From an uncultured Planctomycetota bacterium (GTDB taxonomy: Bacteria; Planctomycetota; Planctomycetia; Isosphaerales; Isosphaeraceae), in the NCBI GenBank assembly GCA_963823665.1, contig CAWGMQ010000005.1, positions 320,001 through 384,000 on the forward strand: 64,000 nucleotides of DNA. Direction: 5' to 3'. Under the pieces are notes generated by a model. It did not search any database. It had not been told where the DNA came from and saw only the letters and a list, made by a program, of their open reading frames with translations. The position numbers were made by a program, and so were the translations under genes. Of the stretch, positions 1-64,000 are shown piece by piece (position 1 is the stretch's first letter; every line of letters starts with the position of its first letter).

Positions 1-905
1 TCGGTGCGGGCGCTCGGGCGGGTGACAGTTTATCCACCGCGCGGCGAATACCAGATCGTGATCCAGGTGCTCGAGCCCGAAGGAATCGGCGCACTCGAGC
101 TGGCGTTTCGGCAGCGATTCGCGCGTCTCCAGCAAGAGGGGCTTTTTGACCCGGCGCGAAGAGGCCCCTGCCCCGCTTCCCACGCGGGATTGTGATCGTC
201 TCAAGCCCTTCCGGCGCGGCCGTGCGCGACGTGCTTCAAGTGATCGGCCGCCGCTGGCGAGCCACTCGCGTGCTCATCGCCCCCACCCGCGTGCAAGGCG
301 CCGGCGCTGACCTCGAGGTGGCCGCCGCGCTCGCGCTGGCGAACCAGACAGCCGGTGTGGACGTCATCATCGTCGCTCGGGGTGGCGGAAGCATCGAAGA
401 CTTGTGGACGTTCAACGAGGAAATCGTCGTTCGCGCGATCGCCGGATCGCGGCTCCCGGTGGTTTCGGCCGTGGGGCACGAGATTGACGTCACGCTCGCC
501 GACCTGGCCGCCGACCGGCGCGCTCTTACGCCCAGCGAGGCAGGCGAAGTGTGCGTGCCTGATGCTCGCGAAGTGCTGATGCACCTGGACCGCCTCGCCG
601 AGCGGCTGCGGACAGCCGGCACGTCGCAGCTCAAGGACGCGCGCATCCGCCTGGTCGACCTCGCCGAACGCGCGCGGCTGGCGCTTGAACGTGATATCCT
701 CAACCGCCGGCATCGCGTTTCACGGCTGGCCGCCAGCCTCGAGGCGCTGAACCCGCTCGGCGTGCTCGCACGCGGCTACAGCCTCACGCTCAAGGCCGAT
801 GGAACCACATTGATCCGGGATAGCAGCCAGGTGAAAACCGGCGATCTCATCCACACCCGACTGGCCGCCGGATCCATCGCCAGCCGGGTTGAGAATGTAG
901 TGTGA
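1..905 (+). CDS. xseA: Exodeoxyribonuclease VII large subunit (5' truncated by window; 1-bp frameshift near 160, likely sequencing error)
   Basis: ORFs 4..195 (YPPRGEYQ...[11 protein letters not shown]...EGLFDP) and 192..905 ([46 protein letters not shown]) are consecutive XseA motifs. Restoring one A in CGAA(A)GAGG gives RKRPLPRFP. Adjacent to xseB. Confidence 0.95.
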
Positions 906-925
906 CGTGCATGAAAAGGTCTGTC

Positions 926-985
926 GTCGGGTGGGTTACACTTACCGTTATATGCTGGGATCTTGGTTGGTTTCACCCACCCTAC
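926..985. repeat. Inverted pair of GTAG-type REP elements (REPIN-like) in the xseA-xseB spacer
   Basis: 965-985 read on - is GTAGGGTGGGTGAAACCAACC. A degenerate opposite-strand copy GTCGGGTGGGTTACACTTACC lies at 926-946. Confidence 0.6.
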
Positions 986-1024
986 ACAAATGCCGATTCC
1001 GTCTAGCGAGGGCGAACGCACGCG

Positions 1025-1420
1025 ATGGGTGACGAAACAGAACCGAACTTCGAGCAATCTCTGGCGCAGCTCGAGCAGATCGTGGCGAGCCTCGAGCGCG
1101 GCGAGCCGGAGCTGACATCCGCGCTCTCCAAGTATGAAAAGGGAGTGCAGCTTCTCTCGATCTGCCATCGACTGCTCGAAAAGGCCGAGCAATCGGTGGC
1201 GCTATTAACAGGGGTCGACGACGAGGGACGTCCCATCACCGCTCCCTTCGATGCCACCGCAACCGTGGCGCACGAGGAAAGCCTGCCACCGGCGGCAGGC
1301 GAGGCGAGCTCGGCGACGGTCGACATCAAGCGACAGACAACCACCGAGCGAATGGTCGTGCGAAGGAGCCGAGCGAAACCAGCCGAATCTTCGGGAGACG
1401 CGAACGATCCTCCGTTCTGA
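1025..1420 (+). CDS. xseB: Exodeoxyribonuclease VII small subunit with low-complexity C-terminal tail
   Basis: FEQSLAQLEQIVASLERGE..L..AL..YEKGV.L...C...LEKAEQ is the XseB pattern; follows xseA. Confidence 0.93.
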   Translation: MGDETEPNFEQSLAQLEQIVASLERGEPELTSALSKYEKGVQLLSICHRLLEKAEQSVALLTGVDDEGRPITAPFDATATVAHEESLPPAAGEASSATVDIKRQTTTERMVVRRSRAKPAESSGDANDPPF

Positions 1421-1429
1421 CCGATTCCC

Positions 1430-2347
1430 ATGATCCAACATCTCTTGCCCATGCGCGATGGCCGGAAGCTCGAGGTCACCGAGTTCGGAGATCGCGCCGG
1501 ACATCCCGTCTTTTTCTTCCACGGGCTGATCGGATCGCATCATCAGGCAGCCTACATCTCCGACGAAGCGGGACGTGCCGGCCTCCGGATCATCGCGCCG
1601 AACCGGCCCGGTGTGGGCCACTCCGAGTTCGTCGCTCGCAAGACCGCGCTCGAGTGCGTGACCGACGTCGAAGACGTGGCAACGGCCCTGGGTTTCGACG
1701 AGTTCAGCCTGATCGGAATCTCCGGCGGAACACCTTACGCCCTGGCGGCCCTCTCGCGCCTGGCACAACGGGTGAAAACCGTGACGGTGATCAGCGGTAT
1801 GGGGCCGATCCATTTGCGCGGGGCGCTGCGCGGCATGGACCGGCGACGGAGGATCACGCTTGCGATCGGCTCACGATGGCCGAGCGTCGCGCGCCGCGGA
1901 TTCCAGAAAGCCGCCGACCGTTTCCGCGCCAACCCCGAGGGATTGCTTGATCGCCTGATCATGACCTGGTCCCTCGCTGATCAAATTGTGTTCAAACGGA
2001 AAAGCGTCTACGACCTCTTCATGCAGGACTTGCACCACGTCTTCACGCTCGGCGAGGGCCCGATCACGATGGCGCATGAGCTTGCCCTCTACCGCAATTA
2101 CGGCGTCTCGCTCAGCGACCTGCCCAAAGACAAGATGATCACCCTCTGGCACGGCCTCTCCGATAATATCGTTCCGCCGGCGATGGCTTGCGCGATGGCT
2201 TTATCACTGCCCTTGTGCGAGGCGCACCTGGTTCCCGGCGGGCATTTCGTGGCCGTCGATATCGCCGATCGGATCATTGCCCGGCTCAGGCGATCGCTCG
2301 AAGCGCCGAGCGACAGCCCGGCGGCAACACGGAGCCCATCCCGATGA
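1430..2347 (+). CDS. Alpha/beta-fold hydrolase
   Basis: FFFHGLIGS, PNRPGVGHS, nucleophile elbow GISGG, WHGLSDNIVP, GGHF. Confidence 0.88.
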   Translation: MIQHLLPMRDGRKLEVTEFGDRAGHPVFFFHGLIGSHHQAAYISDEAGRAGLRIIAPNRPGVGHSEFVARKTALECVTDVEDVATALGFDEFSLIGISGGTPYALAALSRLAQRVKTVTVISGMGPIHLRGALRGMDRRRRITLAIGSRWPSVARRGFQKAADRFRANPEGLLDRLIMTWSLADQIVFKRKSVYDLFMQDLHHVFTLGEGPITMAHELALYRNYGVSLSDLPKDKMITLWHGLSDNIVPPAMACAMALSLPLCEAHLVPGGHFVAVDIADRIIARLRRSLEAPSDSPAATRSPSR

Positions 2348-3105
2348 GCGAAACAGAGAAGGACCATTTTTCGGGACACGCCGCGTGCTATCAGCAGTTT
2401 CGGCCGAACTATCCTGCGCCGCTTTTTGAATACCTCGCGTCGCTCTGCACTGCGCATGATCTCGCGTGGGACTGTGCAACCGGCAACGGGCAGGCGGCCG
2501 TGCCGCTCGCTCGATACTTCACCAGCATTATCGCGACGGATTTCAGTGCGCAGCAGATTGAGCAGGCAGAGCGCCGGGCGACGGTGCGGTATCTGGTGGC
2601 GCCGGCGGATCAGGTTCCTCTTGCAGACACGTCGGCCGACCTCGTGACGGTCGCGCAGGCGCTGCACTGGTTCGACCTCACGAGCTTTTACCGCGAGGTG
2701 CGCCGGGTTGCCAAGCCGGGCGGGTTCCTGGCGGTCTGGTGTTACGAAATGCACCACATCACCCCGGAGATTGATGGGATAGTGCGCCGACTTTATTCCG
2801 ACATCGTGGGGCCGTACTGGCCGCCGGAGCGCAAGATTGTCGAGGAAGGGTATCGCACGCTGCCGTTCCCATTCGACGAGCTTGCACCACCCCAGTTCGA
2901 GATGGTGCACTCTTGGAATCTCGACCATGTATTGGGCTATTTTGGGTCGTGGTCGTCGACTCAGCGCTATCGCAAGCAAGTGGGTGAGGACCCGCTCGCG
3001 CTGATCGCCGATGAGCTCAAAGCAGTTTGGGGCGATCCCGAACGGGTTCGCGACGTCGTGTGGCCGTTGAATTTGAGGGTCGGGCGAGTCAGTCCAGTGT
3101 CTTGA
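2344..3105 (+). CDS. Class I SAM-dependent methyltransferase
   Basis: Start ATG overlaps upstream TGA (ATGA). KDHFSGHAACYQQFRPNYP, AWDCATGNGQAA, DLVTVAQALHWFD. Confidence 0.9.
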   Translation: MSETEKDHFSGHAACYQQFRPNYPAPLFEYLASLCTAHDLAWDCATGNGQAAVPLARYFTSIIATDFSAQQIEQAERRATVRYLVAPADQVPLADTSADLVTVAQALHWFDLTSFYREVRRVAKPGGFLAVWCYEMHHITPEIDGIVRRLYSDIVGPYWPPERKIVEEGYRTLPFPFDELAPPQFEMVHSWNLDHVLGYFGSWSSTQRYRKQVGEDPLALIADELKAVWGDPERVRDVVWPLNLRVGRVSPVS

Positions 3106-4417
3106 TCGACACATTCCGGAACTCGACCGGGTCGTTGTGGCCGGCGAAGCCGAAGAAGCCGGAAGTCCGGTCTTTGCCGGGATGGGGCGAGTTGGACATG
3201 AATTCCTTGACCTTGCTCAGGTCGGTGTCGAGGATGACGGTACCGTTTAACTCGACCTTGATCGTGGATCCCTTGACGGTGACCTCCTGGAAGTTCCACT
3301 GGCCGATTGGGCGCAGATAGCCGCGGGCGGCAGCGACCATGCCGTAGGCTGAGCCGTGCGCCTGGCGGGCGTCGAGAGATCCTGCGTACTTTGAGTGACC
3401 GTCATCCAGAACTTGCAGCTCGCACATGCCGTGATAGGCGGTGTCACCTTTGCCGGGATAACGGATCGCCAGGCCGTTGTTCCCGCCCGGCGGAAGCTTG
3501 AATTCAACCCGGGCCATGAAATCGGTCAACTCCTTGTTGAGATAAATGGTTCCTCCTTCATTCGGCTTGCAGCGCAGGACGCCGTCTTTGACTTCATAGT
3601 TCTCGATCGGGCCGGCCCAACCCGTCAGGTCCTGGCCGTTCAAGATCGGCTGGAAGCCCGAGCTGCCGTGCTTGGCCAGAATCTGGTTGGCCTCGTCGGG
3701 GGGGATCTCGCGAATTGAGATATTCCGCCACAGGAGCTCATGATCGTGGGTTTGAAGCTGAATCGAGCCTCGGGCCGGGATCGGCACGCTTCGCTTCCAG
3801 TAGTTCTCGAGCAGCGCGTGGTCGACGATGAGCTTGTCATTCAAGTAGATCGTTGTGCGCGCGCCGACCTGGATGATCCGGAATGTGTTCCACTGGCCGA
3901 CGGGGTTGTCGGCGCGGACCAGGGGATCTTTTCCCGGTGCGCCCGGGCTGTTGTTCCAAAGACCGCCAGAGCCCTTGTCGGCGCCCATCGACGCGTAACG
4001 CGGCTCGGTGAAATCCCAGATCTGGACCTGCGGCGTCCCGCGCAGGTACACGCCGCTATCGCCCTGCGGTCCGATCTTCCAATCGACCAGGATCTCGATG
4101 TCGCCGTATTCTTTGTCAGTGGTGAGATAGACACCCTGGCCATCATTGACGATTACGCCGTCTTGAACCTTCCAGTGTTTCGTCATGTCGTCGGCACCCT
4201 CGGCGAGCACCTTGGATTTCTCTTCCGCGGCGAGTGCTTCGAACTGGCGCGGATCCATCGTCTTCAGGCCATGCCAGCCGGTGAAATCGTTGCCGTTGAA
4301 GAGCGTGGTGAAGCCGTCGCGCGAGTTGGCCGGTTGCACGGCGGCTTTGCGATCGTCGCCGAAGGCGGAACCCGTGATGAGTCCGGCGAACAAGACGAGT
4401 GAAATTGGCTGGCGCAT
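3089..4417 (-). CDS. Secreted tandem DUF1080 (3-keto-disaccharide hydrolase family) protein
   Basis: Signal peptide and two repeats of LFNG.D.TGW ... DSG/NNG ... GQWN ... G.I.LQ.H / FAGHNDPVEFRNV. Confidence 0.88.
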   Translation of the reverse strand: MRQPISLVLFAGLITGSAFGDDRKAAVQPANSRDGFTTLFNGNDFTGWHGLKTMDPRQFEALAAEEKSKVLAEGADDMTKHWKVQDGVIVNDGQGVYLTTDKEYGDIEILVDWKIGPQGDSGVYLRGTPQVQIWDFTEPRYASMGADKGSGGLWNNSPGAPGKDPLVRADNPVGQWNTFRIIQVGARTTIYLNDKLIVDHALLENYWKRSVPIPARGSIQLQTHDHELLWRNISIREIPPDEANQILAKHGSSGFQPILNGQDLTGWAGPIENYEVKDGVLRCKPNEGGTIYLNKELTDFMARVEFKLPPGGNNGLAIRYPGKGDTAYHGMCELQVLDDGHSKYAGSLDARQAHGSAYGMVAAARGYLRPIGQWNFQEVTVKGSTIKVELNGTVILDTDLSKVKEFMSNSPHPGKDRTSGFFGFAGHNDPVEFRNVSIKTLD

Positions 4418-4525
4418 GATGTCGTTCTCTCAGAGCTCGATGGTTTGAAAAAAGGGGAGGCTGGAATATGGGTGGGAACGCACGGATGGTTTGCACCATC
4501 ATCGGCGGAGTTTGCACGCGGATCA

Positions 4526-4547
4526 AGTGTAGTGCCAAGGGCTGAAG
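4526..4547 (+). repeat. Direct-repeat motif copy 1 (AGTGTAGTGCCAAGGGCTGAAG), candidate att-like site
   Basis: Identical 22-mer at 9856-9877; related copies at 12832 and 13628. Confidence 0.85.
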
Positions 4548-4578
4548 CCCGTGAACTCCGTTCAGGAGTTTGATAACG

Positions 4579-7500
4579 CTATTCGGGGCTTACCGCGACC
4601 GAGGAATCTTCGCGGGATTCTTCGCCATTCCTCAAACCCAGGGCAAGGGCCGCACCCGATGCACCGAGGGATTCCACCAGCTCGTGCGCCGCGGCGCGGA
4701 CTCGCAGAGCAGGGTCTTCCAGGGCTTCTCGAAGGACGGCGGCCGCGCTCGGGTCGCTCGATTCCGCGGAGAGAAGCGATCTCGCGGCAATCAAACGCAC
4801 ACGCGAGTTCGGATCCGCGACAAGGCGCTGCATTACCTCCGACACCGTGCCGGTAGGAGCCAGAGATAGCGCCATCGCAGCGTTCATTCGCAGGCCATCG
4901 TCGGCATCAAACGTGCACTCGACGAGTGAGGGGATGGCCGCCGCTGGAATGGCGTCGAGCCGGGCCAAGGCGTGGGCGCAGTTCGCGCGTACCCGAACCT
5001 CCGGGTCGCCCAAGGCTTCGACGAGCGCGGAGATGGCTTGTTCCTCTATGGCCGTCGCGTTCATCCAGCCTGCCGAGGCCAACATCCGCACGTTGCCGCA
5101 GGCATCCTTCAGGCCGGCGGCAAGCGCCTCCGGCGTCTCGGGTGGTTGAATCTTTGCGATCGCTCGCATGGCCTGTTGGCGAACACTTTCGACCCCGTTC
5201 TGAACGGCGTGGAGCAGAGGCCCTCCGGCGGCGCCGGCGGCCCCACCAAGCTGGCCAAGGGCCAGGGCAGAGTAGACCTGAACCCAGTCGCTGTCATCTT
5301 CCAGCAGCCGGCGGCACAAGCCTTCGATGACTGCCGGCCTTGCACCCGCAAGCTTCGGCAACACCTTGGTTACCTCAACTTTGACCTGATCATTCGCGTC
5401 GTCGAGGAGGCAAATCAGGCCTTCCAGGTCTGCTTCGCTCGGCTCGCCCCACTGGCCCAAGGACTGGACCGCGGCGGCTCGAACCAGAGGGTCGGGATCC
5501 CGGAACGCCGCCACGACCATCGGTGTCAATCGCCGAGTCGGCATGCCCAGCGCACCCAAGGCACGAATGGCCTCGCTACGGACGCCACCGTCCTCGTCGT
5601 GAATTATTCTCTCGAGTGCGGGCCGCGCGGCGGCCGCTGTACCCCCCATTCTGCCGAGCGCCTCGGCCGCGTTTCGGCGCACAACTGCATTCACGTGGCT
5701 CAGGGAATCGACCAGGGCAGGAATTGCCCCGTCGGCGGATTCTCCCATCTCGCCCAGGGCTTCCGCCGCCAGGGCACTCACCACGTTGTCTTGGTCTCGT
5801 AGGGCTCGCATCAGACCGGGAACAGCAACAAGAGCCGCGCATTCGCCGATCTTGCCGAGCGCCTCTACGGCCATGGCTCGCACCCGGTCGTTGTCGTCGG
5901 CCATCGCGTGGACCAGAGCAGGGGCAGCGTCATCGGCCGCGGCGCCAATGGTCCCGAGAGCCTCGGCCGTCTGAGCGCGCACAACATTGTCCGGGCTGTT
6001 CAGACCTAGAACCAACGCGTCCGTGGCTGCGTGATCCAGCGGCCCGACGTGCGCGATGGCTTCGGCAGCGGCCGTGCGTACCGACTCGTCGCTATCCTGC
6101 AAAAGCGGCACAAGCGCCGGGACCGCCGGAGCCGCGTCCTTCCCCATCACTCCCAGGGCCCGCGTCGCCGAGATCTTGACGGGCGCACTCGAGTCCTTCA
6201 GCATCTGGACGAGTGCGGCGGTGGTAGCCTGCGGGGACCCGCGGACCTCGCCAAGTGCCGTGGCCGCGTGGCAGCGAATCGTTTCGTCCGACTCGTTCAA
6301 CAATGCGATCAGTAGCGGCCCCGCCGCCGCCGCTGCCGGCCCGATCCGACCCAGCGCCGTGACGGCCTGGATCCGCACCGCCGTCGAGTCGTCGGCCAGG
6401 GCCGCCTGAAGCGTCGCCACGGCGAACTCGACGGGGTCGTGCTTTGGTGATTGCGCGAATTGGTTCCGTTTCTGAAAGAACAGCCAGATCCTTCCCACTC
6501 TCGCGACTCGGACCCGACGACGGGCGCGCATGGAGTGCGCCGATACGGCCCGCAGGCTGCCGAGGACCCCGAGCGCTTCGATCACGCTTTGCCGCACCAT
6601 CTCGCTGGGGTCTCGAATGAGTGCGGCCAGTACTGGCAACGCTTTCACGGCGTGGAGCCGGCCCAGCGCAGCAGCGACGATTGCACGGACGTGCGCGTGC
6701 CGGTCGCGCAAGTCACGGACCAGGGCGGGGATTATGGAGGGACCAATCGTTTCCAGGATGAGCGGCAGCCGGTCCCGCTGCTCCTTCGTCAGCGTCGGCA
6801 CCAGGCGCAGCGACCCCAGCAGTGGGCCGATCGCCAGTGCACCGTAACTCGGTAACGCATTCCGAGCCCGGTCGTGGATCGGCTCGTGCGGACTCCAGAA
6901 ATCGGTGATCGTTTCGGCTAGCAGTTTTCCCTGTCGCAGGGATGCGAAGATCTGATGGAGCAAGACCATCGTGAAGAACAGTTTGAACCCGGCGAGCAGC
7001 GCTTGTGCCGGCCAGGTGGCCACGCGAACGGATGCGGCCCCCAAGATATGGTGTGACTTGAACAGGTCAAGCACGTCCACGATGCCCAGGGTTTGCGCGA
7101 GAGCGTAAGCCACGAAGTCGACATATGCCGGCACCCTCAGTACGTTGGCAACCTGATACCAGTCTCGCCCGATCGATTCATAGAGGCCTTGGTTCAGCAG
7201 GGCGAACCCGCCGATCAAAGCAACGGTCGCGCATCCCAATAAAGGCAGACGGAGATGCCTGCCGTATAGTTCGAGGTTCAGTGCCAGCCCCTGGCCCTTG
7301 AGCGGGTTATGGACCGCCTTGTAACCCCGCTCGACCTCGTTCCGTTCCAGGTCGATGAACATGTAAGCCAGGCAAGCGGTGATCCCCATGAACATTGGGG
7401 GCAGGCCGAACAGGACCCTCAAACCGGGCCACAGGCTCCCGGCCAGCCCGCCCGCAACGAGAAAAACGACGACGATCCCCAAGAACACCGGCCACGAAGC

Positions 7501-7740
7501 CCACCCTAGCAGACGCTCCCAGAGCAGAAAGCCCCCCTGGATGGCTCCTTTCACAACAAGGCCGACGCCGCGCAAGACCGCGGCAATCAGCCCGATCCGG
7601 TGCAAGATGCCCGCCAGCACGCTTGTTCCAGCGAGCACCAGAAGCAGCAGATACGATGGATCTGCCTGTTCCAGCTTGTCAAGCCAGAGCGCGGCATTCA
7701 TGAACACCGCCTCGGGCCACAAGTACACTGGAATGAACAT
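4579..7740 (-). CDS. Membrane-anchored HEAT/PBS-lyase repeat protein
   Basis: About 270-aa hydrophobic N-terminus with several TM segments, then many D....VR..AAEALG repeats. Confidence 0.85.
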   Translation of the reverse strand: MFIPVYLWPEAVFMNAALWLDKLEQADPSYLLLLVLAGTSVLAGILHRIGLIAAVLRGVGLVVKGAIQGGFLLWERLLGWASWPVFLGIVVVFLVAGGLAGSLWPGLRVLFGLPPMFMGITACLAYMFIDLERNEVERGYKAVHNPLKGQGLALNLELYGRHLRLPLLGCATVALIGGFALLNQGLYESIGRDWYQVANVLRVPAYVDFVAYALAQTLGIVDVLDLFKSHHILGAASVRVATWPAQALLAGFKLFFTMVLLHQIFASLRQGKLLAETITDFWSPHEPIHDRARNALPSYGALAIGPLLGSLRLVPTLTKEQRDRLPLILETIGPSIIPALVRDLRDRHAHVRAIVAAALGRLHAVKALPVLAALIRDPSEMVRQSVIEALGVLGSLRAVSAHSMRARRRVRVARVGRIWLFFQKRNQFAQSPKHDPVEFAVATLQAALADDSTAVRIQAVTALGRIGPAAAAAGPLLIALLNESDETIRCHAATALGEVRGSPQATTAALVQMLKDSSAPVKISATRALGVMGKDAAPAVPALVPLLQDSDESVRTAAAEAIAHVGPLDHAATDALVLGLNSPDNVVRAQTAEALGTIGAAADDAAPALVHAMADDNDRVRAMAVEALGKIGECAALVAVPGLMRALRDQDNVVSALAAEALGEMGESADGAIPALVDSLSHVNAVVRRNAAEALGRMGGTAAAARPALERIIHDEDGGVRSEAIRALGALGMPTRRLTPMVVAAFRDPDPLVRAAAVQSLGQWGEPSEADLEGLICLLDDANDQVKVEVTKVLPKLAGARPAVIEGLCRRLLEDDSDWVQVYSALALGQLGGAAGAAGGPLLHAVQNGVESVRQQAMRAIAKIQPPETPEALAAGLKDACGNVRMLASAGWMNATAIEEQAISALVEALGDPEVRVRANCAHALARLDAIPAAAIPSLVECTFDADDGLRMNAAMALSLAPTGTVSEVMQRLVADPNSRVRLIAARSLLSAESSDPSAAAVLREALEDPALRVRAAAHELVESLGASGAALALGLRNGEESREDSSVAVSPE

Positions 7741-7746
7741 GTCTCA

Positions 7747-8187
7747 CTATTTCTTGCTCACGTTGACCTTGAACTCGCTCTTGGCGTCGGCGCCCGTTGT
7801 CGGGTGACCTATGACCTTGATCGTGAATTCACCCAATGAGGCGTCGGCCGCGGCTTTGAGCGTGACCTTCGCTTCGGAGTCCCCGTGCTTGATAATCGGG
7901 CTGGCGGAAGCGAGAGTTACTCCTTTCGGGCCCTCGGCAAAAGTGAGCTCGACGTCTCCGTCGAAATTCTTGCCGCGAGCGATACCGATCGCGGCTTCTT
8001 TCGTCTCTCCCTGATGAAGGGGCGTCGACATATGCGGCACGCTGAGACTGAACGTGTTGTCAGTCTCTCCGTACACGGGCTGCTTGTGTGGCGGGTTGGT
8101 TACTCCCGGTCCGCCCGGCGTGCTCTGAGTGCAGCCGGCGAGGGCGAACCCCAGCAGAACCAGTGAGCCAGCGACTGAAGCCTTCAT
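7747..8187 (-). CDS. Putative lipoprotein with Ig-like beta domain
   Basis: Lipobox FALAGC; beta-rich body; stop 6 nt before the HEAT gene start (operon). Confidence 0.8.
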   Translation of the reverse strand: MKASVAGSLVLLGFALAGCTQSTPGGPGVTNPPHKQPVYGETDNTFSLSVPHMSTPLHQGETKEAAIGIARGKNFDGDVELTFAEGPKGVTLASASPIIKHGDSEAKVTLKAAADASLGEFTIKVIGHPTTGADAKSEFKVNVSKK

Positions 8188-8394
8188 GGAAGATCACCTT
8201 TCTCAGTAACCACGGGGAATGTAACCTACGACCACCAATGGAAGCTGGGAGAAACTCTCTGATCCAGCGGGGGAACACACGCCGGTGGCCCGATGATGGT
8301 GGGCCGCACGGCCCACCGCCAGTTCCGACGTGCCTATTTACCCGTGAGATGCAAATGTCGGGCCCTCCGACCATCTATGCTGGATCGAATCCGC

Positions 8395-8510
8395 AAAAAA
8401 AAACCGGCGTGGTCGAACACCCTCAGGCATTCGACCACGCCGGCTTACTCGTCAACGAGCCCCCCGGCGCGGCCGGGTTGCCCTCAGTCTAGTCGTCCGA
8501 CGACATCTAA
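8395..8510 (-). ncRNA. Candidate structured ncRNA or 5' leader ending in an intrinsic terminator
   Basis: Minus strand: hairpins GTCGT-CGG-ACGAC, CCGG-CCGCG-CCGG, CTCGT-TG-ACGAG, then a perfect 14-bp stem CCGGCGTGGTCGAA/TTCGACCACGCCGG followed by T9. Confidence 0.6.
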
Positions 8511-8657
8511 TCAGGTTTTTATCGGAGCCGACAGCCAGTTGACATGGGCTCGTGTTTCACTTTTATTTTGACAAGCTGAGCGCAAATAGCAAGTGAATTC
8601 TTTTACGTTCTTTTGTATAAAAAGGTTGAGACTTCCCAAAGACAGAGGACCACGACG

Positions 8658-9575
8658 ATGCCGCTCCAGGATGCTCGTCCCACGCTCGACGACTCGACCG
8701 ATGAGCATCCGGCTACCCCCGAGCCCGATCCGCCTCGGGTACGGATCAGGTTCGGCGCCCTGACCGACACGGGCAAAGTCCGCGTCACCAACGAGGATCA
8801 TTTCCTGGTCGCCGGGCTCTCCAAGTCAATGCAGGTATACAAGACCAGCCTGCAAGGACGGGACAGGTCGTTGTTCTCCGACGAAGAGGGATTCCTGATC
8901 GTGGTCGCTGACGGCGTGGGGGGCGCCGCGGGCGGTGAACGTGCCAGCGCCCTGGCGGTTGAGAACATGGAATCGTTCGTGCTGAACACGCTCAAATGGT
9001 TCCTCCACTTCAGCGGCCACGACGAGCACTCCCTTCTTGCCGAGCTTCGCCAAAGCCTCGAACGCGCTGATCGGACCGTGATCGAGCGCGCCCGGACCAA
9101 CCCCGTCCTCCAGGGCATGGCGACTACCCTGACGATGGCCTATAGCGTCGCCAACGACCTGTACATCGTCCACGCGGGGGACTCACGCGCGTACCTGTTC
9201 CGCGAGGGTGTACTCGAGCAGTTGACCAGCGACCACACGCTCGTCCAACGCTTGATCGACGGCGGCGCGATTTCGACGGAGGATGCCAAGCGGCACAAGT
9301 GGCGCAACGTCGTGACCAACGTCATCGGCGGTGACCGCGAGGGTGTCTTTGCCGAGGTCCACAAGCTCGCGGTGCTCGACGGCGACACGCTGCTGTTCTG
9401 CACCGACGGCCTGACCGAGCCCGTTAGCGACGACGCAATCGCCGAGGCCCTCCGGCATCACCCCGATCCCGAAGACGCCTGCGCGCACCTCGTGGACCTG
9501 GCCCTCCGCGGAGGCGGGTCCGACAATGTGACCGCGGTCGTCGCACGGTATCAGGTTGATCAGAATCCATTGTGA
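8658..9575 (+). CDS. PP2C-family Ser/Thr protein phosphatase
   Basis: TDTGKVRVTNED, VADGVGG, GMATTLT, HAGDSRAY, LTSDHT, CTDGL, GGSDNVT; GAGGA RBS. Confidence 0.92.
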   Translation: MPLQDARPTLDDSTDEHPATPEPDPPRVRIRFGALTDTGKVRVTNEDHFLVAGLSKSMQVYKTSLQGRDRSLFSDEEGFLIVVADGVGGAAGGERASALAVENMESFVLNTLKWFLHFSGHDEHSLLAELRQSLERADRTVIERARTNPVLQGMATTLTMAYSVANDLYIVHAGDSRAYLFREGVLEQLTSDHTLVQRLIDGGAISTEDAKRHKWRNVVTNVIGGDREGVFAEVHKLAVLDGDTLLFCTDGLTEPVSDDAIAEALRHHPDPEDACAHLVDLALRGGGSDNVTAVVARYQVDQNPL

Positions 9576-9586
9576 GGAGAACGGAG

Positions 9587-9856
9587 ATGCATCACTTCCG
9601 AGGAAAGCTCTTCCAGGGGGAGAAGGTCTGTCTCGATCCCGCAAACGTCTACATCGACTACCAATCGGAGGTTGATGTAACCTCGAACTGGTCTGGCTAC
9701 CTCCTGGTCAAATCAGAGAAGGACGTGGCGGCTGGAGGCATCTACACGCTGAAGTTGGAGGACGGGCGGGCTGGACAGCTACGGATCGACACTCTCGCTC
9801 CAGACGACTCGGATAAGGTTCGAGCGATGTTCGTGGGCGAGGGGTTGCTGGGGTGA
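9587..9856 (+). CDS. Small hypothetical beta-rich protein
   Basis: 89-aa ORF with GGAG RBS just after PP2C; its TGA runs into repeat copy 2. Confidence 0.7.
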   Translation: MHHFRGKLFQGEKVCLDPANVYIDYQSEVDVTSNWSGYLLVKSEKDVAAGGIYTLKLEDGRAGQLRIDTLAPDDSDKVRAMFVGEGLLG

Positions 9857-9877
9857 GTGTAGTGCCAAGGGCTGAAG
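9856..9877 (+). repeat. Direct-repeat motif copy 2 (AGTGTAGTGCCAAGGGCTGAAG)
   Basis: Identical to 4526-4547. Confidence 0.85.
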
Positions 9878-10094
9878 TACTGCCAACTTGGCTGACCCCG
9901 TGGACAAGCCTGGGATTGGCAGGGCAATTGCAAGCACGTTTGATACCCAGGCGGAGAATTCGGTATTGAAAAGGCGTGGGATAGGCTCCATCGGGCTGCG
10001 CCTCGAATCCGGCCCGGGGACTCTCGAGAGGATCGTCCGCGCGGACGGCCTCGTGAGGGCAAAGACCTTGAAGTGACCGAAGGAAGGCACCCCC

Positions 10095-10546
10095 ATGCGG
10101 AATCACGTTCACAGGACATCGGCCAACGGCTCGGACACAGCTCGTGGCGCTGGGCGTAAGGCTCGGAACGCATTGCTGGCGGTCAGAACGGAGACTTCCG
10201 ACATGATCCCCGCTGCTGGGAGCTTTCTCAGCCGGGCGATGTACACGACTTCGTATGGCGTGTCGTATGGAATGATCTTCCCCGTGTTGCTGATAGGCGC
10301 GCGGTGCCGAGGGAGAACGCACTCGTGCACGGCATTGCCGACGGTGCGAACGCGGCGCGGGACCAGGTCACGTCGTGGCTGGGGTCGAGAGATGGGGTTG
10401 AGGGCGACCAGGAGGAAGAGGGCGAAGAGAGTGATGAGGACGGGGAATCAAGTTCCGACCAGAACGGAGCGACGCTTCCAAAACGGCAGCGACGGCAAGG
10501 CGCCCGGGCACGCAGCGGTCGCCAGGGGTCGCGTTCCGCGCGCTGA
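10095..10546 (+). pseudogene. Hypothetical protein split by a frameshift near 10297
   Basis: Frame 10095 (SRAMYTTSYGVSYGMIFPVLLI) appears to continue in frame 10304 (PRENALVHGIADGANAARD) with an acidic/basic tail. Confidence 0.5.
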
Positions 10547-10598
10547 AAGTGACCCTGGGTGTGTGATGAGCGCTGCGTGGGTTGCCGGGAATCGTTGT

Positions 10599-11098
10599 TT
10601 ATCGGGCCGGGCAGCCGGCGAGGTTGGCCGGGTGGTGGACGCCTAACCGAGTTGCGACTTCGCGCAGGCGCGCGGCTGGCGGCGAAGTATCGGCCAAGGA
10701 GCCGGCCTTTGGTGAGCTTCTCGAGCCGGGCCCACCAGCGCTCGGCGCTGGAGCCGAGTCGTTCGAGGATTCCCGCGAGCTCGGCGGAGATTGCATTTGG
10801 GGTGGCGAGTGGCGGGTGATGGGTGGCGGGTGGTCTCAGGACTGTGAGCGGCTCGGTGGATTTGCCGTCGCGGAACAACCTTCCGGTGTATTCGACCAGG
10901 AGCAGGTCAATCTTTGGCCAGGTCGGGGTCGAGGCGTACCAGTACATGCAGATGGTTGTCCATGACCGAGAACCCGGCGGCAGAGAGCGAGAAAATATCC
11001 GCAAGTTCTTGGAGGCGTTGTTCGATCCATTCTCTGCGGTTGATCGGGCCTTCACTCAGCAAGAACGCGCGACGCACACAGCGCGTGACGCACGTGTA
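10599..11098 (-). pseudogene. REP-associated tyrosine transposase (RAYT/HUH Y1) remnant with central deletion
   Basis: Minus-strand translation YTCVTRCVRRAFLL...EWIEQRLQELADIF...FSVMDNHLHVLVRLDPD (HUH motif) is joined directly to the C-terminal LLLVEYTGRLFRDGK...ISAELAGILERLG...GRLLGRYFAAS / RLREVATRLGVHH. A CCACC-rich repeat is inserted near 10800-10860. Confidence 0.8.
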
Positions 11099-11152
11099 CG
11101 CCCCCGCCGCGGACGCCGAGGCGGCCGCGACGCTGCGCCATCGCCGTTCCGG

Positions 11153-11792
11153 TCAAGCCAAGAACATCTCGATCTGTCGAAGCGCCTCCAGGCTCGTCGG
11201 CTCCCGGAGCAGCTCGGTGGCCAGACGGTGAACGGCCCTGGCCAGTTGGAAGGTCGCAGGCTCGTGGTCCTGCCAACTTTCCGTGGCCCCCATCCGGTTG
11301 CCCCATCGGAACCAGCAGCGGACGGTCATCCCGTCGCAGCCGGGACCCGCCGAGTTCTCCGGCCGCAGGGGGATGCTCGCCGGGATGCGCTCGTGGAACC
11401 GGACGATTTGTTGTCGATCCGCCCGCCCGGTCTCCTCCCATCGCTCAAGGTCAGACGGGGGAGGGCCCTGCTGAGGCCATCCCTCCTTCAGGAGCTGGTT
11501 CTCGGCCCCGAGCCGTCAATTCCCCGACGAACTTTACGAGGCAAACCTCGGCCGCTTCCGGCCACTCGACGACGATGATGCCGCAGGGCCGATAGAACGA
11601 GGGGGAGTACGAGACAAGGTAGAACGGCAATGTGTCAGACCTGACCACCTTCGAGAGCCACCGAGGCTCGAACCAGTGCCCCAGATCGGACCACGGGTCG
11701 CAGCCAGGTGGCTCTCCACCTGCGATGAGCGAGGCGCCGTCCTCCGCGCCGGGGTGCCTCGGGCCTGGGGGCTGTGGTTCGGGAGAGGACAT
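11153..11792 (-). pseudogene. Frameshifted hypothetical protein
   Basis: Protein-like segments in successive frames (WFEPRWLSKV...SYSPSF; IVRFHERIP...GCDGMTVRC; SWQDHEPATFQLARAVHRLATELL...FLA*). Confidence 0.35.
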
Positions 11793-12038
11793 GTGGGTCC
11801 TCCGGGCAGGAGCTCGTCGGACAGTAAGATGTCGGATGGGGCTCAGGTTAGCGGATCTGACCCTGCGTCGCCAGATCCCGGCGCCTCCCATGAGCGAACC
11901 CCATGAGGGAGGGAAATGGCCGTCGTCACCCCGAATCAGCCCCGTGACTTCGACAGGGCGGCTGCGACCTGAACTCATGGCCGCGGGTATTCGGCCTCGC
12001 CTCTGGGGGGGTGTTGAATTCGGCAGTCGCAATCGGAG

Positions 12039-12464
12039 TCAGGCTTCGGGGCCCCGAGCAAGCAGGGCGAGGAGTTCGGCTGGAGTCAGGACCGGTGCTG
12101 GGGAACCGGCGAAATCCTTGCGGTTGCGCGTGACGATGGCGTCGAGGCTGGCTTGCACGGCGCAGGCGATGTGCAGATTGTCCTCGAAGTCGGAACCGTT
12201 CAACGTGGCGGCCATTTCCAGTGTCGTCCGATCGACGGATACGATTCCCAGCGATCGGAGGCAATTCGTCACCGCGATGTGCGCGCGTCCCAAGTCGGCC
12301 TGCTTGCGAATGACATAAAAGAGGGTTGGTAGCGCGGCGGCAGAAATTCGGGCGTCGACCCGCCCGACCTGGTTCGCGTCCCAGATCGCATCGGCTTCGG
12401 CCCTCCAGGGTTCTCGTGCAAGGAGGGCATCCAGTACGACGTTCAGATCGAGCAAAACAGTCAC
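12039..12464 (-). CDS. PIN-domain (VapC-like) toxin
   Basis: VLLDLNVVLD, DFEDNLHIACA, IVTRNRKDF; start overlaps the stop of the upstream small gene. Confidence 0.9.
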   Translation of the reverse strand: MTVLLDLNVVLDALLAREPWRAEADAIWDANQVGRVDARISAAALPTLFYVIRKQADLGRAHIAVTNCLRSLGIVSVDRTTLEMAATLNGSDFEDNLHIACAVQASLDAIVTRNRKDFAGSPAPVLTPAELLALLARGPEA

Positions 12465-12724
12465 CGGCCGTATTTCTCTATCCGATGCTCGTCGATCCAG
12501 CGTTCGACCGTTTCGTCATCGGGAGGGGGCCGGTCGGTCTTGAGCAGGCCCTGGATTTCCGCCGCTGTTAACCCGCGCTCCTTCGCGGGGGCGGCTGCCG
12601 GTGGCGCGTCCGCATTATCCAGAGACTCAAGGATCTTGTGCGCCAGCGTGATCTGCAATGTCGTCGGCCAAGCCTTGACTCGTTTCAGCACGTCCTTCAG
12701 TTCCGTCGCTTCGGCAGTGCTCAT
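12461..12724 (-). CDS. Putative antitoxin paired with the PIN toxin
   Basis: 87 aa, directly upstream and overlapping; ends PPDDETVERWIDEHRIEKYG. Confidence 0.75.
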   Translation of the reverse strand: MSTAEATELKDVLKRVKAWPTTLQITLAHKILESLDNADAPPAAAPAKERGLTAAEIQGLLKTDRPPPDDETVERWIDEHRIEKYGR

Positions 12725-12831
12725 GGGTTAGGCCTCTCCGGCAAGTCGAAAACAGCCGTTTCGTCGACCTGGCACCCCCGCCCGGCTTTCATGATCAGTT
12801 TACCAAAACGACTGTAAACCCGCAGTACACA

Positions 12832-12846
12832 GTAGTGCCAAGGGCT
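12832..12846 (+). repeat. Direct-repeat motif copy 3 (GTAGTGCCAAGGGCT)
   Basis: 15/15 identical to the core of copies 1 and 2. Confidence 0.8.
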
Positions 12847-12907
12847 AGAATTGCTTCCACGTTTCTTGAGCGATCATGAGTAGCGCCTCGATACCGCTAC
12901 GCCATCT

Positions 12908-13061
12908 TGGATCGTGAGCTTGTACGAGGCGGAGGACAACGCCGTCGTCACCGGGCACCTGGGGCTTCACCGGTTCGATCGACGAGCTTTCGATCTACGT
13001 CCGCGCGCTGAGCGATAGAGAGATTCAAACGATCTATAGCGCGCGAAGCGCCGGTAAGTCG
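12908..13061 (+). pseudogene. LamG-like domain remnant (N- and C-terminal pieces fused)
   Basis: IVSLYEAEDNA followed, in another frame, by WGFTGSIDELSIYVRALSDREIQTIYSARSAGK. 12951-13061 matches 14251-14361 at 97/111 nt. Confidence 0.65.
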
Positions 13062-13179
13062 GGCGGGTCGGCACCAGCGACGACGGGGGTCGTGGTCGAC
13101 CTTTAGACGGGTGTGGCCGGCCACCGGACTTGCTAGCTGCCGGCGCTCGCATTTGGGACGTGGTCGGCAGCGGTGGAAA

Positions 13180-13330
13180 CGAGATTCTGGTGGGATCGAG
13201 CTCCGACAGGGCGTTGCCGCGGTTGTTGACGGAACGGGCGACGCTTTCACGGAGATCGGGGGTGTTCAGGCTGCGCGGCGGCCAATCGTTTGAAGATCGA
13301 CGGCCTCGTCGTTGGAGCAGCGCAGCGTCA
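13180..13330 (-). pseudogene. TPR-repeat fragment
   Basis: IFKRLAA..P..PDLRESVARSVNNRGNALSEL; similar at DNA level to 15720-15800 (GGCCAATCGTTTGAAGATCG shared). Confidence 0.5.
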
Positions 13331-13627
13331 GGGCGAAGAGATGACCATTGTGGCCCATTCGTGGCCATCTTCGGATGGGTTCACTTCCCACGTGATCCAT
13401 CCAATCATGTTCATGCGATGCCATTCTGTGGATTTATACACGACAAAGCATCTCACAGTAAAAGAACTCCACGGGGTGTTGTTTGCACTTCGATCGATGG
13501 TGTCGGCGAGAACCAAATGCAGCCATGGATGGTACGCTGATCGCAAAAGGTTGTGACCGGGGTCATCGGGTTTCCCGCTCACCGTCTGCGGAAGCATGTG
13601 GGAACGGAAAGGTGCCTTCGGTTGACA

Positions 13628-13645
13628 GTAGTGCTGAGGGCTGAA
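13628..13645 (+). repeat. Direct-repeat motif copy 4 (GTAGTGCTGAGGGCTGAA)
   Basis: 16/18 match to the core; shares the ACA left flank with copy 3. Confidence 0.65.
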
Positions 13646-13932
13646 AGTCCGTGGCTATTGACCGAGGCCCTGGCGGGGCCATGGACGATGCCGTCGATAT
13701 TCGCGTCGGCATGATGCTTTGATGCAGCATTGCATTTTTCGGCCTTGCGTCAGCCCGAAAACGTGGCGAGGATTTACCTTGATCGGTCAATCGAGCCGCG
13801 GAACGGACAGTGCTCAACCGGTCAGGCAACGATGGCGTTACGTCGAATCCGAGCCGGTGCCGCGTGTGCCCCGCGCACCAAACGCATCGCACCGCACTCG
13901 GCTTGCGTTCAATCTGAGCAAGCAAGGTCAGC

Positions 13933-14142
13933 ATGTTTCGAATTTCGTGCGAGGGACGCCCGACCGTGGTCGTCGGTACGGTCAAGGCGGTGCAGGCCGC
14001 GATCTGCTCGAGCGAGCCCGGACGATATGAAATCCATATGGTTGGCGAAAAGAGTTCGCCCGCCGGCCAGGATGTCCGTCGTTGGGGCGTCGGCGTAAAG
14101 CTGGCGGATGGGTCATTCGAGATCGAGTTAGACTACCAGTAA
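13933..14142 (+). CDS. Small hypothetical protein
   Basis: 69-aa ORF MFRIS...PGRYEI...RRWGVGVK.ADGS with AAGG RBS; resembles a small Isosphaeraceae-type family (recall, unverified). Confidence 0.55.
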   Translation: MFRISCEGRPTVVVGTVKAVQAAICSSEPGRYEIHMVGEKSSPAGQDVRRWGVGVKLADGSFEIELDYQ

Positions 14143-14189
14143 CCGTCACGGCCCGATCACGGCGGACCATCCCGTGGCGAAACTGAACC

Positions 14190-14361
14190 TGACCGGCGAA
14201 GCGACAACCTGCCGGGAGGCAACGACCCCGCTATCGAAGCCTACCTCTTGCCGGGGACCTGGGGCTTCACCGGTTCGATTGACGAGCTCTCGATCTACAA
14301 CCACGCTTTGCGCGATTCAGAGATCCGAACGATCTATAGCGCGGGAAGCGCCGGTAAGTCG
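14190..14361 (+). pseudogene. Second LamG-like C-terminal remnant
   Basis: LPGGND....YLLPGTWGFTGSIDELSIYNHALRDSEIRTIYSAGSAGK. Confidence 0.65.
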
Positions 14362-14375
14362 AATGGGTACCGCCA

Positions 14376-15492
14376 TCACTCTGGAGTCTCCGATTCAGAT
14401 GATAGCCTGCGCGCTAGCTCGATCTCATGGCGCTCGCGTTGAAGCTCGGCGGCCAATTCCTCCTCGCTCGGGAGGTGCAGTTTATAGCGCGACGCAAAAA
14501 TCTGTTTGTTGCCTTCCGGTAGCGTGTATCGGACTACGGCTTCGCTCTTGTCGGTGCAAAGCACGATTCCGATCGGCGGGTTTTCATCCGGGGCTGTCAG
14601 CTCGCGCTGGTAGTAATTGACATACATCTGCATTTGCCCGAGGTCTTGATGCGTGAGCGATCCTACTTTGAGATCCAGGAGGACAAACGAGCGAGTAATC
14701 CGGTTGTAGAACACCAAGTCGATGAAGAAATGCCGGCCATCAAGCGTGATCCGCTGCTGCCTTCCCATGAATGCGAAGCCCTTTCCCAGCTCAAGCAGGA
14801 ATTGCTGCAACTTCGCGAGCAAAGCTTGCTCCAGGTCGGACTCTTGCAACCGCTCGTCTTGGCGGAGCCCCGTGAATTCGAGCACGAATGGGTCTTTGAT
14901 AAGGTCGGCTGGCTGTGTAATTTCATGCCCTTTCTGAGCCAGTGACAAGACGCCGGCCTTGTCACGGCTCAAGGCGAGGCGATCGAACAGAAGTGAGTCG
15001 ATCTGTCGTTCGAGTTCTCGGGTGGACCAGCGGGCATTGACAGCCTCGGCCTCATAAAACGCTCGCGCGTTCGGATTGTCGACGCGAAGCAGGAGCCGGT
15101 AATGCGTCCAGGATAATTGTCGACGCAGTGCGTCGACTTTTGGGTAGGCCAGAAAAAAAGCTCGCATATGGAAGAGGTTCGAGCGGTCATAGCCTCTGGC
15201 GAATTCTTGCCGCAGCCGCTGGGAAAGCCCGTCGATGACGCGTTTGCCGTAGTCTGCTCTTTCCCGGCCGGCTTGTTCCTCTTCGACGATTGCGCGGCCG
15301 ACATCCCAGTAGGCTTCAACCATGGTCGTGTTGACAGCCTGCCACGCGCGGTTGCGGGCAGCGGCCAAGATGTCGCGGACATGATGATACAGATTGTCCA
15401 GACGCTGCGCGGGTGCCGCGCTGACCGGCAGCAAGGCGGCGCGCGGATAACTTACCTGATAGCTTCTTGGGTCGATTGAATCTCTTTGCCAT
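14376..15492 (-). CDS. YhcG/DUF1016 PD-(D/E)XK nuclease-domain protein (possible frameshift near the N-terminus)
   Basis: AVNTTMVEAYWDVG, RADYGK, LSWTHYRLLL, WSTRELERQI, IKDPFVLEF, FLLELGKGFAF, IDLVFYNR, DLGQMQMYVNYY, ENPPIGIVLC. Likely ATG at 15492 is out of frame. Confidence 0.9.
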
Positions 15493-15590
15493 GCTGACGG
15501 TAAAGCACGGCATGGCTTCGGAGGCGAGCCGTTTTGCAGATGAAATGACTGAATTGCAATGCAGCGAAAATCAGACAGCAGGGAATAGGT

Positions 15591-15830
15591 ATGGTGCCAG
15601 AAATGCCACGAGCGAATAGGTCGGGTGTGGAAATCTGGGACGGGAAGTGGCACCACGTCGCCGGCACTTTTGACGGCATGACGGTCCGTATCTATGCTGA
15701 CGGCAGGCAGGTGGGATTTCGACGGAGATCGAGGTCTTCGGGTTGCTGGGCGGCCAATCGTTTGAAGATCGCGACGGCCTTGTCGTGGGACTCGAGCGCT
15801 TGCTCTTGGCCAACGCGATCTCGTCGATGA
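15591..15830. pseudogene. Head-on junction of a LamG middle fragment (+) and a TPR fragment (-)
   Basis: + strand IWDGKWHHVAGTFDGMTVRIYADGRQVG; - strand QALESHDKAVAIFKRLAAQQPEDLDLRR. Confidence 0.6.
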
Positions 15831-16079
15831 GCCGAGAAATCGCACCGGTTGGAACCGAACGAATTCGCGGCCGCTATCCCGAGCCGACGGTGAAGGCGAG
15901 CTTCCACGTTGCCGGGTTCAATTCAATTCAATCGCCATGCAGAGCGCGGGTGCTTGCGGGATGGTAGACTGAGTTGCGTGGGTCGCTGACATGGATAAGC
16001 TCGTTGAAAAAGGTTTGGAAGGCCGAGTGGAGCTTATCATCAGCGGCTCACGTAAGCACTGGCCTGCGGCATGGTATCT

Positions 16080-16186
16080 GGCCCCGTGGACGGTTGCCGT
16101 ATTTGCTGGTGTGTCGGCTGATGGACGATTCCGTACAAATTCTCCGGTTCATGCATGGCAAGCAGAAATGGCCATCCACTTCGTGA
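16080..16186 (+). pseudogene. ParE/RelE toxin C-terminal remnant
   Basis: LPYLLVCRLMDDSVQILRFMHGKQKWP matches the ParE end motif (Y.I.Y....V.ILR..HG...WP). Confidence 0.55.
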
Positions 16187-16208
16187 AAACAAATCCGTCG
16201 CAAAATAA

Positions 16209-18850
16209 TAACTGACGTTCCGCACATCTGCCCCTGATTATCTCCGAATTACCGCCGCCCAAGTCAGTCGACGAGGGCTGGGCAGCGCCGATTACACCGA
16301 GGCTGGCCCAGGGACGCGATGTGACTCGCGGCCGCACGGCCATTGCCTCGCGCACGCGTCCGGTGTGATCGCCGCGGTTCGCGCCCGCTCGCCGGTAGGC
16401 CACTACACCAAGACTCCCTGCCTGACATCGACATCTTCTCGTCAAGTCAAGCCTAACCGCAGTGTCCAATTCCACGAGCCAGAAATTTCTATAATTCTTC
16501 AGTTGGCCCCTCTTCGACGTAAGTCTCGCGGAGTGTGGCAACCCAAGTAGCCAGTCGAGAACATCTTTGTCCTTCCCCCAGAGAAAGAGCTGTTTTTCTC
16601 GGGAAAAAGCGCTTCTCGAAATCACCAAGCGCGATTTGACCAACCGTTTGTCGAAATCGAGTCCCGACGTAGGTCCAATTCGACGCGACTTACGTCAAAT
16701 TACAACATCATACTTAAGGTGGCGGAATCCGTGGATGCCTTGAAGATTTCTCCTCCAGGACAATCATGTCCGCAGGAATCTCGGCGAGACAGTCGCTCTG
16801 CTTCATGTGTCCAGAGCGGCCCCAGCGTATCTTGTCTATGCCGATCACACGCGTTCCTAAGGAGCAACACGGATGCAGAAGCCCAAGAAACGACACGTTC
16901 CTTCTTCGACTGTCCCCCCACGCCCCGGTGAGATCGCTCGCGCCAAGGGACAGGCTCTTAGCTCGTACCGAATCGACGCCCTACCTGTCGTCAGTCAACT
17001 CCTCGAACGCATGCGCCTCGACGAGTTTCTCCGATCGTATCTCCCACGCGCCGATCGGCGCTGCCGAATCGCTCCTGCGCTGGGAATCTCACTCCTGCTC
17101 AAAAATGTTCTCCTCTCCCGCGAGCCTTTGTACGGCATCGGAGAATGGGCGGCGAGGTTTGCTCCTGAGGCACTCGGCTTCAACGACAGCCAACTGCCTT
17201 CTCTCAACGACGACCGGATAGGACGCTGTCTCGATCGCTTGTTCCAAAGCGATATCACCTCATTGGTCCTGGCGCTGGTGGCCCATGTGATCAAAGAATT
17301 CGACGTGGACCTCGACGAGCTCCACAACGACTCCACCACCATCACCTTCCATGGTGCATACGCTGACGCGGCCAAGGAAGAAATGCGGGGCAAACGGACC
17401 AGGATGGCGATCACCTGGGGTTACAACAAGGATCATCGCCCAGACCTTAAGCAACTACTTTACATCCTCACAGTGGCCAAGGACGGTGCCGTTCCGTTGT
17501 ACTTCCAGGTTGCCAGCGGCAACGTGGCGGACGATCAAACCCACCGCGCTACCTGGGATCTTCTCTGTCGCCTGACGGGAAGGCGAGATTTCCTCTACGT
17601 CGCGGACTGCAAGCTGGCCAGCGCCGAGAACATGGCCCATATCCATCAACGCCAAGGCCGGTTTTTAACCGTGCTGCCGCGGACTCGGTCAGAGGACGGC
17701 ATCTTCCGAGACTCACTCGGCAGTGGCCAGATCCAGTGGCGGCACATCCATGACAAGCGAAATGACGACGGCAAGATTGTGGATAAGTACTCGATCTCCG
17801 AGCCGGGTTCGCTGAGCGTCGAAGGATACCGACTGGTTTGGTACCACAGTACGCGCAAAGCCGAGCAGGATTCCCATGCGCGTCATCAACAGGTCGAAAG
17901 AGCCTTGATCGAATTGTCGGAGCTGCGTTTGAAGCTCTCATCTCCGCGGACGCGGTTTTGACAAGAGGCGAAGGTTGTGGATGCCGTTCAGGAAATCCTC
18001 CGGGCGCAGGGCGCTGAGAATTGGATCGTCACGGAGATCAAAGAGCGAACCGAGGAGAGGTTCCGCCAGGACCGGCGAGGTCGACCGAATGATCAAACGC
18101 GATACGTCAGGAAGACGAGCACTCGCTTCGAGCTGGCGTATCACATCGATCACGAGAGACTCGTCGCGGAAACGGCGGGTGACGGAGTCTTCCCTTTGAT
18201 CACGAACGACCATTCACTGTCGGGCTTGGAAATGTTGCTGGCCTACAAGGGCCAGCCGGCGCTGGAGAAACGGTTTTCGCACTTGAAGACGGACTTCGAA
18301 GTCGCCCCGGTTTATCTTAAGGAGGCCAGCCGGATTCAGGCGTTGCTCTGTGTCTATTTTCTGGTGCTCCTGGCTGAATCGCTACTCGAACGCGAGCTGC
18401 GTCGTGCCATGGACCGCGAGGCGATTGAAAGCCTGCCTCTGTATCCAGAAAGTCGGAAGTGTCGCCATCCCACAGCTCGTCGGCTGATCGACCTGTTTGA
18501 GGATGTGCAACGGCACTCGCTGCAAGTCGGACGGCGACCGTCAGTGGTTTTCACAACTCAATTGAGCCGGCTGCAACGGCAGGTGCTGCGTCTGCTTGGT
18601 ATGTCGAAAGTCTACGATGGCTGATTTGGTCAGCCAGCGTGCGACTGTTCTCGACGGCGCTGAACCGCAAGACATAAGCGTGAGCGGATAACAACTCTTG
18701 CGATAGTCAAGCAGTCGAGCCCTCAAATCGACCATGGGTTGCGAGCGGTAATCGACTGCTGACTTGCGTGAGAGACCCCCAGCGCCTGCCCGATTTACCG
18801 CCGGGCGATATTCCGGGATAATCAAGGGCAGATGTGCGGAACGTCAGTTA
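16209..18850 (+). mobile_element. IS1634-family insertion sequence
   Basis: Terminal inverted repeats TAACTGACGTTCCGCACATCTGCCC(C/T)TGATTATC at 16209 and ending at 18850. No clear target duplication. Confidence 0.88.
16873..18624 (+). pseudogene. IS1634-family DDE transposase with in-frame TGA at 17959-17961
   Basis: LNDDRIGRCLDRL, LHNDSTTITFHG, GYNKDHRPDLKQ, GNVADD, YVADCKL, YKGQPALEKRFSHLK. The two ORFs are in the same frame. Confidence 0.88.
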
Positions 18851-18876
18851 AGATTAAGATCAAGACCAAGATCAAG
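18848..18876. repeat. Hexamer microsatellite (AAGATT/AAGATC); related GATTAA/GATTAG run at about 22181-22214
   Basis: TTAAGATTAAGATCAAGACCAAGATCAAG and GATTAAGATTAGGATTAAGATTAGGAT. Confidence 0.6.
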
Positions 18877-19137
18877 CCGCCGTCCGTTTGCACTAGTGTA
18901 CGGATGCTGGAAGGGGCCCGGAATATTGCCACTTTTTGCCATTTTTTCGAGGGGCGGGGCGATTGCTTCGGTGGAGTGGCTGCTCTGCAAGTTCAATGGG
19001 CATCATCGAATAGGAACAGAGACGGGCGTTTTTCGGCGACGGCAGACGCTCATGGCACGGGTCACCGAAAATTGCCATTGTTAATCGTGGGTGTTGTTCA
19101 CTATGTTTCGGGCCTTTTTTTTTCGCGCCTGGCGACG

Positions 19138-19215
19138 CGAGATGCGCGCCGGCTGGGGTGGTCTTCCCTTTGCGGAAAGACCCCCACCGCCGCCTGCGGT
19201 GGCACCTCCCCCACA
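19138..19215 (+). repeat. Dispersed intergenic repeat (other copy at about 22248-22330, partial at 21870)
   Basis: Shared CGCCGCCTGCGG(T/C)GGCACCTCCCCC preceded by CTGGGGTG...GGTCTT. Confidence 0.55.
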
Positions 19216-19415
19216 CGGGCGCAACGATGGCGCACTGGCTCTGGGATGCGAAAGCGGCCCTCGTTGTTCAACCATGTTACCGCCGCGTTGCCCACTCGCC
19301 TCGGGTGCGCAACGCAATGTCTTGTCGCGGGCTGAGAAACGCGATTGGGAGAGGTGGGGATTTTTTTGAAATTGGTAACATCCAGTAGCATTTCGTACCA
19401 CTTGCTGGGGAATCG

Positions 19416-19601
19416 TCGCCGTATCCGGAGGGAGATCGTCAGGCTGAAGCCTAACCTACGCGAGGAAATCGTCAGGCTAAAGCCTGACCTACTTGAAGCT
19501 CGCATTGATGTCGCCGTATCCGGAGGGCGATCGTCACGCTGAAACCTGACCGACGCGAGGAAATCGTCAGGCTAAAGCCTGACCTACTTGAAGCTCGCAT
19601 T
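19416..19601 (-). repeat. REP cluster: 2 x 95-bp tandem units holding 4 GTAG-type REP hairpins
   Basis: GTCAGGCTAAAGCCTGACCTAC (reverse complement GTAGGTCAGGCTTTAGCCTGAC) x2 plus 2 degenerate copies; units start at 19416 and 19511. Confidence 0.85.
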
Positions 19602-19604
19602 GGG

Positions 19605-19655
19605 TCCTCGGGCTCGCGCCTCTCCTGGGGCTCGCGCCTCTCCTGGGGCTCGCGC
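19605..19655 (+). repeat. 18-bp tandem repeat x3 (TCCTGGGGCTCGCGCCTC)
   Basis: Copies at 19605, 19623 and 19641; the third is interrupted by the IS4. Confidence 0.8.
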
Positions 19656-21220
19656 CTTTGTCCTTACCATCATCTTCATCATACCGATGAAGATACGTCG
19701 ATGATAGCCTCGGCGCCCCGGATCATGATCTGCAGCTTGTCCCAACCCCGCCAGATCGTCATCCAACCTGGCTCCCCATCGTGGCGGCGGCCCAGGAACC
19801 CTCCCAGCTTGGCCAACTCCCGAAAAAATCCTCCCGCAGTTAATATTGTCGTGGGCGCCAATCTGCGCACCACCTTCAGCATCATCACGTATTTGGGCGG
19901 TACCACCTCGGTCGCAGGCTGCTCGGGAGCTGTCCGCGCCATTCCCTTCAACTGGAACAACCGCAGTGCTTCCACAGACATCAATCCCATCATGGCTTCG
20001 AGACGATCGCACGTCTTGAGCTGGCGACGTTCTACCTGAAAGCCTGTTTTCAGGACCTTGTGCCACTCCTCGATTAGCCACCTCTTCCCGTAGTACCCCA
20101 CGATCGCCATAGCATCTTCAAAATCCTCCACCAGCAAAGAAGTGTAAAGCACCCACTCGATCGCCTCCACTCCGTCGGGAGCATCTACCTCGCGCACCCA
20201 GACGACCCACATGGGGATCGCCGCGGGCTTGACCTGCTTCAGAAATGGGCTTTTGAGTTTCGGCGTCGGCATCCGTAAGGCCCCGATGGCGACCACCAGC
20301 TTGGCCGTCCGAGCCGGTGCTTTGGGGCGAGCCCGCAGATTGAGCGTGTAACATCCAGCCCGCGGCAGGGTCCCTAAGTAGGCTTTCAGCGGCGTTTCCC
20401 CGCTCTCCGGCGTGATAATGATCCGGATCAGGCTCTTGGCTCGCGCCACCCATTCGGTTTCTGTCTGCTGGCAGTGATAGAAAAACTCAAAGTCGTCGGC
20501 GCCACGATCAACTACGTGAATCCAGGAGGTTCCCGACGGCGGGGATCCCATTTGGATGACAAGATCACCCCAGATCTGTGATTCGCGATCGTCACGCTGC
20601 AACCGTTCGGTCCGCGTCTCCCCCTTACGAACGCGCTGACGATGATAGATCAGTTGTCCGGCCAAGCCGTGAACCCGGTCGTCTTCGGGGGAAACCATCA
20701 AACCCGAGTGAAGGTGAAAGCCTTGTCCGATACCCGAACCAACCGGCGAAAGACCTGTGACCTGTCGGCACGGCCCGTAATCGATTTCGGTCGTGTCTGC
20801 GATGATCAATTGACGCTCACCTGCTGTCTTCTTGGTAAGCTCCCAATGGTGACTGGCGATCGCTTGAAAGGTGACGTCCTCACAATCGAAGAAAATGTAT
20901 GCGGCCCTCAGATCATTCCAGGATTCGGTTTGCTGAGGAAAACTCCCGGACGGATCTGCGGCGATCTGCGTTGCCAACAGAACGAGTCGTTTGGTACGGC
21001 GTTCGTCATGAAGATCAGTGGTGGCGAATTGGGTCATGGCCCAAGTCTGCGCATCTGAAAGAAAGGTGTCCATCCGAGGCTCCGGCGGTTGAAACGCGAT
21101 CCCTCCCCCCCACCTCAGCGTGTGGCTTGGCTTGATATTACCAGGTGCGAAGCGAGAAAAGCCGGGAAAAGGCCGGGGAAGCGCACCTATGACCACCAGA
21201 AAATGATGGTAAGGACAAAG
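19656..21220 (-). mobile_element. IS4-family (IS50/Tn5-like) insertion sequence, apparently intact
   Basis: Perfect 18-bp IRs CTTTGTCCTTACCATCAT / ATGATGGTAAGGACAAAG; 8-bp direct repeat GCTCGCGC at 19648-19655 and 21221-21228. Confidence 0.92.
19679..21073 (-). CDS. IS4-family (Tn5-like) transposase
   Basis: WAMTQF...LHDERRTKRL, IADTTEID, VVDRGADDFE, YGKRWLIEEWHKVLKTG (YREK), LAKLGGFLGRRHDGEPGWMTIWRGW. Confidence 0.93.
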   Translation of the reverse strand: MDTFLSDAQTWAMTQFATTDLHDERRTKRLVLLATQIAADPSGSFPQQTESWNDLRAAYIFFDCEDVTFQAIASHHWELTKKTAGERQLIIADTTEIDYGPCRQVTGLSPVGSGIGQGFHLHSGLMVSPEDDRVHGLAGQLIYHRQRVRKGETRTERLQRDDRESQIWGDLVIQMGSPPSGTSWIHVVDRGADDFEFFYHCQQTETEWVARAKSLIRIIITPESGETPLKAYLGTLPRAGCYTLNLRARPKAPARTAKLVVAIGALRMPTPKLKSPFLKQVKPAAIPMWVVWVREVDAPDGVEAIEWVLYTSLLVEDFEDAMAIVGYYGKRWLIEEWHKVLKTGFQVERRQLKTCDRLEAMMGLMSVEALRLFQLKGMARTAPEQPATEVVPPKYVMMLKVVRRLAPTTILTAGGFFRELAKLGGFLGRRHDGEPGWMTIWRGWDKLQIMIRGAEAIIDVSSSV

Positions 21221-22414
21221 GCTCGCGCCCCAGGCTTTATGATTTCGCCCCGTTCGGGGCTGTGGGAGGGAACACCGCGGGATCATGCATCGGTTTACCA
21301 TGTCAGGCTATTGCATCGAAGGATCGATTAGTCGGTTGCGTTCCGGTCTTCCGGACGAAACATGTACTATTCAATACTAATTGGGTGTTTTCTGATCTTT
21401 GATTGATTCTGGGACGATCGACCGGTGCGAGTAGCACATTTTTATGCGTCACACGTATCGAGAATGATGGCATCGAGTTGGGTTCGATTGGTGCCGCACC
21501 TGAATTTGGCTGCGTCACACGTAAGTCCAATTGCTGCAAGGCTGTGTCGCACGTGACGCAGAAAATGGGGGGCCGAAAAGGTTTTTTAAACGCCCGCTGC
21601 CGCGGGCGAGCGCGTGTGAGGCGAATGCTCGAAACGATTCGCGGGAGGTTCGTCGAGTGGGAACGGGGACGCGCTTTCGCTGAGCGAAAGGCGAATATGG
21701 GGTGGGGGCTGCCGAGACGTTTCCAACGAACGGCAGTGGCGGGGTTCGTTCCCTTAATCCTTGCAGGGAAAGGATGCGCGTCGAATATACAAAACGAACT
21801 GGCTTGGCAGTTGGCGGTTGGCAGTTGGAAGGAGGGAGACCCGCGCCGAATGAGAGGCTGCACGTCCCCCGCCGCCTGCGGCGGCAGGTCGTCTACGCGG
21901 GGGGGGGGGAAGGATGCCGACACTAATCATTTGACCGCGTGTTCACAATGAACAAAGAAATCGCGCAAAGCCGCGGGGGCGATCATTTTGCTCCAGGGGC
22001 CGAGGAAGCCCTTGATGCAACGAAATTCGCAGCCCTATTTGCACTTGCGCGGGGCGAATGGAGCCGATTAGGGGCGCGGAGCGCACCGTAGCGATTTTGG
22101 AGCTGAGAGAGACACTCGACGGTGTGGTGCGGCATGAGGCGCGGGATGATGGCTGCTGCTGGGTTCTCGGGGTCGGAACGAGATTGGGATTAAGATTAGG
22201 ATTAAGATTAGGATACGTTTTGGACCTTTTTTCATTTCACTCGAACCGAGATCTGCGGCGCCTGGGGTGCGCGGTCTTTCCTGCGCCAAAGCCCCACGTC
22301 CGCCGCCTGCGGCGGCACCTCCCCCGCGCTCGGCGGAGCAAAGCCTGAGGTCCCTTCGCGGAGAGGCTGTCATCTTTTGGCCGCGTTGCGGTAACTCGGC
22401 CGTTGGGCCTAGTC

Positions 22415-24012
22415 GGCTGTGATTCACCGCTTGGTCGCTCGGTTAGTGCCGCCGATTCACGCCAGTTCTCCAATAGCCCAGCCGTTGACGCAAACGCGCT
22501 TTCCTATTTTGTCCCTTTTTTGCAAAGTACCGCTCATTCCGCCAGTTTGCCCATCGCTCGGCGCAGTCTCCCTGCGACAACCAGGTTGTGAGCAATTGCA
22601 AACAACAATGCGACGGCGCGGCAACGCGGTTGGCCACGCACGGGCATAAACCAGAATCCTCGATTGCGAGCCTGGGCGTTGACCCACTCGGCTGTTTGGC
22701 CTCGCAGCCGGTAGATCAGCTTCGCGGCCTCGGTCCCCATTCGGATCCGCCAAGCGGCAACCGCTTCGCTGTCGCCCTTCTTTGCGGTGTAGGGATCTTC
22801 TCCATTTGCCTGTTTCTTTTTCTCGTCTCTGATCGGCCCGTATACGATGCAGCCGCGTTGGGCCGCCTGATCGATCGAGTCCTTGGTCGTGAAGCCACCG
22901 TCAACCAATGCCTCATCCGGAATTCGTTCGTAACGCTCCTCCAACTGGTCGAGCATGGGCGGAAGTTCTTCGCCATCGTTCCCTGCGTTGGTCACCTCCA
23001 CACCCACAATCACACCGCTTTCGGTGTCTGTTGTGAATTGAACGTTATATCCCGGCCGGAATCCTCCGTCTGGAAACTTCATGATCCTCGCGTCGGGGTC
23101 GGTGGTCGAAGCACGCGCTTCCCGCCCCTTGCGGCCGTAGGACTCGTCACGTTCGCGTTGCAGCTCCTCGCACTGCCGCATCGCTTCTTCGATCCGTTGC
23201 TGTCGCTTGTTGGCGGCACGCTCCCGCGCCGCTCGCTGCCGTCGAGTCAGCTCTGCTGTGTCCTCCTCGGCCAGTTTCTTCAGCGCCTCAACCTGCTCCT
23301 TCGCCGCTTTCAGGCACTCCTCCAGGCTACCGCGACGACGAAACGAGCTCTTGCCCGCGCTGGCACGCACTCTCATTCCGTCCTGAGCGACCCGGTCCAT
23401 TTTCACCAACCCGGCATGGAGCAGGGTGCCCACGATCTGCGTGAGCAGTTCGTTCAACTTCTCGCCCCCACAAGCGAGGAAGTGGGACAACATGCTGTGG
23501 TTGACGGTTACGCCGCCGCACAGCCACTGGTACGGCAGACTCCCTTGGTTCTTTTCGCACAGCCGTTCGATTTCACGGGCGCTGCCGACTCCCTTCAATG
23601 TGGCGAAAACCCGCAATCCGACCAGCAAGCGCGGGTCGGTGGCATCTCGGCCGACATGTCGCTCGACGGCCTTGATCTCGCCGAGCCAGGCTTTCAGATC
23701 GAGCTTGCAGACCGCCGCCCAGACGACCCGGGCCGGATGGTCGGCCTCGAGCAATTCATCGAGCGATGCCCAGCGCATCTCGATCTGGTCGCGTACGGGA
23801 CACCGCAGCCGCGGCTTGCCAGTTGGCATCGACTGGGCAGCCTGGGCGGGAGAGGGCTGATCGGGCAAGTCTTCTGGGCTAAAGAGAGGAAGTGTCATGA
23901 CGCTCGTCCTGCAACACCGGGGCTGCGTGGGGCTCATGCGGCGGACTACATGCATGGTATTAGAACGTGAACACTATACAAAATCAACCCCAACGCCGAA
24001 AAAATCACAGCC
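22415..24012 (-). mobile_element. IS1182-family insertion sequence
   Basis: Short IRs GGCTGTGATT (22415) / AATCACAGCC (24003-24012) bracket the transposase; ends are tentative. Confidence 0.65.
22534..23898 (-). CDS. IS1182-family transposase
   Basis: LDELLEADHPARVVW, DPRLL, SAREIERLC, AQDGMRVRASAG, STTDPDARIMK, PGYNVQ, LVDGGF, YRLRGQTAEWVNA, AIAHNL. Confidence 0.9.
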   Translation of the reverse strand: MTLPLFSPEDLPDQPSPAQAAQSMPTGKPRLRCPVRDQIEMRWASLDELLEADHPARVVWAAVCKLDLKAWLGEIKAVERHVGRDATDPRLLVGLRVFATLKGVGSAREIERLCEKNQGSLPYQWLCGGVTVNHSMLSHFLACGGEKLNELLTQIVGTLLHAGLVKMDRVAQDGMRVRASAGKSSFRRRGSLEECLKAAKEQVEALKKLAEEDTAELTRRQRAARERAANKRQQRIEEAMRQCEELQRERDESYGRKGREARASTTDPDARIMKFPDGGFRPGYNVQFTTDTESGVIVGVEVTNAGNDGEELPPMLDQLEERYERIPDEALVDGGFTTKDSIDQAAQRGCIVYGPIRDEKKKQANGEDPYTAKKGDSEAVAAWRIRMGTEAAKLIYRLRGQTAEWVNAQARNRGFWFMPVRGQPRCRAVALLFAIAHNLVVAGRLRRAMGKLAE

Positions 24013-24109
24013 TCGGAGCGAAGGGCGACAATGGGCGAAGATACGCGTGAGACTGACCACTCCCGGCACGAAAGTCAGCGAATTGGAAGCCTCATATCGC
24101 GCCCAGCAT

Positions 24110-24348
24110 CCGGTGGACCAGTCTTCCACAAGCAGATTCGGAATCCGTTGGAAGTCGCGAAGATTCCGCGAGACCAAGACACCTCCGTGCTCCAGCACGA
24201 TCGCAGCAATCCGCAAATCCATCTTTCGCACGTTGAGTTTCAACTTTTTCAACAACATAAAGGCTCATGGGATTTCCGGATCGTCTTCGATTTTCTGGCG
24301 ATATGCCTCGATTTCCGCTCGCCAACGATCGAAGAGAGGCTCGTCTCG
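24110..24348 (-). pseudogene. Remnant type II TA pair: antitoxin C-terminus plus internally deleted VapC
   Basis: RDEPLFDRWRAEIEAYRQKIEDDPEIP* overlaps (ATGA) MSLYV, which is joined out of frame to the VapC end LKLNVRKMDLRIAAIVLEHGGVLVSRNLRDFQRIPNLLVEDWS. Confidence 0.75.
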
Positions 24349-24422
24349 ATTCACAGAGAAAACGGGTGGCCTGGTTGTAACTGCCGAACTCGCACTCATA
24401 GACTGGAACGGGGGGGAGAGCG

Positions 24423-25061
24423 TTGAGGATCGTCTGGATACTCGTCGCGGTAATCGCCATTTTACTAGCGCTCAGTCTGGCCTGGCGGTGGGCCAGTCGA
24501 AGACGGTCGCTCCCTTGCCCGGCGCTTCTGGCATGGACCCTCGAGAACCCAATCCTCCAGCGGTTCAACGGCACAAGGCTCGTCCTGGATCGGTTGGGGC
24601 TACGGCCCGGACAGCACGTCTTGGAGATTGGGCCGGGGCCGGGACGGCTGCTCATACCGGCCGCGAACCACGTGCTTCCCGACGGTGAAGCCGTCGGGAT
24701 CGATATCCAACCGGCGATGATCACACGGCTCGAGCGCCGCGCCGATCAGGCAGGAATCACCAACTTGAAGGCCATTCTCGGTGATGCAGCCCAACCCCAC
24801 GTGCCTGAAGTGAGCTTCGACGTCGTCTTCCTGTGTGCGGCACTCGGTGAGATCCCGGATCGCGCTGCCGCTCTGGCGCAGGCTTATCGCGCGCTCAAGC
24901 CGGGAGGGGTCCTGTCGATCACGGAGATGTTCGGCGATCCTCATTACCAGACTCGATCGGTCGTCGAGCGGCTTGGTCTGGAAGCGGGATTTCGCCTGCA
25001 ATCTCTCCGCGGCGGCTGGTGGCTCTTCACGGCTGATTTCATCAAACCCGTTGCCGCGTGA
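24423..25061 (+). CDS. Class I SAM-dependent methyltransferase with N-terminal TM helix
   Basis: VLEIGPGPG, GIDIQ, FDVVFL..ALGEIPD...AL....RALKPGG. Confidence 0.88.
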   Translation: MRIVWILVAVIAILLALSLAWRWASRRRSLPCPALLAWTLENPILQRFNGTRLVLDRLGLRPGQHVLEIGPGPGRLLIPAANHVLPDGEAVGIDIQPAMITRLERRADQAGITNLKAILGDAAQPHVPEVSFDVVFLCAALGEIPDRAAALAQAYRALKPGGVLSITEMFGDPHYQTRSVVERLGLEAGFRLQSLRGGWWLFTADFIKPVAA

Positions 25062-25077
25062 GCGGTCAACAATGGTG

Positions 25078-27168
25078 TCAAAAATCAAACTGATCGATGT
25101 TTTCCTTGGTGAAGACAAACGGCTTACCCAGCAGAATGTTGTCGCCTTTGATTTCGATCTTGCCGAGCCGGCCGGCTTCGATCGAGGTTGCGCCGGGCTT
25201 CAATGTCCCGTCTTTGAGCGCAGCCGCGGCCTTGACCGTCAGGTACCCCAGGTCCATCGTGTTCCAGAGGACGACGCAGTCGGTGATTCCTTCGTGGACA
25301 TAACGCTTGTTGTCATTGGGAAGACCGAGGCCGATCACCTTGACGTCGGTGCGGCCGGACTGCTTGACCGCTTCGGCGGCGCCGGGGACCGCCGGCGTGC
25401 AGATGGCCATGAAGAGCTTGACACTCGGGTCAGCATTCATCACGGTGTTGGCCTCGTCGAATGCCTTCTTCTGGAGGTCGTCGCAAGGCCGCAGCGCCGC
25501 CATCTTGATTTGAGGGTACTTCTCGAGCCGGCGGGCCTCGATCGTTTTTTGCCATTCGATCATGTTGCCCGCGGTGAGCGACGCTGTGATGATCGCGAAC
25601 GAGCCCTTGCCACCCAGCACGCGCGCGGCATTGTCCATCAAGGTTTGGCCGATCCCTTCCGGCGTCGCTTGATTGACGAAGAACTCGCGTGCCGTCGGGT
25701 CGGCGTCGGCGTCCCAGGTGAGCACCTTGATTCCGCGGTAGCGGGCCTTGCGCAGCACGGAGCTGATCCCCTCGCGGTTCTCGACGGCGACCGCGATCAC
25801 ATCCACCCCGCGCGTGATCCAGGTGTCGACCACCTCATTCTGTTTGGCAGGATCGGGATCGGTCGGCCCATCCCAGATGAGCTTGATTCCCAGCTCGCGC
25901 GCCGCTTCTTCAGCTCCCTTGCGGCACGCAATGAAATAGGCGTTGCCCTTGCTCTTGGGCATCATCGCCACGGTGATGGGCGAGGCAGCCGGCGCGGGCC
26001 TGGCGGCAGACGCGGATGCCGGCGAGGGCGCAGCCTCAACCCGGCCACGATCGCTTTTGAGCGAGTGCACGAGGAAATAGTTACCGGCCGCGTTGATCAG
26101 GGCCGCCGCCAGGATGGCCGCGCAGATCACGGCGACTTGCGAGTTCTTCACGGTCAAGGGCTCCGAGGAATGTTGGCTGTGGATCCTGGCCCCGGACGAA
26201 TGCCGGTCCAACCCGATCGCAACCAGGAGAAGCGTTCCCGTCAAGACGCCTGCCAGCTCGGACGGGAGGTCAGCGAGGCGCAGGCCGTTCTGAAGTACGG
26301 CGATCGCCAGCAGGCCGAGCAACGTGCCGGGAATGCTGCCGCGGCCGCCGAAGATCGACGTGCCACCGAGCACAACAGCCGTGATGGCCGCCAGCTCGTA
26401 GCCAGTGCCGGCGTCGGCCTTGGCCTGGCCGAGATGGGCGACGTAAATGATGGCGGCCAGGCTGGCGACCAGCCCCGAGAGAATGTAAGCCAGCATGAGG
26501 AGCCGCTCAACCCGCAGTCCGGCGTAGCGAGCACCCCCCGAGGAAAAGCCGATCGCCACCAGGCCGCGGCCGACGGTCATCCGATGCAGCAGCAACCAGA
26601 ACGCGATGGCGACCAGAATGAAGATCGGCAACTGCGCGGGGAGCCAGCCCAGGAGATAACCCTGCCCGAGAAACAGAAACCGTTCGGGAAACTGGGTGAA
26701 GTTGTCGACGCCGCCGGTGATGCCCTCGGCCAGCCCGCGGTACAGGGAGAAGGAACCGAGAGTCACGATCAGCGGCGGAATGCGCCCGCGCGTGATCAAG
26801 AAACCATTCACGAATCCGCCCGAGGCACCGAGGCAGAGGGCCAGCCCCGCGGCGGCGGCGGTTGGCATTCCGCCGTCGCGCCAGAGCTTGCCGAACACGA
26901 CCGCCGAGAGACCCATGAGTGACCCGACCGAAAGGTCGATGCCGCCGCTGGTGATCACGGGCGTCAAAGCCAGCGCGAGCAGGCCGATTTCCACGCAAAG
27001 ACGCAGGACCTCAAGACCGTTGGCGAGCGAGGCGAAATTGGTGCCGATCAGCGAGAAGACGACGATTTCCAGCACGAGGAGCAGCGCCAGGATCGCCTGT
27101 GCGGGCTCGAGGAGCTGCTGGCCGAGCGGATATCGGGTCGTCGCGGATGGTACGGGCACTCGCGTCAC
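25078..27168 (-). CDS. Sugar ABC transporter permease fused to a rhamnose-type substrate-binding domain (RhaQ-RhaS-like)
   Basis: GGIDLSVGS, IVTLG, ELAAITAVVLGGTSIFGGRG, then MPKSKGNAYF...GPTDPDPAKQ...TWDAD...LWNTMDLGYL...FTKENIDQFDF in one frame. Confidence 0.88.
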   Translation of the reverse strand: MTRVPVPSATTRYPLGQQLLEPAQAILALLLVLEIVVFSLIGTNFASLANGLEVLRLCVEIGLLALALTPVITSGGIDLSVGSLMGLSAVVFGKLWRDGGMPTAAAAGLALCLGASGGFVNGFLITRGRIPPLIVTLGSFSLYRGLAEGITGGVDNFTQFPERFLFLGQGYLLGWLPAQLPIFILVAIAFWLLLHRMTVGRGLVAIGFSSGGARYAGLRVERLLMLAYILSGLVASLAAIIYVAHLGQAKADAGTGYELAAITAVVLGGTSIFGGRGSIPGTLLGLLAIAVLQNGLRLADLPSELAGVLTGTLLLVAIGLDRHSSGARIHSQHSSEPLTVKNSQVAVICAAILAAALINAAGNYFLVHSLKSDRGRVEAAPSPASASAARPAPAASPITVAMMPKSKGNAYFIACRKGAEEAARELGIKLIWDGPTDPDPAKQNEVVDTWITRGVDVIAVAVENREGISSVLRKARYRGIKVLTWDADADPTAREFFVNQATPEGIGQTLMDNAARVLGGKGSFAIITASLTAGNMIEWQKTIEARRLEKYPQIKMAALRPCDDLQKKAFDEANTVMNADPSVKLFMAICTPAVPGAAEAVKQSGRTDVKVIGLGLPNDNKRYVHEGITDCVVLWNTMDLGYLTVKAAAALKDGTLKPGATSIEAGRLGKIEIKGDNILLGKPFVFTKENIDQFDF

Positions 27169-27169
27169 G

Positions 27170-28126
27170 TCACCGTCCCTCCCGGTAGAACGAATCCCAG
27201 GCGACGGCGAGCAGGATGACCAGGCCTTGAACGGCTTTTTCCCATTGGGGCTTCGCGCCCAGGAACGTGAGGTGTGGGTTGGTGCCCAGGAAGACGAGAG
27301 CCGGTGCGATCGAGCCGAGCAAGGCGACGCCGATCGCGGTGCCGGCCAGAGTGCCGCGGCCTCCGGAAACAGCCACACCTCCGACGACCACGGCCGCAAT
27401 GACCTGGAGCTCGAGGCCCGCGCCGGAATTGGGGTCAACATCGGCGAACCGGACGGCGTTGAGAAGCGCGGCCAGGCCGGCGAGTGCACCCATCGTCACG
27501 AAGACGGCGAAGATCACGCGCTGGGGGCGGATGCCCGCGAGCCGGGCTGCCTCGGGGTCGGAGCCCGTGGCGTAGACGAACCGACCCGCCGCCAGGGTAA
27601 AGAGCCCCCAGGCGAAGATCGCGATGACGGCCACCGCGATCGACACAACGACCCACTGGCCGGCGTTCTGGCCCAGACCGAACCACTGGAAGCCGTGCGG
27701 CAGGTTGCGCACGAATTCGCCTTCGCGCGCGTAGCGCAGCGATTCGCGCCAGATCACAAGGGTGGCCAGTGTGACGACGATTGAAGGCAAGCCGAGCCGT
27801 GCGATGAGGACACCGTTGATCGAACCCAAGAGCGCGCCGGCCGCGAGCGTCAAGAGGGCGACCAGTGCGATCGGCAAGCCTGCCTGTGCCAGAAGGCCGG
27901 CCACGACGCCGCAGATGCTGAATATTGAACCGATTGATATGTCGATCTGGCGGCAGAGGATCACGAGCGTCATTCCCACGGCGGCGACCAGCACCGGCGC
28001 GCTGCTGACGACAAACGCGCGAATCTGGTCGCGTCCAAAGAAGCGCGGTGCGGCGAGCGCCATGATGAGGAGGACAATTGCATAAGCGGAGGCGACAGAG
28101 AGCTCGCGGCGGTATCGCGCGATCAT
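27170..28126 (-). CDS. Sugar ABC transporter permease (RhaP-like)
   Basis: QIDISIGS, LPSIVVTLAT, GSDPEAARLAGI, ELQVIAAVVVGG..SGGRG. Confidence 0.9.
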   Translation of the reverse strand: MIARYRRELSVASAYAIVLLIMALAAPRFFGRDQIRAFVVSSAPVLVAAVGMTLVILCRQIDISIGSIFSICGVVAGLLAQAGLPIALVALLTLAAGALLGSINGVLIARLGLPSIVVTLATLVIWRESLRYAREGEFVRNLPHGFQWFGLGQNAGQWVVVSIAVAVIAIFAWGLFTLAAGRFVYATGSDPEAARLAGIRPQRVIFAVFVTMGALAGLAALLNAVRFADVDPNSGAGLELQVIAAVVVGGVAVSGGRGTLAGTAIGVALLGSIAPALVFLGTNPHLTFLGAKPQWEKAVQGLVILLAVAWDSFYREGR

Positions 28127-28225
28127 GTGGGCGCTCCGGAGGGGGAACGTGACGCACTTTCGCGGAGCGAAAGGCGACTTTCGGGCGATCGCGCGATCAT
28201 GTGGGCGCTCCGGAGGGGGCAACGT
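28114..28225. repeat. 32-bp direct repeat flanking a REP-like palindrome at the ATPase/permease junction
   Basis: ATCGCGCGATCATGTGGGCGCTCCGGAGGGGG at 28114-28145 and 28188-28219; CTTTCGC-GGA-GCGAAAG lies between them, with a near-identical copy at 21674-21694. Confidence 0.9.
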
Positions 28226-29708
28226 GGCCGAGCGCGAGGTCGAGGATCGCTTCCTGGGTGGCTGCGGCGCGATCGAGCTCGCCGACGATCGCTCCGCCGT
28301 GCATCACCGCGATCCGGTCGCTCATGCCGAGGATCTCGGGCAGCTCGGAGGAGATCATCATGATCGCGAGTCCGCGGGCGGCGAGGTCGCTCATGAGCCG
28401 GTGGATCTCGGCCTTGGCGCCGACATCCACACCCTGGGTCGGCTCGTCGAGGATCAGGATTTCCGGCCTGGCGGCCAGCCAGCGGGCGAGCGCGACTTTC
28501 TGCTGATTGCCTCCGGACAGGTTGACCACCGGAGTTTCGAGCGAGGCGGTCTTGATCCCGAGCTGGGCGACGAGCCGGGCGGCCGCGGCGCGCTCGCGGC
28601 GAAAGTCGAGCAGGCCGAACCGCGAGACGGCGTGCAGAGTCGCGAGCGTGGTGTTGGCTGCGACGGGCATATCAAGGATCACTCCGTGCCGGCGGCGATC
28701 CTCGGGAACGTAGCCGATCCCGAGTGCGACGGCGCGTGCCGGCGAATTGATCGACACCGGCCGGCCACGAATGAGCAGCTCGCCCGCATCAGCCGGGGTG
28801 AGGCCAAAGAGAACTCGAGCCAGCTCGGTCCGACCGGCCCCGACCAACCCGGCGAGACCCAGGATTTCACCCGCACGCACGTGAAGCGACACGGCGTGCA
28901 CGCCCGTCGCGCGGCATCCCACTTCCCTGGCTTCGAGCACAACCTCGCCCGGCTCGACGAACGTCTTGGGAAATACCGCCGAAAGCTCGCGGCCGACCAT
29001 CATGCGGATCAGCTCGCCGCGAGTGACTTCCTCCATCGCTTGCGTGCCTACGAGTACGCCATCGCGCAGCGCCGTGACCCGGTCGGCCACTCGGGGAAGC
29101 TCCTCGAGGCGATGGGAGATAAAGACGATTCCGACACCCTGGGCCTTGAGCTCGTCGATCACGCGGAAGAGGCGGTCGACTTCCTTGTCGCTGAGCGAGG
29201 CCGTCGGCTCGTCCATGATCACGATGCGGGCGTCGGCCCCGAGCGCGCGCGCGATCTCGACCAACTGCTGCTCGGGCATCGACAGCGTGTTCACTTCCGA
29301 GAGGGGGGATATGGCCGCGCCGATTCGGTCAAGCAAGAGCCTTGCCCGCGCCCGGCGTCGGGACCAGCTCAGGCGCCGCCACGCACCCCTTCCCTCGAGC
29401 CCGATTGCGATGTTCTCGGCAACGGTGAGGTCGCCGAAGAGGGCGGGCTGCTGGTAGATCGCCGCGATGCCCAGGTCGCGCGAGGTTTGGGGGTCCAGGT
29501 CCGCGACCGGCTGGCCCTGGATCTCGATCGTGCCCGAGTCGGGAACATGGGCGCCGGTGATCACCTTGATCAGTGTCGACTTGCCCGCTCCGTTTTCCCC
29601 GACCAGGGCATGAACTTCACCGGCGCGCAGGTCGAACGAGACACGCTTGAGGGCGTCGACTCCCGCGAAGGACTTGCTGATCTCGATCAGCTTGAGCAAC
29701 GTGGACAA
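28197..29708 (-). CDS. Sugar ABC transporter ATP-binding protein (two NBDs, RhaT/RbsA-like)
   Basis: GENGAGKST, IMDEPT, LSGGNQQK, LDEPTQGVDVGAK. Confidence 0.95.
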   Translation of the reverse strand: MSTLLKLIEISKSFAGVDALKRVSFDLRAGEVHALVGENGAGKSTLIKVITGAHVPDSGTIEIQGQPVADLDPQTSRDLGIAAIYQQPALFGDLTVAENIAIGLEGRGAWRRLSWSRRRARARLLLDRIGAAISPLSEVNTLSMPEQQLVEIARALGADARIVIMDEPTASLSDKEVDRLFRVIDELKAQGVGIVFISHRLEELPRVADRVTALRDGVLVGTQAMEEVTRGELIRMMVGRELSAVFPKTFVEPGEVVLEAREVGCRATGVHAVSLHVRAGEILGLAGLVGAGRTELARVLFGLTPADAGELLIRGRPVSINSPARAVALGIGYVPEDRRRHGVILDMPVAANTTLATLHAVSRFGLLDFRRERAAAARLVAQLGIKTASLETPVVNLSGGNQQKVALARWLAARPEILILDEPTQGVDVGAKAEIHRLMSDLAARGLAIMMISSELPEILGMSDRIAVMHGGAIVGELDRAAATQEAILDLALGHVAPSGAPT

Positions 29709-29735
29709 GACGTTTTCCCCCGCTCAAGCCGTGAT

Positions 29736-29918
29736 TCAACCGCGTTCTTCCTGGCCCGACGCTTCAAACCCGGTGACGTCGTCGCCCTGCCAGCAATGTA
29801 GCGAAATGGCCACATCCCGGAGACGTGTGAGAGCCGTGTCGACATCGACTCCCCAATGCGCGTACTGCTCCCGCGCCAGCGCGAAAGCCCGTTCGTCACT
29901 CGTTTCCGTGGCGACCAT
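29736..29918 (-). pseudogene. rhaA: L-rhamnose isomerase N-terminal remnant (60 aa)
   Basis: [19 protein letters not shown]...[15 protein letters not shown] is the RhaA N-terminus; the rest of the gene is absent. Confidence 0.85.
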
Positions 29919-30201
29919 GGCCTCGCCTTTTAATCTGCGGCGAAAGATTGTGGTGACCGTTGAAGCGGTCAATTCTGCCTGAACGCCGGGACCGCTGCCA
30001 GAGAGAGCCCCGGTCGGCGGGATTCATGCTGTGCGCCACGAGCGCGAGAGCCTCAATGCAATGCATGGATGGACATTCTAGATGAGCAAATCACTGATCC
30101 CTTGGACTTATGTCCGGTATCTCCTTGCGGTTTCGCCGTGAAACAATAGGATAGGGTAATCGGCAGTTTCAGGTCCATCATGCCCGAAAGGGGGAAAGTT
30201 C

Positions 30202-31387
30202 ATGCGAACTCGCCGGGGATTTACGCTGATCGAGTTGTTGGTCGTCATTGCCATTATCGCGATATTGATTGCCCTGCTGCTGCCGGCGATTCAAGCGGCG
30301 CGAGGCCGCGCGGCGGGCTCAATGCACGAACAACTTGAAGCAGCTCGGATTGGCGGCTCACAGCTACTTGTCGAATCAAGGAACGTTTCCACCGCTGGTG
30401 CAAAATGGAAGCTTCAACGTGTGGGGTAACACATTTGGAACGGTCGGGCGTTATTACGATCCCTGGCCGCTGGATTGGACGGCATCGCTGCTCGGTCAGC
30501 TCGAGCAGGTTCCTTTGTTCAATCAGTTGAACTTTTATGTCAGCTCGGGATGGCTTGGGCCGACATCGACCGGCTGGGACCCGCAGAACACGACGGTGCT
30601 GGCCACTCAGGTCGGGGTTCTGCTTTGCCCGTCGGAAGACAAGAAGATCACGATGATCGGGCCGGGGACACGCAGGAACTACGTGGCGAACGTGGGCGGG
30701 CCGGCGTCGTTCATGGCATGGAGCGGGGTTCTGGTCCCGCTCAAGGACAACCCGCCGTTCGACTACTGCGGCGTGTACTCGAACAGCAATAGTGGCGCGA
30801 CATTCGGGTTCGAGGGCATCACCGATGGCAGCTCGAATACGGCGCTGTTCAGCGAGACGCTTCTGGGCTCCGGACCAAGATCGCCGATCTCCTTTTCGGC
30901 CACAACGCGGCCAAGCACCTACGAGTGGTACGTGCCGCTTAACGTGTTCCCGGACCAGGGCCCTGCGGGCGGCTTTGCGGCCACGCAGTTCATGCAAGCC
31001 TGCAAGGCGCTGCCCGGAGTGTCACTCTCTATTGGAGTACTGCCGCCGGCCAACGGGAACATCTGGCTCGCGGGCAATCCGGGATCGAGCCTCTGCTGGG
31101 ACGCGTACAATCACTTCATGCCCCCCAACGGGACGAGCTGTGCCGCGCTCAATGACCCGAATGTGAATCCGGGCGGCTCAGGCGGCACGGGTCTTGGAAC
31201 CGCCGTCGGGGGGGGTTGGGGCACGTACATGGACGCGATCCCGCCGAGCTCGAACCATTCAGGCGGCGTCAACATCTGTTTCGCTGATGGGTCGGTGCGG
31301 TTTATCAAGAACTCGGTCCAGTTTCAAAACTGGTGGGCGATTGGAACTCGCAACGGCGCGGAGGCGCTCAGCTCTGACACCTATTAA
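30202..31387 (+). CDS. DUF1559 prepilin-type N-terminal cleavage/methylation protein (2-bp frameshift near 30300)
   Basis: [27 protein letters not shown] / [51 protein letters not shown] (H-X9-DG). Confidence 0.93.
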
Positions 31388-31401
31388 TTTCATCGATTGA
31401 G

Positions 31402-31440
31402 CGTCGGCTCGCAGCGGCTCGAGGCCGTTGCGAGCCGACG
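31402..31440. terminator. 17-bp intergenic hairpin after the DUF1559 gene
   Basis: CGTCGGCTCGCAGCGGC ... GCCGTTGCGAGCCGACG (one G-U pair); no clear U-tract. Confidence 0.45.
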
Positions 31441-31566
31441 GCATGCATGCTCCGAGGGAGGAATCAAGGCGGCGAAGCTCATTCCAGCCGAGACACCCTC
31501 TGGTCATGACGAGCCGTCGGCTTCCTGAAGACTGACCTTTCTAGTTTGGGATGGGAGTACAAATCG

Positions 31567-31836
31567 ATGCGTCGATCTTGCCTGGGAATTGCCGGGGTGC
31601 TGTTGGCCTCTGCGCTGGCCGGCTGTGGTGAAACCAAGGAAGAGGGGCCGGGGGCCTACAAGGGAACGAATTCCCCCGAAATCGAGGCGCTGTCCAAACA
31701 GATGCAGGAAAATATGAAGAACAAGTCGATCACGACCGCGGGCTCGGAAAAGACCGCCACGAAAAAGGATGCGGACAAGGACAAAGGCGCGGACAAGAAG
31801 CCGGCGGGCGATGCCGCACCGGAAAAAAAGAACTGA
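31567..31836 (+). CDS. Small lipoprotein, DUF1559 partner
   Basis: Lipobox LAGC, Lys/Ala-rich tail; usual arrangement downstream of DUF1559. Confidence 0.75.
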   Translation: MRRSCLGIAGVLLASALAGCGETKEEGPGAYKGTNSPEIEALSKQMQENMKNKSITTAGSEKTATKKDADKDKGADKKPAGDAAPEKKN

Positions 31837-31872
31837 CAAAACGGGGTGGCGGGGAGGCCGGGCTGGGCTTCC

Positions 31873-34800
31873 TCACTTTTGCGCGTCCTGCGACGGTCTG
31901 GGCGCAGTTTTGAGGCTCGCGAGGAACTCGATCAAGTCACGCAGTTCCTTCTTGCTCAGCTTGGCGGCGACGTCGGCCGGCATGGCCGAGGGACCGCGCT
32001 TGCGATCCTCGATCGAACCCTTCGGGATGGCGAGCGCCTTGCCTTCGGCGGTGATGAGCCGGACTTCCTTGCCGTCTTCGCCGCGCAGGATTCCCGTATG
32101 CAGCTTGCCGTCGCCGGTGGCGATGATGACCGACTCGAACCCTTCTGCGATCTTCTTGTTGGGATTAACGATCGATTCGAGCAAATCGGTGCGGGAGAGC
32201 CGCGCACCGACGCCGGCGAGCTCGGGGCCGACTTCCCCGCCGGTCGATTCGCCGCCCGAGGCACGCACCTTGTGACAGCGGATGCACTCGATATCGGCCC
32301 TCGAAGTGAAGAGCCGCCGCCCGAGCTCGCGATCGCCGCCTGAGAGTACCTCGCGAAACGGCGAGAGTGGATCGTCGTGGGGCTTGGAGCTCTGGTACTT
32401 CTTGATTCTGTCACGAAACTCGGGCTCGGATCGCGCGGCGGCCGCCTCGACCAGGTCGAGTTGAACCTCTTCAGGAGTTTTCCCGGCGATCAGGCGATCG
32501 AGCCAGTCCAGGAGAAGCCGGCGAGCCGCATCACCGGGCATGGCAGCCAGGATGGCGATGGCTCCCTGGCGCTCGATCGTCGAGCCGGTCTTGAGCCGGT
32601 CTTCGAGTGGCGTGATTGCTGTAGCGGGATCGACCTTGGCGAGCAGCTTGAGAGCCGCTGTGCGACTGCGGGCGCCGGGGGCTGCGAGGGCTCGTGTGGC
32701 TGCCTCAACCCGGCGCGGGTCGTTGAGCTTATCGAGTGTGTCGAGCGCCTGGGCCCGAAGGGAATCCGCGTACTTCACGTCGCCCGAAAGCGTCGCAAGC
32801 GTACCGCCGGCCTCCTTGATTTCGAGCGCCATGGCAAGTTGGATTGCCGCGGTCTGCACCCTCCCGGTCGCTCTAGCCAGAAGTGCGTCAAGCTTGGGCC
32901 CGATCGCGGCCGAGGCCGCCTCGGCCGGTCGGGCAGGAATCGGCCGCCACAGACCGACAACGGGGTCACGCCCGGAAGGAGCGGCCCAATGGGCCAGAAG
33001 CTCGAGCGAGAGCGCACGCCCGGCCGCCGGCAGTTCGGATCGCTCAGCGACTGCAACCATTCGAGCGGCGTCCTCAGGCCGGCCGAGCCGGAAACTCGCG
33101 CTCAAGATCCGTCGCAGGAGCGGCAGCGACGCACTCGCAGGGACCTGCAGCGATGCGAGCGCCGGCAGCGCCGGCTCGATCGGAACGTCGTGGATCGCAC
33201 GGGCCGCTTCCAGGACAAGGCGTGGGTCGGAATCGGTGAGAAAGCGCGCGACTTCCGGATCGCGCAGCCGCCTTAGCGCCAGGAGCACCCCCATTCTCAC
33301 GACGGCCGACTCATCGCGGCTCGCGCGTATCCACGCGGCGGTCTTGCCGGAGGCGGCCAGGCCCATCACGGCCGCGTGCCGGAGGTAGGGATCTTTCTCG
33401 CCGCTGGAGCGGAGCATCGCAAGGAGCGGTTCGACCGCCTGAGGCCGGCCGAGGCCGCCCAGCGCAATCGCCGCGAAGAACTTGACTCGGGGGCTCGAGT
33501 CGGCGAGCAGACCGATGAGGCCGGCAAACGCTTCTTCGCCCCTGATATCGCCCAGCACTTTGGCGGTCTGGGCGCGCACTTCGGGGTCGGAATCGGCAAG
33601 CAACGGCAACAGTACAGGAACATGGTTGTGATCGTCAGTTCGCGCACGGGTCGACCGGGCTGCCTGGCCGAGCCCCCACACGGCGTGAATCCGAGCGAGC
33701 GTTCCCGCCTTCGAGCTGGCGACCTTTGCGAGCGTCTCCCAAGCCGGGCCGCCGCGGGCGGCCAGCTCGAACTGTGCCTCCTGGCGCACCCGCATATCGG
33801 CGTGCTCGAGTAGCCTGGCGAGCTCGTCGAGCCCGCGGCGCTCCATCCCTTGAGCCAGGAGTTCTTTCACCTCGCGCACGGCCGGATCGCCGCGCCGCGA
33901 CTCGTCGAGCAGACGGTAGATCCGCCCCTTCTGCGGTTTGTTCCAGCCCTCGACCCAGTCGCAGAAGTAAAGTCCGCCGTCGGGGCCAAAATCGACATCC
34001 GTTGCCAGCACCGACCACACGAATTGCTTGGAATCAACCAGCTTGAACGAGGCTCCCTCGGGCTCGACCGCAAAGCTGCGGATCCCGCTCGAGCCGCTCG
34101 AGCCGCGGAAATCGACCAGGAAAAAATGGTTCTTGAACGTTGCGGGAAGCGTGCTCACGCCCGGATCATAGGTGAGCCCGGACGGGCCGTCGGAGACGTT
34201 TGCGATTGGCGGAACGATGTAGGCCGCCTGACCCTCGAATGCGGGGTACCAGAGCCGCTCTTCATTCCACGGCCCGCGAGAATACGGCCCTTCGAGGAAC
34301 TGGTAGCCGATTCGCCAGCCGCTGTCACCTCCCTGAACGACATAGACCCAGCGCGCCCGGTCGCCGCTATCCGAGTTGTTGTCGCCGGTGAAGAGATTGC
34401 CGAACTGGTCGAAGGCCAGCTCCTGCGGGTTGCGCAGGCCGGTGGCAAAGACCTCGAGACGGGTGCCGTCGGCCTCGCAGCGGAGCACCGAGCCGGTGTC
34501 GGGCACGGTGAGCGTCTTGCCGTCGAACGTGGTCACGTTGAATCCACGATCGCCGATGCTGAAATACAGTCTGCCGTCGGGCCCGAACCTGAGCCCGTGC
34601 AGGTCGTGCCCGAGAAAACCGACGTGAACGCCGTATCCGTTGTGAAGCAGCTTGCGCGAGTCGGCGTGACCGTCGCCTTTCGTGTCGCGCAGCTTCCAGA
34701 GGCCCGGGATGCAGGTGTACCAGATGTCTCCCTTTCGCGCCAGGACGCCTGCGCCGATACCAGCGGCCGGGTCGTTGAAGCCGTCGGCGAACACGGTGGA

Positions 34801-35292
34801 CGAATCAGCACGGCCGTCGCCGTCACGATCAACCACGCGCCGCACGCGCTCGTGCTGCACGTGAAAGGACTCGAACTTGCTTCCCAGAAACTTCTTGTAC
34901 ATCGCGACGCGATCGGCCACGCTGCGGCAAGCAAGATCGTCATCGAGCCAGTCCATGTGGCCGCGCGTGTCGGTCACGCCGTCGCTGTGCCTGAAGGTTT
35001 CGGCGACATAGGCAACACCGTTCTCATCCAGGCAGAACGCAACCGGGTTGGCCAGCAGAGGCTCGGCTGCGAAAAGCTCGACCTTGAGCCCCTTGGGAAC
35101 GCGGAAAGAACGCATCGCGTTCAGCCCTTGATCCGAAGCGCGCGCGATGGGCGGATCGTATGGTTGCGGCTGCGGGACGACCTGCTGCGCCTTCGCATCA
35201 TCGCCGGCGAAAACGCACGCGCTCGCGGCGAACGTGGCCGGTATGAGGCAAAAAAGCGCGAAGATCCGATTCCTGCCCAGGCGATGGCTCAT
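31873..35292 (-). CDS. PVC-type membrane-bound dehydrogenase / heme-binding CxxCH protein with HEAT repeats
   Basis: Signal peptide; LFAAEPLLANPVA, DRDGDGRAD, HDLHGLRFGPDGRLY, GLRNPQELAFD, HEAT repeats, CIRCH, GPEL, SAMP. Confidence 0.9.
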   Translation of the reverse strand: MSHRLGRNRIFALFCLIPATFAASACVFAGDDAKAQQVVPQPQPYDPPIARASDQGLNAMRSFRVPKGLKVELFAAEPLLANPVAFCLDENGVAYVAETFRHSDGVTDTRGHMDWLDDDLACRSVADRVAMYKKFLGSKFESFHVQHERVRRVVDRDGDGRADSSTVFADGFNDPAAGIGAGVLARKGDIWYTCIPGLWKLRDTKGDGHADSRKLLHNGYGVHVGFLGHDLHGLRFGPDGRLYFSIGDRGFNVTTFDGKTLTVPDTGSVLRCEADGTRLEVFATGLRNPQELAFDQFGNLFTGDNNSDSGDRARWVYVVQGGDSGWRIGYQFLEGPYSRGPWNEERLWYPAFEGQAAYIVPPIANVSDGPSGLTYDPGVSTLPATFKNHFFLVDFRGSSGSSGIRSFAVEPEGASFKLVDSKQFVWSVLATDVDFGPDGGLYFCDWVEGWNKPQKGRIYRLLDESRRGDPAVREVKELLAQGMERRGLDELARLLEHADMRVRQEAQFELAARGGPAWETLAKVASSKAGTLARIHAVWGLGQAARSTRARTDDHNHVPVLLPLLADSDPEVRAQTAKVLGDIRGEEAFAGLIGLLADSSPRVKFFAAIALGGLGRPQAVEPLLAMLRSSGEKDPYLRHAAVMGLAASGKTAAWIRASRDESAVVRMGVLLALRRLRDPEVARFLTDSDPRLVLEAARAIHDVPIEPALPALASLQVPASASLPLLRRILSASFRLGRPEDAARMVAVAERSELPAAGRALSLELLAHWAAPSGRDPVVGLWRPIPARPAEAASAAIGPKLDALLARATGRVQTAAIQLAMALEIKEAGGTLATLSGDVKYADSLRAQALDTLDKLNDPRRVEAATRALAAPGARSRTAALKLLAKVDPATAITPLEDRLKTGSTIERQGAIAILAAMPGDAARRLLLDWLDRLIAGKTPEEVQLDLVEAAAARSEPEFRDRIKKYQSSKPHDDPLSPFREVLSGGDRELGRRLFTSRADIECIRCHKVRASGGESTGGEVGPELAGVGARLSRTDLLESIVNPNKKIAEGFESVIIATGDGKLHTGILRGEDGKEVRLITAEGKALAIPKGSIEDRKRGPSAMPADVAAKLSKKELRDLIEFLASLKTAPRPSQDAQK

Positions 35293-35526
35293 GCGTCGTG
35301 TCCGGATTCTCGGGGAGGGTCTTTCGGGGTAGGCGGAGTGCAGCGGCCCGATCTTCGGGGGAGTGTCGAAGACTTTACCAGAATACGATGACTTGCGGGA
35401 CGTTGGGAAGACGAACACAATGGATGATCCAAACACCGTCATCCAGGCGGGTCGAGATCCTGGAGGGGGCGAAGATCAGCGATCTGACGAGGAACGAGTG
35501 CAAGGGCAAGCGATAGGATTTCAGGA

Positions 35527-35549
35527 CGGTCCGCAACGGCGGACCCTAC
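35527..35549 (-). repeat. GTAG-type REP (GTAGGGTCCGC-N4-GCGGACCG); further copies at 43512-43533 and 55298-55320
   Basis: Palindromic GGTCCGC/GCGGACC with a GTAG foot, all intergenic. At 55317 the GTAG supplies a TAG stop. Confidence 0.75.
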
Positions 35550-35554
35550 GAGAA

Positions 35555-38500
35555 TCAGAGTCGATTGCGGGGAGTGGTGACGCGGATCAAGTGGCGATGT
35601 CCCGCGAGGGACGTCGGCACGATTTCGGGCTCGATGCCGCGTCTGCTCAGGAGCGCGGCGACGGCCGGATCGGACGCGACGGGCTCCGTCAGGAGCAAAT
35701 CGTCGTTTCTTGCCTCCGAAATGAAGGCGACGGCATCGCGCGCGGTGGTTCCGAAATAGTCGAGCTGGTCATTGACCGTCGCCGCCAGCGCGGGGCCCTT
35801 GTGAATCCCGACACGAACGCCGCGTTGCGCGGTAGGTCCGCCACGATTCAGTCGAACGGCAAGGGAAAGCGCAGTCTCGACGGCCGCCGTCACCTGAGAG
35901 AACGACGCGAGCACGCCTTCACCGATCGTCTTGACAACCGCCCCTCCTCCTTCGCGAATTGCATCGCCTACTTTTTGCAGGTGCACGTGAATCACGCCGA
36001 AGGCGCCCGCATCACCGAGCTCGCGATAAAGCGCGTCGACGCGAGCCGGGTCGAGCGACGTGAACAAGAGTGTCACACTGGAAATCGTGGCCAGCCGCCC
36101 CGGGGCGAGTATCTCGCCGGGGAACAGCTCGCGAAAGAGCGGTAAGGAGGCGGCGCGGGCCGCGGTCAGGGCGTCGTGGCGCGGCGCCGCTCGCTCGACG
36201 CGAACCAGGAGCTCGCGCTCACCCGGGTTGTGGAGGGCGAGGGTCTGCGCGCCGGCCCGCAAAGACGGCGGCCGTTCAGCCTCGGGCCCCGCGGTGAGGT
36301 CGATATCCCATCGCCTCGGAGACGCGGTCTTCTCCACGCGGAAATCAGCCGACCAGGGAAGCTGGGGGCCGCGCAGCCGATAAGAGCCTTCCGGCAGGGT
36401 GAGCTCGAGCTCGATGCGCTCGAGCGCCGCGACTCGCATCTGGGCGACCACGTGCGGCGAGTGCGCCGGGCCGCCGACACAGTAGGTGCCTAGCTCGGCG
36501 TCGCGAATTTCCGGATGCACACGAAAAATCAACTCGATCGAGTTGGCAAAATCGAGGTCGAAGTCGAGATGGCAGGCCTGGCAGTGCGCGTGATCGGCAA
36601 TCTCGCGGAGCGTGTCGGTCACCTGTGCAGAAATCCGGCAGACGGGGCAAAGAAGATCCCAGTGCAGCTCAAGCAAGCCCTCCCTGGCGCCGTGAAGACA
36701 CGCGGCGACAACCTGGTCGGGATCAAGCCCGAATCGCTCGGCCAGGGCCAGCGGCCGGATGCGGGCCAGCTCCTGGGCCGATCCGGCGATCAGGTGCTCG
36801 AAGAGGCAGTCGAGGACCTGCGCATCAATGCCGCGTTCGACCAGCCGGTCGATCAAACGGTCCAGCCGCTGTCGCCGCGCCGCCGGCATACGGGCCCGCT
36901 CCTCGAACGGATCGAGCGCGGGAGAAAGCCCGCGCTCGCGCTGGCCTTTCAGCGTGGCGTCGATGCGGCGATAGACTTTCTCGAGGCTCTTTCGCATGCC
37001 GACGCCCACGCCCCAGCGCGATCCAAATCGAATCGTCCAGGTGGAGGGCTCAAGGCGCAGCGAGTGGACGAGCGTGGTGCCGCCGCCCGGTCGCGCCAGC
37101 AGCTCAACGGAGCTGACAAGCCACTTGAACGGACCCTGGGTGTATTGCCGGAGAATTCCCATTCGCCTGGGCTCGACCCACTCATAAGGAAACTCTTCCC
37201 CGACCTCGGGCATGCCGGCCTTCCGGCCTTCCGCGAACGTTCGAACCCCGTGGTCGGGCTCGAACTTCGTTTGGTAAGTCACCGGCCTAAACCCGAGCGC
37301 ACGGTCGAGTCGATCGGTGTTGGTCACCAGAGGCCAGAGCTGGCGCGGGGACGACTCGAGCTCCCATCGAAACTCGAACTGAAGGACCCGGCCGGGATCG
37401 CATTCGGGCAGCCTGGGATGAATCGCCAGCTCAGTGGGCTTGCCCAGCCGCAGGGCTTCGAGATCGCGCAGCATTGCCGCCGCGTCAGGGAAACGGTCGT
37501 CCGGGCTCTTGGACAAGGCTCGCTCGACGGCCCGCGCCAGGCCTTCGCTCACACTGGTATTGAGCAGCTCGAGCGACGCGGGTTGTTCGTTGCAATGTTG
37601 CTGGCAGAGCAGGTCTCGCGTCTCGCCCGTGAAGGGTGGCTGGCCGGCCAGCACGTGGAAAAGCGTCGCACCCATGGCATACACGTCGGTTCGCGGGTCG
37701 ACACCGCGCCCCGTCCATTGTTCGGGCGCCATGTAGTGAGGCGTTCCCAAGAGCGCACCAGCGTCGGTCATCGCCAGCGATTCGGTATCGATAACGTGGC
37801 GGGCGAGCCCGAAGTCGGTGATCTTGACTCGAGGGCGCGCCGAGTCATCGTTTTCGCCATCCACGAGCGTCGCCGTGCGCGCATCCGAATTCGTCGGGAG
37901 CGGCGATTCCGGGCCGCCACCGGGTGACCTGGCCGAGATCGTTTGCTCGAGCGGTGAGTCCGCCTGGATCGTTTCGGCGAGCGAACCCGCGGTTTCGGCA
38001 ACCTGGTCGAGAAGCAGGATGTTGCTGGGCTTGATGTCGCGATGCACGATTCCGCGCTCGTGAGCCTGCGCCAACCCACGCGCGACACCGGCCATGATTC
38101 GCAGTGCCTCCGGTACGTCGAGCCGCGCTTTCCGCTCGAGCACCTGTGCGAGGTTGGTGCCGGCGACGAATTCCAGCACGAGGTAGGGTATGCCGTCATG
38201 TTCGTTCTGGTCGAGCAGGTTCACTACGTGAGGATTGTTGGCCTCGATCATCAACCGGGCTTCCTTGCGAAAGCGACGGAGAACCACCTCGTTTCCGGCC
38301 CGATCAGACCGCAGAACCTTGATCGCGACAACGGACTGGTTGACCGGGTCGAGCGCGCGGAAGACAACCCCCTGCCCTCCCTCGCCCAGCTTTTCGAGCA
38401 CGCGATAACGCCCGAGGTATTGCGTTGTATCATGGGCCTCCGGCTGTCGCGGACGCGTGAGAGCTGCGAACGCCTGGCGATCGGCGGCGGGGAGCACCAA

Positions 38501-39301
38501 CGTGAGTTCCTGGCGACTGCGATCAGCCGGCAGGCTCCATTCTCCGGTGGCATCCATGGGGTTGGCGACCTTGTCGAGCAACGCGAGCGCCTCCAGCGCG
38601 GAGGGACGCTCCGACGGGTCTTCCGTCATGAGCGACCGTGCAACGTTGCCGAGGTGGGAATCTTCCGTCGTGGTGATGCGGCTGGCATGCGAACGCAGCC
38701 CGTCGCCGGTCTTGCTGTCGAGGAGCCAGGCGACGAGTGCTCCGAAGCCGTACAGATCGGCCGCCCGCAGTACGGCCAGGTTTCTCGGCTCGTCGATCGA
38801 CTCCGATCTGTTCGGTGCGCGCCCGGGTTTCGCCACTGGAGGAAACCCCGCCGACACGCCGGTGAAATCGAGCTTCACGCCTCCGGTCGGCGTCTGAAAA
38901 ACATGTTCCGGGCAGATACGGCCGTGAGCGAGCCCGAGGCGATGGGCCTCGACCAGCGCGGCCGCCAGCGGTCGAAGCAGCTCGGCCATCGCTCGCTCGG
39001 TGCCGGGAACGCGGGCGCTCGCAGCCGTGGCGAGTGTGGTCTCGCCCGGCCATTCGAGAACCGCTCGGGGAGTCTCCTCGTCCAGACTGAGCTCCAGGAC
39101 CGGGAGCGCCGACCGGTGAGCGAGCTGCGCGGCAAGCCTCAGCCGGGGAACCAGCCTGGCCCAGCGAGCCGAGTCAGTCTGCGCGCGGGCGAGGTCGAAG
39201 ACCAAGACCGTGGTCGCTCCGTCGGGGGCAATCGCCCGGAACGCGATTCCATCGTGGCCCGCTCCGAGCTGGGAACGGAGCTGGTACTCGTCCAAAGGCA
39301 T
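35555..39301 (-). CDS. Multidomain Ser/Thr kinase: pseudokinase + kinase + SRPBCC-like + DUF5939-like + class III cyclase-like domain
   Basis: LGEGGQGVV, VAIK, HRDIKPSN, DFG, GTPHYMAPE; LWPLVTNTDRLDRALG; WDLLCPVCR..HCQACH; VKTIGEGV..RVGIHKGP..DYFG. Confidence 0.88.
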   Translation of the reverse strand: MPLDEYQLRSQLGAGHDGIAFRAIAPDGATTVLVFDLARAQTDSARWARLVPRLRLAAQLAHRSALPVLELSLDEETPRAVLEWPGETTLATAASARVPGTERAMAELLRPLAAALVEAHRLGLAHGRICPEHVFQTPTGGVKLDFTGVSAGFPPVAKPGRAPNRSESIDEPRNLAVLRAADLYGFGALVAWLLDSKTGDGLRSHASRITTTEDSHLGNVARSLMTEDPSERPSALEALALLDKVANPMDATGEWSLPADRSRQELTLVLPAADRQAFAALTRPRQPEAHDTTQYLGRYRVLEKLGEGGQGVVFRALDPVNQSVVAIKVLRSDRAGNEVVLRRFRKEARLMIEANNPHVVNLLDQNEHDGIPYLVLEFVAGTNLAQVLERKARLDVPEALRIMAGVARGLAQAHERGIVHRDIKPSNILLLDQVAETAGSLAETIQADSPLEQTISARSPGGGPESPLPTNSDARTATLVDGENDDSARPRVKITDFGLARHVIDTESLAMTDAGALLGTPHYMAPEQWTGRGVDPRTDVYAMGATLFHVLAGQPPFTGETRDLLCQQHCNEQPASLELLNTSVSEGLARAVERALSKSPDDRFPDAAAMLRDLEALRLGKPTELAIHPRLPECDPGRVLQFEFRWELESSPRQLWPLVTNTDRLDRALGFRPVTYQTKFEPDHGVRTFAEGRKAGMPEVGEEFPYEWVEPRRMGILRQYTQGPFKWLVSSVELLARPGGGTTLVHSLRLEPSTWTIRFGSRWGVGVGMRKSLEKVYRRIDATLKGQRERGLSPALDPFEERARMPAARRQRLDRLIDRLVERGIDAQVLDCLFEHLIAGSAQELARIRPLALAERFGLDPDQVVAACLHGAREGLLELHWDLLCPVCRISAQVTDTLREIADHAHCQACHLDFDLDFANSIELIFRVHPEIRDAELGTYCVGGPAHSPHVVAQMRVAALERIELELTLPEGSYRLRGPQLPWSADFRVEKTASPRRWDIDLTAGPEAERPPSLRAGAQTLALHNPGERELLVRVERAAPRHDALTAARAASLPLFRELFPGEILAPGRLATISSVTLLFTSLDPARVDALYRELGDAGAFGVIHVHLQKVGDAIREGGGAVVKTIGEGVLASFSQVTAAVETALSLAVRLNRGGPTAQRGVRVGIHKGPALAATVNDQLDYFGTTARDAVAFISEARNDDLLLTEPVASDPAVAALLSRRGIEPEIVPTSLAGHRHLIRVTTPRNRL

Positions 39302-39624
39302 CGATCACCTCGATCTCGGTCGACGCGCGGCCAGCCTGCTCGACCGCGGCCGAAGCGCAACAGCCATGTTACTTCGAGGTGGTGGCGATCGTGAAGCTCG
39401 CTGAAGCGGTGAGGTCGGGTTTCTCGATGTCCCGTGCGCGAATCGTGCAATCCCCTCGAGTTTGGGGACAGCGTGGAGGAAGTTTCGCAAACAAGTCGTA
39501 CGCAGGCACCTCTCCCGTCGGTTATCATGAATTCAGAGCGATCTCAACGAACTCCCCTCACGACGCCTTCCGGAAGCAACCGGCCGCCTATCCGAATCGC
39601 CTCCTCCCCAACCTGGACCGTCCG

Positions 39625-40956
39625 ATGCCAACGAGAGAATCTCGACTGACCCGCCGATCCGTGCTCAGGCAATTGGCCGCCACCAGTATCGCTTTTCCAT
39701 TCGTGATGCGGGCCCACACAACGGCCGCCCCCAGCGAGACACTGTACCACGCAAGTTTCGGCGCGGCAGGGATGGCAGAAGCCGATATCGGGTCAGTCAC
39801 GGCCAGCCCGCAGGTCAAGCTTGTTGCCGTGGCCGACGTGGACAAGAGAAATCTCGACCGGATCAAGGAGCGATTCAAGGGCGTCAAGGTCTATCAAGAC
39901 TGGCGGGAGCTGCTCGATAAGGAGAAGAACCTCAACTCCGTAAATGTCTCCACACCGGACCACATGCACGCTTCGATCACCATGCGGGCATTGCAGCAAG
40001 GATTGAACGTCTACACCCAGAAACCGCTCACCCAGACCATTCACGAGGCTCGCCAGGTCGCCCGGCTGGCTCGCGAGAAATCCGCCGTCACCCAGATGGG
40101 AATTCAGATCCATTCCCACGAGGTGCACCGAACGATCGTCGCGACGATCCAGACCGGGATGATCGGCAAGGTGAAGGAAGTGCATAGCTGGAGCGGCAAG
40201 CACTGGGGTGACAATCGCCCCATACCCGACCGCAAGGATCCGGTTCCGGAGGGGCTGAACTGGGATTTGTGGCTCGGAGTCGCCGCCGAGCGGCCCTATC
40301 TGAAAGACTACTACCACCCGGGAGAATGGCGAAAACGCATCGACTTCGGCACGGGTACCTTCGGCGACATGGGCTGCCACATCCTCGACCCGGTTTTCAC
40401 CTCTCTGGCGCTGCCCGCGCCCAGGTCGATCCGCTCCGAAGGCCGTGCCCCCGCGGGCGGCAACTGGGGTCTCGACTCGCAAGTGCAGTACGTGTTTCCC
40501 GGAACGACGCACACGACCGAGACCCTGACGCTAGCCTGGTACGACGGCGAAAAGCGGCCGCCTCACGATGTGACGGCGCTCATCGGTAACAAGGCGCTGG
40601 CTGACCAGGGTTCGATCTACCTCGGGACCGAGGGCGTGCTCTACGCCCCCTACATCGATGCGCCCGAATTGCTTCCTGCCGAGAAATTCAAAGACGCAAA
40701 GCTGCCCAATCCTGGAGGTAATGACCACTATCTCCAGTTCGTCGAAGCTTGCCGCGGGAATGGCAAGACCTCGGCGCCGTTCGATTATTCAGGGCCGCTG
40801 ACCGAATCGGTCTTGTTAGGCTGCCTGGCGACCCGCTTCCCCCACAAGACGCTCGAGTGGGACTCGGTGAACCTGGCATTCACAAACGTTCGGGAGGCGA
40901 ATCCCTTTGTCCGGCGCGCGTACCGCAAAAGCTGGGAGATCCCCGGGCTCTCATGA
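39625..40956 (+). CDS. Gfo/Idh/MocA oxidoreductase with Tat signal
   Basis: TRRSVL; STPDHMH, YTQKPLT, WDLWLG, GTFGDMGCHILD. Confidence 0.92.
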   Translation: MPTRESRLTRRSVLRQLAATSIAFPFVMRAHTTAAPSETLYHASFGAAGMAEADIGSVTASPQVKLVAVADVDKRNLDRIKERFKGVKVYQDWRELLDKEKNLNSVNVSTPDHMHASITMRALQQGLNVYTQKPLTQTIHEARQVARLAREKSAVTQMGIQIHSHEVHRTIVATIQTGMIGKVKEVHSWSGKHWGDNRPIPDRKDPVPEGLNWDLWLGVAAERPYLKDYYHPGEWRKRIDFGTGTFGDMGCHILDPVFTSLALPAPRSIRSEGRAPAGGNWGLDSQVQYVFPGTTHTTETLTLAWYDGEKRPPHDVTALIGNKALADQGSIYLGTEGVLYAPYIDAPELLPAEKFKDAKLPNPGGNDHYLQFVEACRGNGKTSAPFDYSGPLTESVLLGCLATRFPHKTLEWDSVNLAFTNVREANPFVRRAYRKSWEIPGLS

Positions 40957-41049
40957 GACTCGGCGGGGGGAAATCGCCGCCACTCGACGCCTCGGGTACA
41001 ATATCTCGACGTCAAAGAGATCCCACCCGTGACGGGACTGATTGCGATC

Positions 41050-42379
41050 ATGAAATCACACATCACGACAGTGCAGGACGGCTATTCTGGCCCGAGAGGT
41101 TTTGTTGACGGTGATTGGCCAGAGCGGTTGAAATCGATCAGAGACGCGATGCGGGAGATGAGCCTTCAGAACGATCCTCTTCAGATGGTGCAGGCTTATG
41201 GCAGTCGCGTGCGACAGTGGATGCCGGCAGACCGATGGCTATCGCTGAGCCGGCGCGGGCTCGACTGCGCCTGAGTACCGGATCACGCGATCGAGCACAT
41301 GGACCGAGACGATCGACCCGTGGCATCAGAAGGAGCGGCTGCCGCGGTTTTCGGGGGGGTTCCTGGCGGAGTTCGTTTATGGCGACGAGCCACGGCTGAT
41401 CGATGACATCACCTCGCTTTTCGCGCCTGACGATCCAGCCAGGGATTACCTGGACGGGATGCGGTCGTTGATCGCGGTGCCGCACTACGATCAAGGGGAC
41501 GGGCTGAACATGGTCGTCTCGATGCGTGAAGAGCCGGCGTCGTTCGATCCGGAACGATTTCCTGAGTGGGTCTGGGTGAGCAGCCTCTTCGGCCGAGTCA
41601 CGCATAACCTGGTATTGCGGAATGAGCTCAAGCAGGCGTACGACGTCGTGGAACGCGAGCTCAAGGTCGTGGCTGACATTCAGCGCTCGCTCTTGCCGCA
41701 AGTGTTGCCGAAGATCCCGAACCTCGAGCTGGCCACGTATTATCGCACGTCGCGGTGGGCGGGCGGCGACTACTACGACTTCTTCGCGCTGCCCGACGGA
41801 CGGTGGGGGATTCTGGTGGCGGACGTGAGCGGCCATGGAACGCCCGCGGCGGTAATGATGGCGATCACGCACAGCCTGGCGCATAGTCTACCCGGCCCCG
41901 CAGATCCACCCGCGATCATGCTCGGTCATTTGAACCGGCAGTTGTCGATGCATTACACAGTTGCCAACGAAGTCTTCGTCACGGCGTTCTATGCGATTTA
42001 CGACCCGGGCGCACGCACGCTGAGCTATTCGAGCGCCGGGCATAATCCGCCCAGGCTCATCCGGTGCCGCGACGGTTCGGTGCGAGCGCTCGAGGAGGTT
42101 GGCGGGCCTCCCCTGGGCCTGATGGAAGACCTCGAATACGACGAGTCGACATTTGAGCTTGCGCCGGGCGATGTTCTGGCGTTTTACACGGACGGAATCA
42201 CCGAGGCCATGGATGCGCGCGGCAAGCAGTTTACACCAAGTCGTCTGGACGAGATTCTGAGCCGGTGTCATCTGACGGCCGCGGCAGTGATTGAAGACGT
42301 GATTAATTCGGTCGAGGAATTCACCGGCGGCCTGCCGCCGATGGACGACCGGACGCTGATCGTGGCGCGAGTGAGCTGA
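41050..42379 (+). CDS. SpoIIE/RsbU-type PP2C phosphatase with GAF-like N-terminus (frameshift near 41265)
   Basis: IQRSLLP, AGGDYYDF, ADVSGHG, AGHNPP, YTDGITE, DDRT; upstream frame LSLSRRGL / PEYRITRSSTW. Confidence 0.88.
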
Positions 42380-42415
42380 TCGTCTCTGGCTTCAAGGAAT
42401 CGGTGATCGACCTCC

Positions 42416-43099
42416 ATGACCAATTCAACGCACGCGATCAAGCTGGCGCCGTCCATTCTCGCGGCCGATCTGGCTCACCTGGGCGACCAAGTGGACCAGG
42501 TCGTCGCGCAAGGCGCCGACCGTATCCACGTCGACGTCATGGACGGGCACTTTGTTCCGAATATCTCCTTCGGGCCGGTGATCGTCAAATGGCTGAGGCC
42601 GCTCTGCCCGATTCCGCTTGAAGTGCACCTGATGATCTCCGAGCCGGATCGTTACCTCGAGGCGTTTGCCGAGGCTGGTGCCGACACGATGATCGTCCAT
42701 CAGGAGGGGGCATTGCACCTGCACCGGTCAGTGCAGGCGATTCACATGCTCGGCAAGCGCGCCGGCGTGGTGATCAACCCCGCTACGCCGGCCTCGGTGC
42801 TCGAAGAAATCTTGCCCGACGTCGAGCTGGTGCTGGTGATGACAGTCAACCCCGGGTTCGGCGGCCAGGAATTCATCGCGAGCACGCTTCCCAAGATCCG
42901 CCGGGTGCGCAAGATGATTGATGCTCTGGCAAAGAACATCGACCTTGAAGTGGACGGCGGAATCGAGCCGCATACAGCGCCACTGGTTGTGGAAGCCGGC
43001 GCCCGGGTGCTGGTGGCGGGCTCGGCTGTCTTCGGGGCAAGCGGCGGAGCAGCGGCCGGGATGGCAGCGCTCAGGGCGGCGGTGGAAATTCGCGCGTGA
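42416..43099 (+). CDS. rpe: Ribulose-phosphate 3-epimerase
   Basis: APSILAAD, HVDVMDGHFVPN, EVHLM, VMTVNPGFGGQ, EVDGGI, VAGSAVF. Confidence 0.97.
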   Translation: MTNSTHAIKLAPSILAADLAHLGDQVDQVVAQGADRIHVDVMDGHFVPNISFGPVIVKWLRPLCPIPLEVHLMISEPDRYLEAFAEAGADTMIVHQEGALHLHRSVQAIHMLGKRAGVVINPATPASVLEEILPDVELVLVMTVNPGFGGQEFIASTLPKIRRVRKMIDALAKNIDLEVDGGIEPHTAPLVVEAGARVLVAGSAVFGASGGAAAGMAALRAAVEIRA

Positions 43100-43139
43100 T
43101 GCACTGATCCAAGCGAATCGCGCTCGCGAGGCTCATGTA

Positions 43140-43406
43140 ATGCTCAAGATACGCCCTCGCATCTCGATCGCCGCGCTGATGGGGTTCGTCTGCATCTTCG
43201 GCGTGGGCCTGGCTGCGTTTCGCTATCCCAGTAAACTGTGGGGAAGCTTCCTGAACGACTTTCTCGTTACTCGGTCCACGTCGTTCGAGCTGATCGGGCA
43301 CGCGCTGCTCGCGCTGCTTTTTGCTTATCTGGGTGGCTTGACTGCCAGTCGGTTTGCGAAGCTGGGGGCAACGCCGGCTTCGTCGTCCGCCAGTGCTCCG
43401 GTGTAG
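43140..43406 (+). CDS. Small membrane protein, possibly internally shortened
   Basis: Two hydrophobic helices: RISIAALMGFV...; FELIGHALLALLFAYLGG. Confidence 0.5.
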   Translation: MLKIRPRISIAALMGFVCIFGVGLAAFRYPSKLWGSFLNDFLVTRSTSFELIGHALLALLFAYLGGLTASRFAKLGATPASSSASAPV

Positions 43407-43616
43407 CAGGCACACTCCGTGTGCCGTCCGCCGAAATTGCCGGTCTTGATGGATCGTGTGCGAGCCGAGTTCAGGGCGTGGTGCGGGTTCCGGAGGCTCG
43501 TTCGGACGGAAGGTCCGCAATACCGGACCCTACGGGGTGCGAGTTCTGGCGGGCGAACCTTGCATCGGGATACCGTATCTGAGACCGTGAGCGATCCTTC
43601 GGCGGAGATGCCCATC

Positions 43617-44519
43617 ATGAGCACACTCGAGCGCCTGACCGACCGCGGGCTCGTCAGGCCCCCGCGCTGGCTGCCGGGTAACGTCCAGTATGAGACTATC
43701 ATGGGCTCCGTTGCATACGGCGTCTCGGCCGATACGAGCGACATCGATGTCTATGGTTGGGCGATTCCCCCCAAGGACGACATCTTCCCGCATCTGCGCG
43801 GCGAGGTGCCGGGCTTCGGCACGCCACGGCCTCGCTTCGAGCAGTATGAAGAACACCACGTCCGCGACACTGACGCCCTCGCCGGCCACGGCCGCACTTA
43901 CGACTTGACGATCTATGGAATCGTCAAGTTCTTCAACCTGGCGATGGAAAACAACCCGAACATCATCGACAGCCTGTTCACGCCGGTGAACTGCATTCTG
44001 CACAGCACGCGGATCGGAAACCTGGTGCGAGAGAACCGCAGATTGTTCTTGCAGAAGGGAGCTTGGCCGAAGTTCAAAGGCTACGCCTACTCGCAGTTGC
44101 ACAAGCTGGCCAACAAAACGCCTCAGGGCAAGCGCGCCTTGCTCGTCGAGAAGCATGGATACGACGTGAAGTTCGCCTACCACGTTGTGCGGCTCTTGAC
44201 CGAGGTCGAGATGATCTTGATGGAAGAAGATATTGACCTCCAGCGCAACAACGAACAGCTCAAGGCGATCCGCCGGGGAGAATGGACCGAAGACCGACTG
44301 CGGGCCTGGTGTGCGGAAAAGGAATCGCAGTTGGAGAAGGTCTACGCCGAGAGCAAGCTGCGGACAACCCCCGACGAGCCAAAAATCCGGACGCTGTTGG
44401 TAAATTGCCTGGAAGAGCACTACGGGAACCTCGATGCCTGCATTGTGAACCCCGATCGTGCGGTTCAGTCTCTGCGCAACATTCAGGCGGAACTCGAGCG
44501 TGTGAAGGACATGTTATGA
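43617..44519 (+). CDS. Predicted nucleotidyltransferase (Pol-beta superfamily, PF10127/RlaP-like), copy A
   Basis: GSVAYG....SDIDVYG; NNPNIIDSLF; YDVKFAYHVVRLL; LKAIRRGEW. Confidence 0.82.
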   Translation: MSTLERLTDRGLVRPPRWLPGNVQYETIMGSVAYGVSADTSDIDVYGWAIPPKDDIFPHLRGEVPGFGTPRPRFEQYEEHHVRDTDALAGHGRTYDLTIYGIVKFFNLAMENNPNIIDSLFTPVNCILHSTRIGNLVRENRRLFLQKGAWPKFKGYAYSQLHKLANKTPQGKRALLVEKHGYDVKFAYHVVRLLTEVEMILMEEDIDLQRNNEQLKAIRRGEWTEDRLRAWCAEKESQLEKVYAESKLRTTPDEPKIRTLLVNCLEEHYGNLDACIVNPDRAVQSLRNIQAELERVKDML

Positions 44520-45292
44520 GCGATGTGTTAGCCGCCGACATCCTGGGCCGGCTGCGGGATGCAGTGAACACGCACCCTTACCCGCTCGTCTTTGCCACGA
44601 TCAGCGGAGCGCACCTGTACGGCTTTCCTTCGCCGGACTCGGATTATGACCTGCGGGGTTGCCACTTACTGCCCGTACGAGAGGTCCTCGGGCTCGACGC
44701 TGGGCGCGAAACGATCGAGCTGGAAACAAAGGACTCAGGCTTCGAGCTGGACCTCGTCACTCATGATGCCAAGAAGTTCTTCGGATTGCTGCTCAAGAAG
44801 AACGGCTACGTGCTCGAACAGGTGTACTCACCGCTTGTTATCCACACCACGCCGGAACATCAGGAGCTGAAGGAACTCGCCAGGAGTTGCATCACCAAGC
44901 ACCACAGCCACCATTACTTCGGCTTCGCCGAAACGCAGTGGAAGCTGTTCGAGAAGGAGCAGCCGCGCCGGGTGAAGCCGTTGCTCTACGTCTACCGCGT
45001 GCTCCTGACGGGGATACACTTGATGCGCACCGGCGAGGTCGAGGCCAACCTGGTGCGGCTGAATGCAGTCGCGCGGCTGTCGCAAGTTTCCGACCTGATC
45101 GATCGCAAGCTCGCCGGTCCGGAGCGTTCTGTTCTCGGCGATTCCGAGCTGGAATTCCATCAGCGAGAATTTGAGCGACTGCGAAACGAGCTTGGGACCG
45201 CGTTCCAGGGGAGCCAATTGCCGGAGACTGCGACAGGCAGAGATGCGCTGAATGATTTATTGGTGCGAATGCGGATCCGACAAGTGCTCTGA
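44516..45292 (+). CDS. Predicted nucleotidyltransferase (PF10127/RlaP-like), copy B
   Basis: SGAHLYGFPSPDSDYDLRG, DLVTHD..KF..LLLKKNGYVLEQ, KPLLYVYRVLLTGIHLMRTGE; ATGA overlap with copy A. Confidence 0.85.
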   Translation: MSDVLAADILGRLRDAVNTHPYPLVFATISGAHLYGFPSPDSDYDLRGCHLLPVREVLGLDAGRETIELETKDSGFELDLVTHDAKKFFGLLLKKNGYVLEQVYSPLVIHTTPEHQELKELARSCITKHHSHHYFGFAETQWKLFEKEQPRRVKPLLYVYRVLLTGIHLMRTGEVEANLVRLNAVARLSQVSDLIDRKLAGPERSVLGDSELEFHQREFERLRNELGTAFQGSQLPETATGRDALNDLLVRMRIRQVL

Positions 45293-45312
45293 TTCGAAAG
45301 GTCCATTCCGGG

Positions 45313-46338
45313 ATGGGGTCAAGCGGCAGGTCGTGGAAACTGAGGCCCAGTGCGTCGATGATCTCGTGCGGGCTCGTTATCGCTGCCAGCCTGCTTCCGA
45401 GCGTTGCCGGCGAAGCGGTGTGGGAAGGTCCCGGAACAGTGGCCTGCGCCGTGCTTTCGATAGGATTTTATGCCGGCGCTTCTGGCCCTCGAATCCGCGA
45501 ACGTTTCAGAGGCAACAATTCCTTGGAGGGCGATGTCGCAAAATCGACGTGGGCAGCTCTGTGCACCGCTGCATCCCTCGCGTGTTTCTTGTTGCTCGTC
45601 AGCCGATTCTCCTGGCTTGCGGTCGAGACCGGTCTGGAGGGGCGGACCGGGGCGGCGATCAAGATCTGCGTGGAATTGATGATCGGCGCGACGTTGGGTG
45701 GCGCAGTCGTATTGCTCGCAAAGAACCCGACGAGGCGCTGGTGCCGCTGGGTGATGCGCGGAGCGATCAGCGTGCTGGCCACATGCGCGATGATAGGAAT
45801 CGCTCTCTTCGTCGGCTGGACAGGCCCGCATGACCTGGCCGGTTATCCGGAGGCTCATGTGTCACCATACAGGTTGCCGTGGTGCGCAGGCATTCGGCTT
45901 CTTTGTGTACAAGGGAATCGCGCCGTTGTCAGCCATCGAAATTGGGAAGAATTCGCCTACGACTTCGTGATGCCAGTGGGCTCAGACGTCTGTGCTGCGA
46001 GGAGCGGCACGGTGGTGATCGTTGATGTCACTCTCGACGGGAATGGGCCGACCATGCCGAACAACCAGATCGTGATCGATCACGGCGACGGCTCGGCAGG
46101 GTGGTACCTGCACTTGAAACGCGACGGCAGCTACGTCACGGTTGGCAGCCGAGTCGCGCGCGGGCAAGTCATCGCTGCCAGCGGCAATGTGGGGCTCAGC
46201 TTGCTTCCGCACCTGCATTTCCAGGTGATGAATGCCGCAGGTGTCACCGTACCCATCACGTTTGCCGAAGTCTCGGGCGACGGAATCCCGCGGATGTTCA
46301 CCCGATACACGTCCGCCAACTCCGCACCGGGTTTCTGA
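45313..46338 (+). CDS. Membrane protein with C-terminal M23 peptidase domain
   Basis: TM helices; SH...AYDF.MPVG, YLHL, GNVG.S..PHLHF. Confidence 0.85.
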   Translation: MGSSGRSWKLRPSASMISCGLVIAASLLPSVAGEAVWEGPGTVACAVLSIGFYAGASGPRIRERFRGNNSLEGDVAKSTWAALCTAASLACFLLLVSRFSWLAVETGLEGRTGAAIKICVELMIGATLGGAVVLLAKNPTRRWCRWVMRGAISVLATCAMIGIALFVGWTGPHDLAGYPEAHVSPYRLPWCAGIRLLCVQGNRAVVSHRNWEEFAYDFVMPVGSDVCAARSGTVVIVDVTLDGNGPTMPNNQIVIDHGDGSAGWYLHLKRDGSYVTVGSRVARGQVIAASGNVGLSLLPHLHFQVMNAAGVTVPITFAEVSGDGIPRMFTRYTSANSAPGF

Positions 46339-46421
46339 GCGATTTACTCGTTCGCGACGGAGTACAATCAGCAATGACGACAGACGAGACTTGGGCCGTT
46401 CGCGCAAACTTCGACAAGCAA

Positions 46422-46994
46422 ATGTTCAGGATGAAACTGAAGTACGTCCTATCCATTGTTCTTGTGGTGATCGCCACCGTACTGGTTACGGTGTATTGGA
46501 TTGTCTCAACGACTCGCATCCAAAAAGAACACGCGGACGCCGTTGTGAGTATGTTTGGTGGCAACGAATCGCTGGCGATCGTTGCTCATCCAGAGAGAGT
46601 GGAGGCGTACCGCTTAGGCTTGCTCCCGGAGGGCATCGACTCGGACAAAGCAACGCTCGCCGATCACCCGATCACCGGTGGGCCGGTCAAGGTGCCACCG
46701 GCTGTCGGTGCGGAGCTTGCTCGCGTTCTAACGTCCGGAGAATCCTATGGCTGGGACTATGCCAAGGGCTGTGGTAACCCAATATACGGCGATGCAGTAT
46801 CCTTCCATCGTCCGCCAGGTCGCGTCGACGTATTGTTCTGCTTCAAGTGCGATGTACTCATGGTGGAGCGCGATGGTTCAATCACAGGCGGCGAGGATTT
46901 CGACGACATTCGCCCAATCCTGGTGCGATCCATCAAGCCGCTATTCCCAGGGGATGCCGTCATTCAAAGCCTTCACGAGAATCACGGAGGTTGA
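46422..46994 (+). CDS. Hypothetical protein with N-terminal TM anchor
   Basis: Hydrophobic N-terminus; KGC..P ... VLFCFKCD; start uncertain. Confidence 0.6.
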   Translation: MFRMKLKYVLSIVLVVIATVLVTVYWIVSTTRIQKEHADAVVSMFGGNESLAIVAHPERVEAYRLGLLPEGIDSDKATLADHPITGGPVKVPPAVGAELARVLTSGESYGWDYAKGCGNPIYGDAVSFHRPPGRVDVLFCFKCDVLMVERDGSITGGEDFDDIRPILVRSIKPLFPGDAVIQSLHENHGG

Positions 46995-47131
46995 GCGCCC
47001 TGGCCGCGACGAAAGTCCAGCACGATCGAGAAACGATCAGAATTCCCCGAAATTGGAAATTGCGCGGGGGGTGTTCGTGCTCAGAATAGGTAGTGGCGAG
47101 CAAATAAGTGCACCCGCAACCCGGTGAATGA

Positions 47132-50100
47132 ATGGCGGCACGGCAATCGGGGATCGTCCTGGGGCAGATCCACACGCTCTTCAACGAGGGCCGGATCGGC
47201 CACCTGACCGACGCACAACTGCTCGAGCGATTCGCCGTTCAGCGAGCCCAGGCGGCAGAGGCTTCGGAGGCGGCCGAAGCCGCGTTCGAAGCCGTTGTGC
47301 TTCGCCACGGGCCGATGGTCCTCGCCGTTTGCCGGCGCGTCCTTCGCGATCCGCACGAAGTCGAGGATGCATTCCAGGCCACGTTCCTCATCCTGGCAAG
47401 GCGCGCGGGATCAATCCGGAAGCGCAAGGTTCTGGGCGGCTGGCTGCGCAAGGTTGCGCACCGGGTCGCTGTAAGAACGCGAACGATGTCTGCCCGCCGC
47501 GTGCCGCTCGACGCGGATCGTTTGGCTTCACCGGCCGATGAGCCCGAAAGCATCGTCCAGCGCGAAGACCTGCGGACTGCCGTCCTCGACGAGGTGCAGC
47601 TTCTACCCGAGAAATACCGTTTGCCTGTGCAACTCTGCTACCTCGAAGGCCAAACACACGATGAAGCCGCGCGACGACTGGCCTGGCCGGTCGGCACCGT
47701 GCGCACCCGGCTGACCTGGGCCCGGGAACGCATGCGCACTCGCCTGACCAGGCGTGGACTCGCTCTTCCCGCCGGGTTCATCGGTGCGTCGCTGGTCACG
47801 CTCAAGTCGCGGGCTGACGTTCCGCCCGCGCTGGTCAAGGCGACTGTCGAAACCGCAATCGGCCGCGCCGCGGCCACCGCGATTACATCACTGACGACCG
47901 AGGTGCTGAAAGGAATGCTCATGTCCCAGCTCAAGCTGGTGATTCTCGCGCTTCTGTTGGGAAGCTCGCTTGCCGGATTGGTGTTGCCGCTCGTCGGAGC
48001 CCCGGTGCGGAAGTCCGATCGCACCGCTCGGACGGGAAACAATCGACCGGGCGATCAGCAAGCCGAGCAGCAAATCGACAACCCAGTGCCTCGCCAGGTC
48101 GAGACGGTATTCGTGCGCGTCGTGGACCGCACGACCAAGCGGCCTCTGCCAGCCGTGAACTTGAAGGTCTGGATCAACGGCAAAGTCGCCCGCGAGCATA
48201 CCACGGATGATTCCGGCCGGTTTGAGATCCCCTTGCCTGCGGATGACTCCGTACTCGTGTGGATCGCTGCGCGGCGTGACGGTCTGATCCCGCTCAGGGT
48301 TTACCTGCGGGCCCCCACCGCGCGGGAAACCGAGATCCCGCGATCCTATACGCTCGCGATGGAGCCGGGCACGTCGATCGGCGGCATCGTCCGGGATGAA
48401 GCCGGTCGACCGATCGAAGGCGTGAGCGTGAAGCTGTACGAAAACAGGCCAGACGATGGCGTACGGCAGGTCTACGACTTCGGTGCGATCAGCGCCCGTT
48501 CCGATCGGCAAGGGCGCTGGCAGATCGATCTTATCCCGGAGGGCTTCGACCTCGCACGGCTTCACTTCAGGTTCTCGCATCCTGAATTCCTGAGCTCGAT
48601 CGACGCCAACAATCAGCCGATCGCGACGCCGAAGGAACTGCGCGAGAAGAGCGCAGTGCTTGTGCTCCATCCTGGAATCGCAGTCAACGGCCGCATCCTC
48701 GATCGGGACGGGCGCCCGATTTCAGGGGCCACGGTTCGATTCGGCGATAATCAACCGGAGAGCTCGACCGTTTCGACCGATGCGTTCGGCCGCTTCCACG
48801 TCCGTAACGCCGTGCCGCGCGAGACCGTCGTGACTGCCCAAGCCGCGGGATACGCCCCGGAAATGCAACCCGTGAAGGTTCAACCTGGCCTCGCATCCGT
48901 CGAGCTGCGTTTGGGCCCAGGGAACACGATTCGCGGACGGGTCGTCGATCGCGAAGGCCATCCGATCGTCGGCGCCTTCGTCGGCCCGTTGCGGTGGAGA
49001 GGACATCAGACGTTAGAGGGTTGGGTCGAGACGGACGCCCTTGGCAAGTTTCGCTGGAATGGAGCTCCGAGCGACCCAGTTCTGGTGTCCGCGAACAAAC
49101 GCGGATACTCCTCGTCAGCCACCGAGATGAAGCCATCGGAGGACGAGCACGTCTTGACGCTGGCCCGTGCGTTACTCATCCGCGGCAGCGTGACGGACGC
49201 CCGGACCGGCCGGCCGATTGGCACGTTCGCCGTCGTTCCCAGCGTGCAGATGAACGGCACCATCACCGTATGGATGCCGGGCTTCGCCAAGATACATCAT
49301 GGCGGCCGCTACGAGTTTCCCGTAGAGGGCATGGGAACAGGGCCTCGCCGCGTGCGTATCGAGGCGGAGGACTATCGAGCTGCTGTCTCGCCGATGTACG
49401 CGAACGACGCTGGCGAGCAAGTCTTCGACGCCCGGCTCGAGAAAGGCGAGTGGCTCAAAGGCGTGGTCCGCGGTCGCGACGGTGCTCTACTTTCCGGGGC
49501 CGAGGTGATCGTCGTGGCGTTTCCGGGAATTGACGTCAAGGACGGCAAGGATTATCCTCGCGGCGACCACCCGCATCAATTGACTGGTCCCGACGGACGG
49601 TTTGCGTTCTCGCCGCCCGACGGGCCGTACCGGATCATCGCACTCCACGACCTGGGCTATGCCGAATCGACCGGTCCGCAGTTGGCCGAATCACACGTCC
49701 TCGCTCTCGAACCGTGGGGCCGAATCGAGGGAGTGCTTCGTGTCGGCGACAAGCCGCTGCCGCACGAGACTGTCGTCGCCGGCCTTGACGACCAGCGAAT
49801 CGACCTGCCGGGAATGGGCATCTCGAACGAAAGTCGGGCACAGACGGATAAGCAAGGCCGTTTTGTGATCGAGCGCGTTGTGAACGGCGAAGCGCGTGTG
49901 CACTGGCAGCCCAGCGTCGCGGGCGAACGGAACGCGCGCGGCCGTTACTATCAGCCAGCATTCCGAGCCGTCGGCCCTGGCCAGACCATTCACGTGGACG
50001 TGATCCAGGAGGGCGGCCACCCGCTCGTGGGCAAGGTCGTCCCGAGCGATCGTCCGGAAGTTCAGCTCGACCTGGCGGGGAGCGGCGCGTACCTCCTCCC

Positions 50101-50407
50101 GAGGGCGCCCGAAGTCCCCTTTCCACCGGGCTTGTCGGACGAAGAACGGCGCGAGTGGCTCAGCCGCTGGCGCATCTCCGAGGAAGGCCGTGAGTATCGA
50201 CACGCGCGCCGAGGTTTCGCGCATGGGCTCGAACTAAAGCCGGATGGAACGTTTCGGGTCGATGAAGTACAGCCCGGCGCGTATCAACTGCACGTTCGCG
50301 TCAAAGGGTTTGCAGAGCTGGTCCGCGATTTCGAAGTCGCCGAGCCACCTCAGGCGCGGAACGGCACATCGGTCGACCTCGGTACGCTGGCCCTGAAGCG
50401 ATTGTGA
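47132..50407 (+). CDS. ECF sigma-70 factor with TM segment and large extracytoplasmic carboxypeptidase-regulatory-like (beta-sandwich) extension
   Basis: HGPMVLAVCRRVLRDPHEVEDAFQATFLILAR, LPEKYRLPV.LCYLEGQTHDEAA..L.WP.GTV..RL; repeated G.V.D..G.PI.GA.V / TD..GRF. Confidence 0.9.
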   Translation: MAARQSGIVLGQIHTLFNEGRIGHLTDAQLLERFAVQRAQAAEASEAAEAAFEAVVLRHGPMVLAVCRRVLRDPHEVEDAFQATFLILARRAGSIRKRKVLGGWLRKVAHRVAVRTRTMSARRVPLDADRLASPADEPESIVQREDLRTAVLDEVQLLPEKYRLPVQLCYLEGQTHDEAARRLAWPVGTVRTRLTWARERMRTRLTRRGLALPAGFIGASLVTLKSRADVPPALVKATVETAIGRAAATAITSLTTEVLKGMLMSQLKLVILALLLGSSLAGLVLPLVGAPVRKSDRTARTGNNRPGDQQAEQQIDNPVPRQVETVFVRVVDRTTKRPLPAVNLKVWINGKVAREHTTDDSGRFEIPLPADDSVLVWIAARRDGLIPLRVYLRAPTARETEIPRSYTLAMEPGTSIGGIVRDEAGRPIEGVSVKLYENRPDDGVRQVYDFGAISARSDRQGRWQIDLIPEGFDLARLHFRFSHPEFLSSIDANNQPIATPKELREKSAVLVLHPGIAVNGRILDRDGRPISGATVRFGDNQPESSTVSTDAFGRFHVRNAVPRETVVTAQAAGYAPEMQPVKVQPGLASVELRLGPGNTIRGRVVDREGHPIVGAFVGPLRWRGHQTLEGWVETDALGKFRWNGAPSDPVLVSANKRGYSSSATEMKPSEDEHVLTLARALLIRGSVTDARTGRPIGTFAVVPSVQMNGTITVWMPGFAKIHHGGRYEFPVEGMGTGPRRVRIEAEDYRAAVSPMYANDAGEQVFDARLEKGEWLKGVVRGRDGALLSGAEVIVVAFPGIDVKDGKDYPRGDHPHQLTGPDGRFAFSPPDGPYRIIALHDLGYAESTGPQLAESHVLALEPWGRIEGVLRVGDKPLPHETVVAGLDDQRIDLPGMGISNESRAQTDKQGRFVIERVVNGEARVHWQPSVAGERNARGRYYQPAFRAVGPGQTIHVDVIQEGGHPLVGKVVPSDRPEVQLDLAGSGAYLLPRAPEVPFPPGLSDEERREWLSRWRISEEGREYRHARRGFAHGLELKPDGTFRVDEVQPGAYQLHVRVKGFAELVRDFEVAEPPQARNGTSVDLGTLALKRL

Positions 50408-50417
50408 CCTTGTCTCG

Positions 50418-51137
50418 TCAGCTCGTTGCTTTTGATGACCTGGCCCCCTGCCCGCGCAGCCACTCCACCAGATCATGGGCGCCGGCAGAACGGGCGATAT
50501 CCAGCGGTGTTTCGTCAGTCCAGTCGGGAACCCAGTTCAACTCGGCACCGCGGGCGAGCAGATATTCTGCGGTCTCACGCTGCCTGCCATGGCAAGCCTG
50601 CCAGAACGCGTCGCTCACTTGCTCTGGCGTGGGTTTCACTGCGCGGGCGAAGTGCTCTTCGATCCGAAGCATGATGCCCAGCGCGGCCGCGTGCCAGAGC
50701 TTTTCGACCCTGGCGCCGCGCTCGACGAGCCGCCTGGCCACTCGCCACTGGCCATAGCCCACCGCGTCGTCGAGTGGTGTTCCGCCCGCGATCGAGGCGC
50801 CCGGTGCTTCGATGTCGGCGCCGCCGTCAAGTAGTGCATCAAGCACCTCGACGTCGTCGCAGCTCGCTGCCCAGTGCAGCGGCGTTTCGGGAAACTTTCC
50901 CGTCACTCTGGCGTTTGGATCGCAGCCCGACGCGATCAATGCCTTCACGGCCGCGGCCCCATTGGGAAAGTGCCCTGGCCAGTCGGCCACAACGTGGAGG
51001 AGGCTGCGGTCATTGATCGTCGAAGTGGAGAGGTGGGGATTCTCGATCAACAAACGCTCAAGCGCATCGAGATCGCCACTATGGATCGCCGCCATCACAG
51101 CGGCACCAAGCGGGTTGTTGACAGCGATATTCATCAT
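50418..51137 (-). CDS. Ankyrin-repeat protein
   Basis: SLLHVVADWPGHFPNG, ETPLHWAAS, GTPLDDAV, ETPLDIA. Confidence 0.88.
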   Translation of the reverse strand: MMNIAVNNPLGAAVMAAIHSGDLDALERLLIENPHLSTSTINDRSLLHVVADWPGHFPNGAAAVKALIASGCDPNARVTGKFPETPLHWAASCDDVEVLDALLDGGADIEAPGASIAGGTPLDDAVGYGQWRVARRLVERGARVEKLWHAAALGIMLRIEEHFARAVKPTPEQVSDAFWQACHGRQRETAEYLLARGAELNWVPDWTDETPLDIARSAGAHDLVEWLRGQGARSSKATS

Positions 51138-51206
51138 GCCGGCCCCGAGACAAGGTGAAGATGTCATTCGAGCATAACGGCTTCCGGGGCCAGACCGCCA
51201 CGGGTC

Positions 51207-51255
51207 TTGACAGTTAGCTACACTTGTGGTCAACTGTAGCCACAAATGTAGTTAC
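51207..51255 (+). promoter_or_regulatory. Promoter with two BlaI/MecI/CopY-type operators
   Basis: TTGACA at 51207-51212; TACActTGTG at 51219-51228 and CACAaaTGTA at 51241-51250 resemble the TACA-N2-TGTA box and are mutually inverted. Confidence 0.75.
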
Positions 51256-51268
51256 TGGAGAGATCGAG

Positions 51269-51661
51269 ATGCCGAAGGCAACGCCGATATCCGATTCGGA
51301 ATGGGATGTGATAGAGCCGATCTGGGAGGCCGGCGCGTGCACGGCGGCGGATGTGATCAAACGGCTGCGCGCGACTCACGACTGGAACCACAGCACCATC
51401 CGGACGCTCCTGGCACGGCTCGTCGAGAAAGGTGTGCTCGAATACGAAGTTGACGGATCGCGGTATATCTACCGGGCCGTAATTTCTCGCCGCCAATGCG
51501 TCCGGCAGAAAGGCCGCTCGTTCCTCGAGAAGGCGTTCGGCGGTGACGTCGCGGCCCTGGTCGTTCACTTCGTCTCGGAAGCGTCACTCGACCAGGAGCA
51601 GATCGAACAGCTTCGTCAATTGCTCGCTCGGAAAAAGAAGACGAGGGAGAAGCGCTCATGA
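51269..51661 (+). CDS. BlaI/MecI/CopY family transcriptional repressor
   Basis: ISDSEWDVIEPIW, W.HSTIRTLLARLVEKG, Y.YRA, FLEKAFGG. Confidence 0.92.
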   Translation: MPKATPISDSEWDVIEPIWEAGACTAADVIKRLRATHDWNHSTIRTLLARLVEKGVLEYEVDGSRYIYRAVISRRQCVRQKGRSFLEKAFGGDVAALVVHFVSEASLDQEQIEQLRQLLARKKKTREKRS

Positions 51662-54600
51662 TCACGATTCTCGACACAATCGGCCCGGCCGTTTGGCGGG
51701 CTTCCTGGCAGGCGACGGCGCTGGCGCTGGTGGTCATGCTGCTCGTGAGCCTTCTAGGGGAACGTATTTCGCCGCGCTGGCGTTATCGCCTCTGGAGCCT
51801 CGCGGTCATCCGGCTGCTGATCCTGGTTGTTCCCGCGAGCCCGTGGAGTGCGTTCAACCTCGTGCGTCTGATTCCGGACGCAACCGCCCCGCGGCTCGTC
51901 GACCAGCCGGCCGGTCCGATCATCGTGGCCGTCCGCCAAGCTCAGCCCGAATCGGGTGAGCCGAAGAGAGAAGGCCCGCCACTCCGGAATTTCGAGTCGG
52001 AAACGAACTCCCCTGCCCTTCTCGTGCCTGCAACGCCGGCTTCGCCGTCCACACCGGCGGCCGTCACTTCGGAATCCACAACAACCTTTCATTTCCCGGC
52101 GCAAGCATTTCCCATCGTGCGGATCGTTGCGCTCATCTGGGTCGCAGGATGTCTCCTGCTCGGGCTGAAATTGATGCGCAGTTCGATCGTTCTGCGCCGA
52201 CGCCTTTCGGTCTGCCGACTGGTGACAGATGCCGGCGTTCTATCCGCGCTTGAACTTGCGCAAAAGCAAATCGGGGTCAGGGTGCGTGCCCGCCTGCTGG
52301 TGACACCCGAATCGATCAGCCCCTGCATTGTGGGCGTTCTGAAGCCCAGAATCATCGTGCCCGAAGCGCTCTTTACGGACTCGTCGACCGACACACTACG
52401 GCATGTGCTCGCGCATGAGCTTGCCCATCTTGTACGTGGCGACTTGTGGACGAACTGGCTACTTCTCGTGGCGCACACCATCCACTGGTTCAATCCCGTG
52501 GTCTGGTGGACCATCCGGGAAATGCAGAACGCGCGCGAAGCGGCCTGCGACGACCTGGCGCTTGCGGCGTTAGGCGGAGACCGATCGGTCGGCGTATGCC
52601 TCCACGATCGTCGAGCTCGCGGCGAGCCTGGCTCCCTCGGGCATCGCACCGGCCATGATCGGCCTCTATTCCTCGACTCGCCGCTTGACAAATCGCATCA
52701 AGCGTCTGGTGCGGTCTTCCTCGGTCACTGTTCTAAGTACCCCGGTCGCGGCCGCCATCATCGCGGCGATTGCGTTCCCGGGCCTGACTGACTCGATGCC
52801 GGCCGCGTTGCCAATTCAATCTCCGGCAAGCCAATCGTCCGTTCCCCAAAAAGCCGCGGAGCCCGAGTCCAAGCCCGTGGTGCTTCGCGGGCGATGCGTC
52901 GACCAGGTTGACAGAACGCCTATTGTTGCACGAGCCATCGTGCACTTGTTCAAGGCGCAGGGAAGGACGGCGCCGATCGTCGAAGTCGCAAAGGTCGTTA
53001 CCAATCGGGAAGGCCTCTTCGAATTCCCACCGGTGCCACCGTCGCGCCCTGATGATCCGGTCGATCCGCTCTTCTACCTGGTCTTCGCCGAAGCCGGTGA
53101 TCGTCCGATCGGCGCGCTGGGTTTCTGGAACGGGCGGGACGGCGACATCGGCAGCGTTGAGATCGGGTTCCTTCGCGAAAAAACGACGCTTGCCGGCACG
53201 GTGCAAGACGCGCAAGGCCGCCCGGTCGCGGGCGCTACGGTCGCACAGTGGGCCGTCGATGGCCGGCCGATTCCAGGCATCTTGTCGGCAACGACCGGGC
53301 CCGACGGCCGGTTCCTGATCAATCGGATTCCGCACTTTGAGTGGTTGCGCGGCGGTCCAACGAACCAAGGAGGTGTGACCTTCACGGTATCTCATCGTGG
53401 CTATCCGCAGACGGAAGTCCAGATCGGCGAGCTGCCCAAGAACGTAACCATCACGCTCAAGGCTGGCTGCACGGTCAAGGGAACCGTGATCGATGGCGTC
53501 ACCGGGCAGCCGGCCGCCGGAGCGCTGGTGATCGCTTACCGCCATGGTGAGCACGCGGAAAGACCGACATCCACCGACACCATGGGACGATTCGAGATGG
53601 CGCTCGAGGAGGACGAATACACCTTCTGCGTCGGGGCCAAAGACCGCGTTTGTGTCGCGCTGACCGATCGCGAGTGTCTGGCTGGCGGGAAGGTTGAGCT
53701 GCCGCCCTTCACGCTTGTGAAGGGAGGGTTCATCTCAGGGCAGGTTGTCAATGCTAAGACCGGCGAGCCGATTGCCATGACTGAACGAGGAGAACCGATC
53801 GCTCTCGGATTCTACGGCCCGTCTCTGCCGCTCGGAAAAGTGATTTCGCCCTTACGGTTGGCAACCACGGATCGCGCCGGCCGATATACCCTGCGCACCG
53901 CGGCGGGCGAGAACTTCCCTTATTTCGTCAATCTTCACGGTGATCGCATGGCATGGGACACCACCAAGCAGCCCGCGGTTGTCGTGAAGGAGGGAGAGAC
54001 GACGACCTACAACATGCTGGTCACGCCACGCGTGACTCCCGAGGAGAAGTTGAAAGAAGCGCGGAAAGCGATCGCGGCGCTTCCGATCGAGCCGCTCGCC
54101 CGCACGGCACGGATCCTCGATGAATTCCGCAAGCTCAATCACACGGTTGACGAGACGGAGTTATGGTGCTCGCTCATGCGGGAACTTGTCACGCTCGGTC
54201 CCCAGGCAGTGCCTGAAGTGTGTGCCGAGCTCGACCGGACGAACGAAGATCGCACGCTGCGGCGATTGGGATTTGCGCTGCGCGCGATCGGCGACGCACG
54301 CGCGGTTCCCGCCCTGATTCGCGCGATACCGAGAACGCTGCAACCCTCCAGCAGCGATTACGGATTGATCGTCGCCGATGCAGCGATTGCGGAGTTCATG
54401 CAAAAGAACGATTTGAGAGAAGGTCGAACCGGGGGACGGTATTTCAATTTCGGAAGGCCCGAGCGCGAAATCGTCGGTGCGCTCCGGAAGCTCACGGGTC
54501 AGAGTTTCGATGATTCCGAGCTCCATGGAATCGGCCGTAGCGATGATCCGCTCCGGCAGGCGCTCCAGCGCCAACTCTTCACGCGGCACGCAAGGGGATG

Positions 54601-55276
54601 GCAGACGTGGTGGGAGGCGCACTGGCGAGACTTTACGGACGACACAGCGTATCAGAAGGTCAACATCGCAGCGGAAGATGAGCCGATTCCTGCTGCGCCC
54701 GTCGCTCTGGGGCCGAAAGCCCACACGGAAGACCACACAATCGGCGCGGTTCTTTCTCCGGCGGCGCAGGAAGGACAATACACCGAGTATTTCTACGATC
54801 TCGACACCGGAGCGCGGCCCGCCTGGCCCAAGGACATTCCCAGAGACGAGGCCCGGTTTGATCTCAAGCAAATTGCGGCCTGGGCCGAGAGAAGCGGCGT
54901 TGACTTGATGTGCGTGACGCATCGTGCGCCGGATGGAACCAATACGTTCGTCTTGCGATCTTTCGGCATGAAGGCGTGGGAGATCGGCCCGCGTGAATTG
55001 CGGAGGTTCGACAGGCTGATCGCCTCGCGCACACTGCCGAAGGGCCATGACGCCGGCGAGCTGCTCATGCACTACGACGATGAGACGAAGCGATTGATGC
55101 CGGATGCGAATGGCGCGTTCGTCTATGTCACGCGTGAAGGAAGCATGGGGCTGATTGAGATCACAGACAGAGTGACGCAGACGGCCGACTTCACAGGAAT
55201 GGTAGCCGGCAATGCGCCCGCTGGGGTGGGCTTCAAGACGGGCGTCCGATTCAATTGGAAGTCGATCGTTCCGTGA
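51658..55276 (+). CDS. BlaR1/M56 metallopeptidase sensor with long extracytoplasmic beta-sandwich/HEAT extension (frameshift near 52577)
   Basis: SPCIVG..KPRI, HELAH, HWFNP, REAACDD; continuation AYASTIVEL..RRLTNRI in the next frame; ATGA overlap with blaI. Confidence 0.87.
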
Positions 55277-55316
55277 GAGGGTATCGTTTTGCCGAAACGG
55301 TCCGCGATTGCGGACC

Positions 55317-56644
55317 CTACAACTTCAGCCAGATGTAGACCGGGGATTCGTTGATTTCTAGCTCGATCTCGCCGCCATCGTGCTTGGTCCATCGCACGGA
55401 TTCGGGGGAATTGGAGACGGGCATACGTTCGGCACGTTCGATCGTGGCACTGCCGGTCGAAATACGCGCAGCAGGCTTTTCGAATTGCCCCGGTGGGCGA
55501 CCACGCGGTCCAGATCGCGCGATCGCGATTCGCGCCATGCCGAAACTCAGAGACGCGCAACTCGCCCGGCTTGTTTGTGACCACGCGCGCGAATCGATAC
55601 TCACCCAGGCTGGCAAACAAGTGGGCAATGGCGTGGAAGGACGGCTTGGGCTGATAGTGGCGTGTGAGACCGGACGACGCGTGCACCGAGGCGACGTCCT
55701 CGTCGTTGAACCAGAAGATGTACGCACGATCGAGGTCGAGCTCCGATAAGATGAGAAACGCGCGCACCAGGTATTGCGCTTGCTGAAGGTCCGTGACGCC
55801 GACCCATTTCTTGAAGTCGCCGTCCTTGGCCTGGGGCTTGGTGGTTGAATCCCAGCCGAACTCGGTCAACCAGATTTGCTTGCCGTGCGCGTGCTGATTG
55901 CGCCACGAGATGACTTCCTGGATCTTGGGCAGGAACTCCAGCTTGGAATCCTCCGGATAGCTTCGCCGCCATGTCGGATAGCCTTCGGCCTCGGCGTAGG
56001 AATGCACATTGATCACATCGTAGAGCGACTCGAGACCTTTGACGGTGGCGATGTTTTTGTGGTACGGCCCGCTTGGGCGTGCGTAGACCGCGCAGGTCGA
56101 GATCAAGAGTTTGGGATCACCACGGCGCATTCCCTGCGCGACGTTTTCGAATAGCACGCGATAGGTCTTGTCGTCGTACTTGCCCGGCTCGTTGCCGATC
56201 TCGACGGATTCGACGAGCTTCTGGCCGCCAGACGGACCGAAGAATCGCGCGAATTGAAAGCCGTAAGCCCAGGCATCGCGTTCGAGATTCTTCCACGCGG
56301 CCGGCTGCGTATCATCGAACATCAGGCTGACGTCGATCGAGTAGCCCGCTTTGTTCCAGCTTCCGTACATCGTCTCCCAGTCGACGCGATTGCGCGAAAG
56401 GAAACCGCGGGTAGTAATCGGTGTCATCGCCCACATCCCACTTGAACCCGTGATAATCACGCAGCCGTCTCGTGACCGGCTTGTACAACTCGGTCTTGAA
56501 TTGAACCGTGTGGACATTCAGCCCCATGAAGTCGCGGAACAGCGGCTTGGCCTTGGGATCACGATCTTGCGCAGGCGCAACGCCCGGCGCGAGCGCGATT
56601 ACGCCAAGAACGAACCAGCTTCCCGGAATTCCCAGCGATTGCAT
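55317..56644 (-). CDS. Secreted glycoside-hydrolase-like (clan GH-A type) protein, two frameshifts (about 56400 and 55490)
   Basis: Signal peptide; FMGLNVH, EIGNEP (acid/base), INVHSY, IWLTEFGWD (nucleophile). Confidence 0.7.
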
Positions 56645-56710
56645 CTCGAGCCTCCTGGGCTCGAGTGTGCGTGCTTCCGGCCGCGTGCGCCAAGAGAAAT
56701 TCGTTCGAGG

Positions 56711-59700
56711 TTACTTTTTGTTTGCGATCAATTCGTCGATCTTTCGTTCGAGCTCGAGCGACGCGGGATGGCCGCGCCAGACGATCCGGCCGTCCCGGCC
56801 GATCAGAAACGCCGTCGGCACGCCCGAAATGACGTAATCGGCGAACGCAGAGCCTGCCATGGTGTCGCCGTCCTGCGGGCTCCAGAGGTATCGGATCGGC
56901 GCATCGCCGTGCTGCTGGACGTGCCGGCGAAGCTCTTCGCGATCCTTGTCGATGCCGACCGTGACGAGTGCCACCTTGTCTCCCCATGACGAGCCTCGGC
57001 GCTTGGCAAGTGCGACCAGGTGCTCCATCGGCTCGCGGCATGGTCCGCACCAAGTCGCCCAGAACTCGAGAAAGACAACCCGGCCGCGGAAATCGGTACC
57101 CCGAACGGTCTGGCCCGTCGCGAGGTCCTGGGCTGGTGCATCCGGTAGTGCATCTCCAGTGCGCGGAGGCATGCGAAGAGAAAACTCCTGGCGTCCGGGC
57201 TCGTCCTTCACGGCGAACTTGCCGAGGTAATCATCTGCAACCTCGACCATGTATTCACCGTCAAACGGTTCCTTGCCGCTCGGCGCGATCCCTTCGAGCG
57301 CGACCCGGCCGTCAGACGGGAGTTTGCCCGAGGCGACGAGCACGCCGCCGTACTTTGGTAACATGTACGAGATGCGAAACGCTTCGCCGCCGAATGGTCG
57401 ATCGCCGGCGGGGCGGATGAGCACGGTTGCCGCACGATTGCCGCGCCACGCGCCAGCGTCGAGCGGCTTGGGCTCGAAGACGACGGAAGAGCGATCGCCC
57501 GGCTTCAAGTCGATACGGCGCCGTTCATGGTACACACCGGGTACTGCCTCGCGGCCAGTCGGCCTGGCCGATGCGTCGCGCGGCGTGGTCTGGATGTAGA
57601 CGTCGTATGCCCCGGGTGCCACGTGCGAGACTGTCGCTCGCCACGACGGGTCCTTTAGCTCGCCGGAATCCAGCACGGGCACGGCGGTCTCGACGCCCGG
57701 GAAATCTGGAATCAGGCTGAAATAGCCGGCTGCGAACAGAGGCTTTCGGTTCGCGTCGCTGAGCGGTTTCATGGCGAGATCGAGTGACGCGGGCTCCGGG
57801 AGCACAACGTCCCACCTACCGCCGGCTAGCTCCGAAGCGGGTACAGGCCCGCGCTCGAAGAAGAGAACCACGTCCGGGTGGCTGAAGCCAAAGTAGAGCG
57901 GTGAAGGCTCGTCGGCCCGAATGTTAAAAACGAAGTCTCCCCCTGCCTCGCGCCGGACATTCAAGAAATTGGTTGCCGCGATCGTGTGCTCGCGCGTCGA
58001 GTCGTCCTTGATCACGGCAGCGGACCACGCGTCGCGCCGGTGCCTGGCCAGATAAACCTGGGGCAACGGCATCAACTTGCGCGGGATCGGCTTTCCGGAT
58101 GAGTCGCGGATCCGCAGGCGAACTTCCTTGCCTCGCTTGAGCGTGACGTCGACCTTGCGCAAGCCCTCGATCCGGCCGATCTCTTCAATCGTAGACGCGA
58201 AGCCGGGAGCATAGATGATCAGATCGCCGTGGTTCCAACTCTGCAGCTCATCGCCGGCCATGACGGCCAGTCCATCCGTTCCCATGGCCGCCTCGTGCGA
58301 GGCGTTGCTTTGAGAGAAGAGCTGGGCTTCGAAGTCCTTGACAGGAGAGCCTGACTCATCGCGGACGCGAATTTCGAGGCGAGCTTTCTTGGGATCGCGT
58401 GCCTTCTGGCGCGGAGAGCTCGGGCCGGGTCGTGGTGCATCCGCTTTGGCGACGATCTCGACCGGAGCAATCGCGGCGGTCTCGGGCACGACGACATTCA
58501 CGGCCGTCTGGAAGTCAAAGGCCCGCTGACCTTCCGCTGGGGTCGAAGCGCGCATCGCCGTCAGGCGAAACTCGTACTGATTGGGAGGGAGCGGAGGCGT
58601 CGTGAAGCGGCCGTCGGATGAGATCGGGATCACGTCGAACGTCGTTTGCATTCTCGACGGCTTGCTGCCACGTTTGAATTGTTCTTGCGGGCCCCAATAG
58701 CTGATCGTGACGAGGGCGTATCGCAGCTTCACCTGCTCGAGACCACGTACGTGCCCCTCGACGACGCGGCCCGTTTTCCGGTCGTAGCTCGATTGCGTGC
58801 GCTTGCCTGGCTTGACCAGAAGCAGCCGCCGTTCGGCCATGTTCATCTGGTTTGTTCGAAGTCCCGTCGGAGTGAGCCCGAGTCGTTCGACGGCGTACTG
58901 CGCCGGCGGCAGAGGCCTGACGACGCGTTCACCCGGATTCGGCACTTCGATTCCGCGATAGAAGAAACTATCCGACTCCCAATCCACCCGGCTTCCCGGC
59001 CGGCCGACGATCCAGTATTCCAGCTTTTCCGGCTTTTCCGGAAGCTCGGCGCTGAGCCGGAGCTCGCCCGGCTCGGGGAGTGTGATCAAGACGAGGTTCG
59101 CGTTGCCAGCCTCCTTGCGGGTGATTTCCCACAAGAGCATGCTTTCGCAGACCACCGCGATGCGGTTGGCCGGCGTTGTCACTCGCTTGAGCGAGAATCG
59201 CCCCTGGTCGTCGGTCTTGACGGTCGGAACGGAATTGGCTGGTAAAGACATGCTGTAGCGAATGGTTCCCGGACGCGGGCCCGGATCCACGTAGACCGTG
59301 AGCTTCTCCTCGCCGAGCAGCAGCACGTCGGCGCCGGAGACCGGCGTGCCGCGATGGTCGACGACTTTCCCTCGCACAAGGGTGTTGATCGGCCAAGTCT
59401 CCGGCGTGCCTTCGGCTGTAACGACCGCGGCCTGCGGCGGTGGAGCGGAGGAGAGCGGCGCCGGCTGTTCACCGTCGCGTGCAAGCCGCCCGCGGGCCGC
59501 CTCCGCGAAACCAATCGCGATCAATCCCAGCGCCACCACGATCACCGCCATCTTGAGCTTGGCCATTGTCATCATCCTTAATGATGCATCCGCAAGGGCG
59601 GCGACGGCGGCCGGGGCAACACCCGCCGATCGCTCGGCCACCAGCGATGTTACGGCGTCTACGAGTGGTTCCGAAAGCGCCGCCGCGGACGCTTCCCCGG

Positions 59701-60349
59701 ACTTCAGCAACGCGGCGGCTGCGATCGCCGATGGCGCGATTCCGCGCCGGACGAGCCGGGTGCGCAAAAGGTCACGCCCGCGGGCGAGACGGCCTCGAAC
59801 TGTGCCGACCGGCCATCCCAGAGCCGAAGCGGCTCCCTCGTGCGTCTGGCCTTCGAGGTAGCAGAGCACGATCGGAGCGCGGTATTTGCCGGGCAGTCGC
59901 TCAATTTCATCGTGGAGCGTGGGCCCGAGATCGTCAGACGGTGGGCTCGCCGCTTTCATCTCGACGGCGATCTCGCCTCCCTTCCGCTCGTGCGCTTTGC
60001 GTCTGGCGGCGGCCACTTTCGCCTTGTTCGCCACGCGGAGGGCCACGCCATGCAGCCAGGGGCCCAGCGAGTCACGCACCCAGAGCGAGCCGGCTTTCCG
60101 CACCAGGATCAGGAACGTCGCCTGAAACGCATCGTGAATGTCGTGCGAGTCGCCCAGAACGCCGCGGCAGACGCGCAGCACCATCGGACCGTGCCGGGTG
60201 ACCAGGGTGGTGAACGCCGCCTCGGCCGCTTCGCGATGGCCTTTCGAGAACTGCTCGAGCAGGCGCACGTCCGACTGCCCTCCCAGGGCACCCGCGCCCC
60301 AGAGCGCCCGCATGTGCTCAAGCACGGGCATTTGTCTCCGATTCTCCAT
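56711..60349 (-). CDS. ECF sigma-70 factor with TM segment, beta-sandwich extension and C-terminal TlpA-like thioredoxin domain
   Basis: HGPMVLRVCR...DAFQATFLILVRKA, LPGKYRAPIVLCYLEG; C-terminal FRGRVVFLEFWATWCGPC...GVPTAFLIGRDGRI. Confidence 0.9.
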   Translation of the reverse strand: MENRRQMPVLEHMRALWGAGALGGQSDVRLLEQFSKGHREAAEAAFTTLVTRHGPMVLRVCRGVLGDSHDIHDAFQATFLILVRKAGSLWVRDSLGPWLHGVALRVANKAKVAAARRKAHERKGGEIAVEMKAASPPSDDLGPTLHDEIERLPGKYRAPIVLCYLEGQTHEGAASALGWPVGTVRGRLARGRDLLRTRLVRRGIAPSAIAAAALLKSGEASAAALSEPLVDAVTSLVAERSAGVAPAAVAALADASLRMMTMAKLKMAVIVVALGLIAIGFAEAARGRLARDGEQPAPLSSAPPPQAAVVTAEGTPETWPINTLVRGKVVDHRGTPVSGADVLLLGEEKLTVYVDPGPRPGTIRYSMSLPANSVPTVKTDDQGRFSLKRVTTPANRIAVVCESMLLWEITRKEAGNANLVLITLPEPGELRLSAELPEKPEKLEYWIVGRPGSRVDWESDSFFYRGIEVPNPGERVVRPLPPAQYAVERLGLTPTGLRTNQMNMAERRLLLVKPGKRTQSSYDRKTGRVVEGHVRGLEQVKLRYALVTISYWGPQEQFKRGSKPSRMQTTFDVIPISSDGRFTTPPLPPNQYEFRLTAMRASTPAEGQRAFDFQTAVNVVVPETAAIAPVEIVAKADAPRPGPSSPRQKARDPKKARLEIRVRDESGSPVKDFEAQLFSQSNASHEAAMGTDGLAVMAGDELQSWNHGDLIIYAPGFASTIEEIGRIEGLRKVDVTLKRGKEVRLRIRDSSGKPIPRKLMPLPQVYLARHRRDAWSAAVIKDDSTREHTIAATNFLNVRREAGGDFVFNIRADEPSPLYFGFSHPDVVLFFERGPVPASELAGGRWDVVLPEPASLDLAMKPLSDANRKPLFAAGYFSLIPDFPGVETAVPVLDSGELKDPSWRATVSHVAPGAYDVYIQTTPRDASARPTGREAVPGVYHERRRIDLKPGDRSSVVFEPKPLDAGAWRGNRAATVLIRPAGDRPFGGEAFRISYMLPKYGGVLVASGKLPSDGRVALEGIAPSGKEPFDGEYMVEVADDYLGKFAVKDEPGRQEFSLRMPPRTGDALPDAPAQDLATGQTVRGTDFRGRVVFLEFWATWCGPCREPMEHLVALAKRRGSSWGDKVALVTVGIDKDREELRRHVQQHGDAPIRYLWSPQDGDTMAGSAFADYVISGVPTAFLIGRDGRIVWRGHPASLELERKIDELIANKK

Positions 60350-60594
60350 CTTCTCCGCCTCGCTCAACTCGTCACTGGTCGGTCTACCCTCAAGATGCAG
60401 GTAATGCCCGGCAAGCACTCCTCCAATACAGTTTTTCCGAATTTCTTGAAACGGCCCTCGCCACTTGAGAAGTGGAAGTTAGTCCGGGATGATCATGGGA
60501 GGAGGCCTACCCCCAGCGCAAGCGGCCGTCGGCGGGTGGTGAAGCCAGCCCGCGTTCGCGTCGAGATTGCTGTCAAGTATTCTAAGAGGTTTGG

Positions 60595-62004
<1,410 letters not shown>

Positions 62005-62036
62005 GGGGCGGGTTGGGTCAGATCCGCGTTGCGCTC

Positions 62037-62684
62037 TTACGCGGAATCGTCGTCGCGACTCGGATGCGAATTTCGTCGACGGACTTTTCTGATTCGATCG
62101 AGGAAGAACGTCTTTCCGCGAATAATACCGATCACCTGCACTCGCTCTGCCCAAAGCGGCTTGACGATGTCATCCATCATTTTTTCAGGAACGACCACGC
62201 TCAACCACGAACCATCGTCGCGCTTCAGCTCGATCTTCTTTTGTTTCAACTTTGAGTTCGCCACCCCAAGTGTACCCTCGATGGTGCACCGCTCTTCTTT
62301 TGGCAACTCGTCGATGCTGGACGTGATCGTCACGCCTCGTTTCGGCCTCGTTAGCAGGACCTCAAACAGTTCTCGCAATTCTCTGGCGATCTCATCGGGA
62401 GGGTCGCCGGACAAGCCCTTTGCGATGAGTTGCTCGGCTGTGCGATATTTTCCGCACTCGATCGCAAGGGCTGCCGCGCTCCGAAGCAGGACCGAGCGCG
62501 TTGGTTCAAAATCGTCTTTCGCCGATGCAATTTCGGCCGCTTCTCGCTCCTTCTCGATTGCCGCCTCGAAGAGCGCGGTCGCCTTCTCTCCTTCCTTGCG
62601 ACGCTGCGCTCGCAACGTTTCATCACAGAGGCTCATTGCGCATTGGTGTCGCTCTTCTATTTGACGAATTTCAATGCGAGTCAT
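62037..62684 (-). CDS. Hypothetical protein: helical TPR-like N-terminus plus beta-rich C-terminus
   Basis: HQCAMSLCD...EREAA...EPTRSVLLRSAAALA...PP.EIA.EL; ATGA overlap with the upstream gene. Confidence 0.75.
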   Translation of the reverse strand: MTRIEIRQIEERHQCAMSLCDETLRAQRRKEGEKATALFEAAIEKEREAAEIASAKDDFEPTRSVLLRSAAALAIECGKYRTAEQLIAKGLSGDPPDEIARELRELFEVLLTRPKRGVTITSSIDELPKEERCTIEGTLGVANSKLKQKKIELKRDDGSWLSVVVPEKMMDDIVKPLWAERVQVIGIIRGKTFFLDRIRKVRRRNSHPSRDDDSA

Positions 62685-63223
62685 CGTTTCACCACGACGG
62701 CGACCGGTGTGCCAAATTCCACGATAACGACAAATGCAGGCAATCCCAAGTTATCCGATCTTTTAGTCTGTGCGCATTTCTGGGAAACCCGCTTCTCGAC
62801 CTCTGCCTTTTCGCCGCTTCGAATACCGGAAACTTCCAGCCTGGCAGTTCCTTGGAACGCGCGTGAATTCTTGGGGCCGAGCCAGTAATCGAAGCCGGTC
62901 CCCTTAAACGACCTCTGTACAATATGATAGTCGGTAAGACGGTCAACAAGTAGGATGGCGATGCCGACAGCCCCATGCTCTGTCGCCTCTTCAGGATCGG
63001 CCCACTCTCGACGTGCTTGGTCGTTTGTTCTGGGCCATGCCATACGAAATGACGCTTCAAGAGCTCCGGACACTGTGATACGAGATCCGGGTCTATGCCC
63101 GCGCTCCTCGAGACACACTGCCGCCGCGATAGCCAGTCGGACACCACTTTCTGGCAGGAGACAAGGTTAACCCTTGCGGAGCGCTCCAATATTTATTCTT
63201 TCGCGACCGGCGGACTTCGCCAC
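62681..63223 (-). pseudogene. Putative PD-(D/E)XK-like nuclease with in-frame TAA at 63167-63169
   Basis: GAAGGA RBS + GTG at 63223; ...LRKG*PCLLP...AAAVCLE...EEATEHGA...GTGFDYWLG...RLEVSGI...VIVEFG. Confidence 0.6.
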
Positions 63224-63372
63224 AGTCGGTTCCTTCGTGGATCACGCTAGATGAATCCCAGAAGCGGGATACGGCCGGCGACGCATAACCAAGAGGTTCG
63301 CCCGTTTCACACTTCAAGTTTACCGGGCGGACTTACCGCTGCGTAGCCCGATCGCGGCACCGTCTGTTCAGG

Positions 63373-64000
63373 TCAGAAGGTTGGAATGGATTCCGGCGGC
63401 ACACCGAGCTTCTTCTCAATCAGGCGAAGCGACTTGTCGCGCGGCGCGTGATCCAGACCTTGCTCGATTCGACTGATCGTTCTGGCCGAAATCTCTGGTT
63501 CAAAGTCGGATTGTCTGAGCCCTCTCTGCTTCCGCAGCCGTCTCAGGCAAGCCCCGAACGACGAGTTGTTGTCCCTGCGCGACGCATTCGACCGATGCCG
63601 GAAATCCGGATCGATCTCGTACAAGATCGATTCAGTCGACGCTTCGTGGCGGCCAAGTCGAAGCGTCTGGCCGCAATCGATAACCTCGACGTCGTCGAAA
63701 GTTGGGCGCTCGACGGAAGGGAAATTGGTGAAGAAGTCGAACGGCAGCGTCGTCTGTGAGAAGTCCCCCCGAACCAGCGTAATTCCTCTCGCGTTCGTGT
63801 CAACTGCCGAGCCGATGAAGAAGTCCCTTGGCGTCGAAGCTGAAAAGATCTCAGCCAGATCGGGTACGTCCAAAAACCGATAGTTCGACACCTCACCGAC
63901 TACACGAGCAAAGCGTCCCTTCAGCATTGGCAACGTTTCCGGACGTGGCGCGGTCAATAACAGCAAACGCCCCAATTCCCTCGGACGGCGCCTCCGACTC
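63373..64000 (-). CDS. XRE-family HTH protein with an N-terminal DUF2442-like region (5' end outside window)
   Basis: C-terminal SFGACLRRLRKQRGLRQSDF...ISARTISRIEQG; frame open to the window edge. Confidence 0.72.
   Translation of the reverse strand, partial: SRRRRPRELGRLLLLTAPRPETLPMLKGRFARVVGEVSNYRFLDVPDLAEIFSASTPRDFFIGSAVDTNARGITLVRGDFSQTTLPFDFFTNFPSVERPTFDDVEVIDCGQTLRLGRHEASTESILYEIDPDFRHRSNASRRDNNSSFGACLRRLRKQRGLRQSDFEPEISARTISRIEQGLDHAPRDKSLRLIEKKLGVPPESIPTF

Follow-up and report, generated by a model that had tools for sequence, protein, structure and literature searches.

The window (the whole 64-kb stretch of DNA analyzed, from genome G000) carries an accessory region bordered on the left by a 3-keto-disaccharide hydrolase gene of the DUF1080 type (3089..4417, minus strand), the last core gene on that side, and on the right by a methyltransferase gene (24423..25061, plus strand). 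The region begins with a HEAT-repeat gene (4579-7740), a lipoprotein-like open reading frame (ORF) (7747-8187), a multi-copy hairpin (8392-8530), a PP2C gene (8613-9575), and a small ORF of 94 aa (9572..9856, plus strand). These are followed by a Y1 transposase-like remnant of the long (about 340-aa), subclass 2.3 type with an internal deletion (10571..11098, minus strand), a PIN toxin gene with its likely antitoxin (12039..12724, minus strand), and a LamG gene fragment (12895..13104, plus strand). An earlier sequence-only reading had proposed that four sites divide this DNA into cassette-like modules through site-specific integration at a non-tRNA site. Pfam bore out its HEAT, PP2C, PIN, and LamG identities, and there is indeed no tRNA gene in the window.

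The sites themselves were as described. An exact 15-mer is present at 4529, 9859, and 12832 and, with 2 mismatches, in a fourth copy at 13628; all four are on the plus strand, and a search of the window at up to 3 mismatches returned no others. The 22-mers at 4526 and 9856 are identical, a pairing of which about 0.0004 examples are expected per 64 kb. The stop codon of the small ORF (9854-9856) overlaps copy 2, and that of the HEAT gene lies 31 nt from copy 1, also in agreement with the sequence-only reading.

Each site consists of 3 to 6 local bases followed by the start of a double-hairpin repeat of ~55 to 70 nt, with copies 1 to 3 being truncated stubs and copy 4 a full repeat. Copy 1 (4526..4554, plus strand) comprises the local flank and nearly the whole first hairpin, through which it continues rightward (4532-4553). 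Copy 2 (9856..9877, plus strand), a stub of arm plus loop equal to copy 1 over 22 nt, is followed directly on its 3′ side by a second, degenerate repeat unit (9877..9903, plus strand). The shortest stub, copy 3 (12829..12846, plus strand), has the first arm only and lies between the toxin-antitoxin (TA) module and the LamG fragment, while copy 4 (13625..13696, plus strand) is a full though somewhat decayed member of the family that has both hairpins as well as the shared tail, its complete repeat spanning 13631-13696. These extensions contradict the claim that similarity ends abruptly on both sides of the sites. A single insertion with target-site duplication was rejected as the origin of the sites, since it is the left copy, not the right, that runs into the hairpin. 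A stutter like that after copy 2 was also seen at another locus (L073).

Synteny breaks at the sites

The window was compared with G029, the only close relative, which belongs to the same genus and is another species, not a strain (completeness was 92% for G000 and 84% for G029). Synteny is lost at base 4526 and homology to the HEAT module starts at 4555, with copy 1 as the sole filler between core DNA and the module; its placement at the core/accessory boundary proved exact to the base. Part of copy 1 (4533-4553) is identical to a G029 family member. The HEAT-to-PP2C part (4555..9568) has 90 to 92% identity to a motif-free segment elsewhere in G029, a finding that the sequence-only reading had itself named as evidence against its model. 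Homology of the small ORF to G029 stops at 9857, and the next block starts at 9911. The segments 4555-9568, 9574-9857, and 9911-10565 lie on three different G029 contigs, with no motif at their ends. Because the small-ORF homologue is on another contig, the interval between copies 1 and 2 is composite, rather than the self-contained unit that had been supposed. Farther right, TA homology in one soil contig reaches 12812 and LamG homology begins at 12895. Further LamG pieces lie past copy 4 (14251-14368, where the fragment is repeated, and 15591-15830), so LamG debris is not confined between copies 3 and 4. The sites therefore mark module boundaries at copies 1 and 2, within a few bases, but copy 4 has no matching block end nearby.

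At the orthologous site in G029, two tandem stubs fill a deletion of most of a gene, with the remaining 84 nt, the end of the methyltransferase gene, behind them. The sequence-only reading had suggested looking at this position for an empty site with a single copy. Integron cassettes, pdif modules, and tandem genomic islands all have same-orientation sites separating accessory genes, including TA pairs, and in this locus perfect 22-nt direct repeats flank a 5.3-kb stretch that starts at the core boundary, with a TA pair inside an interval. The exact 15-mer occurs only at this locus in the genome and in 0 of 120 family genomes. Tandem islands or cassettes assembled at a 22-bp att core by a recombinase of the tyrosine or serine type are nevertheless highly improbable, and largely refuted, because a dispersed repeat accounts for 16 of the 22 nt, the modules are composite, separate, and motif-free in G029, and the relative's site is not a single empty core. 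Neither an IntI-type integrase nor any other recombinase was found among the 77 ORF translations scanned, and the window showed neither attC or dif structures nor, at the gathering score, any Rfam family. Comparison with G029 gave neither a precise, single-core empty site nor a core at the module ends wherever a module occurs, as tandem islands would have. A locus-specific att core was dropped after the flanks of genomic matches with 1 or 2 mismatches had been read.

The motif is the end of a dispersed repeat

Searching the genome and its relatives showed that the motif, rather than being specific to this locus, forms the end of a repeat that is dispersed in random orientation over both strands, which, together with the lack of a recombinase among the translations scanned, argues against site-specific integration of integron-like cassettes. 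A 24-nt core has 21 near-exact copies in this genome (13 forward and 8 reverse; 0 for the reversed control), spread over six contigs and more. The arm 15-mer has 25 copies, 20 of which continue into the hairpin; the other 5 are stubs. One double hairpin (L059) folds with a z of −4.2 and has one mismatch in its first stem. Upstream of the G000 copies, stutter gave 13 matches compared to 3.4 ± 1.8 expected (0 of 500 draws were as high), and a weak test for exact duplication gave 4 of 21 upstream and 0 of 21 downstream (random mean of 1.0 and maximum of 5). Of 121 family genomes, 13 have related variants, some of which form inverted pairs with a spacing of about 157 nt. A 29-nt core was found at 2 loci in genome_contigs; the 19-mer and 23-mer had 0 matches in metagenome_contigs, the 23-mer had 0 in viral_contigs, and none of the 79 CRISPR spacers of L185 matched the window or other examined loci at full length.

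One family member lies in frame inside a gene (L122), which is among the reasons why operator or terminator sites of co-regulated genes are the least probable explanation. Although all four sites are intergenic and a hairpin follows the small-ORF stop, their position relative to gene starts is inconsistent (after stops, upstream of the TA pair, and inside debris), and the orthologous G029 modules are motif-free.

As in REP/RAYT systems, the repeat is a hairpin-forming imperfect palindrome with dispersed, mostly intergenic copies on both strands. The GT[AG]G tetranucleotide of those systems was not found at the foot of the stem, which carries ATAG on the minus strand; a GTAG on the plus strand, at a distance of 6 nt from the core stem, is present in only 2 of 25 copies. 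Thus, the link to REP/RAYT chemistry suggested earlier is supported, but the GTAG start on which it was partly based is not the tag.

Repeats of the same build flank short IS200-like transposase genes

In seven related genomes, all 10 short TnpA genes are flanked by repeats of the same build (6 by descriptor and 4 by eye), compared to 3 of 40 other Y1 loci. This link to short IS200-like HUH transposases, at the level of enzyme class, was observed directly, as were the repeat family, its stubs, and the junction positions. At L102, L103, L257, and L263, arrays of stubs are closed by a full unit. The linked enzymes are 146 to 152 aa long with an HuH motif, and the Y---Q--HH signature is exact in 9 of 10; assignment to subclass 1.2 is based on these two motifs and the short core. 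A linked enzyme scored 73.7 bits against NF033573 (cutoff, 55), which identifies it as IS200-type, and 32.8 against NF047646 (cutoff, 80). Since same-build repeats flank short IS200-like transposase genes, often as [stub]n[full] arrays, the four sites are REP/RAYT-type DNA, comprising three cut-off starts and one full copy.

None of the 11 Y1 loci in each of G000 and G029, both incomplete genomes, is flanked by the exact variant, and the short TnpA of G000 (L101) carries a different hairpin sequence. Because the exact variant is without its own short TnpA in these two genomes, the nicking enzyme is one that we infer. The gene between copies 2 and 3 that had been called a RAYT remnant is a transposase remnant, but of the long subclass 2.3 and not the short, repeat-flanked type. 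It was rejected as the cognate enzyme on these grounds; for long-type Y1 genes, the accessible text of Quentin et al. (PMC6006769) reports that REP-like flanks were not found. One long-type Y1 gene holds a copy of the repeat inside, and the repeat was seen in or beside fragments of long-type genes at three loci (L185, L191, and L202).

Origin of the stubs and the intervening DNA

The three truncated starts and one full REP-type repeat likely trace back to one old repeat that was repeatedly nicked and rejoined with errors, and not to the docking of cassettes. The process would begin in the common ancestor of G000 and G029, with a repeat lying upstream of the DUF1080 gene. A free DNA end on the arm side of this repeat could have been produced by a trans-acting short HUH transposase or by the stalling of a fork at the hairpin. 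Synthesis from this end may have copied the first arm and then slipped off at or close to the loop, in some cases in repeated rounds, and would thereby leave stubs of 15 to 28 nt with a common local flank. It would then have been joined to whatever DNA was available, with a deletion as the outcome in G029 and, in G000, accessory DNA that was incoming or duplicated. Cargo acquired in this way would lack fixed ends, and its excision as a unit would not be expected.

Junctions elsewhere were compared between the two genomes. Five of ten further copies have a synteny break no more than 100 nt away. This is significant when counted by base but not when counted by intergenic gap (5 of the 9 copies that had data versus 13 of 41 other intergenic gaps; P = 0.12 under this stricter null). 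Clean insertion with target duplication was seen at 0 of the compared sites; instead, 33 to 46 nt, 267 nt, or many kilobases had been replaced. For example, G029 has a solitary stub, a 43-nt filler, in place of 267 nt that include a likely start codon, and at L194 the repeat is joined to a chromosomal look-alike of its own end. Six read runs had small shares (0.06 to 0.12), and the four that were assembled yielded short contigs only; among those listed, none bridges or skips between copies.

A second module, of 6.2 kb, is bracketed likewise, by a 100-nt filler of degenerate stubs on the left and stubs plus a full repeat on the right, and shares 93% identity with a G029 segment that lies elsewhere and lacks the motif. 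Such bracketing could reflect directed gene capture, in which a short HUH transposase joins multi-kilobase single-stranded cargo at the repeat end and the arm is regenerated, giving [stub-cargo]n-[full repeat]. In the window, the copies follow the order of the RAYT-side arrays (stub, stub, stub, full), with kilobase spacers. Three more same-strand pairs lie ~6 kb apart, with both members at block ends in L184, and the larger cargo blocks are 90 to 93% alike between genomes versus 85% for core DNA. Sequestering of genes by REP units is also proposed in the accessible part of Ton-Hoang 2012. Capture is still an unlikely explanation, given that the fillers are variable and degenerate and also mark gene-destroying deletions, that the cargo is composite and without conserved ends, that L192 and L184 were picked for showing stubs or pairs, and that the cognate enzyme was not found. 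It is similarly doubtful that subclass 1.2 IS200-like enzymes and double-hairpin repeats form an unrecognized gene-capture system, in which the enzyme would open the chromosome at the arm of the repeat, foreign DNA of several kilobases would be joined in, and the arm would be rewritten at each round, with one locus accreting cargo between stubs; if they did, it would represent an integrase-free route of gene accretion.

Passive splitting, in which slippage first produced a stub array and unrelated IS-driven or illegitimate insertions later separated its units in tolerant intergenic DNA, has a lower probability again. It would require three insertions into an array of <100 nt, and block ends lie no more than a few bases from copies 1 and 2, even though cargo-free tandem stub arrays exist and a break is found in about one-third of the ordinary intergenic gaps of such regions. 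IS1634, IS4, and IS1182 elements are present in the region, and the IS4-family element (19656-21220, within 19606..21258) targets these hairpins. Its insertion site, marked by an 8-bp target duplication, is the loop of another repeat variant that is preceded by two 18-nt stubs. This element cuts the same loop, yet no IS end abuts any of copies 1 to 4, and it was rejected as the source of the stubs.

Comparison with known systems

Nicking and rejoining, the origin favored here, would have precedent in Escherichia coli, where accessible text describes cleavage, recombination, and tandem-unit assembly by TnpAREP in vitro (PMC3333891). REP clusters are described as rearrangement hot spots in the text seen of one report (PMC11708052), and their dissemination is called poorly understood in that of another (PMC8266576). 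Truncated arms at deletion and acquisition junctions could be a sequence scar left as REP-type DNA spreads through very large genomes and remodels them. The same reading, the most likely one, removes a false cassette system.

As portrayed in the consulted portions of three reports (PMC3333891, PMC3116915, and PMC3733652), REP, BIME, and REPIN elements and their RAYTs share with the present repeat short, dispersed, intergenic imperfect hairpins with a foot tetranucleotide, arrays beside an HUH-Y1 gene, inverted pairs in relatives, and occasional in-frame insertion. The repeat differs from them in having two hairpins per unit and an ATAG-type tag, and from classic REP families in being far less numerous, with about 25 copies, nearly all singlets. 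Unlike a RAYT, the linked enzyme is IS200-type by NF033573 and falls below the NF047646 cutoff. Truncated arm stubs as junction fillers are absent from the parts of the REP literature compared, and searches of the open literature turned up no paper on stub fillers or on repeats beside subclass 1.2 genes. A preprint on lanthipeptides and TnpAREP (10.1101/2020.03.09.984088), in the portion available, concerns subclass 2.1, and its causal claim was withdrawn.

The linked enzymes resemble TnpA-Y1 subclass 1.2 as outlined in the accessible text of Quentin et al. 2018 (PMC6006769) in their length of ~150 aa, HuH motif, Y---Q--HH signature, and low copy number, and differ in that 10 of 10 are flanked by double-hairpin arrays. 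A TnpA subclass without a named REP family in that text is thus consistently double-hairpin-flanked in these genomes.

REP-targeting insertion sequences, to judge from the part of PMC1525189 consulted, enter at a fixed point of the hairpin, as did 2 of 2 copies here. In contrast to those elements, the one in this genome is of the IS4/Tn5 type, makes an 8-bp duplication, and is a passenger that lies apart from the four sites.

Motif sites and their repeat family

A scan of the window at up to three mismatches found the repeat's first-arm 15-mer at four sites only, all on the forward strand (exact at 4529, 9859 and 12832; two mismatches at 13628), in agreement with the sequence-only reading. The identical 22-mers that it reported at 4526 and 9856 were also confirmed (about 0.0004 such pairs expected), and its gene identifications stand. 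No tRNA or Rfam family was found in the window, and no integrase or recombinase was detected among 23 + 54 ORF translations, a subset of the window's ORFs. Copy 1 (4526) comprises the first hairpin apart from one base; copy 2 (9856) has the arm and the loop, with a second degenerate unit behind it; copy 3 (12829 to 12846) is the arm alone; and copy 4 (13625 to 13696), flanked on both sides by LamG debris, is a full repeat member. A YhcG/DUF1016 nuclease gene (14376 to 15845) lies amid scrambled LamG/TPR gene fragments.

The window occupies 320001 to 384000 of contig C5 of the host genome (16.46 Mb, 92% complete), which gene content such as DUF1559 suggests is that of a planctomycete. Within this genome, the exact 15-mer is confined to the window locus, and it is absent from 120 of 120 other family genomes, which at first favored a locus-specific motif and, with it, cassettes inserted by a recombinase. 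However, 11 of 23 near-matches outside the window continue into one common longer sequence, revealing a dispersed repeat whose 24-nt core has 21 genomic copies on both strands (13 forward, 8 reverse; the reversed control gave none). We consider recombinase cassettes highly improbable. The repeat unit is about 55 nt long, not counting a decaying tail, begins with GTGCCAAGG in the alignment, and folds as two hairpins (z = −4.2). The arm 15-mer has 25 copies in the genome, of which 20 extend into the hairpin and 5 are stubs (flank plus truncated repeat start); a GTAG lead-in is found only in the two window copies among these 25. The four sites thus form a local sub-lineage within the dispersed repeat. 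We regard them with high confidence as REP-type remnants; REP singlets have been described as doublet remnants (PMC3116915). Of 121 family genomes, 13 carry variants; two repeat-rich ones (G044 and G062) have 43 copies each, and some copies form inverted pairs about 157 nt apart.

Stubs are generic to the repeat class. At a transposase locus (L102) of the same-genus relative G029, a full repeat follows a run of about ten 22-nt units, each comprising flank, arm, and loop, and a similar stutter occurs at loci L103, L257, and L263. Arm-like 8-mers upstream of the 21 host copies numbered 13, versus 3.4 ± 1.8 expected (0 of 500 draws as high), while a stricter exact-duplication test gave a weak result (4/21 upstream and 0/21 downstream; random mean, 1.0; maximum, 5). 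The window order of three stubs and then a full repeat is that of stub arrays, with kilobases separating the window units. We consider passive splitting of an older array improbable.

Repeats at block junctions

Core DNA of G029 is about 85% identical to that of the host, and synteny stops exactly at 4526. Beyond lie a filler of about 70 nt with two tandem stubs, the last 84 nt of a methyltransferase (24978 to 25061), and sugar-transport genes. Because this filler holds two tandem stubs, the ancestor of both genomes probably already had the motif, as judged from this one relative. Instead of the predicted empty site with a single motif upstream of DUF1080, the site in G029 has arisen by deletion.

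The accessory blocks have G029 homologues on three contigs (4555 to 9568 on C6, 90 to 92% identity; 9574 to 9857 on C9, 88%; 9911 to 10565 on C18, 89%), all without the motif at their ends. The interval between copies 1 and 2, read earlier as self-contained, is therefore split over C6 and C9 in G029; the HEAT-PP2C module, for which the sequence-only reading suggested looking for the motif elsewhere, lacks it at the ends of its C6 counterpart. The internal join at 9568/9574 likewise has no motif. Since the cargo is dispersed in motif-free pieces in G029, copies 1 and 2 are fillers between blocks. Directed capture of this cargo is unlikely.

Four other loci were picked for stubs or pairs (L192, L184, L193, and L189). 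L192 mirrors the window architecture: its 6.2-kb module shares 93% identity with a G029 segment free of the motif and is edged on the left by a 100-nt filler of degenerate stubs and on the right by stubs and a full repeat. L184 has two repeats 6 kb apart, each at a block end, and L193 carries 110 nt in place of 46 nt. Among ten further loci sampled regardless of stubs, five had the repeat 20 to 77 nt away, on its arm side, from the end of a non-collinear block, two were small replacements (139 for 33 nt and 572 for 34 nt), and three were left unclassed. Under a null built with a crude gene caller and only the blocks listed by the searches, the share of repeats near a break (5 of 9 copies with data) exceeded the 9.8% of other non-coding bases that fall within 100 nt of one (P = 0.0008), and comparison with other intergenic gaps (13/41 with a break) gave P = 0.12. 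In G029, a 43-nt filler consisting of a lone stub stands in place of 267 nt, among them a likely start codon. At L194, a paralogous copy reveals that the repeat was joined to the chromosome at a sequence resembling the repeat's own end. The replacements have no target duplication. Beside one repeat copy lies a sequence of about 750 nt (L197:10327-11076, contig C6) with more than 20 copies in the host and one among the matches listed in G029.

That repeats act as junction hot spots is already known, and REP clusters have been described as rearrangement hot spots (PMC11708052). We found no account in the open literature of arm stubs serving as filler DNA or of repeats next to subclass 1.2 enzymes; supplements of PMC3733652 may hold such cases. 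The "TIRtrons" of Di Nocera et al. (PMC3733652) differ in motif from the window repeat.

Short Y1 transposases and a possible mechanism

Fifty Y1-transposase loci were surveyed in seven genomes, five of them picked for holding the repeat. Double-hairpin repeats flank all 10 short genes (146 to 152 aa; 6 by descriptor and 4 by eye), versus descriptor matches at 3 of the remaining 40 loci, linking the repeats to short HUH enzymes as a class. Nine of the 10 short proteins carry Y---Q--HH, the subclass 1.2 signature of Quentin et al. (PMC6006769). The short gene of the host (L101) scores above the NCBIfam IS200 cutoff and below the REP-associated one, and its flanking hairpin differs in sequence from the window repeat; no short gene flanked by the exact window variant was found among the 50 loci. 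The transposase remnant between copies 2 and 3 is of the long type, for which Quentin et al. reported no REP-like flanks (PMC6006769).

Elsewhere in the host (L187:7170-9476, contig C5), about 24 double-hairpin units with a 75-nt period precede an intact 150-aa subclass 1.2 TnpA gene. On contig C10 (L185:1-5850 and 5856-7024), the last repeat of a CRISPR array with at least 80 repeats is partial and directly adjoins a long gene of Y1 transposase-like type; this gene has an in-frame insertion of the window repeat.

Escherichia coli TnpAREP cleaves single-stranded repeats and also recombines them; the authors of that study propose nick priming, tandem amplification, and the sequestration of neighboring genes (PMC3333891). 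In the window, a nick or fork breakage at the arm side of the repeat could have been followed by copying of the first arm with slippage and joining of the copied end to other DNA. With one relative compared, we lean modestly toward this nick-and-patch origin.

Other elements in the accessory region

An IS4/Tn5-type element (19656 to 21220) matches a second copy (L186:5898-7462, contig C7) at 1,559 of 1,565 nt. Each copy interrupts the loop of a REP-type hairpin and has an 8-bp target duplication, so this is likely a REP-targeting IS4 element. Just to its left (19415 to 19602) is a 93-nt tandem duplication of a short repeat also seen at several G029 loci. The same region holds an IS1634-family element (16204 to 18855), with 46-nt inverted ends and a transposase split over two ORFs, and an IS1182-family transposase (22534 to 23955). 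A strong hairpin after an A-run (8392 to 8530; z = −4.7 as DNA, no Rfam match) has many copies in the host and G029, with a cluster at 2.42 to 2.49 Mb of host contig C10; it may be a leader RNA, or else another mobile repeat. At 43419 to 45292, two RlaP-family nucleotidyltransferase genes lie side by side.
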